Positions 1 through 64,000 of a stretch of DNA of 64,000 bases are shown in pieces. The stretch spans positions 186,001 to 250,000 of the forward strand of contig ADNK01001197.1 of assembly GCA_000320545.1 (NCBI GenBank). Reading direction: 5' to 3'. Source of the DNA: Bigelowiella natans CCMP2755. Its lineage: Eukaryota > Protista > Cercozoa. How positions within the stretch are numbered: the first letter of the stretch is position 1; every line of letters begins with the position of its first letter. Below the pieces are notes generated by a model. That model was not told where the DNA came from and did not search any database. It saw nothing but the letters and a program-made list of their open reading frames with translations. The position numbers and the translations under genes are program-made.

Positions 1-208
1 AAGCCGCAGTCACCGATTTAGCAACAATAGCAACTCCCCACATTCACCATCATCAAATCGCCCCAACCACGTTAAGATGGCAGAGTTTAGGTCGAGAGAT
101 CTACGAAATCGGGGGAACTTCAGCTCTTCCCCGCCTGTGTCTCCATGGAGAGCATCACAGATGAATCGCCAGAAATCAAACCGAAATCGTGTTCCGTGGC
201 GTAGGTAG
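1..208 (+). CDS. 3' end of an unidentified gene (Ser/Arg/Asn-rich C-terminus, partial)
   Basis: Frame starting at nt 2 is open to TAG at 206-208 (SRSHRFSNNSNSPHSPSS...NRNRVPWRR*); normal TA content, unlike the DNA that follows. Confidence 0.4.
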   Translation, partial: SRSHRFSNNSNSPHSPSSNRPNHVKMAEFRSRDLRNRGNFSSSPPVSPWRASQMNRQKSNRNRVPWRR

Positions 209-574
209 CTCAAATCTTGAGAAGTTTGGAGACTGGTTAATTGGCCACAATGAGCTTCTGCTCAAATGGACAACCCAACAAATGTCAAACATTCTTGTTA
301 ACCAAAACAAACACATCTAAACGCATGTGCATCAATGTTCACATTTGTGGCTGCGCGAAGCGTGACTTGGTCGACACGGTCGTCAGCAATCATGTTAACA
401 ACACAGTGATTTGCACATCTAGCCAGCATGCTAGTATGCGCCATGCACAGTCGCGTGTAGTCGACCTCACATGATCAAAAAGCAGCATGGCTGGCTATAG
501 CCAGGCTGGTCGGTCTAGCGATGCAATGTGTGGATGGCGACCGCTGTGCGACGATCTATCTATGTCCATGTAAC

Positions 575-1015
575 CACATTAGCATTGCACAATTTGCAGC
601 TTGCCGCAAAAAGCGCAGCGTCGCGTGCGTGCAAAAAAATGATTGCATTGAGCATGTGCGCACAGTCGCTTGCGCGTGCACAGCTGCGCGCACTTTTGCA
701 TCGCGCGCATTTGCATTGCGCACGATGCACGTGTGCACACATCGTGCTGCGTGGACGTGCAGTTGTGGCGCACGTGCGCACGTGCGCACATGCACTGCAC
801 GCTCGTGCGTTCCAAAGATGCATGCACGCACGTGTCTGCACGTTGTTTGTTGCGCAATTTTGCAATGCAACGCTCACGTTTTTCGATGAAAAAACGATCG
901 TGCATTGCGTGCGATGCAACTGCACGAGTGCACGCACGCTAGCACGCGTGCACGTGTTCAACGTGCGCAGCCGTCACCAGTGCTTTGGCAGAGCCCGCTG
1001 CCTTGCTCTGTTTGC
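575..1015 (+). repeat. Left long inverted arm of the transposon
   Basis: ~695-763 TTTGCATCGCGCGCATTTGCATTGCGCACGATGCACGTGTGCACACATCGTGCTGCGTGGACGTGCAGT matches the reverse complement of ~4160-4228 with 1 mismatch; ~585-700 matches rc of ~4525-4655; ~870-895 matches rc of ~4078-4103; ~982-1015 matches rc of ~3898-3932. Confidence 0.9.
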
Positions 1016-1146
1016 ACTTTGAGCTGCCATGACAATTTGCTCGCCGTGCAGCGCGTGCAGTGCAAAAAGTGACGCTTTTCAGCGGTGCATGCGATGGCAT
1101 GTCAAAACGACAACTTGCAACAAGCAGCAGCAGCGACACTCCAGCA

Positions 1147-1995
1147 TCAAATTTCAGACTCGTCGCTGCTGCTGCTAGAAAGCACCTTCTTCTCCCCGTC
1201 CCACACCGACTCTTCGAAAAAAAAAATGCCAATGTGCTGATTGGACTTGACCATTTCGCATTGCTCAATGGTGGTTCCATTCGGAACCCGCACATTGAAC
1301 TCGTGCTGGGAGGGAGGCAGTTTCAGTTTTTCAACGTTTCTTTGGCTCTGACTTGCTCAGAAGTCAGAGCCGCCACTTTCGTTGACAAAGCCACCACGTC
1401 AGCTTTTTCCTTTGGTGGCTTTGTTTTCATTGTCACCTGATGCGAACGAACACGCAAGGTGACATCGATTGTGACGAAGCTGCGCAGGGCTTCACATTGA
1501 GTTCCGCTGTGGAACTAGGTGCACCCATGTGAAAGCAAAAGTGAAATGGGAAAGCACCTTTGTCATCGAGTGGACTTTGTCCACCTCGAATTCATGTGAA
1601 GCCCTGCAGAGCTTGTTGATCAACATCCACGTCCCTGAGTCAAGCTCAACTTCAAAGGGCGTGGGGCCGCGGAGCAGCATCTGCTCCGCCAGGTCGCTCT
1701 CAGAGCGACCCATCTCCTCGTCTGCACTTGCGTCGGAGAGGTCATCACTGACCTCCGGATCGTGTTGCCGTGCTCTCTTTCGAGACGGCGTTGAGGAGGA
1801 GGAAAGGCTGCTAGCGGGTTCAAGTCCCAGGGTCCGCGCTCGGCGCTTCACCTGGTTCCCGTTGGCCTTCCCTCGGCCAGAACTGAAGCAAGTTTTCGAT
1901 GGATGAGCCCAGGGCCGGGCAAGCTTGTCAGGAGGGATCGTGCGGATCCACCCTTTCAATTTGCGGTCCATCTCGTCCGTCCACTTCAACCCCAT
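1147..1995 (-). pseudogene. Harbinger-associated Myb/SANT-like DNA-binding protein, degenerate
   Basis: MGLKWTDEMDRKLKGWIRT...PW...F....NQVKRRARTL fits the Myb/SANT W-T-x-E-x-D-x-x-L pattern; probable intron ending ~1438 and a frameshift ~1330; the 185-aa ORF 1492-2049 has no Tyr. Confidence 0.7.
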
Positions 1996-2070
1996 TGGAC
2001 GCAAGCTGCAATTTTTGCGCGCGAGCTGTTGTCGCACTCGCAACGGCAAAAATTGTCCTGCGTGGGGTCA

Positions 2071-2102
2071 CTTGCGACAAGGGACCGGGCCCTTGTCGCA
2101 AG
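2071..2102. promoter_or_regulatory. 32-bp near-perfect palindrome between the divergent transposon ORFs
   Basis: CTTGCGACAAGGG-accggg-CCCTTGTCGCAAG, perfect 13-bp arms; regulatory role is inferred from position. Confidence 0.45.
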
Positions 2103-2631
2103 GGAAAACACCCGCAGAAGCTAGGAGCACTCGAATGTCAAGTTTCGAGAAGCTAGCTTCGGGTCAGATTTGTGTCAAATCACCAGGATTGCAAGTTGCA
2201 CTTGTGCAATCCCGACAGGTGCAGCAGGCGCTTTGTCGCAACGACACAAAGCGTTTGTGCAATGCTTCTGTCGGGAAAACATTGCAACGTCCTGTTGATG
2301 TTTGTGACTCATCTCGACGATCCATGGAAAGCTCGAAGCTCGAAAAAAGCTCGAAGCACAGTGGGCCGTCGATGAAAGCTCGAAGCACACTTGACTTTGT
2401 CGGCGAGCTTTGGGGCCCCTGTTGGAGCTCAAAGCTCAAGCTGCAAAAGACAGGTGCTTTGGGCTCTGTGCTAGCGGGAAACCCACCCCCGCCCGCCACA
2501 GCGCCCACGTTGACGCCAAAGCTCGCGTGCGAAAAAAGCGCACTTTTTCGAAAGCGCAATTGCGCTTCGCGCTTCCAGATTTTTTCGAGCTTTTCGGCGC
2601 AATCGAGCTTTTTCAAAATTGAAATGCAAAC

Positions 2632-3940
2632 TTGGGTACAGGCTCCCATGAGCGTGCCGAAGTTCACAACGCACGTGTGGACCATTGCAACTTCCTCTCC
2701 TTCGTCTGTGAGTTTCACTTTGCTCACAGGAAGGAGGAGGAGAGAGAGGCCTGGGTGGGGCCATTCGAGAGCTACTTCCATGAGTTCTCGCACCCAGCCT
2801 GGATCTCCTCCTTCGGATCAACCGTGGAGGAAGTGCAGCATGCATGGGACAAATGCAGATGTGAAACAGGGTTGTTGCGCAAAGATGTCCTCATCGGACT
2901 GCACTTTGTGTGGGCACATCCGACCCAACATCAAGGTGCAGCCCTGTGGAGGATGCATCGCAACACTTGCAAGTGCAAGTGTTGGGTCCCCGCAATTGCA
3001 TTGTGGGCCCACATGAAAGAAATGAAAATGGACAACAGAAAACATGATTGCATCCACACCAAAGGTCTCGCCTCCCACGTGACCCTGTGCGTCGACGCCA
3101 CAGACGCGCCGATTGGCAAGCCTGCATCCAAGGCTGACCAACGGCGCTTCTGGACGTTTGAAAACAGGAAGTTTGCCAAGAGGCACGTGGCGGCGGCGGC
3201 ATCCGTCGCCACGGGGGACCTCGGGTTGGCAAAGCACACCCCGCTGCCACCGGTGACCTCCCCATCGTTCGTGGGGAAGCCGGGTCAGGCGGGGAGCGCC
3301 TCGACCTGCAGGTCGAGTGGTTTGAGCGAACAGGTGGGGATGGTGCCCACAGGTGTAGGCAGGACCCCAAGTGCATCGCTCCGCGGAGAAAACCGCGCAA
3401 CAAACCAATGGCTGCCGCCGACCGTGAGCACAACACGGAGCACGGCGGCACGCGTGTGATCGCAGAGAACGTGTTCTCCAGGGTCAAGTCCTGGGCGGTG
3501 ATGACCCCGTGGAGGCATCACCGTGATCTTCACGACATTTCTGCTGGCCTGGTGTTCCAATTGACCCAGGTAGGTGCAGAACGTCGTGAAGCTGCACCTG
3601 ATCACGCTGATTGCGTTCGGTATTGTTTCCACAGGTCAAGAACATTTTCAGACCTGTGAGGGCTGGTGTTCGCAACCAGCCCGGGACCAAGCGCAGCTGG
3701 GACGTGGCCCGGGCCACTGGCTCCGTGCCACGTGCAATTCCCGCTGCAAAGTCCAGGGCTGCACGCAGGACATTGGTCTTGCAAAAGCAGCCCAAGCGGA
3801 AAAAGGGTCGTGCCTCCTCGAAGCACGCTGTGGCGCAGGATGCTGCCATGCGTGCATGGGAGGAAAAGATCTACGCAATGCACGCGTGTGATGCAAGGGC
3901 AGACAGAGCAAGACAGCGAGCTCTGTCAAAGCGTGCATGA
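2632..3940 (+). pseudogene. PIF/Harbinger (DDE_Tnp_4-like) transposase, frameshifted and hypermutated
   Basis: D1 motif TLCVDATD (~3080-3105); after a frameshift at ~3230: KAHPAATGD, D2 motif GDGAH (3336-3350), E motif EHNTEHGGTRVIAENVFSRVKSW (3426-3494), then WRHHRDLH; GT-AG intron 3570-3634 (LTQ|VKNIFRP). Confidence 0.85.
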
Positions 3941-4670
3941 CACGTCTGCATCATCAACGCGCACGTGCAGACACGCACGCAAACGCGACACATGTGTGCA
4001 CGCACGTGCCAGCGTGCGCAGTGCGCAAGCATGCATGCACTCAGCTGCATTGCACGCGCATGCAGTTGCACGATTGACTTTTTTCATCGAAAAACGTGAG
4101 CGTCATTGTGTCGCAAAGTTCACGCAACAAACGACGTGTTGATGCGTGCGTGTGCATGCACTGCACGTCCACGCAGCACGATGTGTGCACACGTGCATCG
4201 TGCGCAATGCAAACGCGCGCGATGCAAATGTGTGGACATGCATGTCCCTACACGTGTAGCCGTCTACGACATGTCTAGCATGTGCACATCGCATGCTTCA
4301 CATGCACCCACAGCTGCACATGTGCCAAATGACAGCGCTCACATGTGCACAGATAGCATGCATCCATGTGTGCCATGTGTTGCTTGTGGTGCATGTGTAG
4401 TGGCTTGTTTGGTGCATGTGTGGATGTGAACAGAGCATGTGTGCTTTTTAGGTGCATGTGGTGTGCATGGGTGGATGTGTTCCTTGTGCGCGTACACGCA
4501 CATGGACATGTGTGTCCCCACACAAAAAGTGCGTGCAACTGTTCACGCGCGAGCTGATGCGCACGCGCAACTGACTGTGCGTGCGTGCTCAACGCAATCA
4601 GTTGTCTGCACGCACGCGACGCCGCGCTTCTTGCGGCAAGCTGCAATTGGTGCAATCTAGCAATGCCACA
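3898..4670 (-). repeat. Right long inverted arm, interrupted by a ~290-bp insertion (4230-4523)
   Basis: Reverse-complement similarity to 575-1015 in blocks; 4230-4523 has no counterpart on the left and is bounded by a degenerate 24-bp direct repeat. Confidence 0.85.
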
Positions 4671-5595
4671 CATGTCCCAGGGAACATGTGTGCTTTTGAC
4701 CCGGTACGCTCTATAGCCATACTAGCATGTAAGGCTATGTATCTAACAATGGCATGGATGTGGAACGTTAATCACAACTAGATGCATGTAACCCAGCAAC
4801 GTCAATTGTCCCAACGCTATGGCAACACGTCTAGAAGTGTGCGATGCGTGGACAACTAATGCACAGCTCTAGAGCGCTAGATAGCACATGATGCGCCACT
4901 CAGCAGTTACTTACATTGATTGTCTTCGATCATTGTCACAGATGTCATCTAGCTAGTAGATCTAGAGATGCTTTTGCTAATGGATTGGCGAATTGTAGCA
5001 ACATGCATGCTGGTGGTGCTTGCTAGCTTGTCAGTCTGTCATTCATTTTGACAGACCTCACTGTGCGACACCACTAGACCATGCTAGCATGCTCTTACGA
5101 AGCACATGCTGCATTTAGTGCATGTGTGGAAGATGTACGATGGCTTTGTTGCATCAGTGCATGCTCACTTTACTTTCATTCAGATTCGCGATGATCACGC
5201 ACATGCACAATGTCTAGATGTGACGTCAAACGCTTAGCACGCAACATCGGTCCCTTTGTAATCCCTTGTGAAATCATGCCTGATATTTTGATGGAACCGC
5301 CCTTGTGATGCACACCTAGTTCTTTTTTGCACCATTTGTGCGTCGTATGCCAGAATTGTCAAAACAAATTTCCACCAGGTTTCGGTCTAGTTGGATGATC
5401 ATGCTGAATAGCCTTGCGGGCCCTTCACACACAAACAATGTTTCATCGACACATAGTATCGCATCTTTCGCAGTGCATATATTCTTAGAAAGAATAGGCA
5501 CCCTAATTGACATTAAATTGAATGTCTGATAAAAATAATGCAATCTATTAACTGTACTATCCTTGTAAATCAACTTCATCTGCCTTGACGCCCAA

Positions 5596-6136
5596 TCAAT
5601 AAAATCCTATTTCGCCAAGGTTTTGTGTCAACACAAACTTCTTGCAAGCGCGGAACACCTGTGTACCCACATTTAATTGTAATGGCAGACTCAATGATTG
5701 ATAATGGGGTATCGTTACCCTATCTATATTGTCGGTGTCGAGCCCACATGTGAAGTACGTATACACGTTCTTTTCTACTTTGACCCTTGAAATAAACAAC
5801 TTCTGCACATATTTCTGGACTTCTTTCAATTCGTTCGGGCCTATAGAAGTGTCGTTTTACGTGAAATACACTTTCCGCATAATAACACATAATTAATACC
5901 TTCGTAGCCGAAGACACCTTTGAATGGGACATGTGGCAGTTTCTCTCGCAAGAGATCTATCTTATTCAGAAACAGAATCATACCGGATTCCGCAAAGGTA
6001 TCATTATTTGCTATTTTTTCAAATTCGTTCAGAGCCTAAAACATGCAAAAACAAAAATAATAATAAAGTTAGCTTCAAATTTCAGGACTCTTTTAGCGGA
6101 TGTGTTGGCACGGGAGGAGAAAGAGGGATACATATA

Positions 6137-6183
<47 letters not shown>

Positions 6184-7428
6184 AGAGATAGAAAGGGGGG
6201 GGGGGAAGGGAGAGTATAGATAAGCGAGAGATTCGTGTCCCCAACTGTAATTAGTTCGTACCTCATCCAAACGAGAAACCTTCTCGTCCTCATAAAGTAC
6301 TTGGTTGTACTCTGATATGGCTGCTATAAACATCACCGCAGTAATGCCCTAAGAAGATATTTATTTCTCATTTTATATAAGCAACTAAGTCTGTCTCCAA
6401 AGAAATACCTCGAAAAAATGAATCCACTTTTTCCTTTCGTTTCTTTGCCCGCCAACATCCACGAAACTAGGGCGTGGTAATTTTAGGATAGGTTCAGCTT
6501 TAAGCTTTTGCGACAATTAAGCTAACCCTTTTCATAAGGATACTTACGTGAACAAGGCGTTCTCTATCTTTAAGTTTCGTTCAGCGATACCCGTTGTTCG
6601 ATTTCTCGCTCTTTCAACACAAGAAAATCTATTCAGTTTAAGCGAACTACACTTTTGTATATGACTCATTAACCTTAAAATGTCGCAGTCTTTAGGCAGA
6701 AAACTGTTGCTTGAAATTCGTTTGATATCATTGAAGAAACTATGCAAAGTTCATGTTAACACACATTTCATAGGAGAAGAAAAAAAAATCTTACCTGGCT
6801 ACTGTATCTGGAAACTGAAGCTTCCCTCGTTCTCTAAAAATTTTCCTAATAATTTCGCTCTTCCACAGTTTCTATTTGTAAAAAAGTTCAAATTAATGTA
6901 TTAACGTTGTTATCGTGAAACTATTATTGCAGCACCTCTATCGCAACCCCGAGTTCAGGCTTCCAACCATCTTCTAGATATTCATCCGCCTCGGAGATTA
7001 TTTCAACATACTCCTCTAAATCAGAGCCTAGCTTCATCTCTTGATCCTCAGCATGATCTAGAATTTCCTGCATACTGGAGACTATGTTTCTTCGAATAAC
7101 AACCTTGAAACTGAGGACAGAAATATGTAAGGTTAAAGAATCGCTTTTAGAAATACGGTATGTTCAACTACTTCTCTTTCTCATGCTGCTCGAATGGGAC
7201 GCCAGCAAGAATCTGCATTTGTTTGAATATAGTTGATTTTCCAGATTCACCGGTTCCTAGTAGCAGAACTTTGGAAATCTCTGCTTGCTCTTTTGCGTCC
7301 TTCTCCATTTCCCTTCACGGAAAAAAATCTGTAAGGCAGGCTGAAGAAGTACTCTTTGAAGCTTACCTTTCGATAGCCTTAGTTTTTTTCGACATTTGAA
7401 CTTCTTCCTCCGATGCGCAGATCCCCAT
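5596..7428 (-). CDS. Heterotrimeric G-protein alpha subunit (multi-exon)
   Basis: MGICAS N-terminus (myristoylation/palmitoylation type), P-loop LLGTGESGKSTIFKQM, DILR|ARNRTTGI, DVGGQRNERKKWIHFFE, LFLNKID, TCGLDT, C-terminus VFRACKKFVLTQNLGEIGFY*; GT-AG introns. Confidence 0.95.
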
Positions 7429-8191
7429 CCTCTTTATCTTGAAATCTGACAAAAATCCAGTACACTTGTCACCAGCCGCCATTGTTGTACTCCCATTTTA
7501 AGTCATCACTTGTGATGTGAAGAAGTGTCGAACCAAAAAAAGACGCATGAAAATGAAATGTGGAGCAATAGGACTTATGTGATAGTGTTGAAGAACTTAC
7601 ACCAGTCCAGGATGCGATAATCTTCCTTTTCTTTTTATTTTCAGCTGTGGATCTGTTGGGGGGTGGATGTAAAATATTGGCTGGCCAGATTTTGCAGCGG
7701 AATTTTCGAGCGAGAATAATCCTGAATAAATCCCATATTTGGGATTCCACATATGTCTCTTGACTCAAAAGAAGTGAAATTTATGCATTTTCAATATCCC
7801 GTTAACGTTAAAAAAGGCTGAGTGGAGGAGGCCTGGCTTTTCTGATGCATGTCGCTAAATATATTACACATATATTATATGAAAGCGACACACGGTGACG
7901 TCCTCCTCTGCAAGTGGTTACAGTCTCCAATTAAGATGTAATACTGCAGGAAAATCTGCAGGAATTTGAATTATACGACAAGGCTTTGTGGTGAAATGAG
8001 GAAAACCGAAGTTTGCTAAGAAGTAGCAGATAAAACTTATGTCGTAGATGAAAATTAAAGGAGATTTAGTGTCAATTCGTAATTCAAATACGAACTTGTC
8101 GGTCATCCTCCGATTCATCATCACTGCAAGTAGTCAACCAACATCAAGCGACGATCGTACGATCGTAAGCTGCCTCCTATAAGGCTTACTC

Positions 8192-9333
8192 ATGATAATA
8201 CGGCTGACAGGTATGACATAGATGATGATAACAAAGAAACTTTTCATGATTTTTTTTTTCAGGAAACACTGGTCGAATTCGGTTTTTCTTTGTTGCTTTA
8301 TCGCTTGTGGTAATCGCCAGGGTGGGAGGCGAAGAGGTAAACAACCAAAAAATGACGAATCCCGTGCACAGTGAATGATTTGATGTCACAAAGGTGGAGA
8401 ATGACGACCTTGATGTAGGAGCCGAGTTCCTTGCTTTACAAAGGCTATTAAAATTGAGGTTCCAACCACGCGTCGTGATCGACGGGGGGGCAAATGTTGG
8501 TGACTGGTCAAGGGCTGTTAGGAAAATATTTCCTGCCGCTCAACTGCTCTTAATAGAGGCGAATCCAAACTTGGGAAATAAATTAAGAAGGTGCAACATG
8601 ATCCAAGCAAACATGGTTATTCCTCTTCTCACCTCTCCTGCATTATTTACATCATTTTAACTACTTCGAAAGGGTCTCAGAAGAGATTGGAAATGCGACC
8701 ACTATCATCGCTGCTCTGAACGATCAACGAATGGAGGTAGTTAGATGCATATATCTTCTATGTCGATATTCTTATATGTTTTGGGCTGAATGGATCCATT
8801 CCCTCGCAGTTACCGTTCTACATATCCGAACCGGAAAGTAAAGGTACAAAGCAACGAGAAGAATCTTTACATGGAGAATGAATGGAAGACTAAATGACCT
8901 TCTTCATGATAGGGAACTCACTATTTCGGGAAAATACAGAATATTTTGAAGATGCGATGGTGCAAAAGATAGATGCCAGGACTCTCGATGATATCTGTGA
9001 AGAAAACGTGCGTGCGTCATCTTTAAAATAGCGAGTAGTGTCATCAATACGAGTGTCGCAACCAAGAGTGTGATAGCAAAACACTTTCATTGGTGATAAA
9101 ATGCAGGGCTTACTTGGGATTGTGGATATACTCAAATTAGATGTTCAAGGAGCTGAACTAGTTGCTCTTCGAGGTCACTTATTTCTCCCATCTCACCTTC
9201 ATCATCAACACTTGATGGTTTTCTCACTCCTCCACCCTCCCCTTGTCTTTCTCAATTGATAAGGTGCAACGAAGGCGCTCAAATCAGTCTCGGTCGAACG
9301 CCGATATCCTCTAACCTGTCCATTCAACCCTAC

Positions 9334-9379
<46 letters not shown>

Positions 9380-9886
9380 ACTATATATGTAATATTTACA
9401 TGTATATTATTATCTGGGTGTCAGTTTAGCTGCTGTCTGTCTGTCTGTCTGTCTGTCTGTCTTCTGTATGGGGAAAAGAGGCAATAATAAGAGCCATGTT
9501 CTGTCTGATAGTATTGTTGTACATTGTTACCAGCTTGTTACTTTGGAACTATCGTTGATCGATTACAACCAGGTTCTCAGTAGAATGTTGTGTTATATTC
9601 GATGGCCATAGGGATGGTGGTTTTAGGAAGGTTGCCTTATCTTTGCTCATGTATCTTAGCTTCCTTTTTTTGGGGTTTTCTTTTCATACGAGCGTCTCTT
9701 CCAATGTTTCCTTTTTCAACCTCCCTTTCTCCTTCAGAATTCTAATTTGAGAATATTGATGTAGGGGGGGGCTTGCTACTTTGAAGTGGACGATTTTCTA
9801 CGATCCCAAGGATTCTCAATGTCTGTGTTATGGATTCCAAGAGAATATTTGCGTGCAAGAGTGTTCGTGTTTGCGTGCTTATGCGT

Positions 9887-9924
<38 letters not shown>

Positions 9925-10225
9925 GGGGGGGGAGAGGACAAAGGCATATTTGAGTCCACGAACTAAACATTAATAGGTATGATATCGTGGAGACGAAGTA
10001 TTCGTCGCTTTACAACACAACTGGGGTCATAATGTTTAATAATTAACGACGAAGATAAAGACAATTTCCCAGTCATTATCGATGGACCAAAAAAGACTAG
10101 CATCCATTATATTCCCGCCGCCTCTCTTCGTCACCATCATTCCTTCTTTTAAACAGGCCGGGCAAATCGACGCCATCTGGATTAAGCCTTCTTCACGGTT
10201 CGTCTACCATGCGACCTTGAATTAG
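8192..10225 (+). CDS. FkbM-family (Methyltransf_21) SAM-dependent methyltransferase with N-terminal hydrophobic anchor (multi-exon)
   Basis: Spliced MIIRLTG|NTGRIRFFFVALSLVVIARVGGEE|VENDD...VIDGGANVGDWS...LLIEANP; TLDD; DILKLDVQGAELVALRG; LELSLIDYNQ; QIDAIWIK; TAG at 10223-10225. Confidence 0.85.
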
Positions 10226-10446
10226 TTTGTAATATCTGTTGTCGCGAAAACGCCTAACTATCAATGCCAGTGCTTTTCTCTCTGCAGACTTACGAAATGC
10301 GCAATTCTGTGGCACTAAAAGACAATCAAGTGATGTTATCATAAGCAAAGAGATAAAGCCAACACAGAAAATTGGGGTACTTATTTTTTTTTCCCATAGG
10401 AACTGTGTCTTCTGTCCTCAACTCAACCAACTCAACCAACCAATAG

Positions 10447-11054
10447 GATAATGATGATGCCAAGTACAACCAGCAGCATCAAGACCAGCGGAACCGTGCT
10501 GCTACTTTGGAAGTAGAGACAAAATATGTACCTGTTGCTTGTGGGCAAAATGTCCGCCAACCGTGTGGAAGTGACCGGTAACCTCGTTACAAGATGAAGT
10601 TGAGAATGTTGATATCATGCTCTCATTCTTTACTGACATGCGCGTATCGTCTTCTTTCATTTTCAGGGTCACATATTATATCCTATTTCTAGCTTGCTTT
10701 CTATCGGCGTTGGTAATTAAAGGAGTTTTATTACTTTGCGAAGACAAAGGCTCAACAAAACATTTTAATATAGGTAGGATCGATCCTCACGACCTTATCT
10801 CTCCACGCATATCCACTGTCTAGCAAAGGTATTTGGAGATACTCCTGCCTCTATAAATATTCCATACACTGATACAAACACTGGTTAATGGATTGCATGC
10901 GTTCGTATGTATCGTAGTCCCGGTCTCTACTGCAGGCTTTCACCCGAAAATGTTCCATTGCAATAATTCGCTCCAGTCCTCCAGAGGGGCGGGAATTCTT
11001 GGTTTGTTGATGGGCGTAGGATTCGGTATAGCATTGAACAGTGCATTGTCATGA
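10447..11054 (+). CDS. Small predicted membrane protein (start exon unresolved)
   Basis: Four GT-AG-joined exons stay in frame: DNDDAKY...GSDR|VTYYILFLACFLSAL|VGSILTTLSLHAYPLSSK|GFHP...GILGLLMGVGFGIALNSALS*. Confidence 0.5.
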
Positions 11055-11119
11055 GCGCGCGCCGCCGCAGCGTGAGCAATATACATGTCATATTTTATTG
11101 TGCATCTGTTTATTTAGCT

Positions 11120-11204
11120 TGTAAGACGGATGTAATGAATCAAATTAAATTTATTTAATGGTCATTCTCATGTAGCTGTGCAATGCAGCGGCTACAGCGC
11201 TGAT
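11120..11204 (+). repeat. ~85-bp dispersed repeat, copy A (inverted relative to 14544-14627)
   Basis: Reverse complement aligns to 14544-14627 with 7 substitutions and one 1-nt indel. Confidence 0.9.
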
Positions 11205-12427
11205 AATAATATTGAATTTTTAAGCTTGTACCGTAGTCTATTGTTAGGGCCATCAGTGTGCATGCGTGCAGCTGAACGAGTACCAAAGAGTATGTAGCCT
11301 CTGTGCCTACGTGTCTCTGTAGTTTCACCACTAGACCAGTATATAATAGACACAGGAATACCATATGGATATATGTGTCCCTATATGGAATTCCCTAGCT
11401 GTCTATAATCAGTAGACACTACGCATGTAATTGCTACCTATAGACCGGCGCACACGAGTAATCAAGTAATCTCTGCCAGTATCTAGTGCCGTTGTATAGT
11501 TGCACGTCGTACGCATAGATCGCTGCGATGGTTTGATCGTCCGTTCACGCACGTATAAGCTGACTAGCTGACGGCTGCGTATGTACGTCCACACATAGTG
11601 AGCTCGCCTGGCATTACGTTAACTGTGTACATACATCGTCTACAACATACAGACAGCAAGATACAGATGGTGTAGTACGTCGTCTTTGTAATAAATCGAT
11701 GACATTCGAAATCTGAAGGTCGAGCTTCTCTCTACTTTTTGTCAGTAGTGTACCAGGTAAATTACGCATACACGCTTAGCCAAACTTTAGCGTTTCCCAG
11801 ATATCTACGTATATTTTCAAGAATTTCGTTATGTCGTTTACTGTAAAGCATATAAACTAAAACACGTAGGTCCACATTAAATTGCAATACTGTCTCGGAT
11901 CACACATGATGATTACTCTACGATTCCTCTCTGTGAGTAGTCTCCAAAAACATAAATACCTGCGTTTTTACGCACTTGAGCAAGAATCTAAATTCATTTT
12001 CACACTTCCCCTGAAAAATGATGAAAATAAAAGGCATTGGGTGATTTTATTTCTACCAGGTTGAAGAAAGGAACCTTAGACATCGAGTTGATGTTGGACG
12101 CAATGCAGCGGCCGTATGTCGATGCCTTGGAAAGTAGTAACAGGTTTTTCAGCTCCTCATAGTAAGGGAGAATAATAATAGATGTTGAAGTTTCAATACA
12201 AAACGAAATCCTATTTAAGAATACTATATACTCCTATCGTAAATGAGAAGATATACCTCTGATCCACATTTGGCATAAGCCTTGGCAAGACGAGAAACCA
12301 AGCTGCGGGGAGGTCCTGACGGCATTTACACTGCAAATCCAAACCTGATATCAAAAGAAAGTTTTTTGTCGGTAGGATTAACCAATATTTGGTTAGAGAA
12401 TGGCTACCCTAAGTGCAAGTCTCTCTC

Positions 12428-12468
<41 letters not shown>

Positions 12469-12661
12469 ATGCACTTGTTCGTGTGTTTACTTGCATATGT
12501 AGTGAGTTTAAACTGATGAACCCTACAATTTCCCCAGTACCGATGATGCTCTGGTATCGGGTGGCAAGGAGGCAGAGGAGGCAGAGGAGGCAGAGGAGGC
12601 AGAGGATGATGAGGAGGAGGAGTGGCGAAAGGACAATTGCTCTGGTTACGAGTACGAAGGT

Positions 12662-12772
12662 AAGTCGCACCCTTGATTATCCCCATGTTTTGCATCTTGC
12701 GACAACAACAAGAAGTAATAGTAATAGAAGTCGCATCCTTGATTATCCCCATGTTTTGCATCTTGCGACAAC
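12662..12772 (+). repeat. Tandem duplication (45-bp core, 66-bp period) upstream of the fibrillin gene
   Basis: AAGTCGCA(C/T)CCTTGATTATCCCCATGTTTTGCATCTTGCGACAAC at 12662 and 12728. Confidence 0.9.
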
Positions 12773-12913
12773 GACAACAACAGGAACAACAATACGGCCA
12801 AGCAATCACGTCGGGAGGGCCCGGCGAGGAGGCGCATGGTTGTGGAACGTCTTATTTCTTATCGAATTCAATTCTGTGTTAGATAATTGGTAACCTGTAT
12901 ACTTGTTGCGTAG

Positions 12914-14244
12914 TTGCGTGACGTCGTCGCCGTCTTCGTCACAGTGCTTCTCGCTGCACAAATCACAGCCCGCTCGACGACTCTTACAGGACGAGCGACG
13001 GCTGTGAGAGTAAGAGGAATCGGGAAACCTTTTGGAGCTAGTGTGGAAAGTTTGCTAAGCCTTCGAAAAAGACTCGAACGTAATAGAAAAATACTTAGTA
13101 AGTGCAGCAAGAACAGGGGCTCAGAGTGGAAGGATGCATCTACACACATAGAACCCTTGAAAACCCGACTGTTTGGAGCAATCGCAGCAAGACCCCAGGT
13201 ATACGAAAATTAATGGATATTTTTTGATTCCTCTTTATCTTATATATGTCATCATTGTAATTTCAACTTACTTGGTAATGCGAAAGCGAACCAAAAATAG
13301 CTCTAATTGCCGTGCGTGCTTGTTTGCAGGTTACGCAAGACATCCTTTCGGCAATCGAAAGCATTGAGAGAGAGGGGGGGCAATGCTCAGATTTTATGTC
13401 AATATCAGGCAGATGGTCATTGGTCTACTCAACTCAAACTACTACTTCATTCACTATGGCCCAATCGCAGCAGCAGCAGCAGGCACAGGACCTGATAGAT
13501 TCAGTCATTCAAGGCAGCACTGCAGCTTTGTATAGGTACCAGTTTGTTGAATAATTTTGTACGAGTAGTGATACTTGAATGGCACGGTCCTCCTCCTACC
13601 TTATATTACAAAACCAGGTTCTTCTTTAAGTTTGCCCCAGCCCTGGCTGGGGCACAGGAACAGGACCGAGACGAAGATCTACGAGACTTTTTCGGTGGAG
13701 GAGTAAAAAATGAACAGATTGTAGACATTGAGAAAGGTCTTGTGAGCAACAAGGTATTGTTTATCAATTTCTTATTAATTCAGTTTCATATTGCAAGTGT
13801 GCACATTTTTCCGTTCTCATGATTGTCATGCTGAACACTAAGGTTCAAGCTCGGTTTTCAAAGAACGGCCCTTCGCTAAAAATCAATGTCGTCGGAGAAT
13901 GCACACCATCAAATGATAGTATGAGCAATCTTCAGGTCATATTCACGGAATTCTCAGTTGAAATTCCATGGACGAGGTATTTCTTGGTGTGTGAAAATCC
14001 ATGTTTTTGTCAATGTACAATTTGTGCATGTACATGTGGTGTACCTTATTACACATGTGTCACAAATGCAATCAAAGATCTTCTTGTGCGTTTGGGCTGT
14101 GATGTTTTTAGAGTTGGGCTCGTGACTGTGCCATTGCCAAGGCCGCGAGGTGCCTTAGAGACAACTTTCTGTGATGAAAACTTGAGAATTTCTAGAGGAG
14201 GCAGAGGTGGAATCTTCGTTCTTAAGCGATTGCGGCCAAATTGA
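12914..14244 (+). CDS. PAP/fibrillin-family plastid lipid-associated protein with bipartite leader (multi-exon; start Met possibly at 12836)
   Basis: ISGRWSLVYST and LETTFCDENLRISRGGRGGIFVLKR are the fibrillin N- and C-terminal signatures; leader VVAVFVTVLLAAQITA followed by a basic Ser/Thr-rich stretch. Confidence 0.88.
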
Positions 14245-14543
14245 TTCGAATGAGTCCTGTAATGAGCTGTAGCACTGCACAATTATGCGAGTTTGTGTTC
14301 ACGTGAATTGAAAATCGGGAGAGGCTGTGCATGTGTAGGGCTGATTTGCGCCACAGCGTACTGGTGTGTGTGTAGCCCAGCCGACAGGACATGACAATAA
14401 CACGCAGATTTGGGATTAGCTACTGCACGTGCAGATGCTGAATGCACTGTGAATCAAGCGTAGTATGGCCTACTGTGATGCTGTCTCTGCATTGTTAGCG
14501 CAGTCTAATGTGCTTTTTCAAAACTTGAAGTACACATGTCCAC

Positions 14544-14627
14544 ATTAGCGCTGTAGCCGCTGCATTGCATAGCTACATGAGGATAACCATTGAACAAATT
14601 TAATTGATTAATTACATCCGTCTTACA
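14544..14627 (-). repeat. ~85-bp dispersed repeat, copy B
   Basis: ATTAGCGCTGTAGCCGCTGCATTGCATAGCTACATGAGGATAACCATTGAACAAATTTAATTGATTAATTACATCCGTCTTACA, inverted partner of 11120-11204. Confidence 0.9.
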
Positions 14628-15021
14628 TGTATAGACATGTCTAACAAGTAGATGTGTCACAGTCTAGCAGTGTTCGTTTTGATCTCATTGTGATTTGCAA
14701 CATTGCGTGCAAGATGCACTGTCTAGCTATGCCACAACGTACTATAGGCGAAACCTGGGAATTTCACGGTTTCGCATGTTTCCTGCGATGCAAGAACTGA
14801 AGCAATGCAGCGGCACTGCATGATTTGTGTGAAAATATAAAAAAAAACACATTTTGGCTTGGTTCGAGAAAGAAAACTCAATTTTTGAATGTGCTCGAGG
14901 TCAATTTCTGACAAAATTTGCTTGAGGTCTGAAAAAAACGCAAAATTTCGAAGTCACTAAACCACGAAGTAAACTCAAAATTTCGCGCAGCTTTCTCATT
15001 TTCGTGATTGGTCATGCTTCA

Positions 15022-15419
15022 CAAGTCCGTCAAACACAATAAACCTGTAACGAATTGCCAGAATGTGCATTTGGAAGCTTTTGCGCGCGACCAAGCGCGT
15101 CATGTGATGCAATGGACATTGGATTTGCTCGCATTTCTTTGAAATTTTTCGTGCACATCACATTTGGTCAAACGCACACGCAAAAGCATTCAAAATGTGG
15201 CAGAGAACAAACGCGCAGCGTGCATCCGCTGCACAACGGGTGTGAATTTTCACACTTTGAGGCCTTGAAAATGGACATTTTGGTTAACATTTCGGTCATT
15301 TTTTCAGGTTTGGCCATCGGACAAGTTCTGATGACTTTTCTTTGACTAACTGCAACTGCCCGCTGCTTCAAAGCGCTGCACTGTTCACAACCCCATCGTT
15401 GCCGGGTTTGACGGACTTG
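15022..15419. mobile_element. 398-bp MITE-like element with 14-bp perfect TIRs (probably Tc1/mariner type)
   Basis: CAAGTCCGTCAAAC (15022-15035) and GTTTGACGGACTTG (15406-15419); flanks CA (15020-21) and TG (15420-21), read as an edited TA TSD. Confidence 0.7.
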
Positions 15420-16285
15420 TGTTGACAGGTGCTCCTGGCTGTCCATGTCAGGATGGTCATGTGCTCACGTGGTGTTTTCAGGTTCACTTTTTGATCGTGC
15501 GTGGCCGCACTAGATCGCACTGAGCATTGTCAGAATTTTCGGCCTTTTTTGGCTCCGTCTCCTAGAATGCTTGCATCGCCTACTTGTGGCTAGCACAACT
15601 AGCTATGCTACGCTGCTCAACATCAGAACAGCTCAATTAGACTTGGACTTGCGAATTCACCAATTTCTGTGTCCAGCGCGCACGGCTAGACGGTGCTGAT
15701 GTTGTGCTTTGCACATCTGTCTACTGTGCATGATGCGCGCCAGCTGTAGCTCCACAACTAGATGCGTGCTTGCACTACACAACACGTAGTGCTGTGTCTC
15801 ATCTACACTCACAGCTGTTGGTGGAGCGCACATCCATGCGTACTGTAGACATTTACGACGACAAGCTGTGCCAACATTGATCCATTCTAGTGCGTGCTAC
15901 ACAGTGATAGTTGCTAGGTTGCGGCAGTTCCAGTGAACCGATTGTTTTCTGTACCGATCGCTTATTGTGCATGCATCGTTGCGACACAAGTACATGTAGG
16001 AACACCCTGCATGTTCACTCTCCGCCGACGTGCATGTTCATCATGTGTGTTAGTTTGGAGATACACTGCATGCACATACAAATACTACCCGCAAGCAAGG
16101 TGCATGCCCATAGCTAAATAGTAGCGTAACATGTACGTATGCAACTTGAAGGAGCGTGTGTGAACATAGTGAACACGTAGATCCACTTTTACATAATATA
16201 TACCTATACTTACACCTGCCAGCCTACGGCGATGCACACTCACACACTCACACACTCACACACTCACACACACACACACACACAC

Positions 16286-16334
<49 letters not shown>

Positions 16335-16377
16335 AACGTTTTTAATCATTTTCCAGACATTACCATACGCCCTAGAA

Positions 16378-16705
16378 CTAACTCTTTCGCTTCTTCGCCT
16401 GAGTGTCATTCGGAGCTAACTGCTCTAGTCTGAAGGCATTGCGTACTTTTTGAAACAAGAAATAAATAACGTAACATAGAGCCACCACTGCGAGGACATC
16501 TTCCCCATCGAGAACCTTTCCATTGAAACAGAAAACCATCAAATCCTGACGCACTTGTTGTTGTCGTACCACTCATATCCATAATGTTTGATGAGCATGC
16601 TGCACATAGAAGATCGCTATGCTTACCCTGACAGTTCCTGGATCGTCTGCGCTCATCAAAATGATCTGATTCCAATCTTATTGAAGAATATGTGGCAGTA
16701 GCCAC
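16378..16705 (-). CDS. Possible small single-pass membrane protein
   Basis: VLAVVALCYVIYFLF hydrophobic segment and basic C-terminus AKKRKS*; GTAAGC donor at ~16626; splicing not resolved. Confidence 0.35.
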
Positions 16706-17188
16706 TACACAAACCTAGGGAGAACTTTGGGGAGGGATGGGGGAATGCGTAGTCTGTGATTAGTGGACGGGAGTTCGTTGCAAGATGTTTGGCTTCCTCC
16801 CTAGACTATTTAAGTATCTTGCTTCCTTAACTTCTTGCCTCCTCTATGCTACATTATGAAAGGAGCAGATCCCACCACTTGTTTTGTTCGATGTTCTTCC
16901 TCCAAGTCCTTTCCCCTCCCCCTGGACTAGATCTATCACCGACACGGAAGAAGAAGGAGAAGAAAATTGCCATCCAATTCGCATTTAGGACTAGACTTTC
17001 CTCAGCATAATTGTCCTCCTATTTGTATGTACGACAAAACTAATCTGATACCTTTTAAAATACCCACACATCCTCCCGCCAAATTTCAATCGTTCCAATT
17101 TCTTTTCTTCGTTTTCCCGCTCGCGGGATTAGGGGCAAACCTTAATATCGATATTACTGACAGAACATTTATTGAGAATATATAAAGG

Positions 17189-17973
17189 ATGCCTGTAGCT
17201 CTGCATCGATTGCCATGCAGTATTAAATACAGAGGAGAGGCAAGAGTTACGAATTTCTTCAAAGTTACGGAGGAGAGTAAATCTGACTCATCCTGCGAAC
17301 AGGATGGGGGAAAGTTCGAAACTAAAAATGGTTCGCAGAAACCAAAATTTAAAAGTCAGTTTCAAGGTCAGCGTCTGGAAGGTTACAAAGTAAAGCTGGA
17401 AGATATTGGAACTGGTGCTCACAATGAATTTAAAAAAAACAAGTGGAAACCCATCTCGTTTCAACTTTTGCGGTGCATTTTGCTGCAATTTTGTCAATCT
17501 CCTAATGTCACTTTCTCATGTAAATCTCATCTACAATTTCTGTCTACAGAAATTCATGAGTTTCCTAAATCTTCTTAAAATTAGGGTTAATTGTCGAATC
17601 TCAGGGAGATTGCATTGAATCTGTTCAAGCCGAGCAATCGCCACTAAAAGTATAACTGCGAATAGTTACCCAATTCTAAGTTATTATTTTTCTTTCAAAA
17701 TAATTTGTTTGAACGTTTTTAGGTGATCAATCAGTTCAATAACTTTATTCTCTGGAATCGCACTCTAGAATCTGGGATACATGATAATTTAAGGCAATCT
17801 GTGGAAGATTGGCCTGCAATTGCAAATTTGGTGCGTATCCCTCCAAACCCATTCGAACTTTCGAACTTTATACACCTCATGCTCTAACGTGTATATTTAC
17901 TTCATCATATTTTCCAGATCATTTATGGATTTTATGTTGATTTAATTTACAGGTACATGATCCGATAGAGTAG
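17189..17973 (+). CDS. RNASEH2C: Ribonuclease H2 subunit C (multi-exon)
   Basis: LHRLPCSIKYRGEARVTNFF, SQFQGQRLEG, FNNFILWN, DWPAIANL|VHDPIE* match the RNase H2C family motifs. Confidence 0.85.
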
Positions 17974-18800
17974 GGATATCCAACGTCCCAACGCAAAATG
18001 TAAGCATTATGGAACAACTAACAATGAATAGTGCGTGCACTCTGCACTGCTACCTAATGAGATTCCAATGTTCTAACACAATGATGTGCACTAGTGTACC
18101 CTATCACCGTTAGTTGGCAGTGCATCTAGCATTTATCATTATACTAGTATACATTAAAGTAGCTTCAATTTGTTCTCCACAACGTTATCCATAGCGCGTA
18201 CGTGGATCGCTTAAATGATTGCCGAATTCTGAAACAATCTTTGATAAATTCTGGCGCTGTTATGGGGCCGCGAATCACACTAGCACAACAATGTATATCG
18301 TACGTCCATGCCTAGATGTAGCCACGCACGCTATAGCTCTAGTAGATAGCACGTGCAACAATAAAGAATGAATGAAGTCAGAAGCAAGTGTAGCTAGCTA
18401 GCTAGATAGCGTGCGTGTAGCTAACAATGCGCAGCACTACAAGACTTCGACTATTTTTTTAGTAACAACAAGCGCTTATAATGCAGGCGACTTTGTCTAG
18501 CTAGTTGTGCATATGCGGATCAATTATCATGTGGCACCACTTTAACATCGTAACGCCACGAACTGGTGAGTCACGACACATATGAGAAACAGTTGTTCTA
18601 GCAGTGTTGTGCGTGACAGCTGCCATACTACGTGCGCATTGCCCCGCGCGTTAGCACACAGCCTAGATAGCGCATACTAAACTAGCATATGCGCTGCCTC
18701 AGGTGTAGTCTGTACGCTGTACGTTGAAATAGAAGTATAAGATTTATGCGTGCACATATCGACTTGCTACACAATATCTAGAATATAAGCACACACGCTG

Positions 18801-18842
<42 letters not shown>

Positions 18843-18945
18843 GCTAACACACATTTAGACGCTGTGGAAACATGCACAAATCTGATTCCAGGCCAATGGT
18901 ATTTGATACAGTAATCGTTTTCTTTCTGCGACGTCCATATGAAGA

Positions 18946-20276
18946 TCATTTTCCCTTGCCACCGTTGCCACCATTCATCATCTTTTCAAATAAATAATAG
19001 TAAATCTCAAATTGAATACGAATTTAAACAAATAACCTGCTGCTGTTTTTTCATATTCTTATTCGACAGAGAAAGTTGATATTGATGATTTTTGTAAGCC
19101 GCCATCTGAAATTGACGAAATAGTTAGCACTCTGGCGACTAACGATGAGAAAGGATCTACTACCGCTACGACTACTACTGTTGCTACTACTCCTACTACT
19201 GCTGCTGCTGCTGCTGCTGCCGCTGCTGCTACTACCAGTAGATGCTGATATTGAAGTTGTTGAAAAGTCATCCCACTTCCCTGTCAAAGAAACCATAATC
19301 GTAATGCATTCAATAAATGAAAAACAAGTACTCAACACGCACCATGGCCTGAAGCTGCTGCTTTTGTGCTTGAAGAAGGGCTTGAGACATAAGAGCTTGC
19401 TGGGAGAACATATATTGAAATAAGAAAACCGAAAACAGATTTTTCAAGGATATTTAAGTACCTGCGACTGTAATTGCGGGGACATCTTAACAAGGCTGCG
19501 ACAAACAAATATGCAAAAATAACATATTTGGAGGGTTAGAAAATGCTATGATAGATAATGCTGTGATTATAAATTAAAGAAAATAGAGGGGTAGGGTGGT
19601 AACAACTTATTGTAAGCAGGGGGAAGGACAGTCTGTGCTTTAGCAGTCCCTGCAAGCATGTTATTCTGTTGTTGTTGTTGCGATTGGCCAACTCCACGTA
19701 ACAAAATGTTTTGGCTTGAAGTAGCTGAATTGGCCATAGCCTAAAATTTTAAAGAAAACACACACAATACATACAAAGTTAAACAAAATCAAACATGCAT
19801 CATCACATGGCTACTATCACCACCTGCTGTCGTTGCTGTGCTAGCATCTGCTGGGGATTTTTGAACATGTTCATTTGTAGAGCAGCGGAAGCAGCAATTG
19901 ATGTTCCACGGTTTACTGCTGAACCTTATAATATAATAATAGGAGAAAAAAATAAAAATAAAAAGAGGAAGTTGACAAGAAAGTTTCATCATCATCATCA
20001 TCGTCATCATCATCATCCCAACATCACTTTCATTGCTGAAAGAGGTAGGTCACCTAAAAAGGAGATTTTTGTCTATATTTCTAATTGGATGTCATGTTCA
20101 CCTGGTTGAGTGGATGTGCGACTGATGGCACTACTCTTCGATTGTTTGCTACGTGCCGCCGCTGCCATTGTGAAGCCATTGTTTGTTTGAGGATTTGCAG
20201 CATTCTGACCCGTATGTTGCTGTTGCTGATGATGATGAGTTGCCAAATTGAAAGCAGCAGCTTGGTGGGCCTGGTG

Positions 20277-20353
<77 letters not shown>

Positions 20354-20903
20354 TCTTTTGTGCAGCAGTCACTTTAGATGAACTGTATCGCCTAATATGC
20401 AAACGGACAAGAATACACATGATGACGACGATGACAATAACGTTGACGAAGACACCAAGTATTCGCTTATATTGTAGCAAACTCAACACAGGAGGAAAGA
20501 TATGTGCATAAATAATGATGATGATGATGAGCACTTGATGTCGGTTACCTCGCCTTAGACTTTGAATCAGTGGCCGTCGAAGTCGTAGACATCTGTACGT
20601 GTGTGCATTGTGTGTGGTAAGAAAAAGAGAAAGGAAGGGGAAAGGAGGGGGAAAGAGGAACAAATGGAGGATAACAGGGGGTGGGTGGGATATGTGAACT
20701 GCTGTATAAAATATAGATGCTATATGCGGCAGTAAGTGGGTGGGATATGTGAACTGCTGTATAAAATATAGATGCTATATGCGGCAGTAAGATTCTGGAA
20801 ATGTTAGCAGCCAAAGCATATGTGAGTTACAATTTTTAATTTGATAGGTGGTCAGTGGGTGATGTTTAGCAGTTAGTGAAAGCTACTTTTGTTGTTCTTT
20901 TTA

Positions 20904-20939
<36 letters not shown>

Positions 20940-23600
20940 TGGAAGAATTTGAAAGGCTGCTATTAGACTTGAAAATTATAGCTTGCTGTCTTGATTGCGC
21001 TGAAGATTTTGGGAGCATACTAGAGTCTTGTCGGCTACTTGATCAAACAAAAACAACAACAACAACAACGACGAGTACAGTACTAACTTGAGTAGCTGCG
21101 TGAAAGGAGAGGTTAGCACTAATTATTATTATTACTACTACTATTTATTACCTTTGAGCATTTGCCCATCGGTAGGCCCCCCCAGTCTTACCCAGAGCAT
21201 GCAAGCCATTTGGCTGCTGCTGAGGCCGTACTTGTGAGGTAGGCGTTTTCGTTCCCATGTCTTTTTGCGATTGTTGCATCTTGTTGTTTCCAACTTTTGC
21301 CCCCTTGGGTACCTGCTAGAAGCAGCAGCAGTAGTAGTAGTAGTAGTAGTAGTAGGAATGGCAGTTTTGGAGATGCGTGATTAACAATTATTACTCTACT
21401 TTCGAGTTTATATGCACAGCAGCAGCAGCAGTAGTAACAACAATCATTTGATAACGATATTGATGATGTTATTATTATTATTATTATTATCATTATTAGT
21501 CTAACCACCTGCTTTTGCCCAGCAAGCCATTTTTCTAGCATGACAGGGTCTCTGAGCAGTTTGCCGTGAATGGCCGCTGGAATATCGTTCTTAGTGTAAT
21601 AGACCATCGAAGCTTGACGGAACAAATATCTGGATGGATTGGAAAAGGCACACTCCTTGGACACCTTCTTCATTCTTCTCAGAAGTTCCAGAGTTGGATG
21701 CATCTTTGCTCGAGGCCGAGGTGTAAACATGTGAGGCTGTGATGATTCAGGATGATACTTTGCCATATGTGCCCTTCTCCTATCTTCCGTAGTAGCAGCA
21801 GCAGCAGTAGCAGCAGTTTCCCCGCATCCAAATGAAGAAGAAGAAGTAATAGTAGTAGATGTAGGCGTGGTCCCCGAGAAGTAGTCAATCATCTTATCTT
21901 CTGTGTTATTCCTCCATACTTTAGGAGTAATATTATTATTTTTTTGACGTCCTCCTGTCCTCATGAGAGTGGAGAGGCTGCTTTCTGATGGAGGTTGTGT
22001 GGTGGGGACATAACGCTTGTATATTCGTTTGGATCTGGTAGGCTTCATAGCAATACGCATCTCATCACGTGTGAGTCGTCGGGTCAAATTAGTTTTGAGG
22101 TTGTAACTTGCGACAGTCGCTGCCTGCAGCACTCGAGGAGAAGGCTCGAAGCTCACTTGCGGTCCACAAACCATGAGAAGCTTCTCTTCAAACGCTTGAC
22201 ACACCTTCAAGAATGCCTCTTCATCTTTAATGTGCCTTCCTTGATTGGACATGTTAGAGCGATATTGGGATGCAAGAAGCAACGAATCGCTGAGGATGTT
22301 ATAACCAGTAGGTTTGAGGAGAATGCGCCTTCTTATAACGTTCTTGTAGTTTCTCGTAACATGTCTGTAGTCGTGGATTTCTGCAATAAGACAACCATTG
22401 TAGAACTTTATTGGAAGCTCTTGCATCAAATTCTCAAAGAAGCTCGGAATTTCCCCGGCGTCAACTGCTTGCAGGAATATCCTGTTTTGGAGGCTGTATT
22501 TGTGGAAATTTTTGTCCCTTGAGTTCACAGTAAAACCTCCTTGGTACAAATGTAAAATGAGCGAGGCCTTTAAATCGTTTCCCATTCTATCGATTGCAAA
22601 TGCAGAGTCGCCATGTAGATCGGAAAAAAGCTGAGTTTTGGATGCCAGGTTGAGCTGCAGCTGGTGTCTAGAAAGTTTAGCCTCGAATGACTGTTTCTTC
22701 TCTCCAGGAGATAGGCCATAGCGCAACCAGCTCGGTTTCTTTTTTGCATACAATTCCGTAAATCGTGCTCGTGTTTGGACACGATCATTTTCCCTCAGCC
22801 AGTTAAATAATTCTGCCGGAGTAAAGGGACCGCGGCGGTATGGATCAATCGCCCTTTTCGTGGCTTGAAGTTGCTGATCTATAAATCTCTTCACCGCATT
22901 TTGATCCTTATTGCTCATTGCTTTCTTGACATTAATTATCTCCGTAATGTTAACGAACATCGAGGGGGGAGGGGAACGTGGGCCTGAGCTAGTGGATGAT
23001 GGGGTAGAGAGGCTGCTTTTTGATGAGTGCTTTTTAGCAGCTTTATTCGAGCCTACTATCGTAGACATTGACTTCGTGTTTCTAGGTCTTCCGCGAACAA
23101 GTCCTTTTTTCACTTTTGATTCTATAAATCTCCCGCGCTTACGCTTGATACCTGTTGGGAACACCTCGTGAATGCTTTCGTTGGTTTGAGTACTGCACTA
23201 ATGAATAATAATATGCAACAAGAACAGTTTTCTACTTTTTACTAATTGGGAGGAGAACCTTTTTTTCTAATCTGGAATGTGACAGGTGGAGCTCCCTGCC
23301 TCATGGCCTTGCTCCGCGCAGCAACTGCGGCCTTTTGCATCTAGAAATTAAAATTTGATGTTATAATAGCTAGAGATTGTTTCATGTAGTTATAGAAGAA
23401 GGGCATTGTTAACCGGTTTCCTCTTTCTTCTTATGTTTCAGGGGCGCAAGAGGCCAACAATGAGGTGTACCGTTCTGGAGAGCTGAAATGCAAGGGGACT
23501 CGAGCGGAGTCCCTTGTTGTCTGTCTGGCCCTTCTGAATCAATATTCAAAGAAATGAAGGACATTTTTCGTGTAAGACAACCATTTCTTTACGGTCTTAT
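18946..23600 (-). CDS. SPT20: SAGA subunit Spt20-family protein (large exon ~21500-23164, Gln/Ala-rich tail; 5' end uncertain)
   Basis: SLILHLYQGGF...FLQAVDAGEIP...FYNGCLIAEIHDYR...RRILLKPT...FEPSPRV is the Spt20 domain; downstream exons with (QA)n/polyA; last exon MMNGGNGGKGK* stops at 18946-18948. Confidence 0.85.
20681..20790 (+). repeat. Perfect 55-bp tandem duplication within the SPT20 locus
   Basis: GTGGGTGGGATATGTGAACTGCTGTATAAAATATAGATGCTATATGCGGCAGTAA x2. Confidence 0.95.
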
Positions 23601-23824
23601 TATTTATTTACTAATTTAATAATTTACAATCAGGTTGTTGTTGTTGCTGCTGTTGTTATCATCATCAGTCATCATCGACACAGAAGAAGAAGAGAAAGAA
23701 CAGCAAAAGCTTAAAGTGAAGAGATTGATGGAAATTAATGGTATGATTTTTAAACTTATATATGAGTGAACATAAGTTGGGCAAGTATTCAATGATACTA
23801 CTACTCTCAATACAACAACAACAA

Positions 23825-23855
<31 letters not shown>

Positions 23856-24066
23856 GACAAAGGAACTGCTACAACTACTACTACCACTACCACTACTAGT
23901 AGACAACTAACAACGGGGGAGGATTTACTTGCTTGGGGCACTTGATGGCTTTCAGGTGTCGTCTCCTCTTTACGGTTTCAACAATCTTGGCTGCCTTCGT
24001 GATCCAAGCAACTGAAGTTGCACTGATGGGAACAAGCCCTCTTCCAAAAGGTGTAGTTATTATGAT

Positions 24067-24170
24067 GTGGAAGATTGGATTTGTCAATCAGAGAGCACTG
24101 CTGCAGCCACATTTATCCGTGGAAGATTGGATTTGTCAATCAGAGAGCACTGCTGCAGCCACATTTATCC
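24067..24170 (+). repeat. Perfect 52-bp tandem duplication in the SPT20/DUF501 divergent region
   Basis: GTGGAAGATTGGATTTGTCAATCAGAGAGCACTGCTGCAGCCACATTTATCC x2. Confidence 0.95.
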
Positions 24171-24298
24171 GTCAACAGACGCACAGCACGCACACATTGG
24201 AAAACACTTTGGGCTAAAATTGATTTTTGACCTCCTCCTTTGTCGAAATAGTGAGAAACAGGGTCTTAGTGAGTGCTCTCAACCTTCGAAGGACAATT

Positions 24299-24497
24299 AT
24301 GCACGCATCATCCTCACAATCGCAGCATTTAAGGAAGCGAAATGTGGGCTCTCTTGGGGTTGTGCCTCGATCAAGATGCAGTGTTGTTGACGTGGACAGA
24401 AGTGGCAAAGGCAGCAGCTTTGCCAGCGATGCGAAGAGGAGGAAAACAAATGCACCCCCCTCGAAAAAAGACATAGATATGGTAGTAGGAACCCTTG

Positions 24498-24544
<47 letters not shown>

Positions 24545-24736
24545 CATATTTTTAGAATGTTGAAATCCGTGGTTCTTGCTGTGCTGTAGGTTAGAACCCA
24601 ACTTGGTCGACCCCCCATGGGCAAATGGTCTGTGCAAGCTTATTGTCCATCTGGCCATCCACAAGTTAGTACTTCTTTCACCAACAAATACGGAGTACTA
24701 CCGTATTTATTAGTTGTACTTTAAAACTATCTTATC

Positions 24737-24770
<34 letters not shown>

Positions 24771-24880
24771 ACATATAGAATATACATGTAATACTAATAA
24801 TAGTAACAATAAAATAATAATTTATTTATATTTATGTGTGTGTATCCTGTATACCCCCCCCTCCCCCCCCCCCCCCCCCC

Positions 24881-24961
<81 letters not shown>

Positions 24962-25269
24962 TAAAGATAAAAGAAAGTAAGTGTGAAGGAAAAGAGAGAT
25001 TCAAAAAGATAACACCAGTACTAATTTATATTGTATTACATTTTCTGTGAAAACACCAATACTGCAGGTGCTCCGCGTCCATCCTATAGCATTCCGTACG
25101 TGATTATCATTTTGTCCACACACATATAGATTATTTATTGTTCCCTGATGCAGTTGATTCTACGTTCATTCAGTATCTAACCCCCCATCACCCATCAATT
25201 TCTACTATTATGGACTACGACTGTATGAAGGGCTATAGTCGCTGTCGATATGTATATAATTACTACACC

Positions 25270-25304
<35 letters not shown>

Positions 25305-26592
25305 AGGTAAAGGCAAAGCAACGCCATTTCCGACACTTTTTTGGTTAACATGTACGCATTACCGCCAATGGATATCCAGGTAGTAGTAGCAGTAGTAGTA
25401 GTTGTAGTAGTAGTAGTAGGAGTAGTAGCAGCAGCAGTTTGATATATGCATGATAATGATCCCAGAAGAAGATGAAGAAGAAGAAGAAACAGGCTTTAAA
25501 TACATGCATGGAAGTGATCGAGGAATCATCATGATCATAACTATAACTACTCCATAAAAAGGCTCGAAGCAAACGGGACCATAGCAAAAATAAACACGAT
25601 GCTCAGTGAAAACAAGGTATCCAAGCGATCATTATCATCATCATCATCATTACTTGTTTTGACCGTTCCCCCTTCCTCCTATTTTTGTTGTTGTTTTTGT
25701 TGTTGTTTGTTGTGGGTTGAACGTCTACGTGACTAATGGAAGGACATGGCTGCTCTTTTTGAGAAACAGCAGGAGGAGTATCGTAAGATGGTAGTACGAC
25801 TAAAGAAGTTAGATATATTATATGTGTCTAACTCCTCCTCCTCCCCCCAAGTTAGATATATTATAGGTGCCTACCTCCTCCTCCTCCTCCTCCTCCTCCT
25901 CCTCCTCCTCCCCCTTTATGTAATTAACAAATCAAACGACGATGATGATATCATATCAATAATAGCGGTACGAGGCGTTGGATGAAGAAGATCTCAAGTT
26001 TCTGGAAGAAAGACCAACGATGAAGGAGAGACTCATGTCAGGATACTACCACTAAAAAACTCAAAGTAGTTATTTCTCTATCTAATCACTGTGATCACAA
26101 TCATCAGGGAGGGAGGAATCGGTGGTTCGTCTTCAAAAAATAGGATAAGGTGTGAGCTTGGCGGTAGAAGGCCCTTCTGCTTCTTCAAGAAGAATATTTT
26201 CTTATCAGAATTATCATAGTTGTTTTGCTATGATAAGTGAGAGCTATCTTTGTGTATTATCATCAGATGTTTACATGAGAACTATGCTCACTTCTTGGCA
26301 ACGGGATCAAATATTGTTGGGGTGCGTTCAAAATTGATTGCTAATGCTACTTTTTTATGAGATGGTCCTCAGAAATTCTCCTCTCACTCACATCATTTAG
26401 GAAACGGTTTCGAGTTGGGGTGCAATTCCTCCCTGTTCGTGTGACTGCAACGGGAGGGTTACAATGTCTCCCCAAGTTACTTTTCATGAGCAATCATCCG
26501 AGGAAAAAATTCCGAAATCAACATTGAAAAATGACAACAATAATAATGAGCGTGACATTGAGACTCCACACCACAATGATGTCGTGGATTGA
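24299..26592 (+). CDS. DUF501-family protein (multi-exon)
   Basis: DIDM|VRTQLGRPP, PFPTLFWLTC...ISR, GGIGG...RIR|CLHENYAHFLATG..NIVG are the DUF501 motifs; final exon ends TGA 26590-26592; start approximate. Confidence 0.8.
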
Positions 26593-27034
26593 TATGTCTA
26601 GATGCTGTAGTGCTCTATAAACGGTCTCAATAAATTCCTATTCACAAATCTTTGAAATGCATGCGTGCGAGACACCTGCCAGCAATCGCAATGTGTGGTT
26701 GTCGCAACGGCAAACGGCGCTGCGCTGACATTGCATGTGTGGCTTAGTAGTGTGCAGGTGGCGTCGGGCAGCCAAGCAGATCACAGCAAAAATAGCCATA
26801 CAAAGTACTAGTAGAGTAGCTACACAGCGCTTAGAATCACAACCGCTGGCTTGTGTTGATTAAGACCACACAGTAGAGACAGTTGTACGAAAAATGCAGT
26901 TACTACATGCATGTACATGTTGCATTCCACGCACAGCAACATGCCATTGCTCATTGCTAGATTGTTAGATCTATGAGGACGGAGTAGTACTAATAACGCT
27001 AGACCACATTCCGCACTAGCAAATCGCCTCGCAT

Positions 27035-30000
27035 TTATTCTTCGATTAGAGCTTCCTCCTCCTCATCATCAACAACTGCAGTTCCTGTCCTCATAGTTCC
27101 ATCAGCATCAATACTGTGGCAATAATTCATGGCTTTGATTATCTTCTCGCACATCGCATCGTAGTTTGTGTATTTCGGCAATTCAATTCCGAACGAACAA
27201 GTGTGTGCAATTGGAAGCCAGTTGTCCGGGTCACCAGTGGATTCATCATGAGATTGAATGACAAATTTCTGCTCAAATTCAGATTCTGCCAACGGTAAAC
27301 GCGATCTTCCCCAAACAAAATTCAAGAACATTCCCCGTTGCTCATCGTTGAATCGAGTCCTTAGCATCTTCCACATCATTTGAATGTGAGGATCATTCTT
27401 GGAATGTCCACCTGAGTATCTTGTCATCTTTTGGAGTAGATCAACGTCTTTTGCACTCATTCCCCTTCCCGCTACTTGCACCGAAAGCTCTTGCCATGTA
27501 AACAAAGACAAGTATTGACCAGGAACAACGGCAAAAAGACCCTGCCGTATGTTGGAAATCTGAACTTCAAATTCTGAGTACCGGAATTTCCGCAAATATC
27601 TAAGGAATTTCTTACGATTTTCCCATTTAAGCTGTTCGCGCTTGCCACCTGGCACCAACTCGCAATCTGTTCCATCACAAGCTTGGACGACAAAAAACTG
27701 CCCTCTCATTTTCGATGAGAAAGAATACCTAACTGTGGAATCTTCTTTACCGTCATCCCATTGATTTTCAAGTGATTTAACTTGGGAGAGAAACAAAGAA
27801 TCAATTGCGGCGACATCCAAATCGGTAATAGGACTTCCAATAAGTTGCTTCCACACAATTGGTGGCAAATTCAACGACATGACATTCTTTGATCTTATAG
27901 CAAGTCCCATCATCTTTCCCAGGAACTGAAACAAGTTGAGTTCTAAAGGTTTAGTTGCAGAGTATCTGGGTACCCATCCCTCCCTGTTGTCCCCCATTCC
28001 AATGCGACCATTAGGACATTTACAGAATAATGGTAAAACACCTGAGAGTAGTTCTTTCGATATTTTTTCTATAGAATCACGGTAAGGCCCTCCTGCATCC
28101 GTAGATCGCATACCCACATAAACAGCTCTGTACGCTCTTTGGTGAACGCCAACCTTGAAGATATCATTTCCTTTGTTTATTAGTTGCCTATAGAGTTGTC
28201 CGAAAAGGCTTAACCGTGCTTTGCTGTCTACTCGAGCTTCCATAACCAGTTTCTGCGCTGCGACTACATCTAAATTAACCTTTGGTCGGTTATCCCCTCC
28301 ATCCCCTATACATGTTTCACCTAGTGCACTTTCCCAGATCTTTTCCTTCGATTTCCAAAATATCAATCCGCTTGAGCTTCTCACGCCATCAACCAGAGCG
28401 GATATCTTTGGGGGAAGACTGAGGTTTACCAAAGGCAGCATCTCCACCACAACGTTGTTGAAAGCTTGCAAGAGTCCAATGTGGAACTGTGTTTGAATAG
28501 CAGATGGATTGAATGCAGAGAAGTGCCCTGCCATCTGAAGACTATCACAATCTTTGTCTATTTTGATCAATAGAAAATCGTGCTCTAATGCGTTCAACTT
28601 ACTATCTTTCTTAGCCCACCAATTAACCGCATTCACTAGCTCCAATGTCGCTGCCATTGGCCAAACTTTGGACAAAATATGTGCTACACACGTAAATCTT
28701 GTTATTTTTTGTTGGAATGAGCCTCCTCCTATTATGTCGATTCGATCAATGCGGTTCTTCAAGAGATTGTCGTGTTGACGTCCTCTTGCAGGGTTATTAT
28801 CTTTTTGATTCTTCTTCTTTTCCTCTTTTTGCTTCTTTTCCTTTTCCCATACAAATACCTGGGAAAGCCGAAGTGAAGTCTGTTTTTTATATTGAAGTTG
28901 CAATGTTATGCTCGATACAGGAGACCAATTAGACACATCGAATTGCAGCACTCTGAGCCCATGATGACTACCATTATCCTTTTCAGCAGTAGTAGTAGTA
29001 GTAGTAGTAGTAGTGCCATCGTCAGAGGAGGATAATAGCTCCGTGTAACCACATGATTGGCTGCTCCTATTTTGCAGATAATCTACAATATCAACTTGAA
29101 CCATATGCTTGTATGTTCTAGCAGTCTCATCGTCGCAATGATCATTCTTTGTAGTACTTGTTGTTCCTACTGCACCTTCATTGTTTTGAGTAGTAGTACT
29201 GTTGTCGAGAAGCAAGTCCCCGTACAAACGAACCAAAGTGGCTTCAAGAATGCTTTCCGTAGCAATTACAACCTCTACATGACTTACTCTACGTCCTTTC
29301 CCATTGGCATTATCATCTGTGAGCTGCACTCTCCACCAAGGTGATAGAGATGGTTTGGTGATAGAGAATAAAAGAGGAATATCCTGCCAAACACCATCAA
29401 CTGCATTATTTGCATCATGGGGAAAGTAGGATAGTAGCTGCTGTTGATGTTGTTGCTGATTTTCCTTTAATAGCGAATTAATACCATTGTCTGAGGCAGC
29501 CGAAGAAGAAGCATCATCAAGAGCAAGAACGCGTTGAAGAAACCGAGAAACCGGCTCCGTAGACGACTGCATTGCAGCCTTTAAGTATGCTAGATTATCC
29601 GAAGGCCGCCGCTGTTGTCTCTTCCGTTTCTTCTTTTTTTCTATCATCTGAACTGATTTGACATCAGCATCACTATCCTGGTTCGTACCATTGTCATCAT
29701 CATCATCGCCATCGTCATCATCATTCCCGTTGTTAGTTCTCTTTGAATCAGGGATGATGAAAATGGAAAATGAAGAAGCAGCAGAAGAAGAAGAGGCAGA
29801 AGATCCAACTTCGGTAGTAGTAGAGTTAGCAACAGGACAGGGAGAGAAGAATTCCCAGCTATCGACTATCGGTGCCATTTTGTTCCAAACATTTCCTAAA
29901 AATTCGTTTGGAAAATAAAGTTGGCGAGTCGGATCCGTGAACACTTGTATGCAAGCCTTCGACGTAAGAACATTGTTAAACCAATCTTTTGAATTGCTCG

Positions 30001-33000
30001 AAAAACCATCTTCTGGTAAGACATCAGGTATGCTCCCATCGTTTCCATGACCTAATAATCCAATGTACATATAATCGTCAATGAATCATGCATGCCTGTG
30101 TAATGGACGACCAACCACCGCAACATCATCCATCCTCACACTGTTTACTACAATCACCTTGTCCAAGAAGTTCTATTTCCTCCCCATCATTGTTAAAGCT
30201 GAAAGCAGGGAAATACGTTCCAGAGGTATCTAGATCTTTAAAACTTGGCCCAAAAGCTGTTTCCTCATTGCCAAAAACCTTTCCATCGACTCTAAAAGTG
30301 AGATTGCCCTTATCACAATCAAGAATGACATCCAACACGCCGCCAATGCGTGCATTTGCACGGTGAATGTCTTCTGTTTTGTTGCCCGCGGCGATAAGAT
30401 AACATCTTGTAGTGTCCATATTTATAGCCCACCCTTTTTGGGATGACGACGCTCCAAGTCTCTTACATCGATGATGTGAATCACATGCAACCCCCATTCT
30501 TGGATCCCCATTATTGTGTTCTGTCCACTTTATTCTCCAGATATGTTGGCCGCTATTGTATCCTTTGTTGGCAAGTGCAGTACAGTGACCCTTTTTACAC
30601 CTAAGTCTCACAGTATTTTTAACACGTTTCCATATTGCATTCGGGCCTAGAAATTTGACGTCATTGATGAGTTGAAACTTCTGGGAAATGTTAAGATCTT
30701 CTTCCTCCTCTTCCTCCTTCTTTGCATCACCATCTACAAGAAGTGTTCTATGTTTTATTTCTATATCATTACCATTATCATCAGCATTAGCAGCAGCAGC
30801 CGAAGAGAGCTCGGCTACTGGTGTTGTGAAGTATTCTAATCTGCGAGTCTTAGTAACAGTTGCTATATATTCCTTAATTGCCAAATTGAGAAGCAACAAG
30901 TTATTGAAAAATATGCTGCGTCTCTCCACTACATCTGCGTGCATAACATTCATTAAGATGTCCAAAGACTCACAGAATCGCTTTTCAAGACTGATTGCTT
31001 TACTACTACTATTTGAGGAGGAGTATTTTGCATCTTTATCTTGTTGTTCTCTCTGCTGCTGCTGGTTTGTAAGGGTTGTCAAGATAGTTGCTGTTAGCCT
31101 CATAAATACAAGTTGGGAATCCTCTCCACCTTGATGATCTGTTTTCAGAATCAACTGGAGCAACAGATTCAAAGCTTTGCTTGAGAACAAATTCATCAGA
31201 TTTTTGTGATGCTTAAACCGTTCAAGTATCCACACGACAAGGCCTATGCTTGGAGTGATGATAGTTTCTTCTTCATCTGCCTTCTCTCTTGTAATTACCC
31301 CCTTGTTATTATTAGCACCGTTACCAGAAGAGTGCCCAGAGAGGAGAAGTTGGAGATGTAAAAGCAATTCACAAGCTAATAGAGTTGATGTTCCTTCACT
31401 ATCGACGACGAGATACCTATCAATTACTTTTCCAATTGTGTCCAAATCTTTAAGGGTTCCTTTTCTTTCAACAGCTCTGATAAGCTTGATGAAGTATTTC
31501 CGCTCTTGATGACCATCCTCGGAGAAGATGGAAAATATCGAAGAATGCTTTTTCACAATCTTTTTGCCGAAATGACCTTCTTTCACATCACCATTATCAT
31601 CTTCATGAATACCATTAGTATCAAGTTTCTTGGACTCGTGTTGTTTCTCTGCTGCTGTAAGAATAACACTGTCTTCTCTGATATTACTATCATCGTTTTC
31701 ATTATGGAGAATTGCGAGAATACAATCCCTAGCGTATCCTGCACTCAAAGAGACGTCAATGTATGGTCTCAAGTATTCAAGACGTAACCTCTCGATCTCA
31801 AACCGTTGAATCTCTTTAGCAAGCTTCTCTGAAAGCCGTTTTTTCGTAGTCTTTCCTCTCCCCCTCTCTCTTAATTTCATAATGATAATTTTCTCATCAT
31901 CCACATCTAGCGATGGGAGATGCATCAGAGGATTTCTAATGGAAGAAGAAGAAGAAGAAGAAGAACCATAATATATACTATTGCTACTACTATTCTGTAG
32001 CTGCTTATTGTTGTTACTGTGTAGAGATTCTCCAATGGAACTCCTATTATGATCCCACCTCCTTAACATGCGTACGCTATTGTAGAGGGATTCTGAAGTG
32101 AGGATGCTTTGTGCAGATGCAGTTTTGCGTTTGACTTGATCTTCAGTTTTGCCCCTCTGAGACTGGAGGGTCTTTATAATTCCCTTAGACTCTATGATCA
32201 TCGTCTTCTTGTCAAAGTACGTACTACTATCTTTGAAGGAACTTTGATCCTTAACATCTTTCTTTTGCTGTTTCTGCTTTTCTAAAAGACGAGCTGCTTT
32301 TGAAAAATTGTAGGCAACCTTTTTGAGAGCTGTTAGTACTTGAGATGGTTCGAATCCCATACTCATAAGTGACACAGGCGAAATTCTTGGGGGCAAATGG
32401 GTGCTGCTGGTACTTGGGTCTAGATACTTGATTGCATTAATTTCAGAACGACTCAACGCTCCTTTTCTGATGGAAATAGACTTGATGTACACAACAGGCA
32501 TGCTTTCCGAGCATATGACCTGAAAGAATCGCTGTAAGGTGCACAATCTTAACTGATTCAAGTTCAAAGCTAGCTTAGGGGCTTTCTTTTGTTTCTTAGC
32601 GCTCAGCAAAGATGATGTGGAGAGGTATATTGATGAATCCTTTCCTCCAAATTTGCTTTTATCTTCTCCTCCCCTTTTTATTGCTAATTGAATTTCCCTA
32701 GCATTTATGTCCACGCTCAATACAATTCGTATCCATTCCGAAGTCGGAAGGATTTCTTTTGAAGATATACCACAGAGTGATAGTTTGCCCTTTTCATCTG
32801 TACTGACAATTCCTTGACTCGGATCATATTTTAGCGTATGAACACGGGCATGGTTGCTGCTTTGTGATAAATCTCGGAAAAACATCGCGGGAAAAGCTTT
32901 CTTGTCTGCACTTTCTGATGACTTTCTTTTTCGTATACGGGAGGGAGGGACAGCCTTAACTGCCCCCGTTTTCAGCTTGATCTTGTAGGTTCCATTGCCA

Positions 33001-36000
33001 CGGAGCTTCATCACTACGGCTTCATGCCAGTCTCCTCTTGTACGTGATTTATATTCAACTTGATCCCCAACCTTGACAGCATCATCTTTGCAGTCTTCTT
33101 GCCCACGATTACTTTCTTTGATGAATTTCTTGAAATCCCACATCTCAACGTCGTCATTTAGACATAACATCAGGCCAGATTCCTCATTATCATTATCATC
33201 ATTGTCATCATTTGTGTTATGATCTCCTTTTCTTCCTCCGTGAGTATGACTTTCCATCATCTGAACAACACCTTTCTGAAACCGTTGTTGTATCTGCTCA
33301 GGGGTGAGAGTTCTCGAGTAAATACGACATCCTTTGATTTTTCCGAAAAAAGCAGAAGACGGGACATGAGGATACCCGCCTAAGCTCGGTAGTAGTTTGA
33401 CATTTTGTCCTTGACCACAGTTTTTAGATGATGACTTTTCTTCGTCTGTAAAAGGCTCGATAGATTTACGTGATTGCATCACTTTCCTCCATTTAAGCCT
33501 ACAGTTTGTGCCAATGTCTATCAAATGTGTTTTTGAGATTAAATTAACAGTTGCTTTTTCTCTTCCTCTTTCTCCTCTTCCCCGCCGGTCTCCTTCTTTT
33601 TCTTCCTTTCCATCCTCCTCCTTCTTCTTCTTCCAGGACTGTCCACAATCCTCATAGTATAGAATAGCTTGTTTCGTAGTAATAGTAACTTCTTCCACAT
33701 AAGCTTTGAAGTACTTTGTATATTTGTGCCTAGTAGCCTGCTCACACACTTGCCAGAGAACTTCAATCGTATCTCCTCTACGGATATCCACCTCAAACTC
33801 TTCTATTTTCTCATTAACACCTTCTTTTGCATCGATTTTGCTCTTAGATGGTGGTGGTGGTGGTGGTGGTGCTGCTGCTGCTTCTGATATTTCGGGGGAA
33901 GATTTGATCTCAGAAAATATATCGTTTTGTTTCTCGGTAGGAGAAGTATCCGTTCTCGATATTTGCATTAGATTACCGTTGATGTAGCAAGCTGCTACAG
34001 ACTCGTTATGGACAATACAAAGATGCGTCCAAACATCTGCCTGCAAATCCACCTTATCAAAGATAAATTCCGAAGGAAACATTGACATAGTGTCCCCCCC
34101 CACATGTATACCTGGATATCCCTCTTCGTCAATAAAATAGGCTACTTGAGATTTTTTTCCATCGCTCTCCTTAAGAAATTGCACACCGTGCTTGCTGCTA
34201 GCATCCTTGTTGTCATCATCATCATGTTCTTCTTTTTCTTCAGAATGCTCTTGCTCAATCAAAGAGAAGGTTTCCGAATCACCACTGGTACTGAATGCTG
34301 GATATAATGTTAGTCCAGTCAGGTGTGTAAATGAAGGCTCTGCATCTTGTAATTTAAGTTCTTCACCATCGCAGAGAAACCTTAATGTACCTTTATCCAT
34401 GTCTAGGATCACCTTGATAGTGCCACCTTCAGACGCCGTATGAGTGTCATTTCGAGAGGTTTTTACATAGCCCCTACTGGGATCGTTGCGATCAGTCGGA
34501 TAAACAAAATAGAACCCGCCATCTCTATCAATATCCAAACACCATGCTTTGCCGTCATTTCCAAGACTATCAGTTAAGTCACTGTTCTCGAGACAAACAC
34601 CTATGCGAGGATCTCCATTTCCGTGAGCATCCCACCGAATAGTCCAAGAATGGATACCGTGGCTGTAGCCCACATTTCCCATCACACCACTATCACCAGT
34701 TCCAGTTATTGTCATGTTGTTATTTGTGAGAACCAGTCGGGTTCCTTTCCTTGAAGGTTCAAGTTGAAATGGGCCATTCCCAGGTGCCAAGAGCTTTCGT
34801 TGGCTTTGACCATCTCGTAAGCTTGCACCGCCAACATGGGATTGAGATATGAGGGTGAAAGTCTCACTGTTCCCATTGACACTGAACGCAGGGTAGAGCT
34901 CTAGCCCTTGGAGTCCTGAAAACGACGGACCTTCGCCCTTCCTTGAGTCATCTCCAAAATGGTGGCCTACCACACGTTCATTTACCAAGAAAGTAACCGT
35001 TCCTTCGTCGCAATCAAGGATAGTTGTCAAGGTCTCTCCTTCAGCAGCCGCAAAATCACGACATCTTGAGTTCTCCGTTGTAGAACTCCCTGGTACTGCA
35101 GAGGGCCACACAAGATAGTATCCTCCATTTTTATCAATATCAATACACCATGCCCAACGTCCAAGAGATGAATTTTTGTCCATTCCCTTCATAGCGACAC
35201 CTATCCTTGGATCACCGTTTCCATGCTTATCCCATCTTATTGTCCATGTATGTACTCCAGAACTATATCCTTCACTTCCTCTAACAGAGCTCTCATCACT
35301 ACCCGAAATCGTCTTGCCCATATTAGAAATTTGCATATTTCCCCCTGCGTTTATTTCTAGTAATTCAAAATCTGTAAAAGGAACGATGACTCGCTCAATG
35401 CCTGGTATCACAGATTCCATGTTAATGGATGCTGTTGCTACACACCCAAAACTGAATGCGGGTTTGAATACTCCAACGACATTTTCGAAATGACAAATTT
35501 CTTTTCGGTAAGAAGTCGTCGTTTCACCTATCATCCCTAAACAAAACTTTACGGTCTTATCATTGAAATTTGCGGATACTTTCACGCTAAAAGTCACCCC
35601 GCCATGCTTATTTCGGAATGATGAGCATGTTTTCGAATCTACTCTATAGGACTGCAGACAAGGGTGGTTTTCCTTACCATCATCATCATCATCATCATCA
35701 GCATTATTATTATCTTGCAATGCCGCCACATTTTCTGAAAGTATAAGTACACCGTAACCCTTTTGTAGGGACCCTCCCACACACCAATCCGCTGCACCTG
35801 TTCCCTCACGTCGCTTGACTTTCAAATGCTTAAAAGAGCCATACTGCTTGATTTTCTCAGGCACAATTCCAATTCCAACTTTAAATTCTTCACCACCCCG
35901 ATGGGTAGTGACCTCTATCGTCCATGTATGCACACCTTTCTGGCATATCGTATCTGCAGCGACAGTGAAGAATTCGTCTAGAATATGATGATAAGGAGTC

Positions 36001-38708
36001 TTTAAGGAGACTTTGTTCTTTTTTTCCATTCGGCACATGGTAGGATGTTGTGCAAGTATTTTGACAAGTGAGGATTTCTCGCTGAAGCTCCATGGAACTC
36101 TTCCCGGCTGTGAGGGAGGAATGTTACCACAGAGAAGAGCTCTGGATAACGTACGCTTACCGAATCTTTCATCGTCTTTATTGGAAGGAATCTTCACCCA
36201 AGCTTCAAAACTATGAGGCCGTGCATCCCACTCTTTAACCCCTTGAGCACACTTCACACCGAAGTAGAAATTATCATCGGAACAAGACATTATGGCAGAA
36301 TTAGAGGAGGAGGATCCTAACCCTTTAGCTGTAGTTCCAAACAAATTAACAGATTTAATTTTGGTATTGTCGGCAATCAGAACATCTGTACTAATCGAGT
36401 AGCTTGTGCTATGAATGCACTTGCCAGTTTTAATAACCATCCCACTATTTTTGGGTATTTTCAAGGATTTGCCGGCTGCCATATCCGAAAACAACATGTT
36501 GCTAGGTTGTGGTTTCACGATAGCATCGAGACCCACACTACCATTCCTATCATGGGCAATCTCAATTAACGATGACCCAGATATTACATCCTTTGCTCGT
36601 GCAAGAGAAGTCATATCAGACTCTACAAATTGCAGCCCTGAAGCAGAAAGCTTAGCAATTTGCGAAGACTTGAGTTCGGTATTCCATATAGCAAATTCCC
36701 TGCACACGCCTTCAAAACCACCACCAGTAACAAAACCAATTTTGAGGCTGCTGTTGCTATTGTCTTTGTTCTTCAGTATTGCAGGATCAACAACATACAC
36801 GCCTAATATCTTCCCATTAAGAAAGGCCGATATCTTGCCAGTATGACTGCATAAGGTAGCCACGATGTTTAAAATTTTCCTCACATTGCTGCTATTATTC
36901 TTCTTATTATTCGAATTCACCTCCTCCTCCCCATGGTAGTATGGGGCTGTTTTTTTAAACATGATTTTACCATTACAAGTCACTACAATATGCTTGCCGT
37001 CAAGAGACAAAGCAAAAAAAGCTGCAGCTGCTGCTTTTGATGATAGGATTTCAGGTGTTGTTCTTTTATGTTCTTCTGAAGCGACCCTTCCATTCTCACT
37101 AATACTGTTAGCTAGACAAAAGGATAGTAAGCAGTCCGCTCTAGGAGTGCATGATGCCGCTTCTGCTTCTGCTGCTGCTGCTGATGATGATGATCCAGAA
37201 TCTGGTAGCACAGAGATAGATACTGAAATGCCGTTCGATGATAGTTGGTATGTTGGTTGTAGATTTGCGGTGGTTTTCTTGGTGAATTTGATACCAAGTG
37301 CCGTGTTAGACACCTGATGATTAAAAACTACCACCTTATTGGTATTCCCCATAAAATCAGGAAGTATCCGTGATCTCCATGTCAACATGGATCTCACTGA
37401 AGGGTGCGCTTTTATTTCAGTCTTTTCATCTAACTTGAATGTTTCAAGTCCTGGCAGCTCGCTCACTTGAGGAAAGACATACACTTGTGCGAACGCCCTA
37501 ATGTTCACTCTTTCATACCCAGGGATTGTTGTTCTTGTTGAGATAATACTTTCAAAATTCCCGCTGCTTTTGCATGGTTTTGAATGAAAATAAGCTGGAA
37601 TTGTTCCTGGATGTGGCCATGAGTACCCAAAAAATCTTACCAACACATTTTGTTTCGTATCTTTCAAAGAGGAATAAGCATCGTCATCGACGTCGTCGTG
37701 TCCCTCCTCCTCCTTACGTATCGCTCTCACATCGATCTTCTTGTGTGGTTTATGTTTGATACAAACAGACAAGATAGCTTTTTGACGACGACGGCTACTA
37801 TGACGACTTGATACATGATTATTGCTGCTTTTACGATCATTGGTACAAGTAGCAGTAGTAGTAGTAGTAGTTGTGGGAATGTCAAAGAAACGCCCAAAGA
37901 AGTAATCAGGGTATGAGGGTAAGTCGGAGTAGGGATCATCAAGTTTCCATCGTAAAGCCATGGGTATTTTTGAAAGAGGTCTTGGTTGATCGGATTCCAA
38001 GATCAACACGCATCTATCTGAACCAGAGATGCTTACAGCTGCTTTTGTAACACTTTTACGTAGACATTTCATCAAGTATGAGAGCGACGACTTCCTCTCC
38101 TTGCTTTTGTTGTCGTCACCTTCTCCTCCTCCTCCTCCTCCTCCTCCTCCTTTATTTTCATCACTGGAGAACGCCCACACGTGGAAAAGCCCTTGGTCGG
38201 TAAGCACAACACCAAAAGTTTCCATGCAAGCAACGTAGCATCCCTTGCCTGAAATGTTAGCAGGAATATCCACCTGTTTTATGTCTACAGCACCTTCTAA
38301 TCCTCCTCCTCTTTTGTAGCAATAAAATACTTCTCCCATTCTATTTAACCAAACAACATGGTCTCCCTTTACAGAGAACATCACAACTCCTCGTTTGATT
38401 ATTTGCTTTGGAAATGGGCTGATTCTTGAACCCCACAAATACATAGCACCAAGCCTGTCCAGCCCCGCGACAATACCTGTACCTCCTTCAATTCTCACGA
38501 AACCAACATCTGGAAGGCCTTTCCGAAGCCTTCTGGGGTATTCAATCACTTTTTCACTACTATGGGAATCTACTCCTGATTCTCCATTCGAGTTTTCTCC
38601 CCAAGCGTAAACCGTGTTTTTAATGGTGAAACAAAAGCTTGTACAAGCAGCTGCCCCTACTTGAACGACCTTTTCCATTGTTGTTGTTGATGATGATGAC
38701 GATGATGG

Positions 38709-38741
<33 letters not shown>

Positions 38742-40097
38742 CCACTTCTTTTCCTCACCGAAATGCCCTATCTTAACTGGGAATCCTGTGCACTTCTTAG
38801 GATAATTTCCAAGCTGAGACCTACTATTATCACCAAACCCAAAGATTTGTCCCCCAGACGTTGCATATATTGTGTGGTTTTGACCGGTAGCGACACTCGT
38901 CACAATAAGTCTCCCAATTCCTTCTAATCTCTGCCTCTTGGTTCCAAACACAAGCGAATAACTCTCACTCGAAACCAAATGCCCATTCCCTAATTCGCCC
39001 GATGTTGCTGTGCCTCCCATAAACAAATCACCATTTTTGGTTAAAATAGCGTAAAATCCACAGCCTGAACTAATGTAAGATACTTGAGAAATATCAATTG
39101 ATTCTAAGAAACCCTTGAAGGAAACTGAATTGGTCTCCCACATCATTGATTCTTTAGCCGTAGTAGTACGGCCACTATGAGAAATCAAAACCAGATTGGT
39201 AGGACATTGAACATCAAACGGTGCTCCTATAGACACATCATATGCAGGTGGATGCGGAGTAATAGCTGAACTTTTGCCAAAAAGCAGGATATCTTGGGGT
39301 ACTTCAATTATGGTAATTGGTTTCATTAACCGAAGTTTAGCCTCACCTTGTACGCAAACAAAGACATGTAAAGGATTGTCAAGAGTCACAACGAATGGCA
39401 TTTGCGTTTCTGCGCATTGTTTTCCTATTACATTGAATTGGACACATTTCTCATCACTGAGATTAAATTTCAAAATGATTGAGTCTCCTTGAGAGAATTT
39501 GGGTCCCTCATATTCTTTCACTTCTTTGCCCAACTTTATACTACCAGAATTCGAAAAGCTAACGATGTTATCTAGTTCATCTAGGTTTTTATCTTGATTC
39601 AGTAAGTCGCAGCCGATACCAATCACTATTTTTTCCCCCGTAAATTCTTCAAGACTTAGCCCCCAAGTCCAGTGCCCTTTGGTAAATGCCCGTGTCAACA
39701 CTGCACTTTTCGACTCATCAGCTTCACATACTAGCATTACGCCCATGTAGTCCTCCTCCCCATCACATGAATCTTTAATTATACTGGAGGATTCAGTGGA
39801 AAACGTCTGCCAAACACCATTATGATTGTCTGTAGAAGAAGAAGGCATGATGCCATTAGTGCCATCATCCTTGCCATCACCATTACCATCACCACCCATC
39901 GATGCCACAGCAACCTCTGGTGGTAGTATACTACTGTTATTGTCTACTAGCCGCCGGGCCATAACTTTAGCGAGAGTCTCTTCTGACAAGACCGAAGCCA
40001 TCGAGCATTGGGAGGCTGAGAGCATTATGGCCTCCAAATCCTCTACACTCTCTCGAGTAGTAGTGTTGTTATTATCAATCTTCGTCGTAGTGTGCGA

Positions 40098-40134
<37 letters not shown>

Positions 40135-43100
40135 AACCCCAAACGCACTAATCTTCCAGCTAATTGCTGAAACTCGGGTTGTTGAAGGAAAATACGGGAA
40201 AGAACCTTCCGTGAGAGTAAACCTCTCAGGGCTTTGAGACACATGCGTTTCATTAGACGAAATAAGTTTTGGCCAGGATGGTCGGGATCAAAATATTCCG
40301 AACCATTCGAGGGCGCTGCTTTTAGTCGTATATCTCCCTCATCTTTTCTTCGAGGAGAAAGGGAAAATTTGGCAATGTGAGCAAGTATTTCCCGATGACC
40401 GAGGAGTTTATGATACGCCAAACTAACATCAGTAATTCTCTTAAAACTAGTGGTAATATCATGGATCCGGACAATGCTGTCGCTATCAAGCCTCACATCC
40501 ACGAAGGTTACCAACCGCTGCTTATGGTCGCCTTCTTTGTCTCCCCCCCTTAGCTTCTTATACTCATCACGATATCTTTCCTTTGCCTCAGAAATGGTTA
40601 CAATTTTGAGTATTGTACCCTCTTCGCCTCCTGTGTATCCCCCCTCTATAGCTTCAGCAGGTGCCATACTGCCATTACCCTCTTCTCCTCCTCCTCCTCC
40701 TCCTCCTCCTCCTTTAGAATTCACCTTAAGCATCTTCACACGGGTACCTTCTTGCAATGGAGGGATTCCTCCTTCTAAGACATCTAACGAAGCCAAAACC
40801 AGATACGCTTTGCTTAAAAGCTTTCTCCCTTTGGAAGAACGTTTTAGAAGGGTCCAAACGCCGTTTTGAAAGTCAGGATCTGAAAGGATCTCCAGAGATT
40901 CTCCAATAATCTGGGCCGTTATTGAACTCCAACTAATAGATACAGCCACGTAATAGATATCAAAATAATAATGTTATTATATTTCGTGATCCCTTATTTC
41001 ATCAAAAAATAGCTAAATGTATCAAATCACCGTGATTTAAATTTACATTCATTTGGTTGCAAAAAGTATGTAGATTGGCTGCAAACATTGATTTATTTAT
41101 AATGCAGTGAATATCAGTCATTTATATTACTTCTTTGAGTTTTAGACTACTTCTTATATCGAGAAAACAACATAGATACTACCTTTCCGATTTTCCACTG
41201 TTTCCTCCCTTCAGCAAGCTCTTGAGAATCTCTACGAGGACCCACGACTTTCCAAGGGATTCTCCAGAGAACATTTCTACGATTGAATCAATAGATGATA
41301 CGTCCACCTGATTATTTTTATTGTCATAGTCACCGTCTTCGTCTTTATTCTGCATGTTGCTGTGATGGGCTGCACAACGATACAAATCTTTGGCAGGTGA
41401 TATCCTTGCTATGGCGCTCCCTGCTTGCGCAAATAGTTTTCTTACTAGCTCAGGAGACGGTTCTGAGAAACGCAAAATCTTTCCCAAAAGTCTAGCTGCA
41501 AGATGCCGTATCTTGGCAGCTGATGGTGTATATTTAGTTCCTAGTAGTTTCATAGAGATTTCAATCCATCCGGATCGAGCAAGGAGTTTGGCAGCCTCAG
41601 AGGACATACATGCACACCTTAAAGCCACCCAAAGGGTTTGTAATAGATACACGTGAATCTCCCCTAAGCTTGGTGAATACATTCTCACATGACATTCCCT
41701 TGCGGCATCGCCATAAAGTGCCTTTTGCGCAAACATCCAGACAGAATCATATTCTGACAAATGAGCGTATCGGGCTTGTAAACCCCACCATTTTTGCTCC
41801 TCTTCAGAAGTTTGGAATGCAAAATCTCTTCCTCCATCATCACTGTCTGCAGCGTCTTTATTTTTATAAAGTTTCCCGTATATCTCTATACCTCCTAGAA
41901 CCATCTCCCACTTGTCCTCCCAGTTGGGAGCAGTGAGTTTGATTCGGATTGCATTTACCACAGGGTGGGGCACGTTAGTATCAACCATCCACGTGCTAGT
42001 ACAGTGGTCACCCCTTCGAAGCTCACCAGATTGCTTAACTTGATGCAACGTCTCCCATGAACAACTACTACCGCTACTATCACTTGCTGTTTTGTTACTA
42101 CCTGGGGCCGACTCCACTACTTTTCCCTGTAGTACCCATGACTTCATCGCGGTATTGACACCTTTGCCGTGCATTAATGTGTAATTTGATACTCTTAGGT
42201 AAAACTCACAAAACTGTAGTTCAATCCAAGTATCTTTCTTGATTTTTCCTTCGTATATTTTCACGTTAGCCGATGGAATCTTTTTACTGCCAACAAATCT
42301 ATTCAGTAAGTCTTTGATGTCTGTTCCGTCGTCATTCTCATTACAGTGAGTATTGGACAAAGGAAGTTGATTTGTTTGAGTTGTTTCGGTCACCATGGCC
42401 GATAGCAATGGTTGTCTTCTTCCTGCTTCGATAGGAGGAGTGGTGTTTAAGAGTAGTGGGGATCTAGCTCTGGCAATTATCGTTGATGATGATGCTGCTG
42501 CTGCCGCTGCTGCTTTTGAATCATTCGCACCGTGAATGTTTCCTTTGATGCTGCTGCGGCTAGAGTATCTTCCACCACCACCACCACCACCAGACACAGA
42601 TATTTGAACTCGAGCACCTTTGCTACTACTACCCAATGAGGGGTTTATAATAACCGCTGCTCCAAGATTATCGTCGTCGTTTTCGTCATCGATCACTTCT
42701 TTCCGCGGTTGCTTAGTACCCAGAAAATAAAGAATTCCATTCCGATCAAAGTCAGTCTTATAGGTGAAAATTTTGCCTGTGTTGGAATTTAAGTCTAGGG
42801 ATTTCGATCGGCTCAATTGAGGTAGTAATGGAGGCGGGGATTCAAGGTGCTGTTCTTCCTCCTCTTCTTCTTCTTTCAGAGATGCTGCTGCTGCGGATGA
42901 TCCGTGGTGCTCTGCATGATTAGTGCTGACATTATCATCCTCTTCAATTAGAGAGAGAACATCACTGATATGAAGTTTTAGAGGCAAGAGCAGATTTGAG
43001 AGAAATTGCGGGTATTTGGTATAATTTTGAGAAGCCACGTAACAAAAGAATCGATACAATGCCCAAGATCCGTAACGAACAGCAAAGCCTGGATCCCTTC

Positions 43101-45829
43101 CACGATTAATAACACCGATGTTTCGCCATGCTTTTTTTACATTCGAAGACAGATGGGAAGGAGGGTCTAAAGTACATGGAAAGGAAATCGAGGGAAGTAA
43201 CACTGTCGCAATCGCACTAGATAGAAGTGATATAGGCTTCATATCATGCTCTGACATCTCAATATTCAGGATATCAATAAGACTAAGGGCCAACAACGAT
43301 GCCGATGATAATGATGTTGAAGAGGAAGTTGGTGATATCGATGATAGATTTTGTGTTAAGGAACCTACCAATTCATAATAGGTTTGGCGTACGTGCTCGA
43401 CCATAAAAGTGCCTGCATACTGAATGTCTGAGGCATAATGACTTGGTCTGCTGCTTTCGCTCATGCTTGATACGTCTACCGCTGTTGCTACTGCTGCTGC
43501 TGTTGCAAATGATTGAAGAGGCGAACAATGCGACACTGTATCCAAAAAACTTCGAGGGATCGCTAACTTCTCTCCGTCCTGTTTTTTATTCTCTCCAGTT
43601 GTTTGTCGTACTACTCCAAAAGCGGTTCCGAGATACGTAAGATAAATACAGTCTATCGGTAAGTCTCGAAGCTGGCCTTTCGGTTCGGCCTCCATCGTTA
43701 CTGAAGCACCTGTGTACAATGAGACGCATGGCTTGTACCTACTACCCTCAAATCCTTTGAAGGCCTCTCCAAACCATGTACCATTGCATCCGAACTCGAG
43801 GGTCCTCTCGTCCATGTCGACTTTCATCTGCAATAAGTCTCCAGACTGGAGAGCCTTGGCACCGACATATTTTTTTGCTTTTTTGCTATTGTGTATCTTA
43901 GACCCCAAACCAGCGATGAATGCAAAGCCTAAATTTGATTTGCCAAGAGGTTCTTGGAGTCGTTCTACAGATTGAGGAAGATCATGCTCTTGATGGATCA
44001 AACTGAACTTCTCGCCAGAGCCATTAACACTAAAGGCAGGATAAAGAACCTTGCCCTTAAGACCAGAGAAAGAGCAGTTCTTATCATCGCTAATTTCAAT
44101 ATCTTCATTACTATTTGGCTTGCCTACTGCCTTACCGTCAACTTCAAACGTTAATGTGCCCCTATCACAATCCAAGATCATCTTGACTGTACCACCTACT
44201 TTTGCCTTAAACCTATCATTCCTTCGGGTATTAATCGAGTCTTCGCCGTCATCAGATGGATATACATGATAATATCCTCCTTCCCTATCGATATCCAGAC
44301 ACCAAGCCTTGCCATCTTCACCGAGTCTATCATCCAAGGAAACGTCTCCCAATGCAACACCCAGACGAGGGTCACCATTATCGTGTCTCTCCCAGCGTAT
44401 TGTCCATGAATGGGTGCCAGAACTATAACCACGATCTGCAATAGCACTCCCATCTCCATTTCCGCTAAATTGTACACCAACACCTTTGTTGTCGTCGCTT
44501 AGTTGGATTTCTCCTCCCGTCATTGTGCGCAGCATCTTGAATTCATTTCTTTTCTTCAATTCAAGGACTGCTTCTCCTTCGATATGAGGGTATATCCCAG
44601 CACATATCCCATAAGAGCTATTGGACTTTGGAAGTTTACCGATTCGAATGTACAAGTTGTGAATACCAGACCCTTCTTCCCATACTACATTTCCTGGTAC
44701 TGTCTTCCATGAATCTCTTCCCTTGTTTTCAGCAACTTTTCCTTTGTTTGATATTACAATATCTTTAGAACAGCTTGTGTTACTGCTGTCCCAAAGAACC
44801 TTTGGCTCGGGTTGAACTGTTTTCATTTCGTATTTATTTTTTCTTACTTCCATTTCGTGGAGTTTATCGAAGATTTCGCTAAAGTATCTGAGCCCTGCGA
44901 CACGTAGAATCGCGCGTTTTTCATGAATTTGAATCAGATTACTCATAGTTACAGTGTCAAATTGGTTTTCAGGGCATGTTATGATTTTGATGATCTCCAT
45001 GGTAATGCTTGGAATTATTTGTTCTTCGTCATTAGGGTTATAAAAGCTTGCTTCTCGTTCTCTTTGCGCCCTTTTGAATAGAGACACCCCCTTCAAGCTA
45101 TTCCGAAGCAAAGCCAATACCTTCTTAGCTTTGTGCCATTTCGAATTCGGTTTTAACGAATAATATCGTGGTTTGGTTGTTGTAGTAGTAGTTGTATTGC
45201 TACTACTTAGTTTGGTAGTACTAATAGAAGGTGCAGCACTAGTTAGTGAGCTTCCTCCTTTTCTCATAAGATCTTGCTTCGTTGTTATAATTGAAATACT
45301 TCTCTTCGTTTCATCGTCGCAAAGAGAGAGTAATTCGATGGGTTTTGGTACCAAGCTACTCGGTTTAAGTGACAACAAGAATTCCAAACGCCTCTGTACC
45401 TGTTGGTGAAATGCATTCACATCGCCCCCTCCACCTTTAACCCTAATTAAAGGGGATTTTATTGCCCCAGCACGGCGCCAAACAGAAGCAAGTACTGCTA
45501 TAGCCTTTCGATTATAGGTTCGTTTCGTAGACAGTTTTGCTGCAACTGTGTCTAGACGTGTGTGCTTTAGCATTGTTGCAAATATAACTAATACGAGTGA
45601 CTCATAGATATTTTTCACGCTTTTCGGTAAACGGACCCTCCTCCTTCCACCCAGTGACTTAATACTCTCAATGAATCTCTTAATAGCTGGGTCCTCTTCT
45701 CCACTGATAATCTTGGCTATAAACTCATCGCCAATGCTGCTGGCATTATGTTTTTTATCCTGGATGCTGCTACTTTGTGATTTAGATTGGGTTATTTCAA
45801 GCACACCTTGCTGCTGCTGCTGCTGATGC

Positions 45830-45865
<36 letters not shown>

Positions 45866-46999
45866 CGCTGATGTTGCTGGGAAATCTCCATTTCTGGGAT
45901 ATCTATTCTCATGCCTCCTAATAGAACTTCAGAGTTGAGAATTTGATTTGCTTCTGTTGGCAAACCAATTTCTAATTTGTTCAAAGGTGTGGATCTAGTG
46001 ATGGAAAGTGACAAGACACCAAGTGTGTGTGCCAACGTTCCTACAAAAACGTTTCTTGTCCAATCTAAAGCTGCTACATCAGGTGGTAAAACAACATGCG
46101 ACTCCATCACTTTTGGAAATGGTAATAAAGCCTCCTTCTTGACGGTGTTGGCGTCGCTCTCGTCTCTATTATCTTCACCGTTTGACTCACCAAGTATTTT
46201 AGCATGGACGAGTGGAAAATGCTGACAAGCTACAAGTGACAGCGATGTGCCCAACTTTACCGATGATACCTAGCAGCAGCAACAACAAAAGGGTGTGTGT
46301 TGTAGTCGTTATTTTAGGAGTAGACATTACTGTTTCAAGTATCTCTATCCCAGAAGCAGCAGAAGCAGCAGCAAACAGCATAAAAAGAGAAAGCATGTTG
46401 TAGTATGTGATTGTACTTCGAAGAGGAAAGTTTCTCCTACCCTCATAATTATTTGTTTTTAGTAGTAATAGTATTGTGAAGAAGAGGAGGAGGAGGATAA
46501 AGTATATTATATCTGACATTACTATTGGTGATATTGGTGGTGAAAGCTGTAAAGATAGCTTTTCGCTCACTTTCTTGCAAAAATTGCTTGCTCGAGAACA
46601 ATATCATCTGGGATTCATTCTCCATCAATGAAGTCAGTTAAGACGACTTTGTATGTATGAATCCCCGATGATTTGTAACTACTATAACGATTAACACGTC
46701 TCCGTGGAAGATTTGAAAATGATGCAATCTCCATTTATCCTTATTTTTTTGAGAAATAGTAGTTGATGCCACATGAGCAACAGAAAACACATGTGAGAAC
46801 ATACACGAGACGACGACGGGAAAATTGTTGAACTATTTGATATATTAGCAATTAGCAATTATTATTATGATCTAACAAGTAGTACTACCTTATCAGAGCT
46901 TATAGTAGTTTCTACCAGGCTCCGATGTACACATCTAATAGCATCTATCGAAGGTGCTCTGCTCATCAGCATCCTTCCCCCTTCTGCTACTGCTGCTGC

Positions 47000-47031
<32 letters not shown>

Positions 47032-48778
47032 CCGCCTTACACACTAAACCAAGTGCTACGAATTCTTGTGACGGTGGTACAGGTTGCCATAATACCATCT
47101 CATTGCCTTTTTCTTCCTGATAGCTTCCAACTTTACGATATCTTATTGGCTTTGGAAGAAGACTTGCCATTCTTTTTGGATTTGAAACATTTTGAACCTC
47201 TATATAATACCCGAACTCTGTTTGTTTTCCCTTCTTCGTAACCAACTCCGTAGTATTATTTCCAGCATCATTGTCATGTTCCTTGATAATTTCCTCTTTC
47301 TCCTTCTTCTTCTTATCATTTGACGTGGTCCCATCCTTCGATTTGTCACCATCGTCTATTGTAGCAGCCGTCATCTTGTGGTCCTTCTCCTCCTTGGTTT
47401 GCTCCTTCGTTTCCTCCTCCTCCCCCTCCTCTATTTTTTCACCCGTCTTCTTATTCTTGTTTTTCTTCTTCTCTTCTTCCTCATGTTGCTGTCTTTTGAC
47501 TTCTGCAGATGATGATCCGCTTACTAACGTGTCCCCTATGGGGAAACGAAGAGTGTACGTCGTTTTGTTCTTCTTATTTCCTCGCTTATACTCTGCTTGC
47601 TCACCTCCCTCCTTTCTTTCTCCATATTCAAAGATACTATCTTTTAGACGCCATATGCTTCCTGTATCGTGGTCCTTTGGACTCCAAATCTTCCTCACAT
47701 CTGAGCTCCTTTTAATCCGCAAAATAACTTTTTCCTACGATGATGATGAACAATAACATAGATTACTACCAGTACTTTTTCACAACTCAGGACATTATCA
47801 TCATCATCATCATCATCAAAAGGTTACGAATGATGTGGAGGAATGTAATCTCATCACCTCAAGTTTTACGTTATCAAATCTGGTTTTGCAACACTTAACC
47901 CTGATGGGTAAATAGCTCTCGTTCAGCCTTATCAAATCTCCAATGACTTGCATACAAAGTTCTGGATATCCTGTGGAAAAGTAAAGAGGTAGGGATCCAA
48001 GGACTTCTTGCATAGCGAGACCAAGCAATGACTCCTTGAGCACTTCGCAAACATCACATAGCTCATTGTAGCTTTCAACTGAGTCTAAGCGGGCTGAAAA
48101 TGCCTTCATGAGCTGTTGGCAATATTTGGTCAGAAGCCGTAAAAATCTCATTAGTGCTTTAGAGTAGTAGTAAAGGTTGGTGCTGCAGCTGGTACTGTCG
48201 GTGCTACTACTGTTGCTCTTGTTCTTCTCTTCCAATTCACCATGTTGATAATGATGATGATGTTCCAATACATTTTCCTCTTCTTTGATGGTGGTGGTGG
48301 TGGTGGTGGCATCTCCCTTTTGCGGGTGATGTGGATGATGAGGAGAATACGACAAAATCAACCGATGAGATAGACCTCTTGCGAAAAGGTGTCTTGAGAA
48401 ATTTAGTATGGAACGTGACAGAAGTTGTACTCGATCAGATGGGGGGATAATACTGTTCGCCTCTCCTCCTCCTCCTCCTGGTGTGTGAAGCTCCCTTCTC
48501 CTCCCCCCCTCTAATTTGCGCAGTGATATGGTCTGGTGTGCAGAAAGCATTTTATCTACACATGCGAATAGAGCGTCCAAGTTTGTATGGCTATCCTTAG
48601 GATTCTCTACATCATCAAATACAGAACTTACTGCCTCAAAATTGGCCATTGTGCTAAAATACCAATAAGCAACTTGGTGATCATACTCTTCTAGAGCTTT
48701 CAAGAGGGATATGCGTTGACTCATACTAGGTGCTAAAAAAATAAGACACTCTTGGAAGGTTGAAATTACTGAACTGTG

Positions 48779-48811
<33 letters not shown>

Positions 48812-49215
48812 TTTATTGCCTATTATTTCTTTTCTACAGCTTTTGTTCTTAAGTATTTCAAGCAATATATTCGTCAATCGCTCTTGAATGATTTTTGGGG
48901 CCTTTATTTCAAATTTGATCATAACCTAACCACGAGTACACAAGTATTATTTCAGCACATTATAGTCGCAAATTTAGAGATGATGATGATGATGATAGTG
49001 ATGATGATGATGATAATCAAGTTTACTATTTTACCGGAATGTGAGAGCGGAGGAGCGAAAGTATATGCATTATTCCTTCAAAGTTGTTGTATGATACAGA
49101 TAGTTCCAGAGCTTCTATCATCGCCATAATCGTTTTGGATGTGGGTTCCAGTTGCAATGGGGACATGGGAACACCCCGTGCAGGAGCAGCAGCAGCAGCA
49201 GATAATGGGTATGAC

Positions 49216-49252
<37 letters not shown>

Positions 49253-49492
49253 CCTCTATGTAGAATGCTGACGGTGACTCAATGTGGTACTGATGCATTA
49301 AATGATTTGATGTTTCCTTAATTTCCCCATCGGAAAGCAGTCTTTCGTATACGAGAAATCGTGCAATCTCTACCTTCGATTCCCTAAAAAAAATACCAAA
49401 GAATGGACAACAGAATAACATTATTTAATCTTTTTCCTTCGGTTTCTTCTTCTTCTTCTTTTTCTTCTTCTTCTTCTTCTCCTCATCATCAC

Positions 49493-49526
<34 letters not shown>

Positions 49527-49883
49527 GAAGGAGGAGTAGGAGAAGGAGAAGGGTGATTACTGGAGATATAACTCACCCTTGAATCTTGTTTTGTAAACCA
49601 ATGAGTGGGTGGGAGATGATGTTGGTTGAGGACATCTTCGTTACCAACACACCGTTAACGAAGTAACTAAATAAGTAGTAGTAATAGTATGGAACATGAT
49701 GATCATCATAGTTGGACATTCAATATGAAGTAATACCCAGGTGAGAGTAGAAGAAGAAGTGAAAAGTACTAGTTGAAATATAATGGTGGGGGTGATACTG
49801 ATGATGATACTCATGATGATGTGGTGCTCGGATTCTCTTCTTTCTCTCATCGATATTATAGGAAGTGTACAATGATTGTGTTT

Positions 49884-49928
<45 letters not shown>

Positions 49929-51291
49929 AATTCGCCTACCCACAATCTAGTAATACTACTACTCCAGCGGTTTACAATGATGAGAGTTATTACTACTCTC
50001 GTCAACCTCTCATCATCATCAACAACAACAACAACAACATATGTATTATCTATCTGCTTGTACTATTTATGTGTTTGTTCTTTGTCCATGATATCTTCTT
50101 CATACTTCTACTCATCATAATCATCATGATCTTCTCATCATTGTATTGTCTATCATCACAATAAATTCAGTTACTCACGCACTCTCACCCATCATGGAGG
50201 AAGACGAAGAAGAAATAGTGGTATTTGTATCATCCTTTCCTCGTATATTTTTTTGCTGATGCTAGTTACTACTGCTGTCCCTCCTTCTTCCTCATGTATT
50301 CTTACCTCAACTCAAACAAGTTACTGTTTCCTCGATCATTGTTTTTCTTCCGCCACCTTATCACTTGACAGCTAAAGTGCTTCTCTTGACGTTGTAGAGA
50401 CGCGGCAGGAAAGAGCACTGAATCAATCAATTATTCAATCAATCAATCAATAAAGACATGGTCGTCGTTTCGAGAAGAAAAAGAAGAAGAAGAAGAAGAA
50501 GATGATGATGATGAAGGTAACGTTGGGAGAGGATATTCGTAGTAGCAATGCAATATAGTCGATAAAAAATGCGAAAAATACAATGGATTTATAAGGCAAA
50601 CATTATCATTTTACTATTAGGATTGTCATTATGATTGTTATTATCATTATTGTTTCATCATTATCATTTTCGAAGCAAAGACGCACTTCCTGCAAGTTGT
50701 AAATTAAGAGAATCCTTCTTGTAGTAAATTCCAGACGATGATTTTGAGGATGGAGTCCCACTACTACTACTACTACTACTACTATCGTCCATATTCATCA
50801 AACTAAATAAACCACCGATAGTAGTAATTACTCTATCAACAATGATCATCGTACAACAATCTCCAAGCTTCTTTTCCAATTTCCCACAGTCTCCACTTAG
50901 AAACCGCATGGCTTTCATGCGCTTCTCCTCTCTAAAATTGGAAACACACGTACTATTTCACTTAATTTGTTTTGGGTTATATTAGTGATACTACGACTAG
51001 AACTTCTACTACTACTACTACTGCTACTACTTTCTTCTATTATGATAGTGATGAGATAATTGCTCTGTTGTCAACTATTAAGCCGACTAAAAAGAGGGAG
51101 AAGGAGAAGGAGGAGGAGGAGGAGGAGGAGGAGGAGGAGGAGTACTTACACGTTCACCAGGCACACCATTGGTCTTCCTACCAACAGGTTGTTTGTCACC
51201 AATCAAATAACATTTACCCATTCATGAGGAGAAGGGGGGGGGTGGGGAAGAGGAGGAGGCAATTCAATCGCTGGTTGCATGAATTACACTA

Positions 51292-51336
<45 letters not shown>

Positions 51337-52545
51337 GTATATTATATGTATATTAACCACCTGCCAAAATCTTCAAATCGTTGCACTTTCCAGATTTATC
51401 CGCCCAAACCTTGTTCTCTACCCCTGCTGTTTGTTGTTTAGGAATAACAACTAAATAGTAAGATGTTACGATACTTCTACTCATCTTCAGCCATTGGAAT
51501 TATAGACATTGGAGTGGTATCCAAGAGAAGAATACAACAACAACAATAACAACAACAATAACAACAACAACAATATCTATAGTGGTTATAATTTACATTC
51601 GAGTTTCAAGGAAGAATACAACAATAACAACAACAACAACAACAACAACACAACAATTCTAATAGCAACCAGTGTTCTCTTTCTTTGACGAACTACCACT
51701 AATAATAATACTACTACTACTGCTACTACTAGTAGTAGTACCTTGCTTAGGATCTAGATCTACGATAAGGCCCTCCTTTATACATAAAGGAAGAAGACAT
51801 ATTACAACTTCATTTTAGTACCAACGATTAAGTAATAAGGATGATAATGATGCCTCTCTCTCGCTCTCTTCTTACAAGTAATCATCAGCATGATCTACCA
51901 CCTTAGGAAGGATAAGTCTTGGGGCATTGACATACTCGTTTGACAAGGTTGCTAGTTTTTCAATCACTGCATATGCCAACCAATTGCTGCTATGATCACT
52001 TTTCTGATCAACCATTTTCTTCTTCTGGTCATCATCACAACACTTGTAGTTGAAAAACCAACACATCTGCGGTGTGAGACGATCCAGATATGTAGCAGTA
52101 GCAGCCTGTTGTTTGAGAATAGAAGTGGTAGTTTCATATCTTAATAGTAGACCGACCCATCAAGCCACCACCAAATAATCAAGCTTCTTCTTGTTCTGCT
52201 GGTGCTGGTATCTGATAATAACGGCTACTACTACTAGTACTACTACTACTACATGAGTACATGACTAGTACTTCGCCATCATACATGTGAAATCATGATG
52301 ATGATGCACATGTATAATTACAACAACTACATGCCTTCTTTTCCTCAACTGTTGCGGATTTTCCAAATAACTTCATTAATGATGAAGCCAGGTGAATCAA
52401 ATCCTGTACAACGCACCAGGGGGGAGGGGGGTAATATAAAAACACGCTTTATTATTATGATTAATATCAACAAAGGTAGTTCAGAGTAAGTACGACAACA
52501 ACGATGCATGCAGCAGTTAGTACCAGCAAGGGAGGAGGCCATCAT

Positions 52546-52577
<32 letters not shown>

Positions 52578-53026
52578 GCGTGGTAGTAGTAGTATTAGTA
52601 TGATTACGGACTAATCTAGTACTATCACTACTATTATTACCCTTGAACATCCACGAGCAACACCTACTGCGAAAATAAGCGACACAGCAGATCGGAAGAT
52701 GTCAGCATACTTTTCCACATCAATCCTTAAGATCAGCTCGCAAATACTCCTAATGAAATCACTGTAACCACTGCCTTCACCTTTTATATAGTAGTAGTAG
52801 TAGTAGTAGTAGTAGTAATAGTGGTGGTGAGAGTCATCGGAGAGGAGTTGTTGAGGAACATATCAGATAGTAGTAGTAGTAGTAGTAGTAGTTGTTGTTG
52901 TTATTGTTGTGGTGGTGAGAGTCATCGGGGAGGAGTTGTTGAGGAACATATCAGATAGTAGTAGTAGTAGTAGTAGTTGTTGTTGTTATTGTTGTACCAC
53001 ATGAAATAGAACTACGAAGAAAGATG

Positions 53027-53061
<35 letters not shown>

Positions 53062-53463
53062 TGTAGGGAGTGACGAATATAGTGCTACTGCTGCTGGTGC
53101 TGCTGCTGGTGGTGGTGATCGTTAATAGTCACAACGGTAGTAGGTACTGCTAAGGGGTGCTATAACGATGAGTAATAGTGGTAGTATTAGCAGTAGTAGT
53201 TGTAAGAGGAGGAGGGGAGGAGGAGGAGGAGGAGGAGGAGGAGGTCAACAGTAGTTGGGAATCATTTCTGTCATCATCATCATCATCATAGCCATCATCA
53301 TCATCATCATCATCATAGTAGTAGTAGTACTTTGTAGTTGTAACAAGGATAAAGGTTCTATGGCTTCAAAATGGTTCAACATAAGTCCCAATATCTCTGA
53401 TACACACTTCATCTCTCCCATTATCTCCATCTGATCAAAAGAAGAACAACACGAATCATCGTG

Positions 53464-53503
<40 letters not shown>

Positions 53504-54879
53504 CAACAAAATCAGAACAATTGAGTCATGGTACTGCTGGTGTTGATTTTGGTACAAAGTGCAGCAATCAACTGAAGCAGGTAGTAATTGTGAGGAAGAA
53601 CAACTGTAATGAATGATATTTATATATTATTTATAAAACGATGGTGAATATGAATAATATTTTGAATGAATAAATTAAAGCAATGTGCATTAAGAATGCA
53701 ACGAAGCAATGCTTGCAAAAGACTGAATCAATGAATCAATACCCGTGAAAGAAGCACAGTATTCGCGTTAATAAAACAGCTTTGCATTGCCATTCTACGA
53801 TTTGACGACAGCGTGCTCTCCTAACGCACGCAAATATTTAAACAGAGAAGTGAAGTTTAGATTTTCATTGATACAAAACGAAGGAAAACCTCCCACAATT
53901 AAGAAAAAAATAACACCTCTACTTCTACAGACGATGCTGCTATATTTTCAGCTTTAGCTTTGAGCTTACGCATCCTAACAGTCTCCCGAATCACGCTCTC
54001 GTAGCTGCCCAACAGAGCGAGTAAGTATCAAAGAATGATGATGATGATGATGATGATGATGATGTGTTGGAACTACATGTTGAGGAGAATATGCCTTTGT
54101 GCAGTCGCTACATCCCACTCCTGGAGAACACGTGGATGATAATAATAATGAAGATGATGATGATGATGATGATGTCAGATATTGTTGTAATATTTACTTT
54201 AATGTGGTGATTTCGACTGGTACTTCTACTGCTAACTAACGGATGACGATGATTTATGATAAATCTTAGAACAAGAATACCGGCATAATTTGAACTTCAT
54301 TCAAACATTGCAGCAAGTGTGCCTTCAGTTCTGGATCAATACTCTCTTTTTTCGCGGCTTTATCCATACCTATAGAGGAGGGGGGGTAGTGTTGGGTCTT
54401 TATATTCCTTGATACCCTATTTTTTTTGGTTTAGCGATTATCTATCATACTTGCTCGGAAGATACTCCCAATAGGCTCTGGTGTCATCTTTGGGCGGTTT
54501 TGAGGTGCGCTAAACAGAAAGATCAATTCTGTCATCACCATCCATCTTCAGGTAGAAGGAGGAATCACCTTTGGATATAGGGAAGATCTAGAATCGATAG
54601 CAGTGCTTCTAGTTTTTCTCCAAACAATTCTTTTGGTTGAATCTGACATTGTAGAATCAAAACCGAGTCGTCATCCACAAAGCATTCGTCGTACAAGGCA
54701 ACACCTAACTACTACTCCAAGTATACTATTATTCGTAGTAGCACCGCAAGCAGTTTTCCATCAAGTTCTGCTTTCTTAGCGAGCATTAGATCTGATGTGT
54801 GCTCTCTGAGAAGCATTGCTCCAGTCGAGGCTGGCAGCTTCTTCTCTTCGGAAGCTTTCGAGTCCCTCCCCTCAGACAT
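27035..54879 (-). CDS. Giant HERC-like HECT E3 ubiquitin ligase (Vps62-like, SPRY repeats, SUN/galactose-binding-like, RCC1 repeats, LamG, Tudor, UBA, HECT); ~7,000+ aa
   Basis: C-terminal HECT (DAGGPYR, FLNFVWGRSRLP, LPIAHTCSFGIELPKY). ORFs 41179-46254, 30126-40949 and 27035-30070 join in frame via GT-AG introns (KSE S|WSS; Q G|HGN). RCC1 (VATGQNHT, VYAWGENSNGESG), UBA (LMSMGF..ALKK), Tudor (VKVGDQVE..W.EAVV). Exons upstream of ~46.3 kb are assigned to the same gene with less certainty; putative start MSEGRDSK at 54879. Confidence 0.88.
52821..52993 (+). repeat. ~88-bp tandem duplication containing (TAG)n/(GTT)n
   Basis: GTGGTGGTGAGAGTCATCGG(A/G)GAGGAGTTGTTGAGGAACATATCAGA(TAG)n(TTG)n twice. 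Confidence 0.9.
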
Positions 54880-55049
54880 TGTTAAGGGGTTAGCGTTGAG
54901 TCCTCCTTCCTTTGCGCCGTTGTTCTATAGATACTTTGATCGGCTCTGTTTGCATCTTGTGCCTACTAGTAGTACTACAAGTATGTGCATCAAAACAAAG
55001 CACGGATCAAGCATCTATCTCTCGAGAAACTCGAGAAACTAGTGATGCT

Positions 55050-55267
55050 TGTTGTTGGTGTTGTTGTTGTTTTTGTCAGGAGTTGTTGTTGTTGTTATTG
55101 TTGTTGTTGTTGTCAGGAGTTGTTGTTGTTGTTATTGTTGTTGTTGTTATTGTTGTTGTTGTTGTCAGGAGTTGTTGTTGTTGTTATTGTTGTTATTGTT
55201 GTCAGGAGTTGTTGTTGTTGTTATTGTTGTTGTTGTTGTCAGGAGTTGTTGTTGTTGTTGTTGTTGA
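55050..55267 (+). repeat. Compound minisatellite: GTCAGGA units separated by variable (GTT)n, in the divergent HECT/LRR intergenic region
   Basis: Five GTCAGGAGTTGTTG units at ~55075, 55112, 55164, 55201, 55238. Confidence 0.9.
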
Positions 55268-55457
55268 TGAAGTACTCGTTACTCCTTATCACCATCCGCT
55301 GTCAATACATTATCCGAGCAGGAGGAGGAGGAGAAGGAGCAAGAGCTCTTTAATTTACGACACTACAGCAACCAATCTGCACATAGTAGTAGGTGCTGCT
55401 TTGTATACACTACTAAAACTCATCAGTACAACATCTTCCAAAGAATAACAAAGGATA

Positions 55458-55977
55458 ATGGAGAAAGGACTAAAACAGCAGGTTGGTGTTCATCATCAGT
55501 GTGATTATCTCAACAATGATAATGGTGATGCTCCCTGACAGTATCAATCCTCAATAGTATTGCTGCTTCTTCTGCTGGCAATTTATGATGTTCTACCACC
55601 TACTCAGGAATCAAACTCATCAGCAGACCGCATAAAGCGGAAGGGGGGGCACATAACAAAAGTAGTGATTGAATTGTTACTAATCTTTTTTATTAGCTAT
55701 TTTCCCTTACATCTGTGAATAAGAAATACGTGCATGTATGATCTTGAGGGAAATTATAGGATCTATAATTTGTGTGAGCTTATTATTTATGATGTAGGAC
55801 ATGCTCGTCAAAGCTGCAAAAATGACACGTTCGAAGACCATTTCGGATGTGGAATACCTAAAGTTGTTACAGCTGTTGTTGGTGTTGGTGTTATTGTTAT
55901 CGTCAGTCAGTCAGTCAGTCAGTTACTCAGAAGAGCGAGAAGTACCTAATAACAAGATAACATTAATAAATCCATAT

Positions 55978-56021
<44 letters not shown>

Positions 56022-56291
56022 ATTCACGAGGGGGAAGCATTATTATCAACCCCTACTTCGCTTATCTCATCATCATTCTTATCCTATCATAACTCTTCGG
56101 AGCATGTTGGCATTTCTGAGTAGGATTCTACTGCAAATCTATGGCGTTACATGATGATGATGATGTAATGATAATTCGCAGAAAAATCACACATCTTCAC
56201 CTAGCCGAAAAGAAAATATCAACGCTACAAAATGTACTAGTAGTAGTAGTAGTATATTGATACCTTATATAATTATAGTATTATGTTTATC

Positions 56292-56327
<36 letters not shown>

Positions 56328-56733
56328 AGTAGTTGTAATACACATACAAGAGAACAACCTCTTTGCTATATGTATTCGCAATTATTCAGAAATGCCAGGC
56401 ACATAGAGTATAATGAAGGCATTTCTGAATAATTGCGAAACACACACATATCCACAAATAACCCAAATATTAACTGTTTGTACACACGTCTCTCTTATTA
56501 CATTGAATAATGAATAACATCATAATTGATAACAACAATCTACTGTGTATCTATTAGGCACCTTTCGAGCTATGCAGCAACCTTCGAGTCCTTTATCTGC
56601 ACGATAATAATATTTCCAAGGTACTAGTATCATAACAACAACAACAACAACAATAACAACAACAACATATCAGTAATCATGTTGTAGTAGTTGTTGCGTA
56701 CTCCTTACACGGGAAGGAAGGGGTTTATAATCT

Positions 56734-56767
<34 letters not shown>

Positions 56768-56975
56768 ACAATCAACAAGTTGAATGTTGTTGAAGTAGTA
56801 GCATTCAATTGTTATGGTATTATTGTTGTTATTGTTGTTGTTGTTGTTGTTGTTGTTGACACGTCATTATTATAAGATGGTGGAACAACCACTGAAAATT
56901 CCGAAGGTTACTCATCTATATCTTCAAGTAAGAACATAATATAAATAACACTTGTATTGATTTCAAAAAAGGTAT

Positions 56976-57013
<38 letters not shown>

Positions 57014-57199
57014 GTTCTCCTACGATGATCCTTGTCGTTGTCGTTTATTCTCTTTCTCTTTCAACAACAATTTATACGAGTGCTATTACTAATAATAATA
57101 ATACTTACACACACACAAAGACACAGACACAGACACAGACACACACTACTATTCAATCTAAGAACGCCTACTACCTTGAATTACATCATTCTTCTACAG

Positions 57200-57242
<43 letters not shown>

Positions 57243-57955
57243 TTGTAGAAGGGGGGAGGAGGGGACATGGTTGATAATTGTGTGGTAGGTAGGTAGTAGA
57301 AGCACAATCAGTAGTTATACCTAATAATGTGTACTATGATGCCTGTTTCAAAGAACAACGAGGTAGATAAAGTAGAAGGACTTCAAAAGGCAGCATCTCT
57401 TTCTAAACTGTATGTAACTGCGTGCTGCTTAAAGGGGGGGGGGGGGGGGTAGAGAACAGATGCATGCATGCGCTACTGACTACTACTAGCACTAAATAAC
57501 AATATGATGATGGGTGCTGCTGCCTTGAATAATATATGAGTTGTACATACATGATGATGATGATGATGATGATGATGATGTATACCTAACAACGCATACT
57601 ACTGCTACTACTACTACTACTAATACTATGTTTCTGACCAACCTACGAAGAAGGAAAAGAAGAAGAAGAAAATACCAAAATACCACCTATGTATGATGCT
57701 GCTGTGCCTTTAACTGCCAGAACAACCACCAATAGAAAACCAACCCACCAAATTTCGACTTTTTTTTATAGCAATCAAAGGGGAACAAGAATCTCAACCC
57801 TTTGAAAGGAGTTTTTATCATTATTCCCCAGAGATGTGGGGGGGGGGGGGCTAATTTATCATTGTTTCATGATTACCTCCTATTATTCGTTTGTCCTCTA
57901 TTCTTCCAGCATGATTGTCATCGTTGTGTGATATTGCTTCTACACACCGATATTT

Positions 57956-57992
<37 letters not shown>

Positions 57993-58127
57993 GCTTGAGC
58001 ATTGTAGTTCCTTGTCGGAGTTACATCTTTCTGACCAGAATCTTGAAGATGATTGTGGTAAGTAAGGGGAAGTGGACGAGGTGGAAGAGGAAATGTACAT
58101 ATTCATGTTATCATAATTAGGCGCTGC

Positions 58128-58159
<32 letters not shown>

Positions 58160-58492
58160 TTAACAGTAGTAGCTGATTGTGTTTGTTATTATTATTGTTG
58201 TTATTATTGTTATTATAACAATAACACAACAAAGTAGTAGTTTACCTTTGATGAAACTACTAATGATACTGCTGCTGGTGGTGATGATGATGATGACGAT
58301 GAAGATGATGATGATGATAATACTGCTATTGCTAAATTTGGCTGCCCTATTTATAGTTTTGCCTCCTCCTCCTCTCTGTGTGTTACTCACCATGATGTTG
58401 ATAGGAAAATCAAGCTGCATGGAGATTCCAGAGGCCTCCCTGAGAGCCATGTCGCGTACATTGACGACCCTTACGGTGGCAAATGCAGGTAT

Positions 58493-58527
<35 letters not shown>

Positions 58528-58714
58528 TATTATAGTTATTGTTATCTTCCATGTGATAAGGTTGAGGAAAAGGTCAAGATTTGCAGACCTTATTAATAAT
58601 AATAATAATAAAAATATTAATGATATTACGATTGGGGTTCCTCCTGTACTTATGCTAATCCTCATACTGTGGTGGGTGGGTAGTAGTCATTGTTTAAAAA
58701 TTCGAAACGTAAGT

Positions 58715-58755
<41 letters not shown>

Positions 58756-59268
58756 AGGTATTACCACTTTAGAGCCATTTCTTTTATTGAATTCTCTGGA
58801 AAGACTTGATGCATCTCGAAACAAGCTTGATGACATTAAGGTGCTTACGATCATCATGATGTTCCTTCATCAATTCCCCCACGCTAGTACGCTCTGTACA
58901 CTTTTTTTGGTTTTGCAAATGCAGTAACACAAAGGAAGTGTGAAAATATATAATCTTATTTTATTCTTTGTAAAGATACTAGTACTACTAGTTTTATACA
59001 TACATCTGGCCTCCTCTCCCAGGCTGATAACCAATATATGATGATGACTGGCACCATACGAAGAATCTAATGATGATTTCCATCTGAGATCATAATCATT
59101 GACAGCCGATCAAATGACTCACAGCTGTCTCCGTCCTTCCTCTCCCTTTTGCTGTCGTTGTCGTGTTATTATTCATTGTTATCATTGTTGGTTTGCAGAG
59201 TGTGTGCCGATATTTGGACGGAGCTGTACGCCTTTCCATTCTAGACTTAAGGGGTTAGTAACTAAAGC

Positions 59269-59310
<42 letters not shown>

Positions 59311-60000
59311 TATTTAACAGCACCAGCAGCAGCGATAGTGTTGCTGATTGACTAGTTGTTGTTCCACTAGCTGTCAGACATTATCCATCACCACAACAAT
59401 AGTTGAAGAAGAAGAAGAAGAAGAATAAACCCATCATCATTTACTACTACTACTGCCACTACTACTACTACTAATAATAATAATAATAATAATAATAATA
59501 CAAAGGTAACCCGATTTGTAAGGCTCGTAAATATCGTGAAATGCTTGTCATAAGCTCACATATAGGTACAACGACTGCTCGATTTTACTACATGCTATTT
59601 GATGACAAACGAGCACATCGTATTGACAGAAAATCTGGATGGTAAAGACATCTTGGATCAAGAAAGACAATTTCTGATAGCAATGAAGGCAAAAAGGGGG
59701 GGCAAAAAGGTGGTTGTAATTAATTCTGCAGCATCATGCATGCATGCTTCGCTAAACGGTGTTTTGTTCTCCCTTTAGGCAAGCAGCAAGAAACATAACG
59801 AAAACTCAAAGGTTGTTTTGATTCTTATATTTTACATCGGTTATATCATATGTGTTTGTGTGTGTGTGTGTGATTTAGCAGCAGAAACCAATGTTCCAAA
59901 TCGGCAAAAAATCATGATTTCCTGCTGTACTTCGGAAGAGAGGGCTTATGTCGCATCCTAGTTTATTCCTCGAATGGTCATAGTTTTGGTGAGGTTGTTC
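55458..60000 (+). CDS. PPP1R42: Leucine-rich-repeat protein, PPP1R42/LRRC67-like (many micro-exons; both ends approximate)
   Basis: Collinear exons DMLVKAAK..YLK|KITHLHL..|LCSNLRVLYLHDNNISK|..THLYLQ|NNEVDKVEGL..|GLEHCSSLSELHLSDQNL|..SLRAMSRTLTTLTVANA|GITTLEPF..LDASRNKL|..LDLR|GNPICKARKYREMLVISS|LDGKDILDQERQFL match the PPP1R42 pattern as I recall it. Confidence 0.8.
56375..56439. repeat. Perfect 22-bp inverted repeat with 21-nt loop in an intron of the LRR gene
   Basis: TTCGCAATTATTCAGAAATGCC (56375-56396) / GGCATTTCTGAATAATTGCGAA (56418-56439). Confidence 0.9.
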
Positions 60001-60920
60001 ACGGCTTAAGTCGTATTATGCATTGATGATGAGATTGACGACGCAGTGTGATCAAAACTGAGCATGCAAAAAATAATGCAATTCTAAAATTTGATACATG
60101 CTAGCATGTGTGCCTAGTGTAACAATAATAATCAATCAATCAATCTATCAATCAATCACACAACTGCATCTAACCATGCATGAGCATAGATGCGCAATCT
60201 AGCAATAATGCATCGCATGTGGTCATGCTAGCATGTCTGGATATTTGCAGCCGGCTGATGAATGCTAGCGTGTCCCGCTCCATGAATCCCATGCTAGCAT
60301 GCGGCTACGAAACAAGAGCAAGTTCATAACTGTAGGTGCATCAGTGGTAAGAAGACTGCTGTGATGCTGTGTCTCTGTGCACATATAACTGCTATAGCAG
60401 ATGCTTCCGAACGACAGCGTGCATGCTATGTGTTAGTCACCGTGTGCAGCATTGCTAGATTGCTCATTAAAAGATGTAGCAAATGATACGTGTAGAAGAC
60501 AAGCACATCTAGACATGCTATGCGCCTTCGATTGTGCAGCTGACATATTGTGTCGTATGATATACGTAAATAGAAATAAATAAACAAAAACCATGCACAC
60601 TTTTTATCTGCTATGCATGGGATCGTAATTGGCAGCTGTCGTCTAGCTGTACGTAGCTGTGGGGCGATAGTGATATATACGATGCCCGGCACATCATTAG
60701 CAATAACAACTAGACAATACATGCCAGGCGCAGGCTGCCGCGACACTATGGGTGCAATACATAGCATGCATGCGTTTTCGGAATTATTTAACATAATAAT
60801 ACGAGAAATCTTACAAATAATCTTTCGCGTAGCATAGCCGGTAGTAGGCAGACACGTAGTTGTTTATTTTAGGAAAGGAGTGCATTGTTGAATTTCATGC
60901 TGAAAATAAAGTGATACATC

Positions 60921-60953
<33 letters not shown>

Positions 60954-60966
60954 GTCATCATCATCT

Positions 60967-61312
60967 TTATATTGGGAACGGAGCGTACTCCCTGAGAATA
61001 GATATTCCACGGGAAACGTAGGCGTTTTTTTCAATAACCTAAGGATGAGTGAAAAGAAGCCATTGTTTTTTAATTTGCTGGTGTATGTATGCCTCTTTTG
61101 TTATTATTATTCATATTTAATTACAGAGTAGTAAGTAAGTAAATAAGTAAAAACCATCAATCACCTGGTCTCGGATTGTGTCTCCTAGAGATAAACTATA
61201 AGCTCCTTTCCAGCTTAAGTTCTTTGTCCTTCCAAATTTAGGAATGCTGACATTCACCTTAGAAGAAGATGAATAGCATGAATTATACTGATAATACCAA
61301 TATCCAAATATT

Positions 61313-61347
<35 letters not shown>

Positions 61348-61482
61348 GCTGCTACCTTATTTGCGCCTGGGATTTTGTATGGAAGAGAAGCTACAAGCTC
61401 TTCTTCTAGTGCATCAGACAGCCCTTTCATCATCGCTGATCCACCCACTAGCAACACCTACATAGTAGTACCACATGTAGTC

Positions 61483-61516
<34 letters not shown>

Positions 61517-61816
61517 AACGTGTCTGCTTGGTGTGCGTGCTCAATGGTGTGTATTATTATTGTGTGGGAATAGTAGTAGCAGTATTGTTAGTGATTACAT
61601 GCTTGGCCATCTTAGCTCTAAGCTCCGGTGTTGGTAGTGCGAGGATAGATTGAATGATTCCTTCGTGGATGGGCATTCTGGAATCTCTCTTGGAAGGATC
61701 GATGTAAAACTTACCGAATGGCGACAACAAAGAGGAGGAGGAGGAGGAGGAGGAGGAGGAGGAGGAGGGAGTAGTGCTGGTAGGGGCACCAACTGTAGGC
61801 GCAGCAGCGGCAAGTT

Positions 61817-61847
<31 letters not shown>

Positions 61848-62297
61848 AGATGGGAAATTAGCAGGTGCTTTAGAGGAGAATGAGGACGACTTCGAGGTAG
61901 TGTTATTGGAGAGCACTCCTATTCCTCCAGAAGAAGATTTATGATGATGATGATGATTTCCACCACTACTACTACTACTACCACCACCCCCTTTTGATGT
62001 AGTAGATGTTGATGATGATGCCTAATATATATCCACACATAGATAGATAGATAGATAGATAGATACATCATACGATTTTAAGCAGGAGCGCAGCAGTAAC
62101 AACAACAACAACAACAACAATTTATACGTAGATGAGTTAGTAATGTTGAATGAAGTCTCGAGTAATTCTACACCACCTTTTTTGTTAAATCAGCATGATC
62201 GAGTCCTTTTTGTTTTGCCTTTTAGAAAATTGTATTATTTGAATGATTTGCGGTTGATGTTATGTTAGTATTATGCATCTACTAGTAGTGTTAGTGT

Positions 62298-62330
<33 letters not shown>

Positions 62331-63163
62331 CTCCATCGTGTACTTATAATAGCCAGAATTCTTGAGGAACAAATCTGCAAAAGGGTCTATGATACATCCT
62401 CCTAAGTGAAAACAAGTAACTGATCGATTTATGATGATAATGAGAACTAACGCAGTATTATTGTTTGTATGTAGTATTAGTACTAGAGGGTTGTTGGTTG
62501 GTTGTTCCAAAGAAGATGTATGTATGTATGTATGTATCAGTATGTATGCATTACTACCAATATCAGGTGCTGAAACACGATCATACGGCTTTCTTTCCAT
62601 AAATAACATGGGTTGGAAGAAGGCACGAGGTGCTATTAATGCTGCACTACTCATATTAAATCGATGAAGAAGGGTCATATCTTTGTCAACTTTCATTTGC
62701 AGAATCTAAAAATAGACATACGATTCATTTATTCAATGATGCAGAAGATTTGTACATGCAAACTGACGATAATAATAATAATAATGATGATGATGATGAT
62801 GATTCGTCGTCAACAATATGCATGCATTTGTTCCACTGGGTGTATGTCGTCGTCATCATCGTCATCAAATATTAGTCCTCATCATCATGCCGAATGCTGA
62901 ATGTTGTCCATTGCTACGTCTCCTCCTGCTCCTCCTCCTCCTCCTCCTATTAGCCTGGCTGCTGCTGCTGCTGCTGGTGGTGGTGGTGGTACCTGGCAAT
63001 CCTGCACAGGAAGCTTCATTCCTATGTCTGACAACAGACAATGCTTTTCCTTCACTGCTCGAATCTAATTCAATTATCAACCAACATTAGTTGTTGATAA
63101 ATATGCATCATTCATTCACCCATTCATTCATTCCGCGACCCCCCGCTACACAATGTGTGTGTA

Positions 63164-63198
<35 letters not shown>

Positions 63199-63901
63199 TG
63201 TTGCGGTAATTTTGAAGCAACACCAACCACCTGCGATGCTAGTGGAGGATACTTAGACAAATCAAGATTATCATCATCTTTGAGCGGGAAGTGATGTTGC
63301 TCATCAGTCTTCAGCAGCCAAGCTAATGTCTAAAAGATAGTAGTAGTAGTAGTAGTAGTAGTAGTAGAGAACGATAACGACAACGACGACGACGGTGACG
63401 CATGGATAGAATTATCATTCACAATAATCTGACTTTCATCAGCGTTTTCTTATTATTTATTACGATATTATCATGTGTCGAGATGATGATGATGATGATG
63501 ATGATGACGATGATGATGATGCAACATGTTTACTACTACTACCACTACTACTACGGCATAGCACCACCTCGTCGATGTCGTTGCCTCCATAATCAAGTGA
63601 TACTTCCGTTCTTGGTACAATAGTACCTTTATATATAATGCAGTGTGTGGTTTGTTGCACCAGCTAAAATAATGATAATAATAATAATAATAATAATAAT
63701 ATGGCATCATGAAAAAACCCATCGTGTTGGTTGTTGTTGCTGTTTAGGTGGATTTGATTATGGACATCAAGTGTTCTTTGTAGCTGTCAATAATGTACTA
63801 CTCGTAGGTTCTTACATACCATCTACAACACAACTGATGTGTGTTTTTCCAGCACCAATATCAACAGCACAAGCAGGATGAAACCTGAGTAGAAGTAACA
63901 T

Positions 63902-63933
<32 letters not shown>

Positions 63934-64000
63934 CCCAGAATGGGGCGTGCATCATCTGATCTCATCTGATCTCATCTGATCTCATCATCGTGGTGAGTTA
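60967..64000 (-). CDS. ARP8: Actin-related protein, ARP8-like (INO80 subunit); 5' part outside window
   Basis: CAVDIGAGKTHISCVD, EVSLDYGGNDID, PIHEGIIQSI..ELRAKM, LLVGGSAMMKGL, LSWKGA, and C-terminus GISILREYAPFPI* typical of ARP8. Confidence 0.8.

What the first reader, a model, noticed from the sequence alone, without database searches (positions are those of the whole stretch)
582..4247. Candidate 'reverse-RIP' genome-defence system: near-total TpA -> TpG/CpA (A->G) hypermutation of a transposon
Seen: a hand count finds only 13 TA dinucleotides in these 3,666 bp. About 150 would be expected if A and T are each ~20% (by-eye estimate), and neighbouring exons carry roughly 2-5 TA per 60 nt. 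AA, AT and TT runs persist (e.g. A10 at 1217) and CG is abundant, while TG/CA is hugely over-represented (TGCA, CACG, CATG). Established: fungal RIP goes the other way (CpA->TpA) and 5mC decay removes CG, so neither explains this; GC-biased conversion is not TA-specific. Inference: adenines in 5'-TA were changed to G on both strands, specifically in repeat/silent DNA. Candidate mechanisms are a TadA/ADAT-like DNA adenine deaminase (a natural adenine base editor; TadA-derived editors favour TA), deamination of a modified adenine, or polymerase-eta-like error-prone synthesis at WA/TA. I know of no characterised pathway of this kind.
Basis: partly seen in the sequence, partly recalled or inferred. 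Interest (0 to 1): 0.97.

Follow-up and report, generated by a model that had tools for sequence, protein, structure and literature searches.

The report
TpA-erased Harbinger transposon in Bigelowiella
A dead jumping gene in the alga Bigelowiella natans has had almost every TA step changed to TG or CA after it landed; this striking, targeted mutation process is real, but a 2026 preprint already showed it experimentally in this species.

Summary
In detail: 13 TA in window 582-4247 against 177 expected (O/E 0.07), with TG/CA at 1.5 and CG unchanged. The stretch is one copy (about 582-4660) of a PIF/Harbinger DNA transposon of Bigelowiella natans, with long inverted ends, a broken transposase and a nested small repeat. 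The TA loss is mutation, not native composition. Sister copies differ at 74 dinucleotide columns by CA versus TG. A related TA-bearing copy differs from its 96%-identical twin almost only by TA->CA/TG. Ten of 12 tyrosines of the unedited transposase are His or Cys here. The change is limited to TpA, hits both strands equally without strand runs, stops near the element's ends, and follows location, not repeat family. CTAG largely escapes. The element is transcriptionally silent in one RNA run.

This is the TpA->TpG/CpA hypermutation of integrated foreign DNA that Mettrop et al. (bioRxiv 2026) showed by mutation accumulation in this species. They also noted TpA-poor DDE-endonuclease genes. This scan met it twice before on other DNA of this genome. 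So the process is already known and its enzyme is still unknown. New here: independent editing of each copy, CTAG immunity, sharp borders, and no dependence on repetition.

The parts
582..4660 (+). One copy of a PIF/Harbinger DNA transposon, hypermutated at TpA (transposase orientation +)
   Evidence: Inverted terminal arms. Full-length copies on C891 and C2101 at 87-88% identity and fragments elsewhere, all TA-free with sharp edges. The conserved terminus GCATTGCAC starts at 582, and a diverged right-end terminus lies at about 4650-4660.
582..4249 (.). Main TA-erased tract (13 TA; 7 of them in CTAG)
582..960 (.). Left terminal inverted repeat
   Evidence: Arms 584-691, 691-780 and 870-894 pair with the right end.
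3900..4232 (.). Right terminal inverted repeat, inner part
   Evidence: Arm 4143-4232 is 90% and arm 4079-4103 is 100% complementary to the left arm.
4233..4548 (.). Nested ~290-bp MITE-like repeat inserted in the right arm, only partly edited (8 TA, O/E 0.40)
   Evidence: It interrupts the inverted repeat and is absent from the C891 copy. The genome holds at least 25 copies. TA content of the copies tracks their flanks. Read depth is very high.
4549..4660 (.). Right terminal inverted repeat, outer part
   Evidence: Arm 4549-4656 is 84% complementary to 584-691. The terminus is compared among copies.
2372..3937 (+). Remnant of the DDE_Tnp_4 (Harbinger) transposase gene, in pieces 2372-2506, 2650-3294, 3225-3596 and 3632-3937, with a frame change near 3225-3294
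   Evidence: tblastn of JGI Bigna1 models P0001-P0004, all of which carry PF13359. A weak DDE_Tnp_4 match lies at 3408-3659 (17.9 bits). Ten of 12 Tyr of the unedited relative P0002 are His or Cys here.
1492..2049 (-). Second ORF of the element (185 aa), at the position of the Harbinger accessory DNA-binding protein; no family match
   Evidence: ORF. It is homologous to a 162-aa ORF of the TA-bearing relative, L042:4095-4583. Pfam gives nothing for either.

Best explanation
[quoted passage not shown] After it inserted, it was subjected in place to the alga's TpA-specific hypermutation of integrated foreign DNA. Nearly every 5'-TA-3' step was changed by an A:T-to-G:C transition, giving TG when the top-strand A was hit and CA when the bottom-strand A was hit. 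SHOWN here: (1) the change is a mutation made separately in each copy, not an inherited composition; (2) it is confined to TpA, with at most a roughly 400-fold weaker CpA->CpG side reaction; (3) the two strands are hit equally and independently from site to site; (4) it runs to saturation about 1000 times faster than background divergence; (5) it is bounded by the inserted element to within tens of bases, and it co-edits whatever is nested inside; (6) it depends on location and not on repeat family or copy number; (7) CTAG, and more weakly any TAG/CTA, resists, while A/T-flanked TA goes first; (8) in one RNA-seq run, of which about 6% was read, the edited element has no RNA cover while both neighbours are expressed. 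INFERRED: the chemistry is most likely deamination of adenine to inosine in DNA by an enzyme that needs a 5' T (my odds about 0.55). The targeting most likely uses a cis-acting, heritable silencing mark or guide laid on the insertion, not homology between repeats. The outcome is permanent inactivation: Tyr codons become His or Cys, TAA and TAG stops are lost, and the transposase scores below its family threshold.
For: Composition: 13 TA against 177 expected, TG and CA at 1.5.

Independent editing: in the three-way alignment of the window, C891 and C2101 copies, 74 dinucleotide columns are CA-versus-TG discordant. No other double difference exceeds 4 columns.

Polarised spectrum 1: at 21 TA columns of TA-bearing copies of the nested repeat, six edited copies show CA 58, TG 53, TA 9 and other 4. 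A not preceded by T, and T not followed by A, hardly change.

Polarised spectrum 2: the TA-bearing Harbinger copy C2929:11197-15538 and its 96.5%-identical twin C2929:20284-23474 differ in a 3.1-kb core as follows. At 73 sites TA became CA (43) or TG (30). Two or three TA are kept (CTAC, CTAG, GTAG). There are only 10 other differences. The runs test gives z = 0.16, and the rate ratio is about 1000 or more.

Protein level: P0002 has 12 Tyr, and the window has His 4, Cys 6, Tyr 1 and Phe 1 at those positions. P0002 passes DDE_Tnp_4 (33.6 bits, cut-off 24.8), while the window ORF reaches 17.9 bits.

Location rule: copy TA O/E against flank TA O/E gives Spearman 0.87 for the nested repeat family and 0.76 for a second family.

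Edges: 7-9 TA lie in the first 100 bp outside either end, against 0-4 in the first 300 bp inside (profiles).

CTAG: 60 of 192 residual TA in 38.8 kb of TA-free DNA, against 3.5% in the background (8.9-fold, p = 2e-39).

RNA: depth is about 0 across 601-4200 and 10-13 in the flanks.

Organism: all homologues are JGI Bigna1 gene models.

Precedent: the mutation-accumulation experiment in B. natans found 230 of 231 new mutations in two viral inserts to be A->G or T->C, all at TpA. It also reported 324 TpA-poor CDS enriched for 'DDE superfamily endonuclease' and 124 TpA-poor clusters.
Against: No new mutation was observed at this locus. The only DNA data that could be laid were assembled contigs, which cross-map between paralogous copies, and the element is already saturated.

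The spectrum cannot tell an A-directed enzyme from a T-directed one, because TpA is its own reverse complement.

No unusual deaminase was found. The inventory is six ordinary CDA-fold loci and one ADAT1-like gene.

The natural ADAT2/3 substrate context (U33-A34) fits the 5' T, but it does not predict CTAG immunity.

The TA-bearing Harbinger core nested in a 15-kb erased domain on C2929 is not explained by a simple domain model, unless it arrived recently or editing is episodic.

Silence rests on one RNA run of which about 6% was read.
Confidence: 0.88

Rival explanations
1. The process is thymine-directed. A TET/JBP-like or other enzyme modifies T in 5'-TA (for example to 5-hydroxymethyl- or 5-formyl-uracil), which mispairs with G and gives T->C. 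The TG products are the same event on the other strand.
For: TpA is palindromic, so the spectrum fits equally well. From general knowledge, 5-hydroxymethyluracil in dinoflagellates is enriched at TpA, and 5-formyluracil is known to cause T->C. The weak side reaction reads as TG->CG, that is T before a purine.
Against: The only Tet_JBP match in the genome is below threshold (23.5 bits against a cut-off of 34.9) and is broken by stops. No evidence for such a base in chlorarachniophytes was found in the papers read.
Confidence: 0.1
2. Error-prone synthesis by a polymerase-eta-like enzyme at WA motifs, during repair directed to silent DNA.
For: From general knowledge, polymerase eta makes A->G errors at WA, with TA preferred, as in somatic hypermutation.
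Against: AA is untouched: A after A gave 1 change in 18, and AA/TT O/E is 1.35 with A10 runs kept. Transversions at the edited A are almost absent (2 of 125). Conversion goes to 93-97% saturation with only 0.3% collateral change, which is not what patch synthesis would give.
Confidence: 0.03
3. The element never had TA. The composition is native to the transposon, or is kept by selection such as avoidance of a TA-cutting nuclease or codon choice.
For: All full copies of this subfamily are TA-free. The TA-poor inverted ends of the C2929 copy are 100% identical to each other, so some TA-poverty can be inherited.
Against: There are 74 CA/TG discordant columns between sister copies. A TA-bearing relative differs from its twin almost only at TA. 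Tyr is replaced by His or Cys at conserved transposase positions. Non-coding arms and a nested foreign repeat are affected alike.
Confidence: 0.02
4. RNA-level A-to-I hyperediting (ADAR-like, on double-stranded transcripts of the inverted ends) is copied back into DNA by reverse transcription or gene conversion.
For: From general knowledge and the preprint's discussion, ADARs prefer a 5' U. The element has long inverted repeats that could give double-stranded RNA.
Against: This is a cut-and-paste DNA transposon. Editing covers the whole element, including unpaired internal parts and a nested repeat, on both strands equally. The single A_deamin gene looks like ADAT1, with no double-stranded-RNA-binding domain found. 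The preprint saw the mutations arise in place in a single-copy, transcriptionally silent insert. ADARs favour a 3' G (general knowledge), whereas TAG resists here.
Confidence: 0.03

Closest known systems
TpA-specific hypermutation of integrated viral DNA in Bigelowiella natans (Mettrop, ..., Piganeau, Krasovec; bioRxiv 10.64898/2026.01.13.699255)
   Same: Same organism, same dinucleotide target, same products (TpG and CpA), same restriction to foreign inserted DNA, and a similar rate excess of about 1000-fold. The preprint also lists TpA-poor CDS enriched for DDE-superfamily endonuclease and reverse transcriptase, and 124 TpA-poor clusters.
   Different: The preprint measured new mutations in two viral inserts (NCLDV, virophage) that are only partly depleted (Rho TpA 0.45, or even TA-rich). 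This locus is a transposon driven to saturation. The preprint's main text does not mention CTAG or any context beyond the dinucleotide. In the parts I read it does not compare individual copies, map borders or test dependence on repetition.
Repeat-induced point mutation (RIP) of ascomycete fungi
   Same: A dinucleotide-specific transition hypermutation that permanently inactivates transposons in the genome, leaving a skewed dinucleotide signature with sharp borders.
   Different: The direction is opposite: RIP makes TpA from CpA, and here TpA is destroyed. RIP is triggered by duplication and homology during the sexual cycle. Here repeat-family membership does not predict editing, a near-identical neighbour is spared, and the preprint saw editing of a single-copy region in clonal vegetative lines.
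AID/APOBEC cytosine deaminase mutagenesis of viruses and retroelements
   Same: Host-driven, context-specific base deamination used against foreign nucleic acid. This is inferred for the present case.
   Different: AID/APOBEC gives C->U, not A->G. It acts on single-stranded DNA and leaves strand-coordinated clusters, whereas strand choice here is random from site to site (runs test z = 0.16). No APOBEC_N match was found in the genome.
ADAT2/ADAT3 (TadA family) tRNA adenosine deaminases, their reported DNA activity, and TadA-derived adenine base editors
   Same: A->I chemistry gives A->G. The natural substrate A34 always follows U33, which matches the 5'-T requirement. The preprint names a B. 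natans ADAT2 homologue as a candidate and cites DNA editing by amphioxus ADAT2. TadA/ADAT-like loci are present in the genome.
   Different: No evidence links these housekeeping genes to the process. CTAG immunity and apparent action on both strands of duplex DNA are not known properties of these enzymes. No extra or domain-fused copy was found.

Membership tests
B. natans TpA->TpG/CpA localized hypermutation (preprint 10.64898/2026.01.13.699255) | Substitutions fall on TpA and yield TpG or CpA only | tested here: met
   At TA columns, CA 58, TG 53, TA 9 and other 4. In the C2929 twin comparison, 73 of 83 core differences are TA->CA/TG. There are 74 CA/TG discordant columns among sister copies.
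B. natans TpA->TpG/CpA localized hypermutation (preprint 10.64898/2026.01.13.699255) | Same organism | tested here: met
All four homologues of the transposase are JGI Bigna1 gene models.
B. natans TpA->TpG/CpA localized hypermutation (preprint 10.64898/2026.01.13.699255) | Confined to integrated foreign DNA, with neighbouring host DNA unaffected | tested here: met
   The TA profile drops at the element ends in the window and in other copies. The expressed flanks have normal TA.
B. natans TpA->TpG/CpA localized hypermutation (preprint 10.64898/2026.01.13.699255) | Rate about three orders of magnitude above background | tested here: met
   97% of TA sites are converted, against 0.3% change at other sites in the same 3.1 kb. 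The ratio is about 1000 or more.
B. natans TpA->TpG/CpA localized hypermutation (preprint 10.64898/2026.01.13.699255) | New mutations arise in clonal lines at this locus | tested here: inconclusive
   Only assembled contigs of the 2025 DNA runs could be laid. The unique flanks are identical to the reference, and inside the element the contigs mix paralogues.
Fungal RIP | C->T transitions (CpA->TpA), so TpA is enriched | tested here: not met
   TpA is destroyed, at O/E 0.07, and the polarity is TA->CA/TG.
Fungal RIP | Triggered by sequence duplication, so all sizeable repeats are hit | tested here: not met
   Two repeat families with at least 25 and at least 40 copies are edited only in or beside TA-free DNA. 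A 96.5%-identical twin is spared.
PIF/Harbinger DNA transposon | DDE_Tnp_4 (PF13359) transposase | tested here: met
   The unedited relative P0002 scores 33.6 bits against a cut-off of 24.8. P0001-P0004 carry PF13359. The window copy itself is degraded to 17.9 bits.
PIF/Harbinger DNA transposon | Terminal inverted repeats | tested here: met
   The arms are 84-100% complementary. The terminus is conserved among copies.
PIF/Harbinger DNA transposon | Second ORF encoding a Myb/SANT-like DNA-binding protein | tested here: inconclusive
   A conserved second ORF exists on the opposite strand, but it has no Pfam match.
PIF/Harbinger DNA transposon | 3-bp target-site duplication (TWA) | tested here: inconclusive
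   The terminus is preceded by TTA, TTG or TCA at both ends when each end is read inward. That pattern fits an edited terminal TTA rather than a clear direct duplication.
Polynucleotide adenine deamination (ADAT/TadA/ADAR type) | A->I chemistry on the DNA of the target | not testable with these tools
   This needs inosine mapping or enzyme assays. Only the A:T->G:C outcome and the 5'-T requirement are seen.
Polynucleotide adenine deamination (ADAT/TadA/ADAR type) | A candidate enzyme is encoded in the genome | tested here: met
   There are six CDA-fold loci, including TadA/ADAT2-like and ADAT3-like ones, and one A_deamin (ADAT1-like) gene. None is unusual in architecture.

The most novel reading that the evidence does not exclude
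The editing machinery is aimed at individual insertions by a cis-acting, heritable mark or guide. The evidence is borders sharp to tens of bases, nested passengers co-edited, and an all-or-none difference between 96%-identical copies about 5 kb apart. A second layer exempts CTAG. That layer is either a host modification of CTAG, such as N6-methyladenine that would block deamination, or an enzyme pocket that rejects C at -2 and G at +1 on duplex DNA. Such an enzyme would be a natural, double-strand-acting adenine base editor with a four-base immunity rule. The preprint does not describe this.
Probability: 0.3. Interest if true: 0.8.

Novelty: already known. Interest (0 to 1): 0.45.

Why it matters
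The process is the mirror image of fungal RIP: a eukaryote erases one dinucleotide from invading DNA by A:T->G:C transitions. It is the first candidate for a natural DNA adenine editor used as genome defence. That claim belongs to the 2026 preprint, not to this locus.

This locus adds constraints for the search for the enzyme and its guide:
- The end state of the process on a transposon family, at 93% TA loss.
- Proof that each copy was edited separately after insertion.
- Editing follows place and not repeat family.
- CTAG escapes, and A/T-flanked TA goes first.
- The two strands are hit independently.

There is also a practical point. TA-free DNA cannot contain TAA or TAG stops, so it throws up long false ORFs, and gene models in such tracts deserve suspicion.

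Tried and rejected
1. Looking for new mutations at this locus. The DNA runs that hold it are kept only as assembled contigs. Inside the element these mix paralogous copies (paired TG<->CA 'other letters'), and the unique flanks are identical to the reference. Nothing could be concluded.

2. Pfam on the window's own ORFs. It gave only a sub-threshold DDE_Tnp_4 match. Family membership had to come from the unedited relative.

3. Target-site duplication. No clean 3-bp direct repeat was found. The TTA next to the terminus behaves as part of the inverted end.

4. Strand-specific context rules (-2 and +1 bases of the edited A). With 73 polarised events no single-position rule reached significance (ATAA 8:0 but TTAT 4:4). 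Only CTAG/TAG resistance and A/T-flank preference stand.

5. Enzyme hunting in the genome. Tet_JBP was sub-threshold only, and APOBEC_N and OTT_1508 deaminases gave nothing. The MafB19/TadA-type search returned the same six loci as dCMP_cyt_deam_1. These are six-frame, exon-by-exon searches, so absence is weak evidence. Y-family polymerases and chromo/SET fusions were not searched.

6. The CpA->CpG side reaction. It is seen as 4 of 10 non-TA differences in the C2929 pair and about 10% of CA/TG sites in old edited repeat copies. CG->CA changes also occur there, so it stays tentative.

7. A 2026 paper on a rhizarian genome that mentions B. natans repeats proved irrelevant; it concerns AC/GT microsatellites.

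Majority states were used only inside scripts to count changes.


Full report
**1. The observation**

Window 582-4247 contains 13 TA dinucleotides where base composition predicts 176.7 (O/E 0.07). TG and CA stand at 1.50 and 1.54, CG at 0.99, and AA and TT at 1.35. The remainder of the 64-kb window has TA O/E near 0.79 and a mean TA-to-TA spacing of 14 bp. Inside the stretch, TA-free gaps reach 583 bp. The probability of so few TA by chance is below 1e-40 on any reasonable expectation. Contigs from independent 2025 DNA runs match parts of this copy letter for letter, so the sequence is real.

**2. What the stretch is**

The tract is one copy of a transposon with long terminal inverted repeats. 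The left arm is 582-~960. The right arm is ~3900-4232 plus 4549-~4660. It is split by a 316-bp nested insertion (4233-4548) that the C891 copy lacks.

The genome (91.4 Mb) holds two more near-full copies, on C891 and C2101 at 87-88% identity, plus fragments and a second subfamily on C2929 at about 70%.

The only homologues of the main ORF, among 5.8 billion proteins, are four JGI 'Bigna1' gene models. All carry PF13359, the DDE_Tnp_4 transposase of PIF/Harbinger elements. This fixes both the organism (Bigelowiella natans, as earlier notes of this scan say) and the superfamily. The unedited relative P0002 passes the Pfam threshold (33.6 bits against 24.8). The window's own ORF reaches only 17.9 bits.

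The transposase remnant lies at 2372-3937 on the + strand, in four pieces with a frame change. A second conserved ORF lies at 1492-2049 on the - strand, without any family match.

**3. Mutation or native composition?**

Three independent tests say mutation, made after each copy inserted.

(a) In the three-way alignment of the window, C891 and C2101 copies, 74 dinucleotide columns show CA in one copy and TG in another. Every other kind of double difference occurs at most 4 times. Only an ancestral TA resolved independently to TG or CA explains this.

(b) The small repeat nested in the right arm has at least 25 copies. Seven of them are TA-rich. At the 21 columns where those have TA, six TA-poor copies have CA 58 times, TG 53 times, TA 9 times and anything else 4 times. 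A after A or G, and T before C or T, hardly change.

(c) On contig C2929 a Harbinger copy with normal TA in its core (11197-15538, gene model P0002) has a 96.5%-identical inverted twin about 5 kb away (20284-23474) that is TA-free. In 3.1 kb of shared core they differ as follows. At 73 sites TA became CA (43) or TG (30). Two or three TA are retained. There are only 10 other differences.

At the protein level, the 12 tyrosines of P0002 correspond in the window copy to His 4, Cys 6, Tyr 1 and Phe 1. This is exactly what TAY->CAY or TGY gives.

**4. Properties of the process that can be read from these data**

*Specificity.* TpA is the target. A possible side reaction, CpA->CpG, accounts for 4 of the 10 non-TA differences in the C2929 pair (about 0.8% of CA/TG sites against 97% of TA sites). 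It is tentative.

*Strand.* CA and TG are equally frequent. The order of outcomes along the copy is random: 37 runs against 36.3 expected, z = 0.16. This argues against processive action on one exposed strand, the hallmark of APOBEC-type clusters.

*Rate.* About 3.6 hits per TA site accumulated while other sites changed by 0.3%, a ratio of about 1000 or more. This is in line with the preprint's measured excess.

*Context.* In 38.8 kb of non-redundant TA-free DNA, 192 TA survive. Sixty of them are CTAG, 8.9 times the background share (p = 2e-39). ATAT and ATAA are under-represented, at 0.18-0.28. In half-edited repeat copies, the A/T-flanked sites are already converted while GTAC, CTAC and TAG sites are not. 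Seven of the window's 13 survivors are CTAG.

*Borders.* There are 7-9 TA in the first 100 bp outside either end, against 0-4 in the first 300 bp inside. The other copies show the same step. The terminal TTA is TTA at the window's left end but TTG or TCA at five other ends.

*Trigger.* Repetition is not the trigger. For the nested repeat family, TA O/E of a copy tracks TA O/E of its flanks (Spearman 0.87). For a second family of at least 40 copies (window 15041-15422), copies with both flanks normal keep 5.1 TA on average. Copies touching TA-poor DNA keep 1.0 (Spearman 0.76, Mann-Whitney p = 1.6e-4). The C2929 twins show that near-identity to an edited copy 5 kb away does not cause editing.

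*Expression.* In one RNA-seq run, of which about 6% was read, depth is about 0 over 601-4200. It is 10-13 in the left flank and up to 11 in the right flank.

*Age.* After the discordant sites are removed, the three copies still differ by about 5%, so they are old. The nested repeat, with O/E 0.40 against 0.07 for its host, probably arrived later and was edited for a shorter time. This is inference.

**5. Comparison with what is known**

A preprint, posted in 2026 in a version dated April 2026 (Mettrop et al., 10.64898/2026.01.13.699255), reports a mutation-accumulation experiment in B. natans. Of 302 new nuclear single-nucleotide mutations, 231 fell in two integrated viral regions. Of those, 230 were A->G or T->C, and all of these were at TpA. 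The rates were about 6e-7, against 3.5e-10 elsewhere, and the mutations appeared only in some lines.

The authors then found 324 TpA-poor predicted CDS enriched for 'DDE superfamily endonuclease' (the Pfam description of PF13359) and for reverse transcriptases. They also found 124 TpA-poor, CpA+TpG-rich clusters genome-wide. They proposed DNA adenine deamination and named an ADAT2 homologue as candidate.

The present locus is therefore an instance of a described process in the same genome. Two earlier follow-ups of this scan reached the same reading on other DNA (s1-710593, s1-417258).

The preprint's main text has no mention of CTAG or of any context beyond the dinucleotide. In the parts I read it does not compare individual copies, map borders or test dependence on repetition.

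From the preprint's numbers one can roughly infer 211/(3132 x 6169), or about 1e-5 per TA per generation. Then 93% loss needs a few hundred thousand generations. This is my arithmetic on their figures, not their claim.

**6. Mechanism**

The chemistry is not shown by anyone yet. I favour adenine-to-inosine deamination in DNA by an enzyme needing a 5' T (odds about 0.55). The reasons are these:
- The products are pure A:T->G:C transitions.
- The 5'-pyrimidine preference (T far above C) is what a -1 pocket would give.
- ADAT2/3 always edits an A that follows U33 (textbook knowledge).

The genome encodes six CDA-fold loci: two guanine/cytosine-deaminase-like, one dCMP deaminase, two TadA/ADAT2-like and one ADAT3-like by motif. 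It also encodes one ADAT1-like A_deamin gene. None has an unusual architecture. No APOBEC or OTT_1508-type deaminase was detected, and only a broken, sub-threshold Tet_JBP match.

A thymine-directed modification cannot be excluded from sequence, because TpA is palindromic. Polymerase-eta-type synthesis is disfavoured because AA is spared and transversions are lacking.

For targeting, several facts point to a cis-acting mark or guide on the insertion rather than homology sensing. These are the sharp borders, the co-editing of nested passengers, the sparing of identical family members elsewhere, and the silence of the element. The spared TA-bearing core inside a 15-kb erased domain on C2929 fits either recent arrival or the episodic activity the preprint saw. 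It remains unexplained.

**7. Verdict**

The central inference is correct, the 'repeat-induced' flavour and the novelty claim are not, and the enzyme is unknown. The phenomenon is remarkable but already reported. The value added here is the set of constraints listed in section 4.

Noticed in passing
G000:C2929:11197-15538 (L042:1197-5538) and C2929:20284-23474: A Harbinger copy has a TA-bearing core, 100%-identical 542-bp inverted ends and an apparently whole DDE_Tnp_4 gene model (P0002). It sits inside a 15-kb TA-erased domain. Its 96.5%-identical inverted twin about 5 kb away is fully erased. The ends and one side of the TA-bearing copy are themselves TA-poor and concordant with the twin, so part of the TA loss was inherited.
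   Followed up: partly
window 15041-15422: A ~390-bp repeat has at least 40 copies at 90-97% identity. The family is TA-poor overall (0-8 TA per copy). Copies touching TA-poor DNA have about 1 TA, and copies in normal DNA about 5. Many copies have one TA-poor and one normal flank, so this may be the end of a larger element.
   Followed up: partly
window 400-4500 and all TA-free tracts: TA-free DNA cannot contain TAA or TAG stops. As a result, 44 ORFs of 50 aa or more overlap this 4-kb stretch (window 400-4500), spread over several frames and both strands. JGI gene models lie on edited copies (P0001, P0003 and probably P0004, which has 1 Tyr). Gene predictions in such tracts are suspect.
   Followed up: no
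window 1-400 and 4600-5600: Both flanks of the silent element are transcribed. A poly(A)-tailed transcript end lies near position 321 on one side, and there is opposite-strand cover of 4600-5600 on the other.
   Followed up: no
window 579-581 and the ends of the copies in L002, L003 and L004: The trinucleotide just outside the conserved terminus GCATTGCAC is TTA at the window's left end but TTG or TCA at five other ends. Editing therefore reaches the very last TA of the element.
   Followed up: partly
C2929 core comparison; edited copies of the nested repeat: A possible weak secondary reaction, CpA->CpG (TG->CG on the other strand), accounts for 4 of 10 non-TA differences in the twin pair. It might explain why CpG O/E is about 1.0 in edited DNA against 0.74 in the window as a whole.
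   Followed up: partly
G000:C2607:11363-11530 (L040): This is the only Tet_JBP-like match in the genome. It is below threshold (23.5 bits) and is interrupted by two stops.
   Followed up: no
G000:C2101:33828-35933 (between L003 and L019): The C2101 copy of the element carries a ~2.1-kb insertion in its left arm. The part of it covered by L003 and L019 is TA-free, which suggests another nested element co-edited with its host.
   Followed up: no

Follow-up and report, generated by a model that had tools for sequence, protein, structure and literature searches.

Known systems and the locus

Fungal repeat-induced point mutation (RIP) destroys repeats by dinucleotide-specific transitions, makes TpA from CpA and leaks into flanks. 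For Bigelowiella natans, the literature searched held one description of hypermutation at TpA, the 2026 preprint of Mettrop et al., whose main text reports that integrated DNA of NCLDVs and virophages is hypermutated specifically at TpA (bioRxiv 10.64898/2026.01.13.699255). According to this text, two viral regions together carried 231 de novo mutations, of which 230 were A>G or T>C changes, all at TpA, the largest target is single-copy, RIP is named as an analogy and an ADAT2-like DNA adenine deaminase is advanced as a hypothesis. TpA-depleted coding sequences are described there as enriched for DDE-endonuclease and reverse-transcriptase domains, and transposon targets, deduced from composition, are suggested only. 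Among PHIS superfamily transposons, the groups listed in the sections of PMC4482050 used here differ in their target duplications, which are TWA in PIF/Harbinger, AT in ISL2EU, ANT in Pangu, CWG in NuwaI and TNA in NuwaII.

The window, i.e. the whole 64-kb stretch of DNA that was analysed, is B. natans nuclear DNA and shares 32 of 33 15-mers with the gene model jgi/Bigna1/73733. Small parts of it also occur in two marine metatranscriptomes. TpA hypermutation itself is already known in this species, and the three 24-mers described below are a new example of it that by themselves serve as an illustration only. The process resembles that in the main text of the preprint in species, in being regional and in leading from TpA to CpA/TpG only. 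Two viral inserts were measured there; in the window, individual copies of a DNA transposon family and of small non-coding repeats can be set against each other, outgroups fix the direction for the transposase family, and CG finds no support as a product. Dinucleotide-specific transitions, independent resolution in each copy and leakage into flanks are shared with fungal RIP, but the direction in B. natans is the opposite.

Host transposon and direction of TA loss

The host transposon has long inverted arms at 584..1012 (left, forward strand; empty site at ~694-697) and 3897..4656 (right, reverse strand; split by a 296-bp element), and its outer flanks near 584 and 4656 do not align with each other. 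It carries a remnant of a DDE_Tnp_4 (PHIS-type) transposase (2644..3653, forward strand) with a frameshift near 3222 and Tyr changed to His or Cys, and a second ORF (1495..2007, reverse strand) whose B. natans paralog is numbered beside a transposase paralog. The transposase frames of the window have no Pfam match themselves, yet they are 67-79% identical to DDE_Tnp_4 paralogs, all four of which score above the Pfam cut-off for this domain. The transposase family, the second ORF and the long inverted arms are as in the PHIS superfamily transposons treated in the cited part of PMC4482050. The second ORF is conserved; the Myb/SANT domain expected there in PIF/Harbinger gave no hit in the ORF of the window or in its three relatives (n = 3/3). 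No transposase relatives were found in the viral contigs searched.

Hardly any TA is left across the host transposon, and the direction of its loss can be read from the transposase family. Of the 12 columns at which paralog P0002 has Tyr, 11 also show Tyr in one or more of four outgroup proteins. The 38 residues of the five edited rows at these 12 columns comprise 18 His, 16 Cys, 2 Phe and 2 Tyr, and Arg is absent. Judged from these proteins, TA is ancestral in the transposase family and each site went to TG or CA about equally; direction and independence are thus upheld at the level of copies. The first-pass annotation had proposed that every site resolves independently to CA, TG or CG; the His and Cys residues bear out the first two outcomes, while CG is unsupported because Arg is absent from the ancestral Tyr columns. 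Between P0002 and P0003, 13 of 22 differences (247 columns) are consistent with TA turning into CA/TG, and the remaining nine bunch in two short stretches resembling gene-model junctions. On contigs of other transposon copies, 22 of the 40 matches listed (of 311) make 11 TG/CA double swaps, and such swaps between copies require a TA ancestor. Deamination of the A of TpA on either strand would account for both products, the top strand yielding TG and the bottom strand CA; since one deamination removes the TpA target on both strands, no CG product would be expected. The editor would most likely be an ADAT/TadA-type enzyme.

Comparison of the two arms gave three CA/TG swaps in 92 YR (pyrimidine-purine) steps. 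CG was involved in 10 of 13 YR differences and ~21 of 115 non-YR positions differed, so other mutation also acts in the arms. This predominance of CG versus CA/TG differences would suit a reversed polarity, in which the ancestor had CA, TG or CG and the copy at 11363 drifted to TA via ordinary C-to-T or CpG decay, as would the AT bias (2.65-fold) given for the standard B. natans nuclear spectrum in the main text of the preprint (bioRxiv 10.64898/2026.01.13.699255). We nevertheless regard reversed polarity as very improbable, given that outgroups make Tyr (TA) the ancestral state of the host family, that the double swaps between copies point the same way and that the non-YR core G and C are unchanged in all three 24-mers. 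The TA to CA/TG polarity at the 24-mer sites would be carried over from the transposase family.

A multicopy element nested in the right arm

The 296-bp element (4229..4524) is non-coding, multicopy and absent from the left arm. Its ends are 7-bp perfect inverted repeats, and AAA flanks it on both sides (4226-4228 and 4525-4527), a putative duplication parsed against the left-arm empty site that sits in an A run and comes from one site only. One 24-mer lies at the left end (4230..4253, forward strand; TA left at one of 10 YR steps) and another, in the same orientation, at the right end (4500..4523, forward strand; no TA left). Both lie 1 nt inside the ends of the segment that the left arm lacks, and the earlier view that two edited copies bound an insertion of ~290 bp therefore held. 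The two 24-mers align ungapped in direct orientation, which fits better than the inverted one, and differ by three CA/TG swaps in 10 steps. A longer fold-back of the element is weak (equalled by 6/500 shuffles with the ends and 34/500 without the 24-mers). ORFs across the element are probably stop-poor by-products of TA loss.

The element may be a non-autonomous, MITE-like DNA transposon with the near-palindromic motif as its end signal. Shortness, lack of coding sequence and multiple copies are shared with PHIS MITEs as portrayed in the part of PMC4482050 used, as may be the inverted ends and the 3-bp duplication, but the duplication AAA and end motifs that read better as direct repeats set it apart from the PHIS groups listed there. 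The TWA target duplication expected of a Tourist-type (PIF/Harbinger) MITE from the same source is at odds with the best parse, AAA.

Depth at 4257 was ~30-33x single copy in all three DNA runs, and the bin 4171-4587 reached 39-43x versus ~3x in the equally YR-rich bin 3754-4170, summed contig depth being only a rough measure of copy number. The element might belong to the same family and have undergone the same process, but have been edited elsewhere and inserted pre-edited, in which case differences between copies would record lineage history and not distance from the transposon. A moving non-coding element requires no intact reading frame, the edited 4229 end has ~30 similar copies while no more than one or two look-alikes of the less edited 11363 copy fit in the bin 11260-11676, and TA persists at 8 of 110 YR steps of the element, above the 13 of 971 in the host core. 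Still, we consider pre-edited insertion rather unlikely. The swaps between the two ends of one element are what independent resolution predicts, and editing reaches single-copy flank here, so that any insert there would be edited in place too. Moreover, simulated copies that had been resolved independently were still assigned to 4257 in 93-100% of cases; depth is therefore no sign of shared editing and is compatible with editing in place and with editing before insertion alike.

Homology of the three 24-mers

The third 24-mer (11363..11386, forward strand) has TA left at five of 10 YR steps. A 14-nt extension follows at 11396-11409 and at 4257..4270 (forward strand), with both surviving TA steps in TAG or CTA context. 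All five strings quoted for the 24-mers and the extension were exact at their positions. The degenerate 24-mer has three exact matches in the 64-kb window, and its count including matches with two mismatches was reached in 0/100 shuffles; two extra matches with two mismatches are self-reverse because the motif is nearly palindromic. In shuffled YR-rich island sequence (6,225 bases), the background against which chance similarity had been proposed to be judged, three matches occurred in 0/1000 shuffles per k and a single match in at most 3/1000 (k = 2 to 6). After correction for post-hoc choice, any collapsed 23-mer triple arose in 0/300 shuffles per k (2, 4, 6). The alignment of 11362-11409 with 4229-4270 scored 41.5 (equalled by 0/500 shuffles), and the pattern of 24-mer plus extension had two matches within the window against none across 100 shuffles and was absent from the viral and metagenome contigs searched.

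The proposed similarity beyond the 24-mer stood as far as the extension itself is concerned, but it needs a 6-nt gap that had gone unmentioned, and one of six non-YR bases differs; homology of the 11.3-kb copy to the 4229 end runs out after ~47 nt. Pairwise comparison of the 24-mers over 26 columns gave differences at 7, 6 and 5 of the 10 YR steps and none at the 6 non-YR bases, in agreement with the claim that differences are confined to YR steps, although this count is no independent test, as the motif was chosen for its matches. CG accounts for only one of 30 YR steps across the three 26-mers. An ancestor with TA at every step was not upheld, since TG occupies two of the steps in every one of the three copies and CA/TG swaps between the transposon arms are as few as given above.

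Alternatively, the sequence at 11363 might be a TA-rich hairpin centre whose likeness to the element ends, apparent once YR steps are collapsed, is due to chance. The 24-mer rests on six non-YR bases only, the match stops at 47 nt with flanks that do not align, and some collapsed pair turned up in 3 to 5/300 shuffles per k (2, 4, 6). Such a coincidence is highly improbable in view of the triple, the gapped 47-nt match and the combined pattern, which shuffles failed to reproduce (0/300, 0/500 and 0/100, respectively), and the claim that the three 24-mers are one small repeat is borne out as homology beyond shuffle expectation. We are fairly confident that the 24-mers derive, as homologous pieces, from one small dispersed B. 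natans repeat in which TpA hypermutation turned TA into CA/TG independently in each copy. The three copies would then stand at different stages of editing, though they may have been edited before insertion.

The 11.3-kb copy and an adjacent 85-bp repeat

The 11363 copy stands alone as a 47-nt fragment with fewer changes, in DNA that is close to single-copy (bin 11260-11676, 1.1-1.3x single-copy depth), and forms the centre of a 67-nt imperfect hairpin (11343..11409, forward strand; DNA fold z = -2.7, 2/200 shuffles as good). It may be a solo fragment between genes that is less exposed to editing. It keeps more TA steps than the copies in the transposon (five of 10 versus one and none), but 11.0-11.7 kb is not TA-depleted overall (TA observed/expected 1.07-1.31 across 11001-12000). 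The term 'lightly edited', proposed in contrast to heavy editing inside the transposon, thus depends on a parsimony reading of three of 10 steps and on the adjacent 85-bp repeat pair. This very high-copy repeat (11120..11205, forward strand; bin depth >300x single copy) was compared with its control partner at 14542-14627. Six of 24 YR steps differ, all involving TA and three per copy, as do 3 of 40 non-YR positions. The 85-bp pattern was absent from the viral and metagenome contigs searched.

An inverted fourth 24-mer at 11560-11597 was discarded (143 and 166/500 shuffles score equally), as was a relation between the element interior and either the 85-bp repeat or DNA near 11363 (equal scores in 203, 253, 362 and 36/500 shuffles). 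Helitron 3' ends consist of a hairpin, then CTRR, then T, with homology stopping there. A Helitron 3' end was rejected for this copy, where C comes after CTAG (11395-11398) and homology runs on past this CTAG. Rfam matches within 1-20000 numbered 11, every one far under gathering score and most of them on simple repeats. When the window with all YR steps collapsed was compared with itself by BLAST, its YR-rich tracts all matched one another. Elsewhere in the genome, two contig joints connect the 296-bp element family and the 85-bp repeat family.

Regional extent and sequence context of TA depletion

TA observed/expected was 0.03-0.30 in 8/8 bins of 500 bp from 501 to 4500. The main text of the preprint uses cut-offs per kb of <=0.43 for Rho TpA and of >=1.52 for Rho CpA+TpG (bioRxiv 10.64898/2026.01.13.699255); observed/expected for CA and TG was 1.08 to 2.43 in the same bins, and only some of these bins pass the second cut-off, with 500-bp bins set against 1-kb windows. 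A partly TA-depleted flank follows at 4660..5500, single-copy from ~5000 and at background level by ~5500. Editing declines over ~1 kb into single-copy flank. TA is lost more slowly when C precedes or G follows. Survival was 15%, 36% and 68% with none, one and two of these sides (5' C, 3' G), and flat in background. The fade into single-copy flank and the effect of flanking bases are additions to the main text of the preprint, in which MITE, CpG, trinucleotide, context and CTAG have 0 occurrences. They are two testable properties that make the questions of target and enzyme addressable from genome and mutation data already available.

The enzyme would target silenced, repeat-bearing domains and not single motifs. 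On a tentative view, to which we give slightly less than an even chance, B. natans has a reversed RIP-like defence in which adenine editing erases TpA whatever the repeat class, non-coding elements of only 85-300 bp included, with a chromatin-mark-like spread of ~1 kb and a substrate code that is slow at TAG/CTA and slowest at CTAG. If so, dispersed small repeats would be genome-wide editing dosimeters and the context code a fingerprint for tracing the enzyme.

Long single-copy contigs had no differences from the window in all three DNA runs, 11363 included, as seen in contigs that drop rare variants and with few TA left in the transposon. TA next to CG was without significant protection here (16/81 versus 70/496, p = 0.18). 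As to the protecting base, the sites leaned weakly to 3' G over 5' C (p = 0.03 with both strands counted).

Three related 24-mers differ at pyrimidine-purine steps

The 24-mers at 4230–4253, 4500–4523 and 11363–11386 and the two extension strings at 4257–4270 and 11396–11409 lie exactly where the first-pass annotation had quoted them, and the degenerate 24-mer has three exact matches in the whole 64-kb window. Alternating pyrimidine-purine (YR) steps abound in the transposon arms, and the chance test was therefore confined to YR-rich islands (6,225 bases) and shuffled at k = 2 to 6; three matches were reached in 0 of 1000 shuffles at each k. In a post-hoc-corrected test, a collapsed 23-mer was common to three places in 0 of 300 shuffles per setting and occurred at two places in 3 to 5 of 300. 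The similarity proposed to continue through 11396–11409 and 4257–4270 was also recovered, with 11362–11409 aligning to 4229–4270 over 47 columns at a score equalled in 0 of 500 shuffles, but it needs a 6-nt gap, and homology of the 11.3-kb copy to the 4229 end stops there. Across 26 columns the differences are indeed confined to YR steps (5 to 7 of 10 YR steps and 0 of 6 other bases per pair), with 5 TA steps kept at 11363, 1 at 4230 and 0 at 4500. The proposed all-TA ancestor is too strong, as none of the copies has anything but TG at two of the steps.

Direction and products of TpA editing

According to the main text of a 2026 preprint, TpA to CpA/TpG hypermutation affects integrated viral DNA in B. 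natans, and DDE and reverse-transcriptase domains are enriched among TpA-poor genes (10.64898/2026.01.13.699255). TA depletion in the window fits this hypermutation (TA observed/expected of 0.03–0.30 in 500-bp bins from 501 to 4500), though CA and TG there (1.08–2.43) reach the preprint's enrichment cut-off in some bins only. By protein comparison, the direction and independence of TA editing can be shown on the family of the host transposase (DDE_Tnp_4, remnant at 2644–3653). Tyr columns of the paralog P0002 were compared with four outgroup proteins and five edited rows, from which P0005, the window's own model, was excluded. Eleven of the 12 P0002 Tyr columns have Tyr in at least one of the four outgroup proteins, while the edited rows hold 18 His (CA), 16 Cys (TG), 2 Phe, 2 Tyr and 0 Arg (which would be CG), in a pattern differing by copy. 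The suggestion that sites resolve independently to CA, TG or CG thus holds for CA and TG but not for CG. CG is not a product: one hit would already abolish the TpA of the two strands together, and the lone CG in the 30 YR steps of the three 26-mers needs some other cause. Eleven TG/CA double swaps occur in contigs of other transposon copies (40 rows displayed of 311). Between the transposon arms, where one alignment block is partly misaligned, CA/TG swaps affect only 3 of 92 YR steps, while CG figures in 10 of the differences and about 21 of 115 non-YR positions vary; this, too, speaks against an all-TA ancestor.

A 296-bp element within the host transposon

The host is a PHIS-type DNA transposon (about 584–4656) with long inverted arms (584–1012 and 3897–4656), a frameshifted transposase and a second ORF that is conserved but gave no Myb/SANT match. 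All four tested paralogs of the transposase passed the DDE_Tnp_4 cut-off. Small indels relative to other copies lie at 3189, 3222, 3597 and 3619, the 4-nt gap at 3222 shifting the transposase frame. The window is Bigelowiella natans DNA: 32 of 33 15-mers of a named gene model matched the window frames.

The right arm contains 296 extra bases (4229–4524), which end in a 7-bp inverted repeat and are flanked on each side by AAA. As first described, the edited 24-mers bound this insertion, each 1 nt inside an end and in direct orientation; because the motif is nearly palindromic, they can also be read as imperfect inverted ends. Four of 24 listed runs, three of them DNA runs, were placed on 1–12500 at 80% likeness. 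In all three DNA runs, depth was 30–33 times single copy at 4257, 8–10 times at 4278 and on average 39–43 times over 4171–4587, far above the equally YR-rich adjoining bin (only about 3 times). The element therefore constitutes a family of its own, with some tens of copies as judged from summed contig depth, which is a rough measure only. In simulations, depth could not separate editing of the insert in place from its arrival already edited. Other family copies lack 75–118 nt of the middle part. A non-autonomous transposon is the likely identity of the element, but only two of four MITE tests were clearly passed (short and non-coding, multicopy; PMC4482050). By the same source, a Tourist-type MITE was rejected on the target-site test, the best parse of the duplication giving AAA and not TWA.

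The third copy and the adjoining 85-bp repeat

The third 24-mer copy stands alone, as a fragment in the middle of a 67-nt hairpin; depth in its bin is 1.1–1.3 times that of single-copy DNA, and in each run a single contig, with 0 differences, crosses the bin. Light editing at 11.3 kb had been proposed and is supported, next to the third 24-mer, by the adjoining 85-bp repeat pair, 11120–11205 (+) and 14542–14627 (−), which differs at 6 of 24 YR steps, every one of them involving TA and three in each copy, but TA at 11.0–11.7 kb is at background level. The 85-bp repeat, with a bin depth of 320–350 times single copy, had no Rfam match and was absent from the viral and metagenome contigs searched. 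Among the reads of RNA run X21, 27 have an untemplated A tail following position 11164, which lies 15 nt behind ATTAAA, and some copies may therefore supply a polyadenylation site. Contig joints elsewhere in the genome link this repeat (11184, 11204) to the right-hand portion of the 296-bp element (4395, 4458); no homology between the two was found within the window.

Spread into the flank and effect of neighbouring bases

TA steps without a flanking C or G are almost missing from 500 to 4500 (0–1 per 250 bp) and then climb, by way of 3–6 per 250 bp, to background (14) at 5500. DNA from about 5000 on is single-copy, so editing acts on the region and not only on repeated bases. Run X21 also has one-strand reads over 4588–5838, where the flank is single-copy and partly edited, at mean depths of up to 6.5, and almost none over the transposon core.

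TA survival depends on neighbouring bases. Scoring a 5' C or 3' G as a protecting side, the share of TA among TA/TG/CA steps with 0, 1 and 2 such sides was 86/577, 95/261 and 40/59 in partly edited tracts, which were picked visually on the composition profile and may have differed in ancestral composition, and 6/615, 11/281 and 9/36 in heavily edited DNA. The corresponding shares were 0.34, 0.31 and 0.30 in background and 0.29, 0.30 and 0.27 in coding DNA. Each of the five partly edited tracts showed this order. Protection fits for CTAG and CTAA/TTAG; TTAA was only slightly raised (10/45 vs 76/532), and protection of TA beside CG was not significant (16/81 vs 70/496, p = 0.18). The main text of the preprint contains no neighbour-base analysis, although its tables may hold one (10.64898/2026.01.13.699255).

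The two-sided dose pattern is what would be expected if the enzyme worked strand by strand and a single neighbouring base slowed it. Most likely a deaminase would convert the A of TpA on one strand or the other, presumably inside silenced domains that bear repeats, and replication would then fix TG or CA. We consider the overall reading, in which TpA hypermutation rewrote copies of one repeat, quite probable. The first-pass observation of three 24-mers differing at YR steps is real, and its interpretation as one repeat family edited lightly at 11.3 kb and heavily in the transposon is partly right; the three copies further exemplify a process known already from B. natans, plus two modest additions.

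Other features of the window

Further TA-depleted or partly depleted tracts lie at 14250–16200 and 17980–18780 (TA observed/expected 0.12 at 15001–15500), and no element was identified in either. Three very long ORFs (1691, 3607 and 1011 aa) at 27035–46254 (−), with SPRY, RCC1, laminin-G and HECT domains, probably form a single giant gene, poor in introns, for a HERC-like ubiquitin ligase. An ORF of 658 aa at 21188–23164 (−) carries an Spt20 SEP domain.
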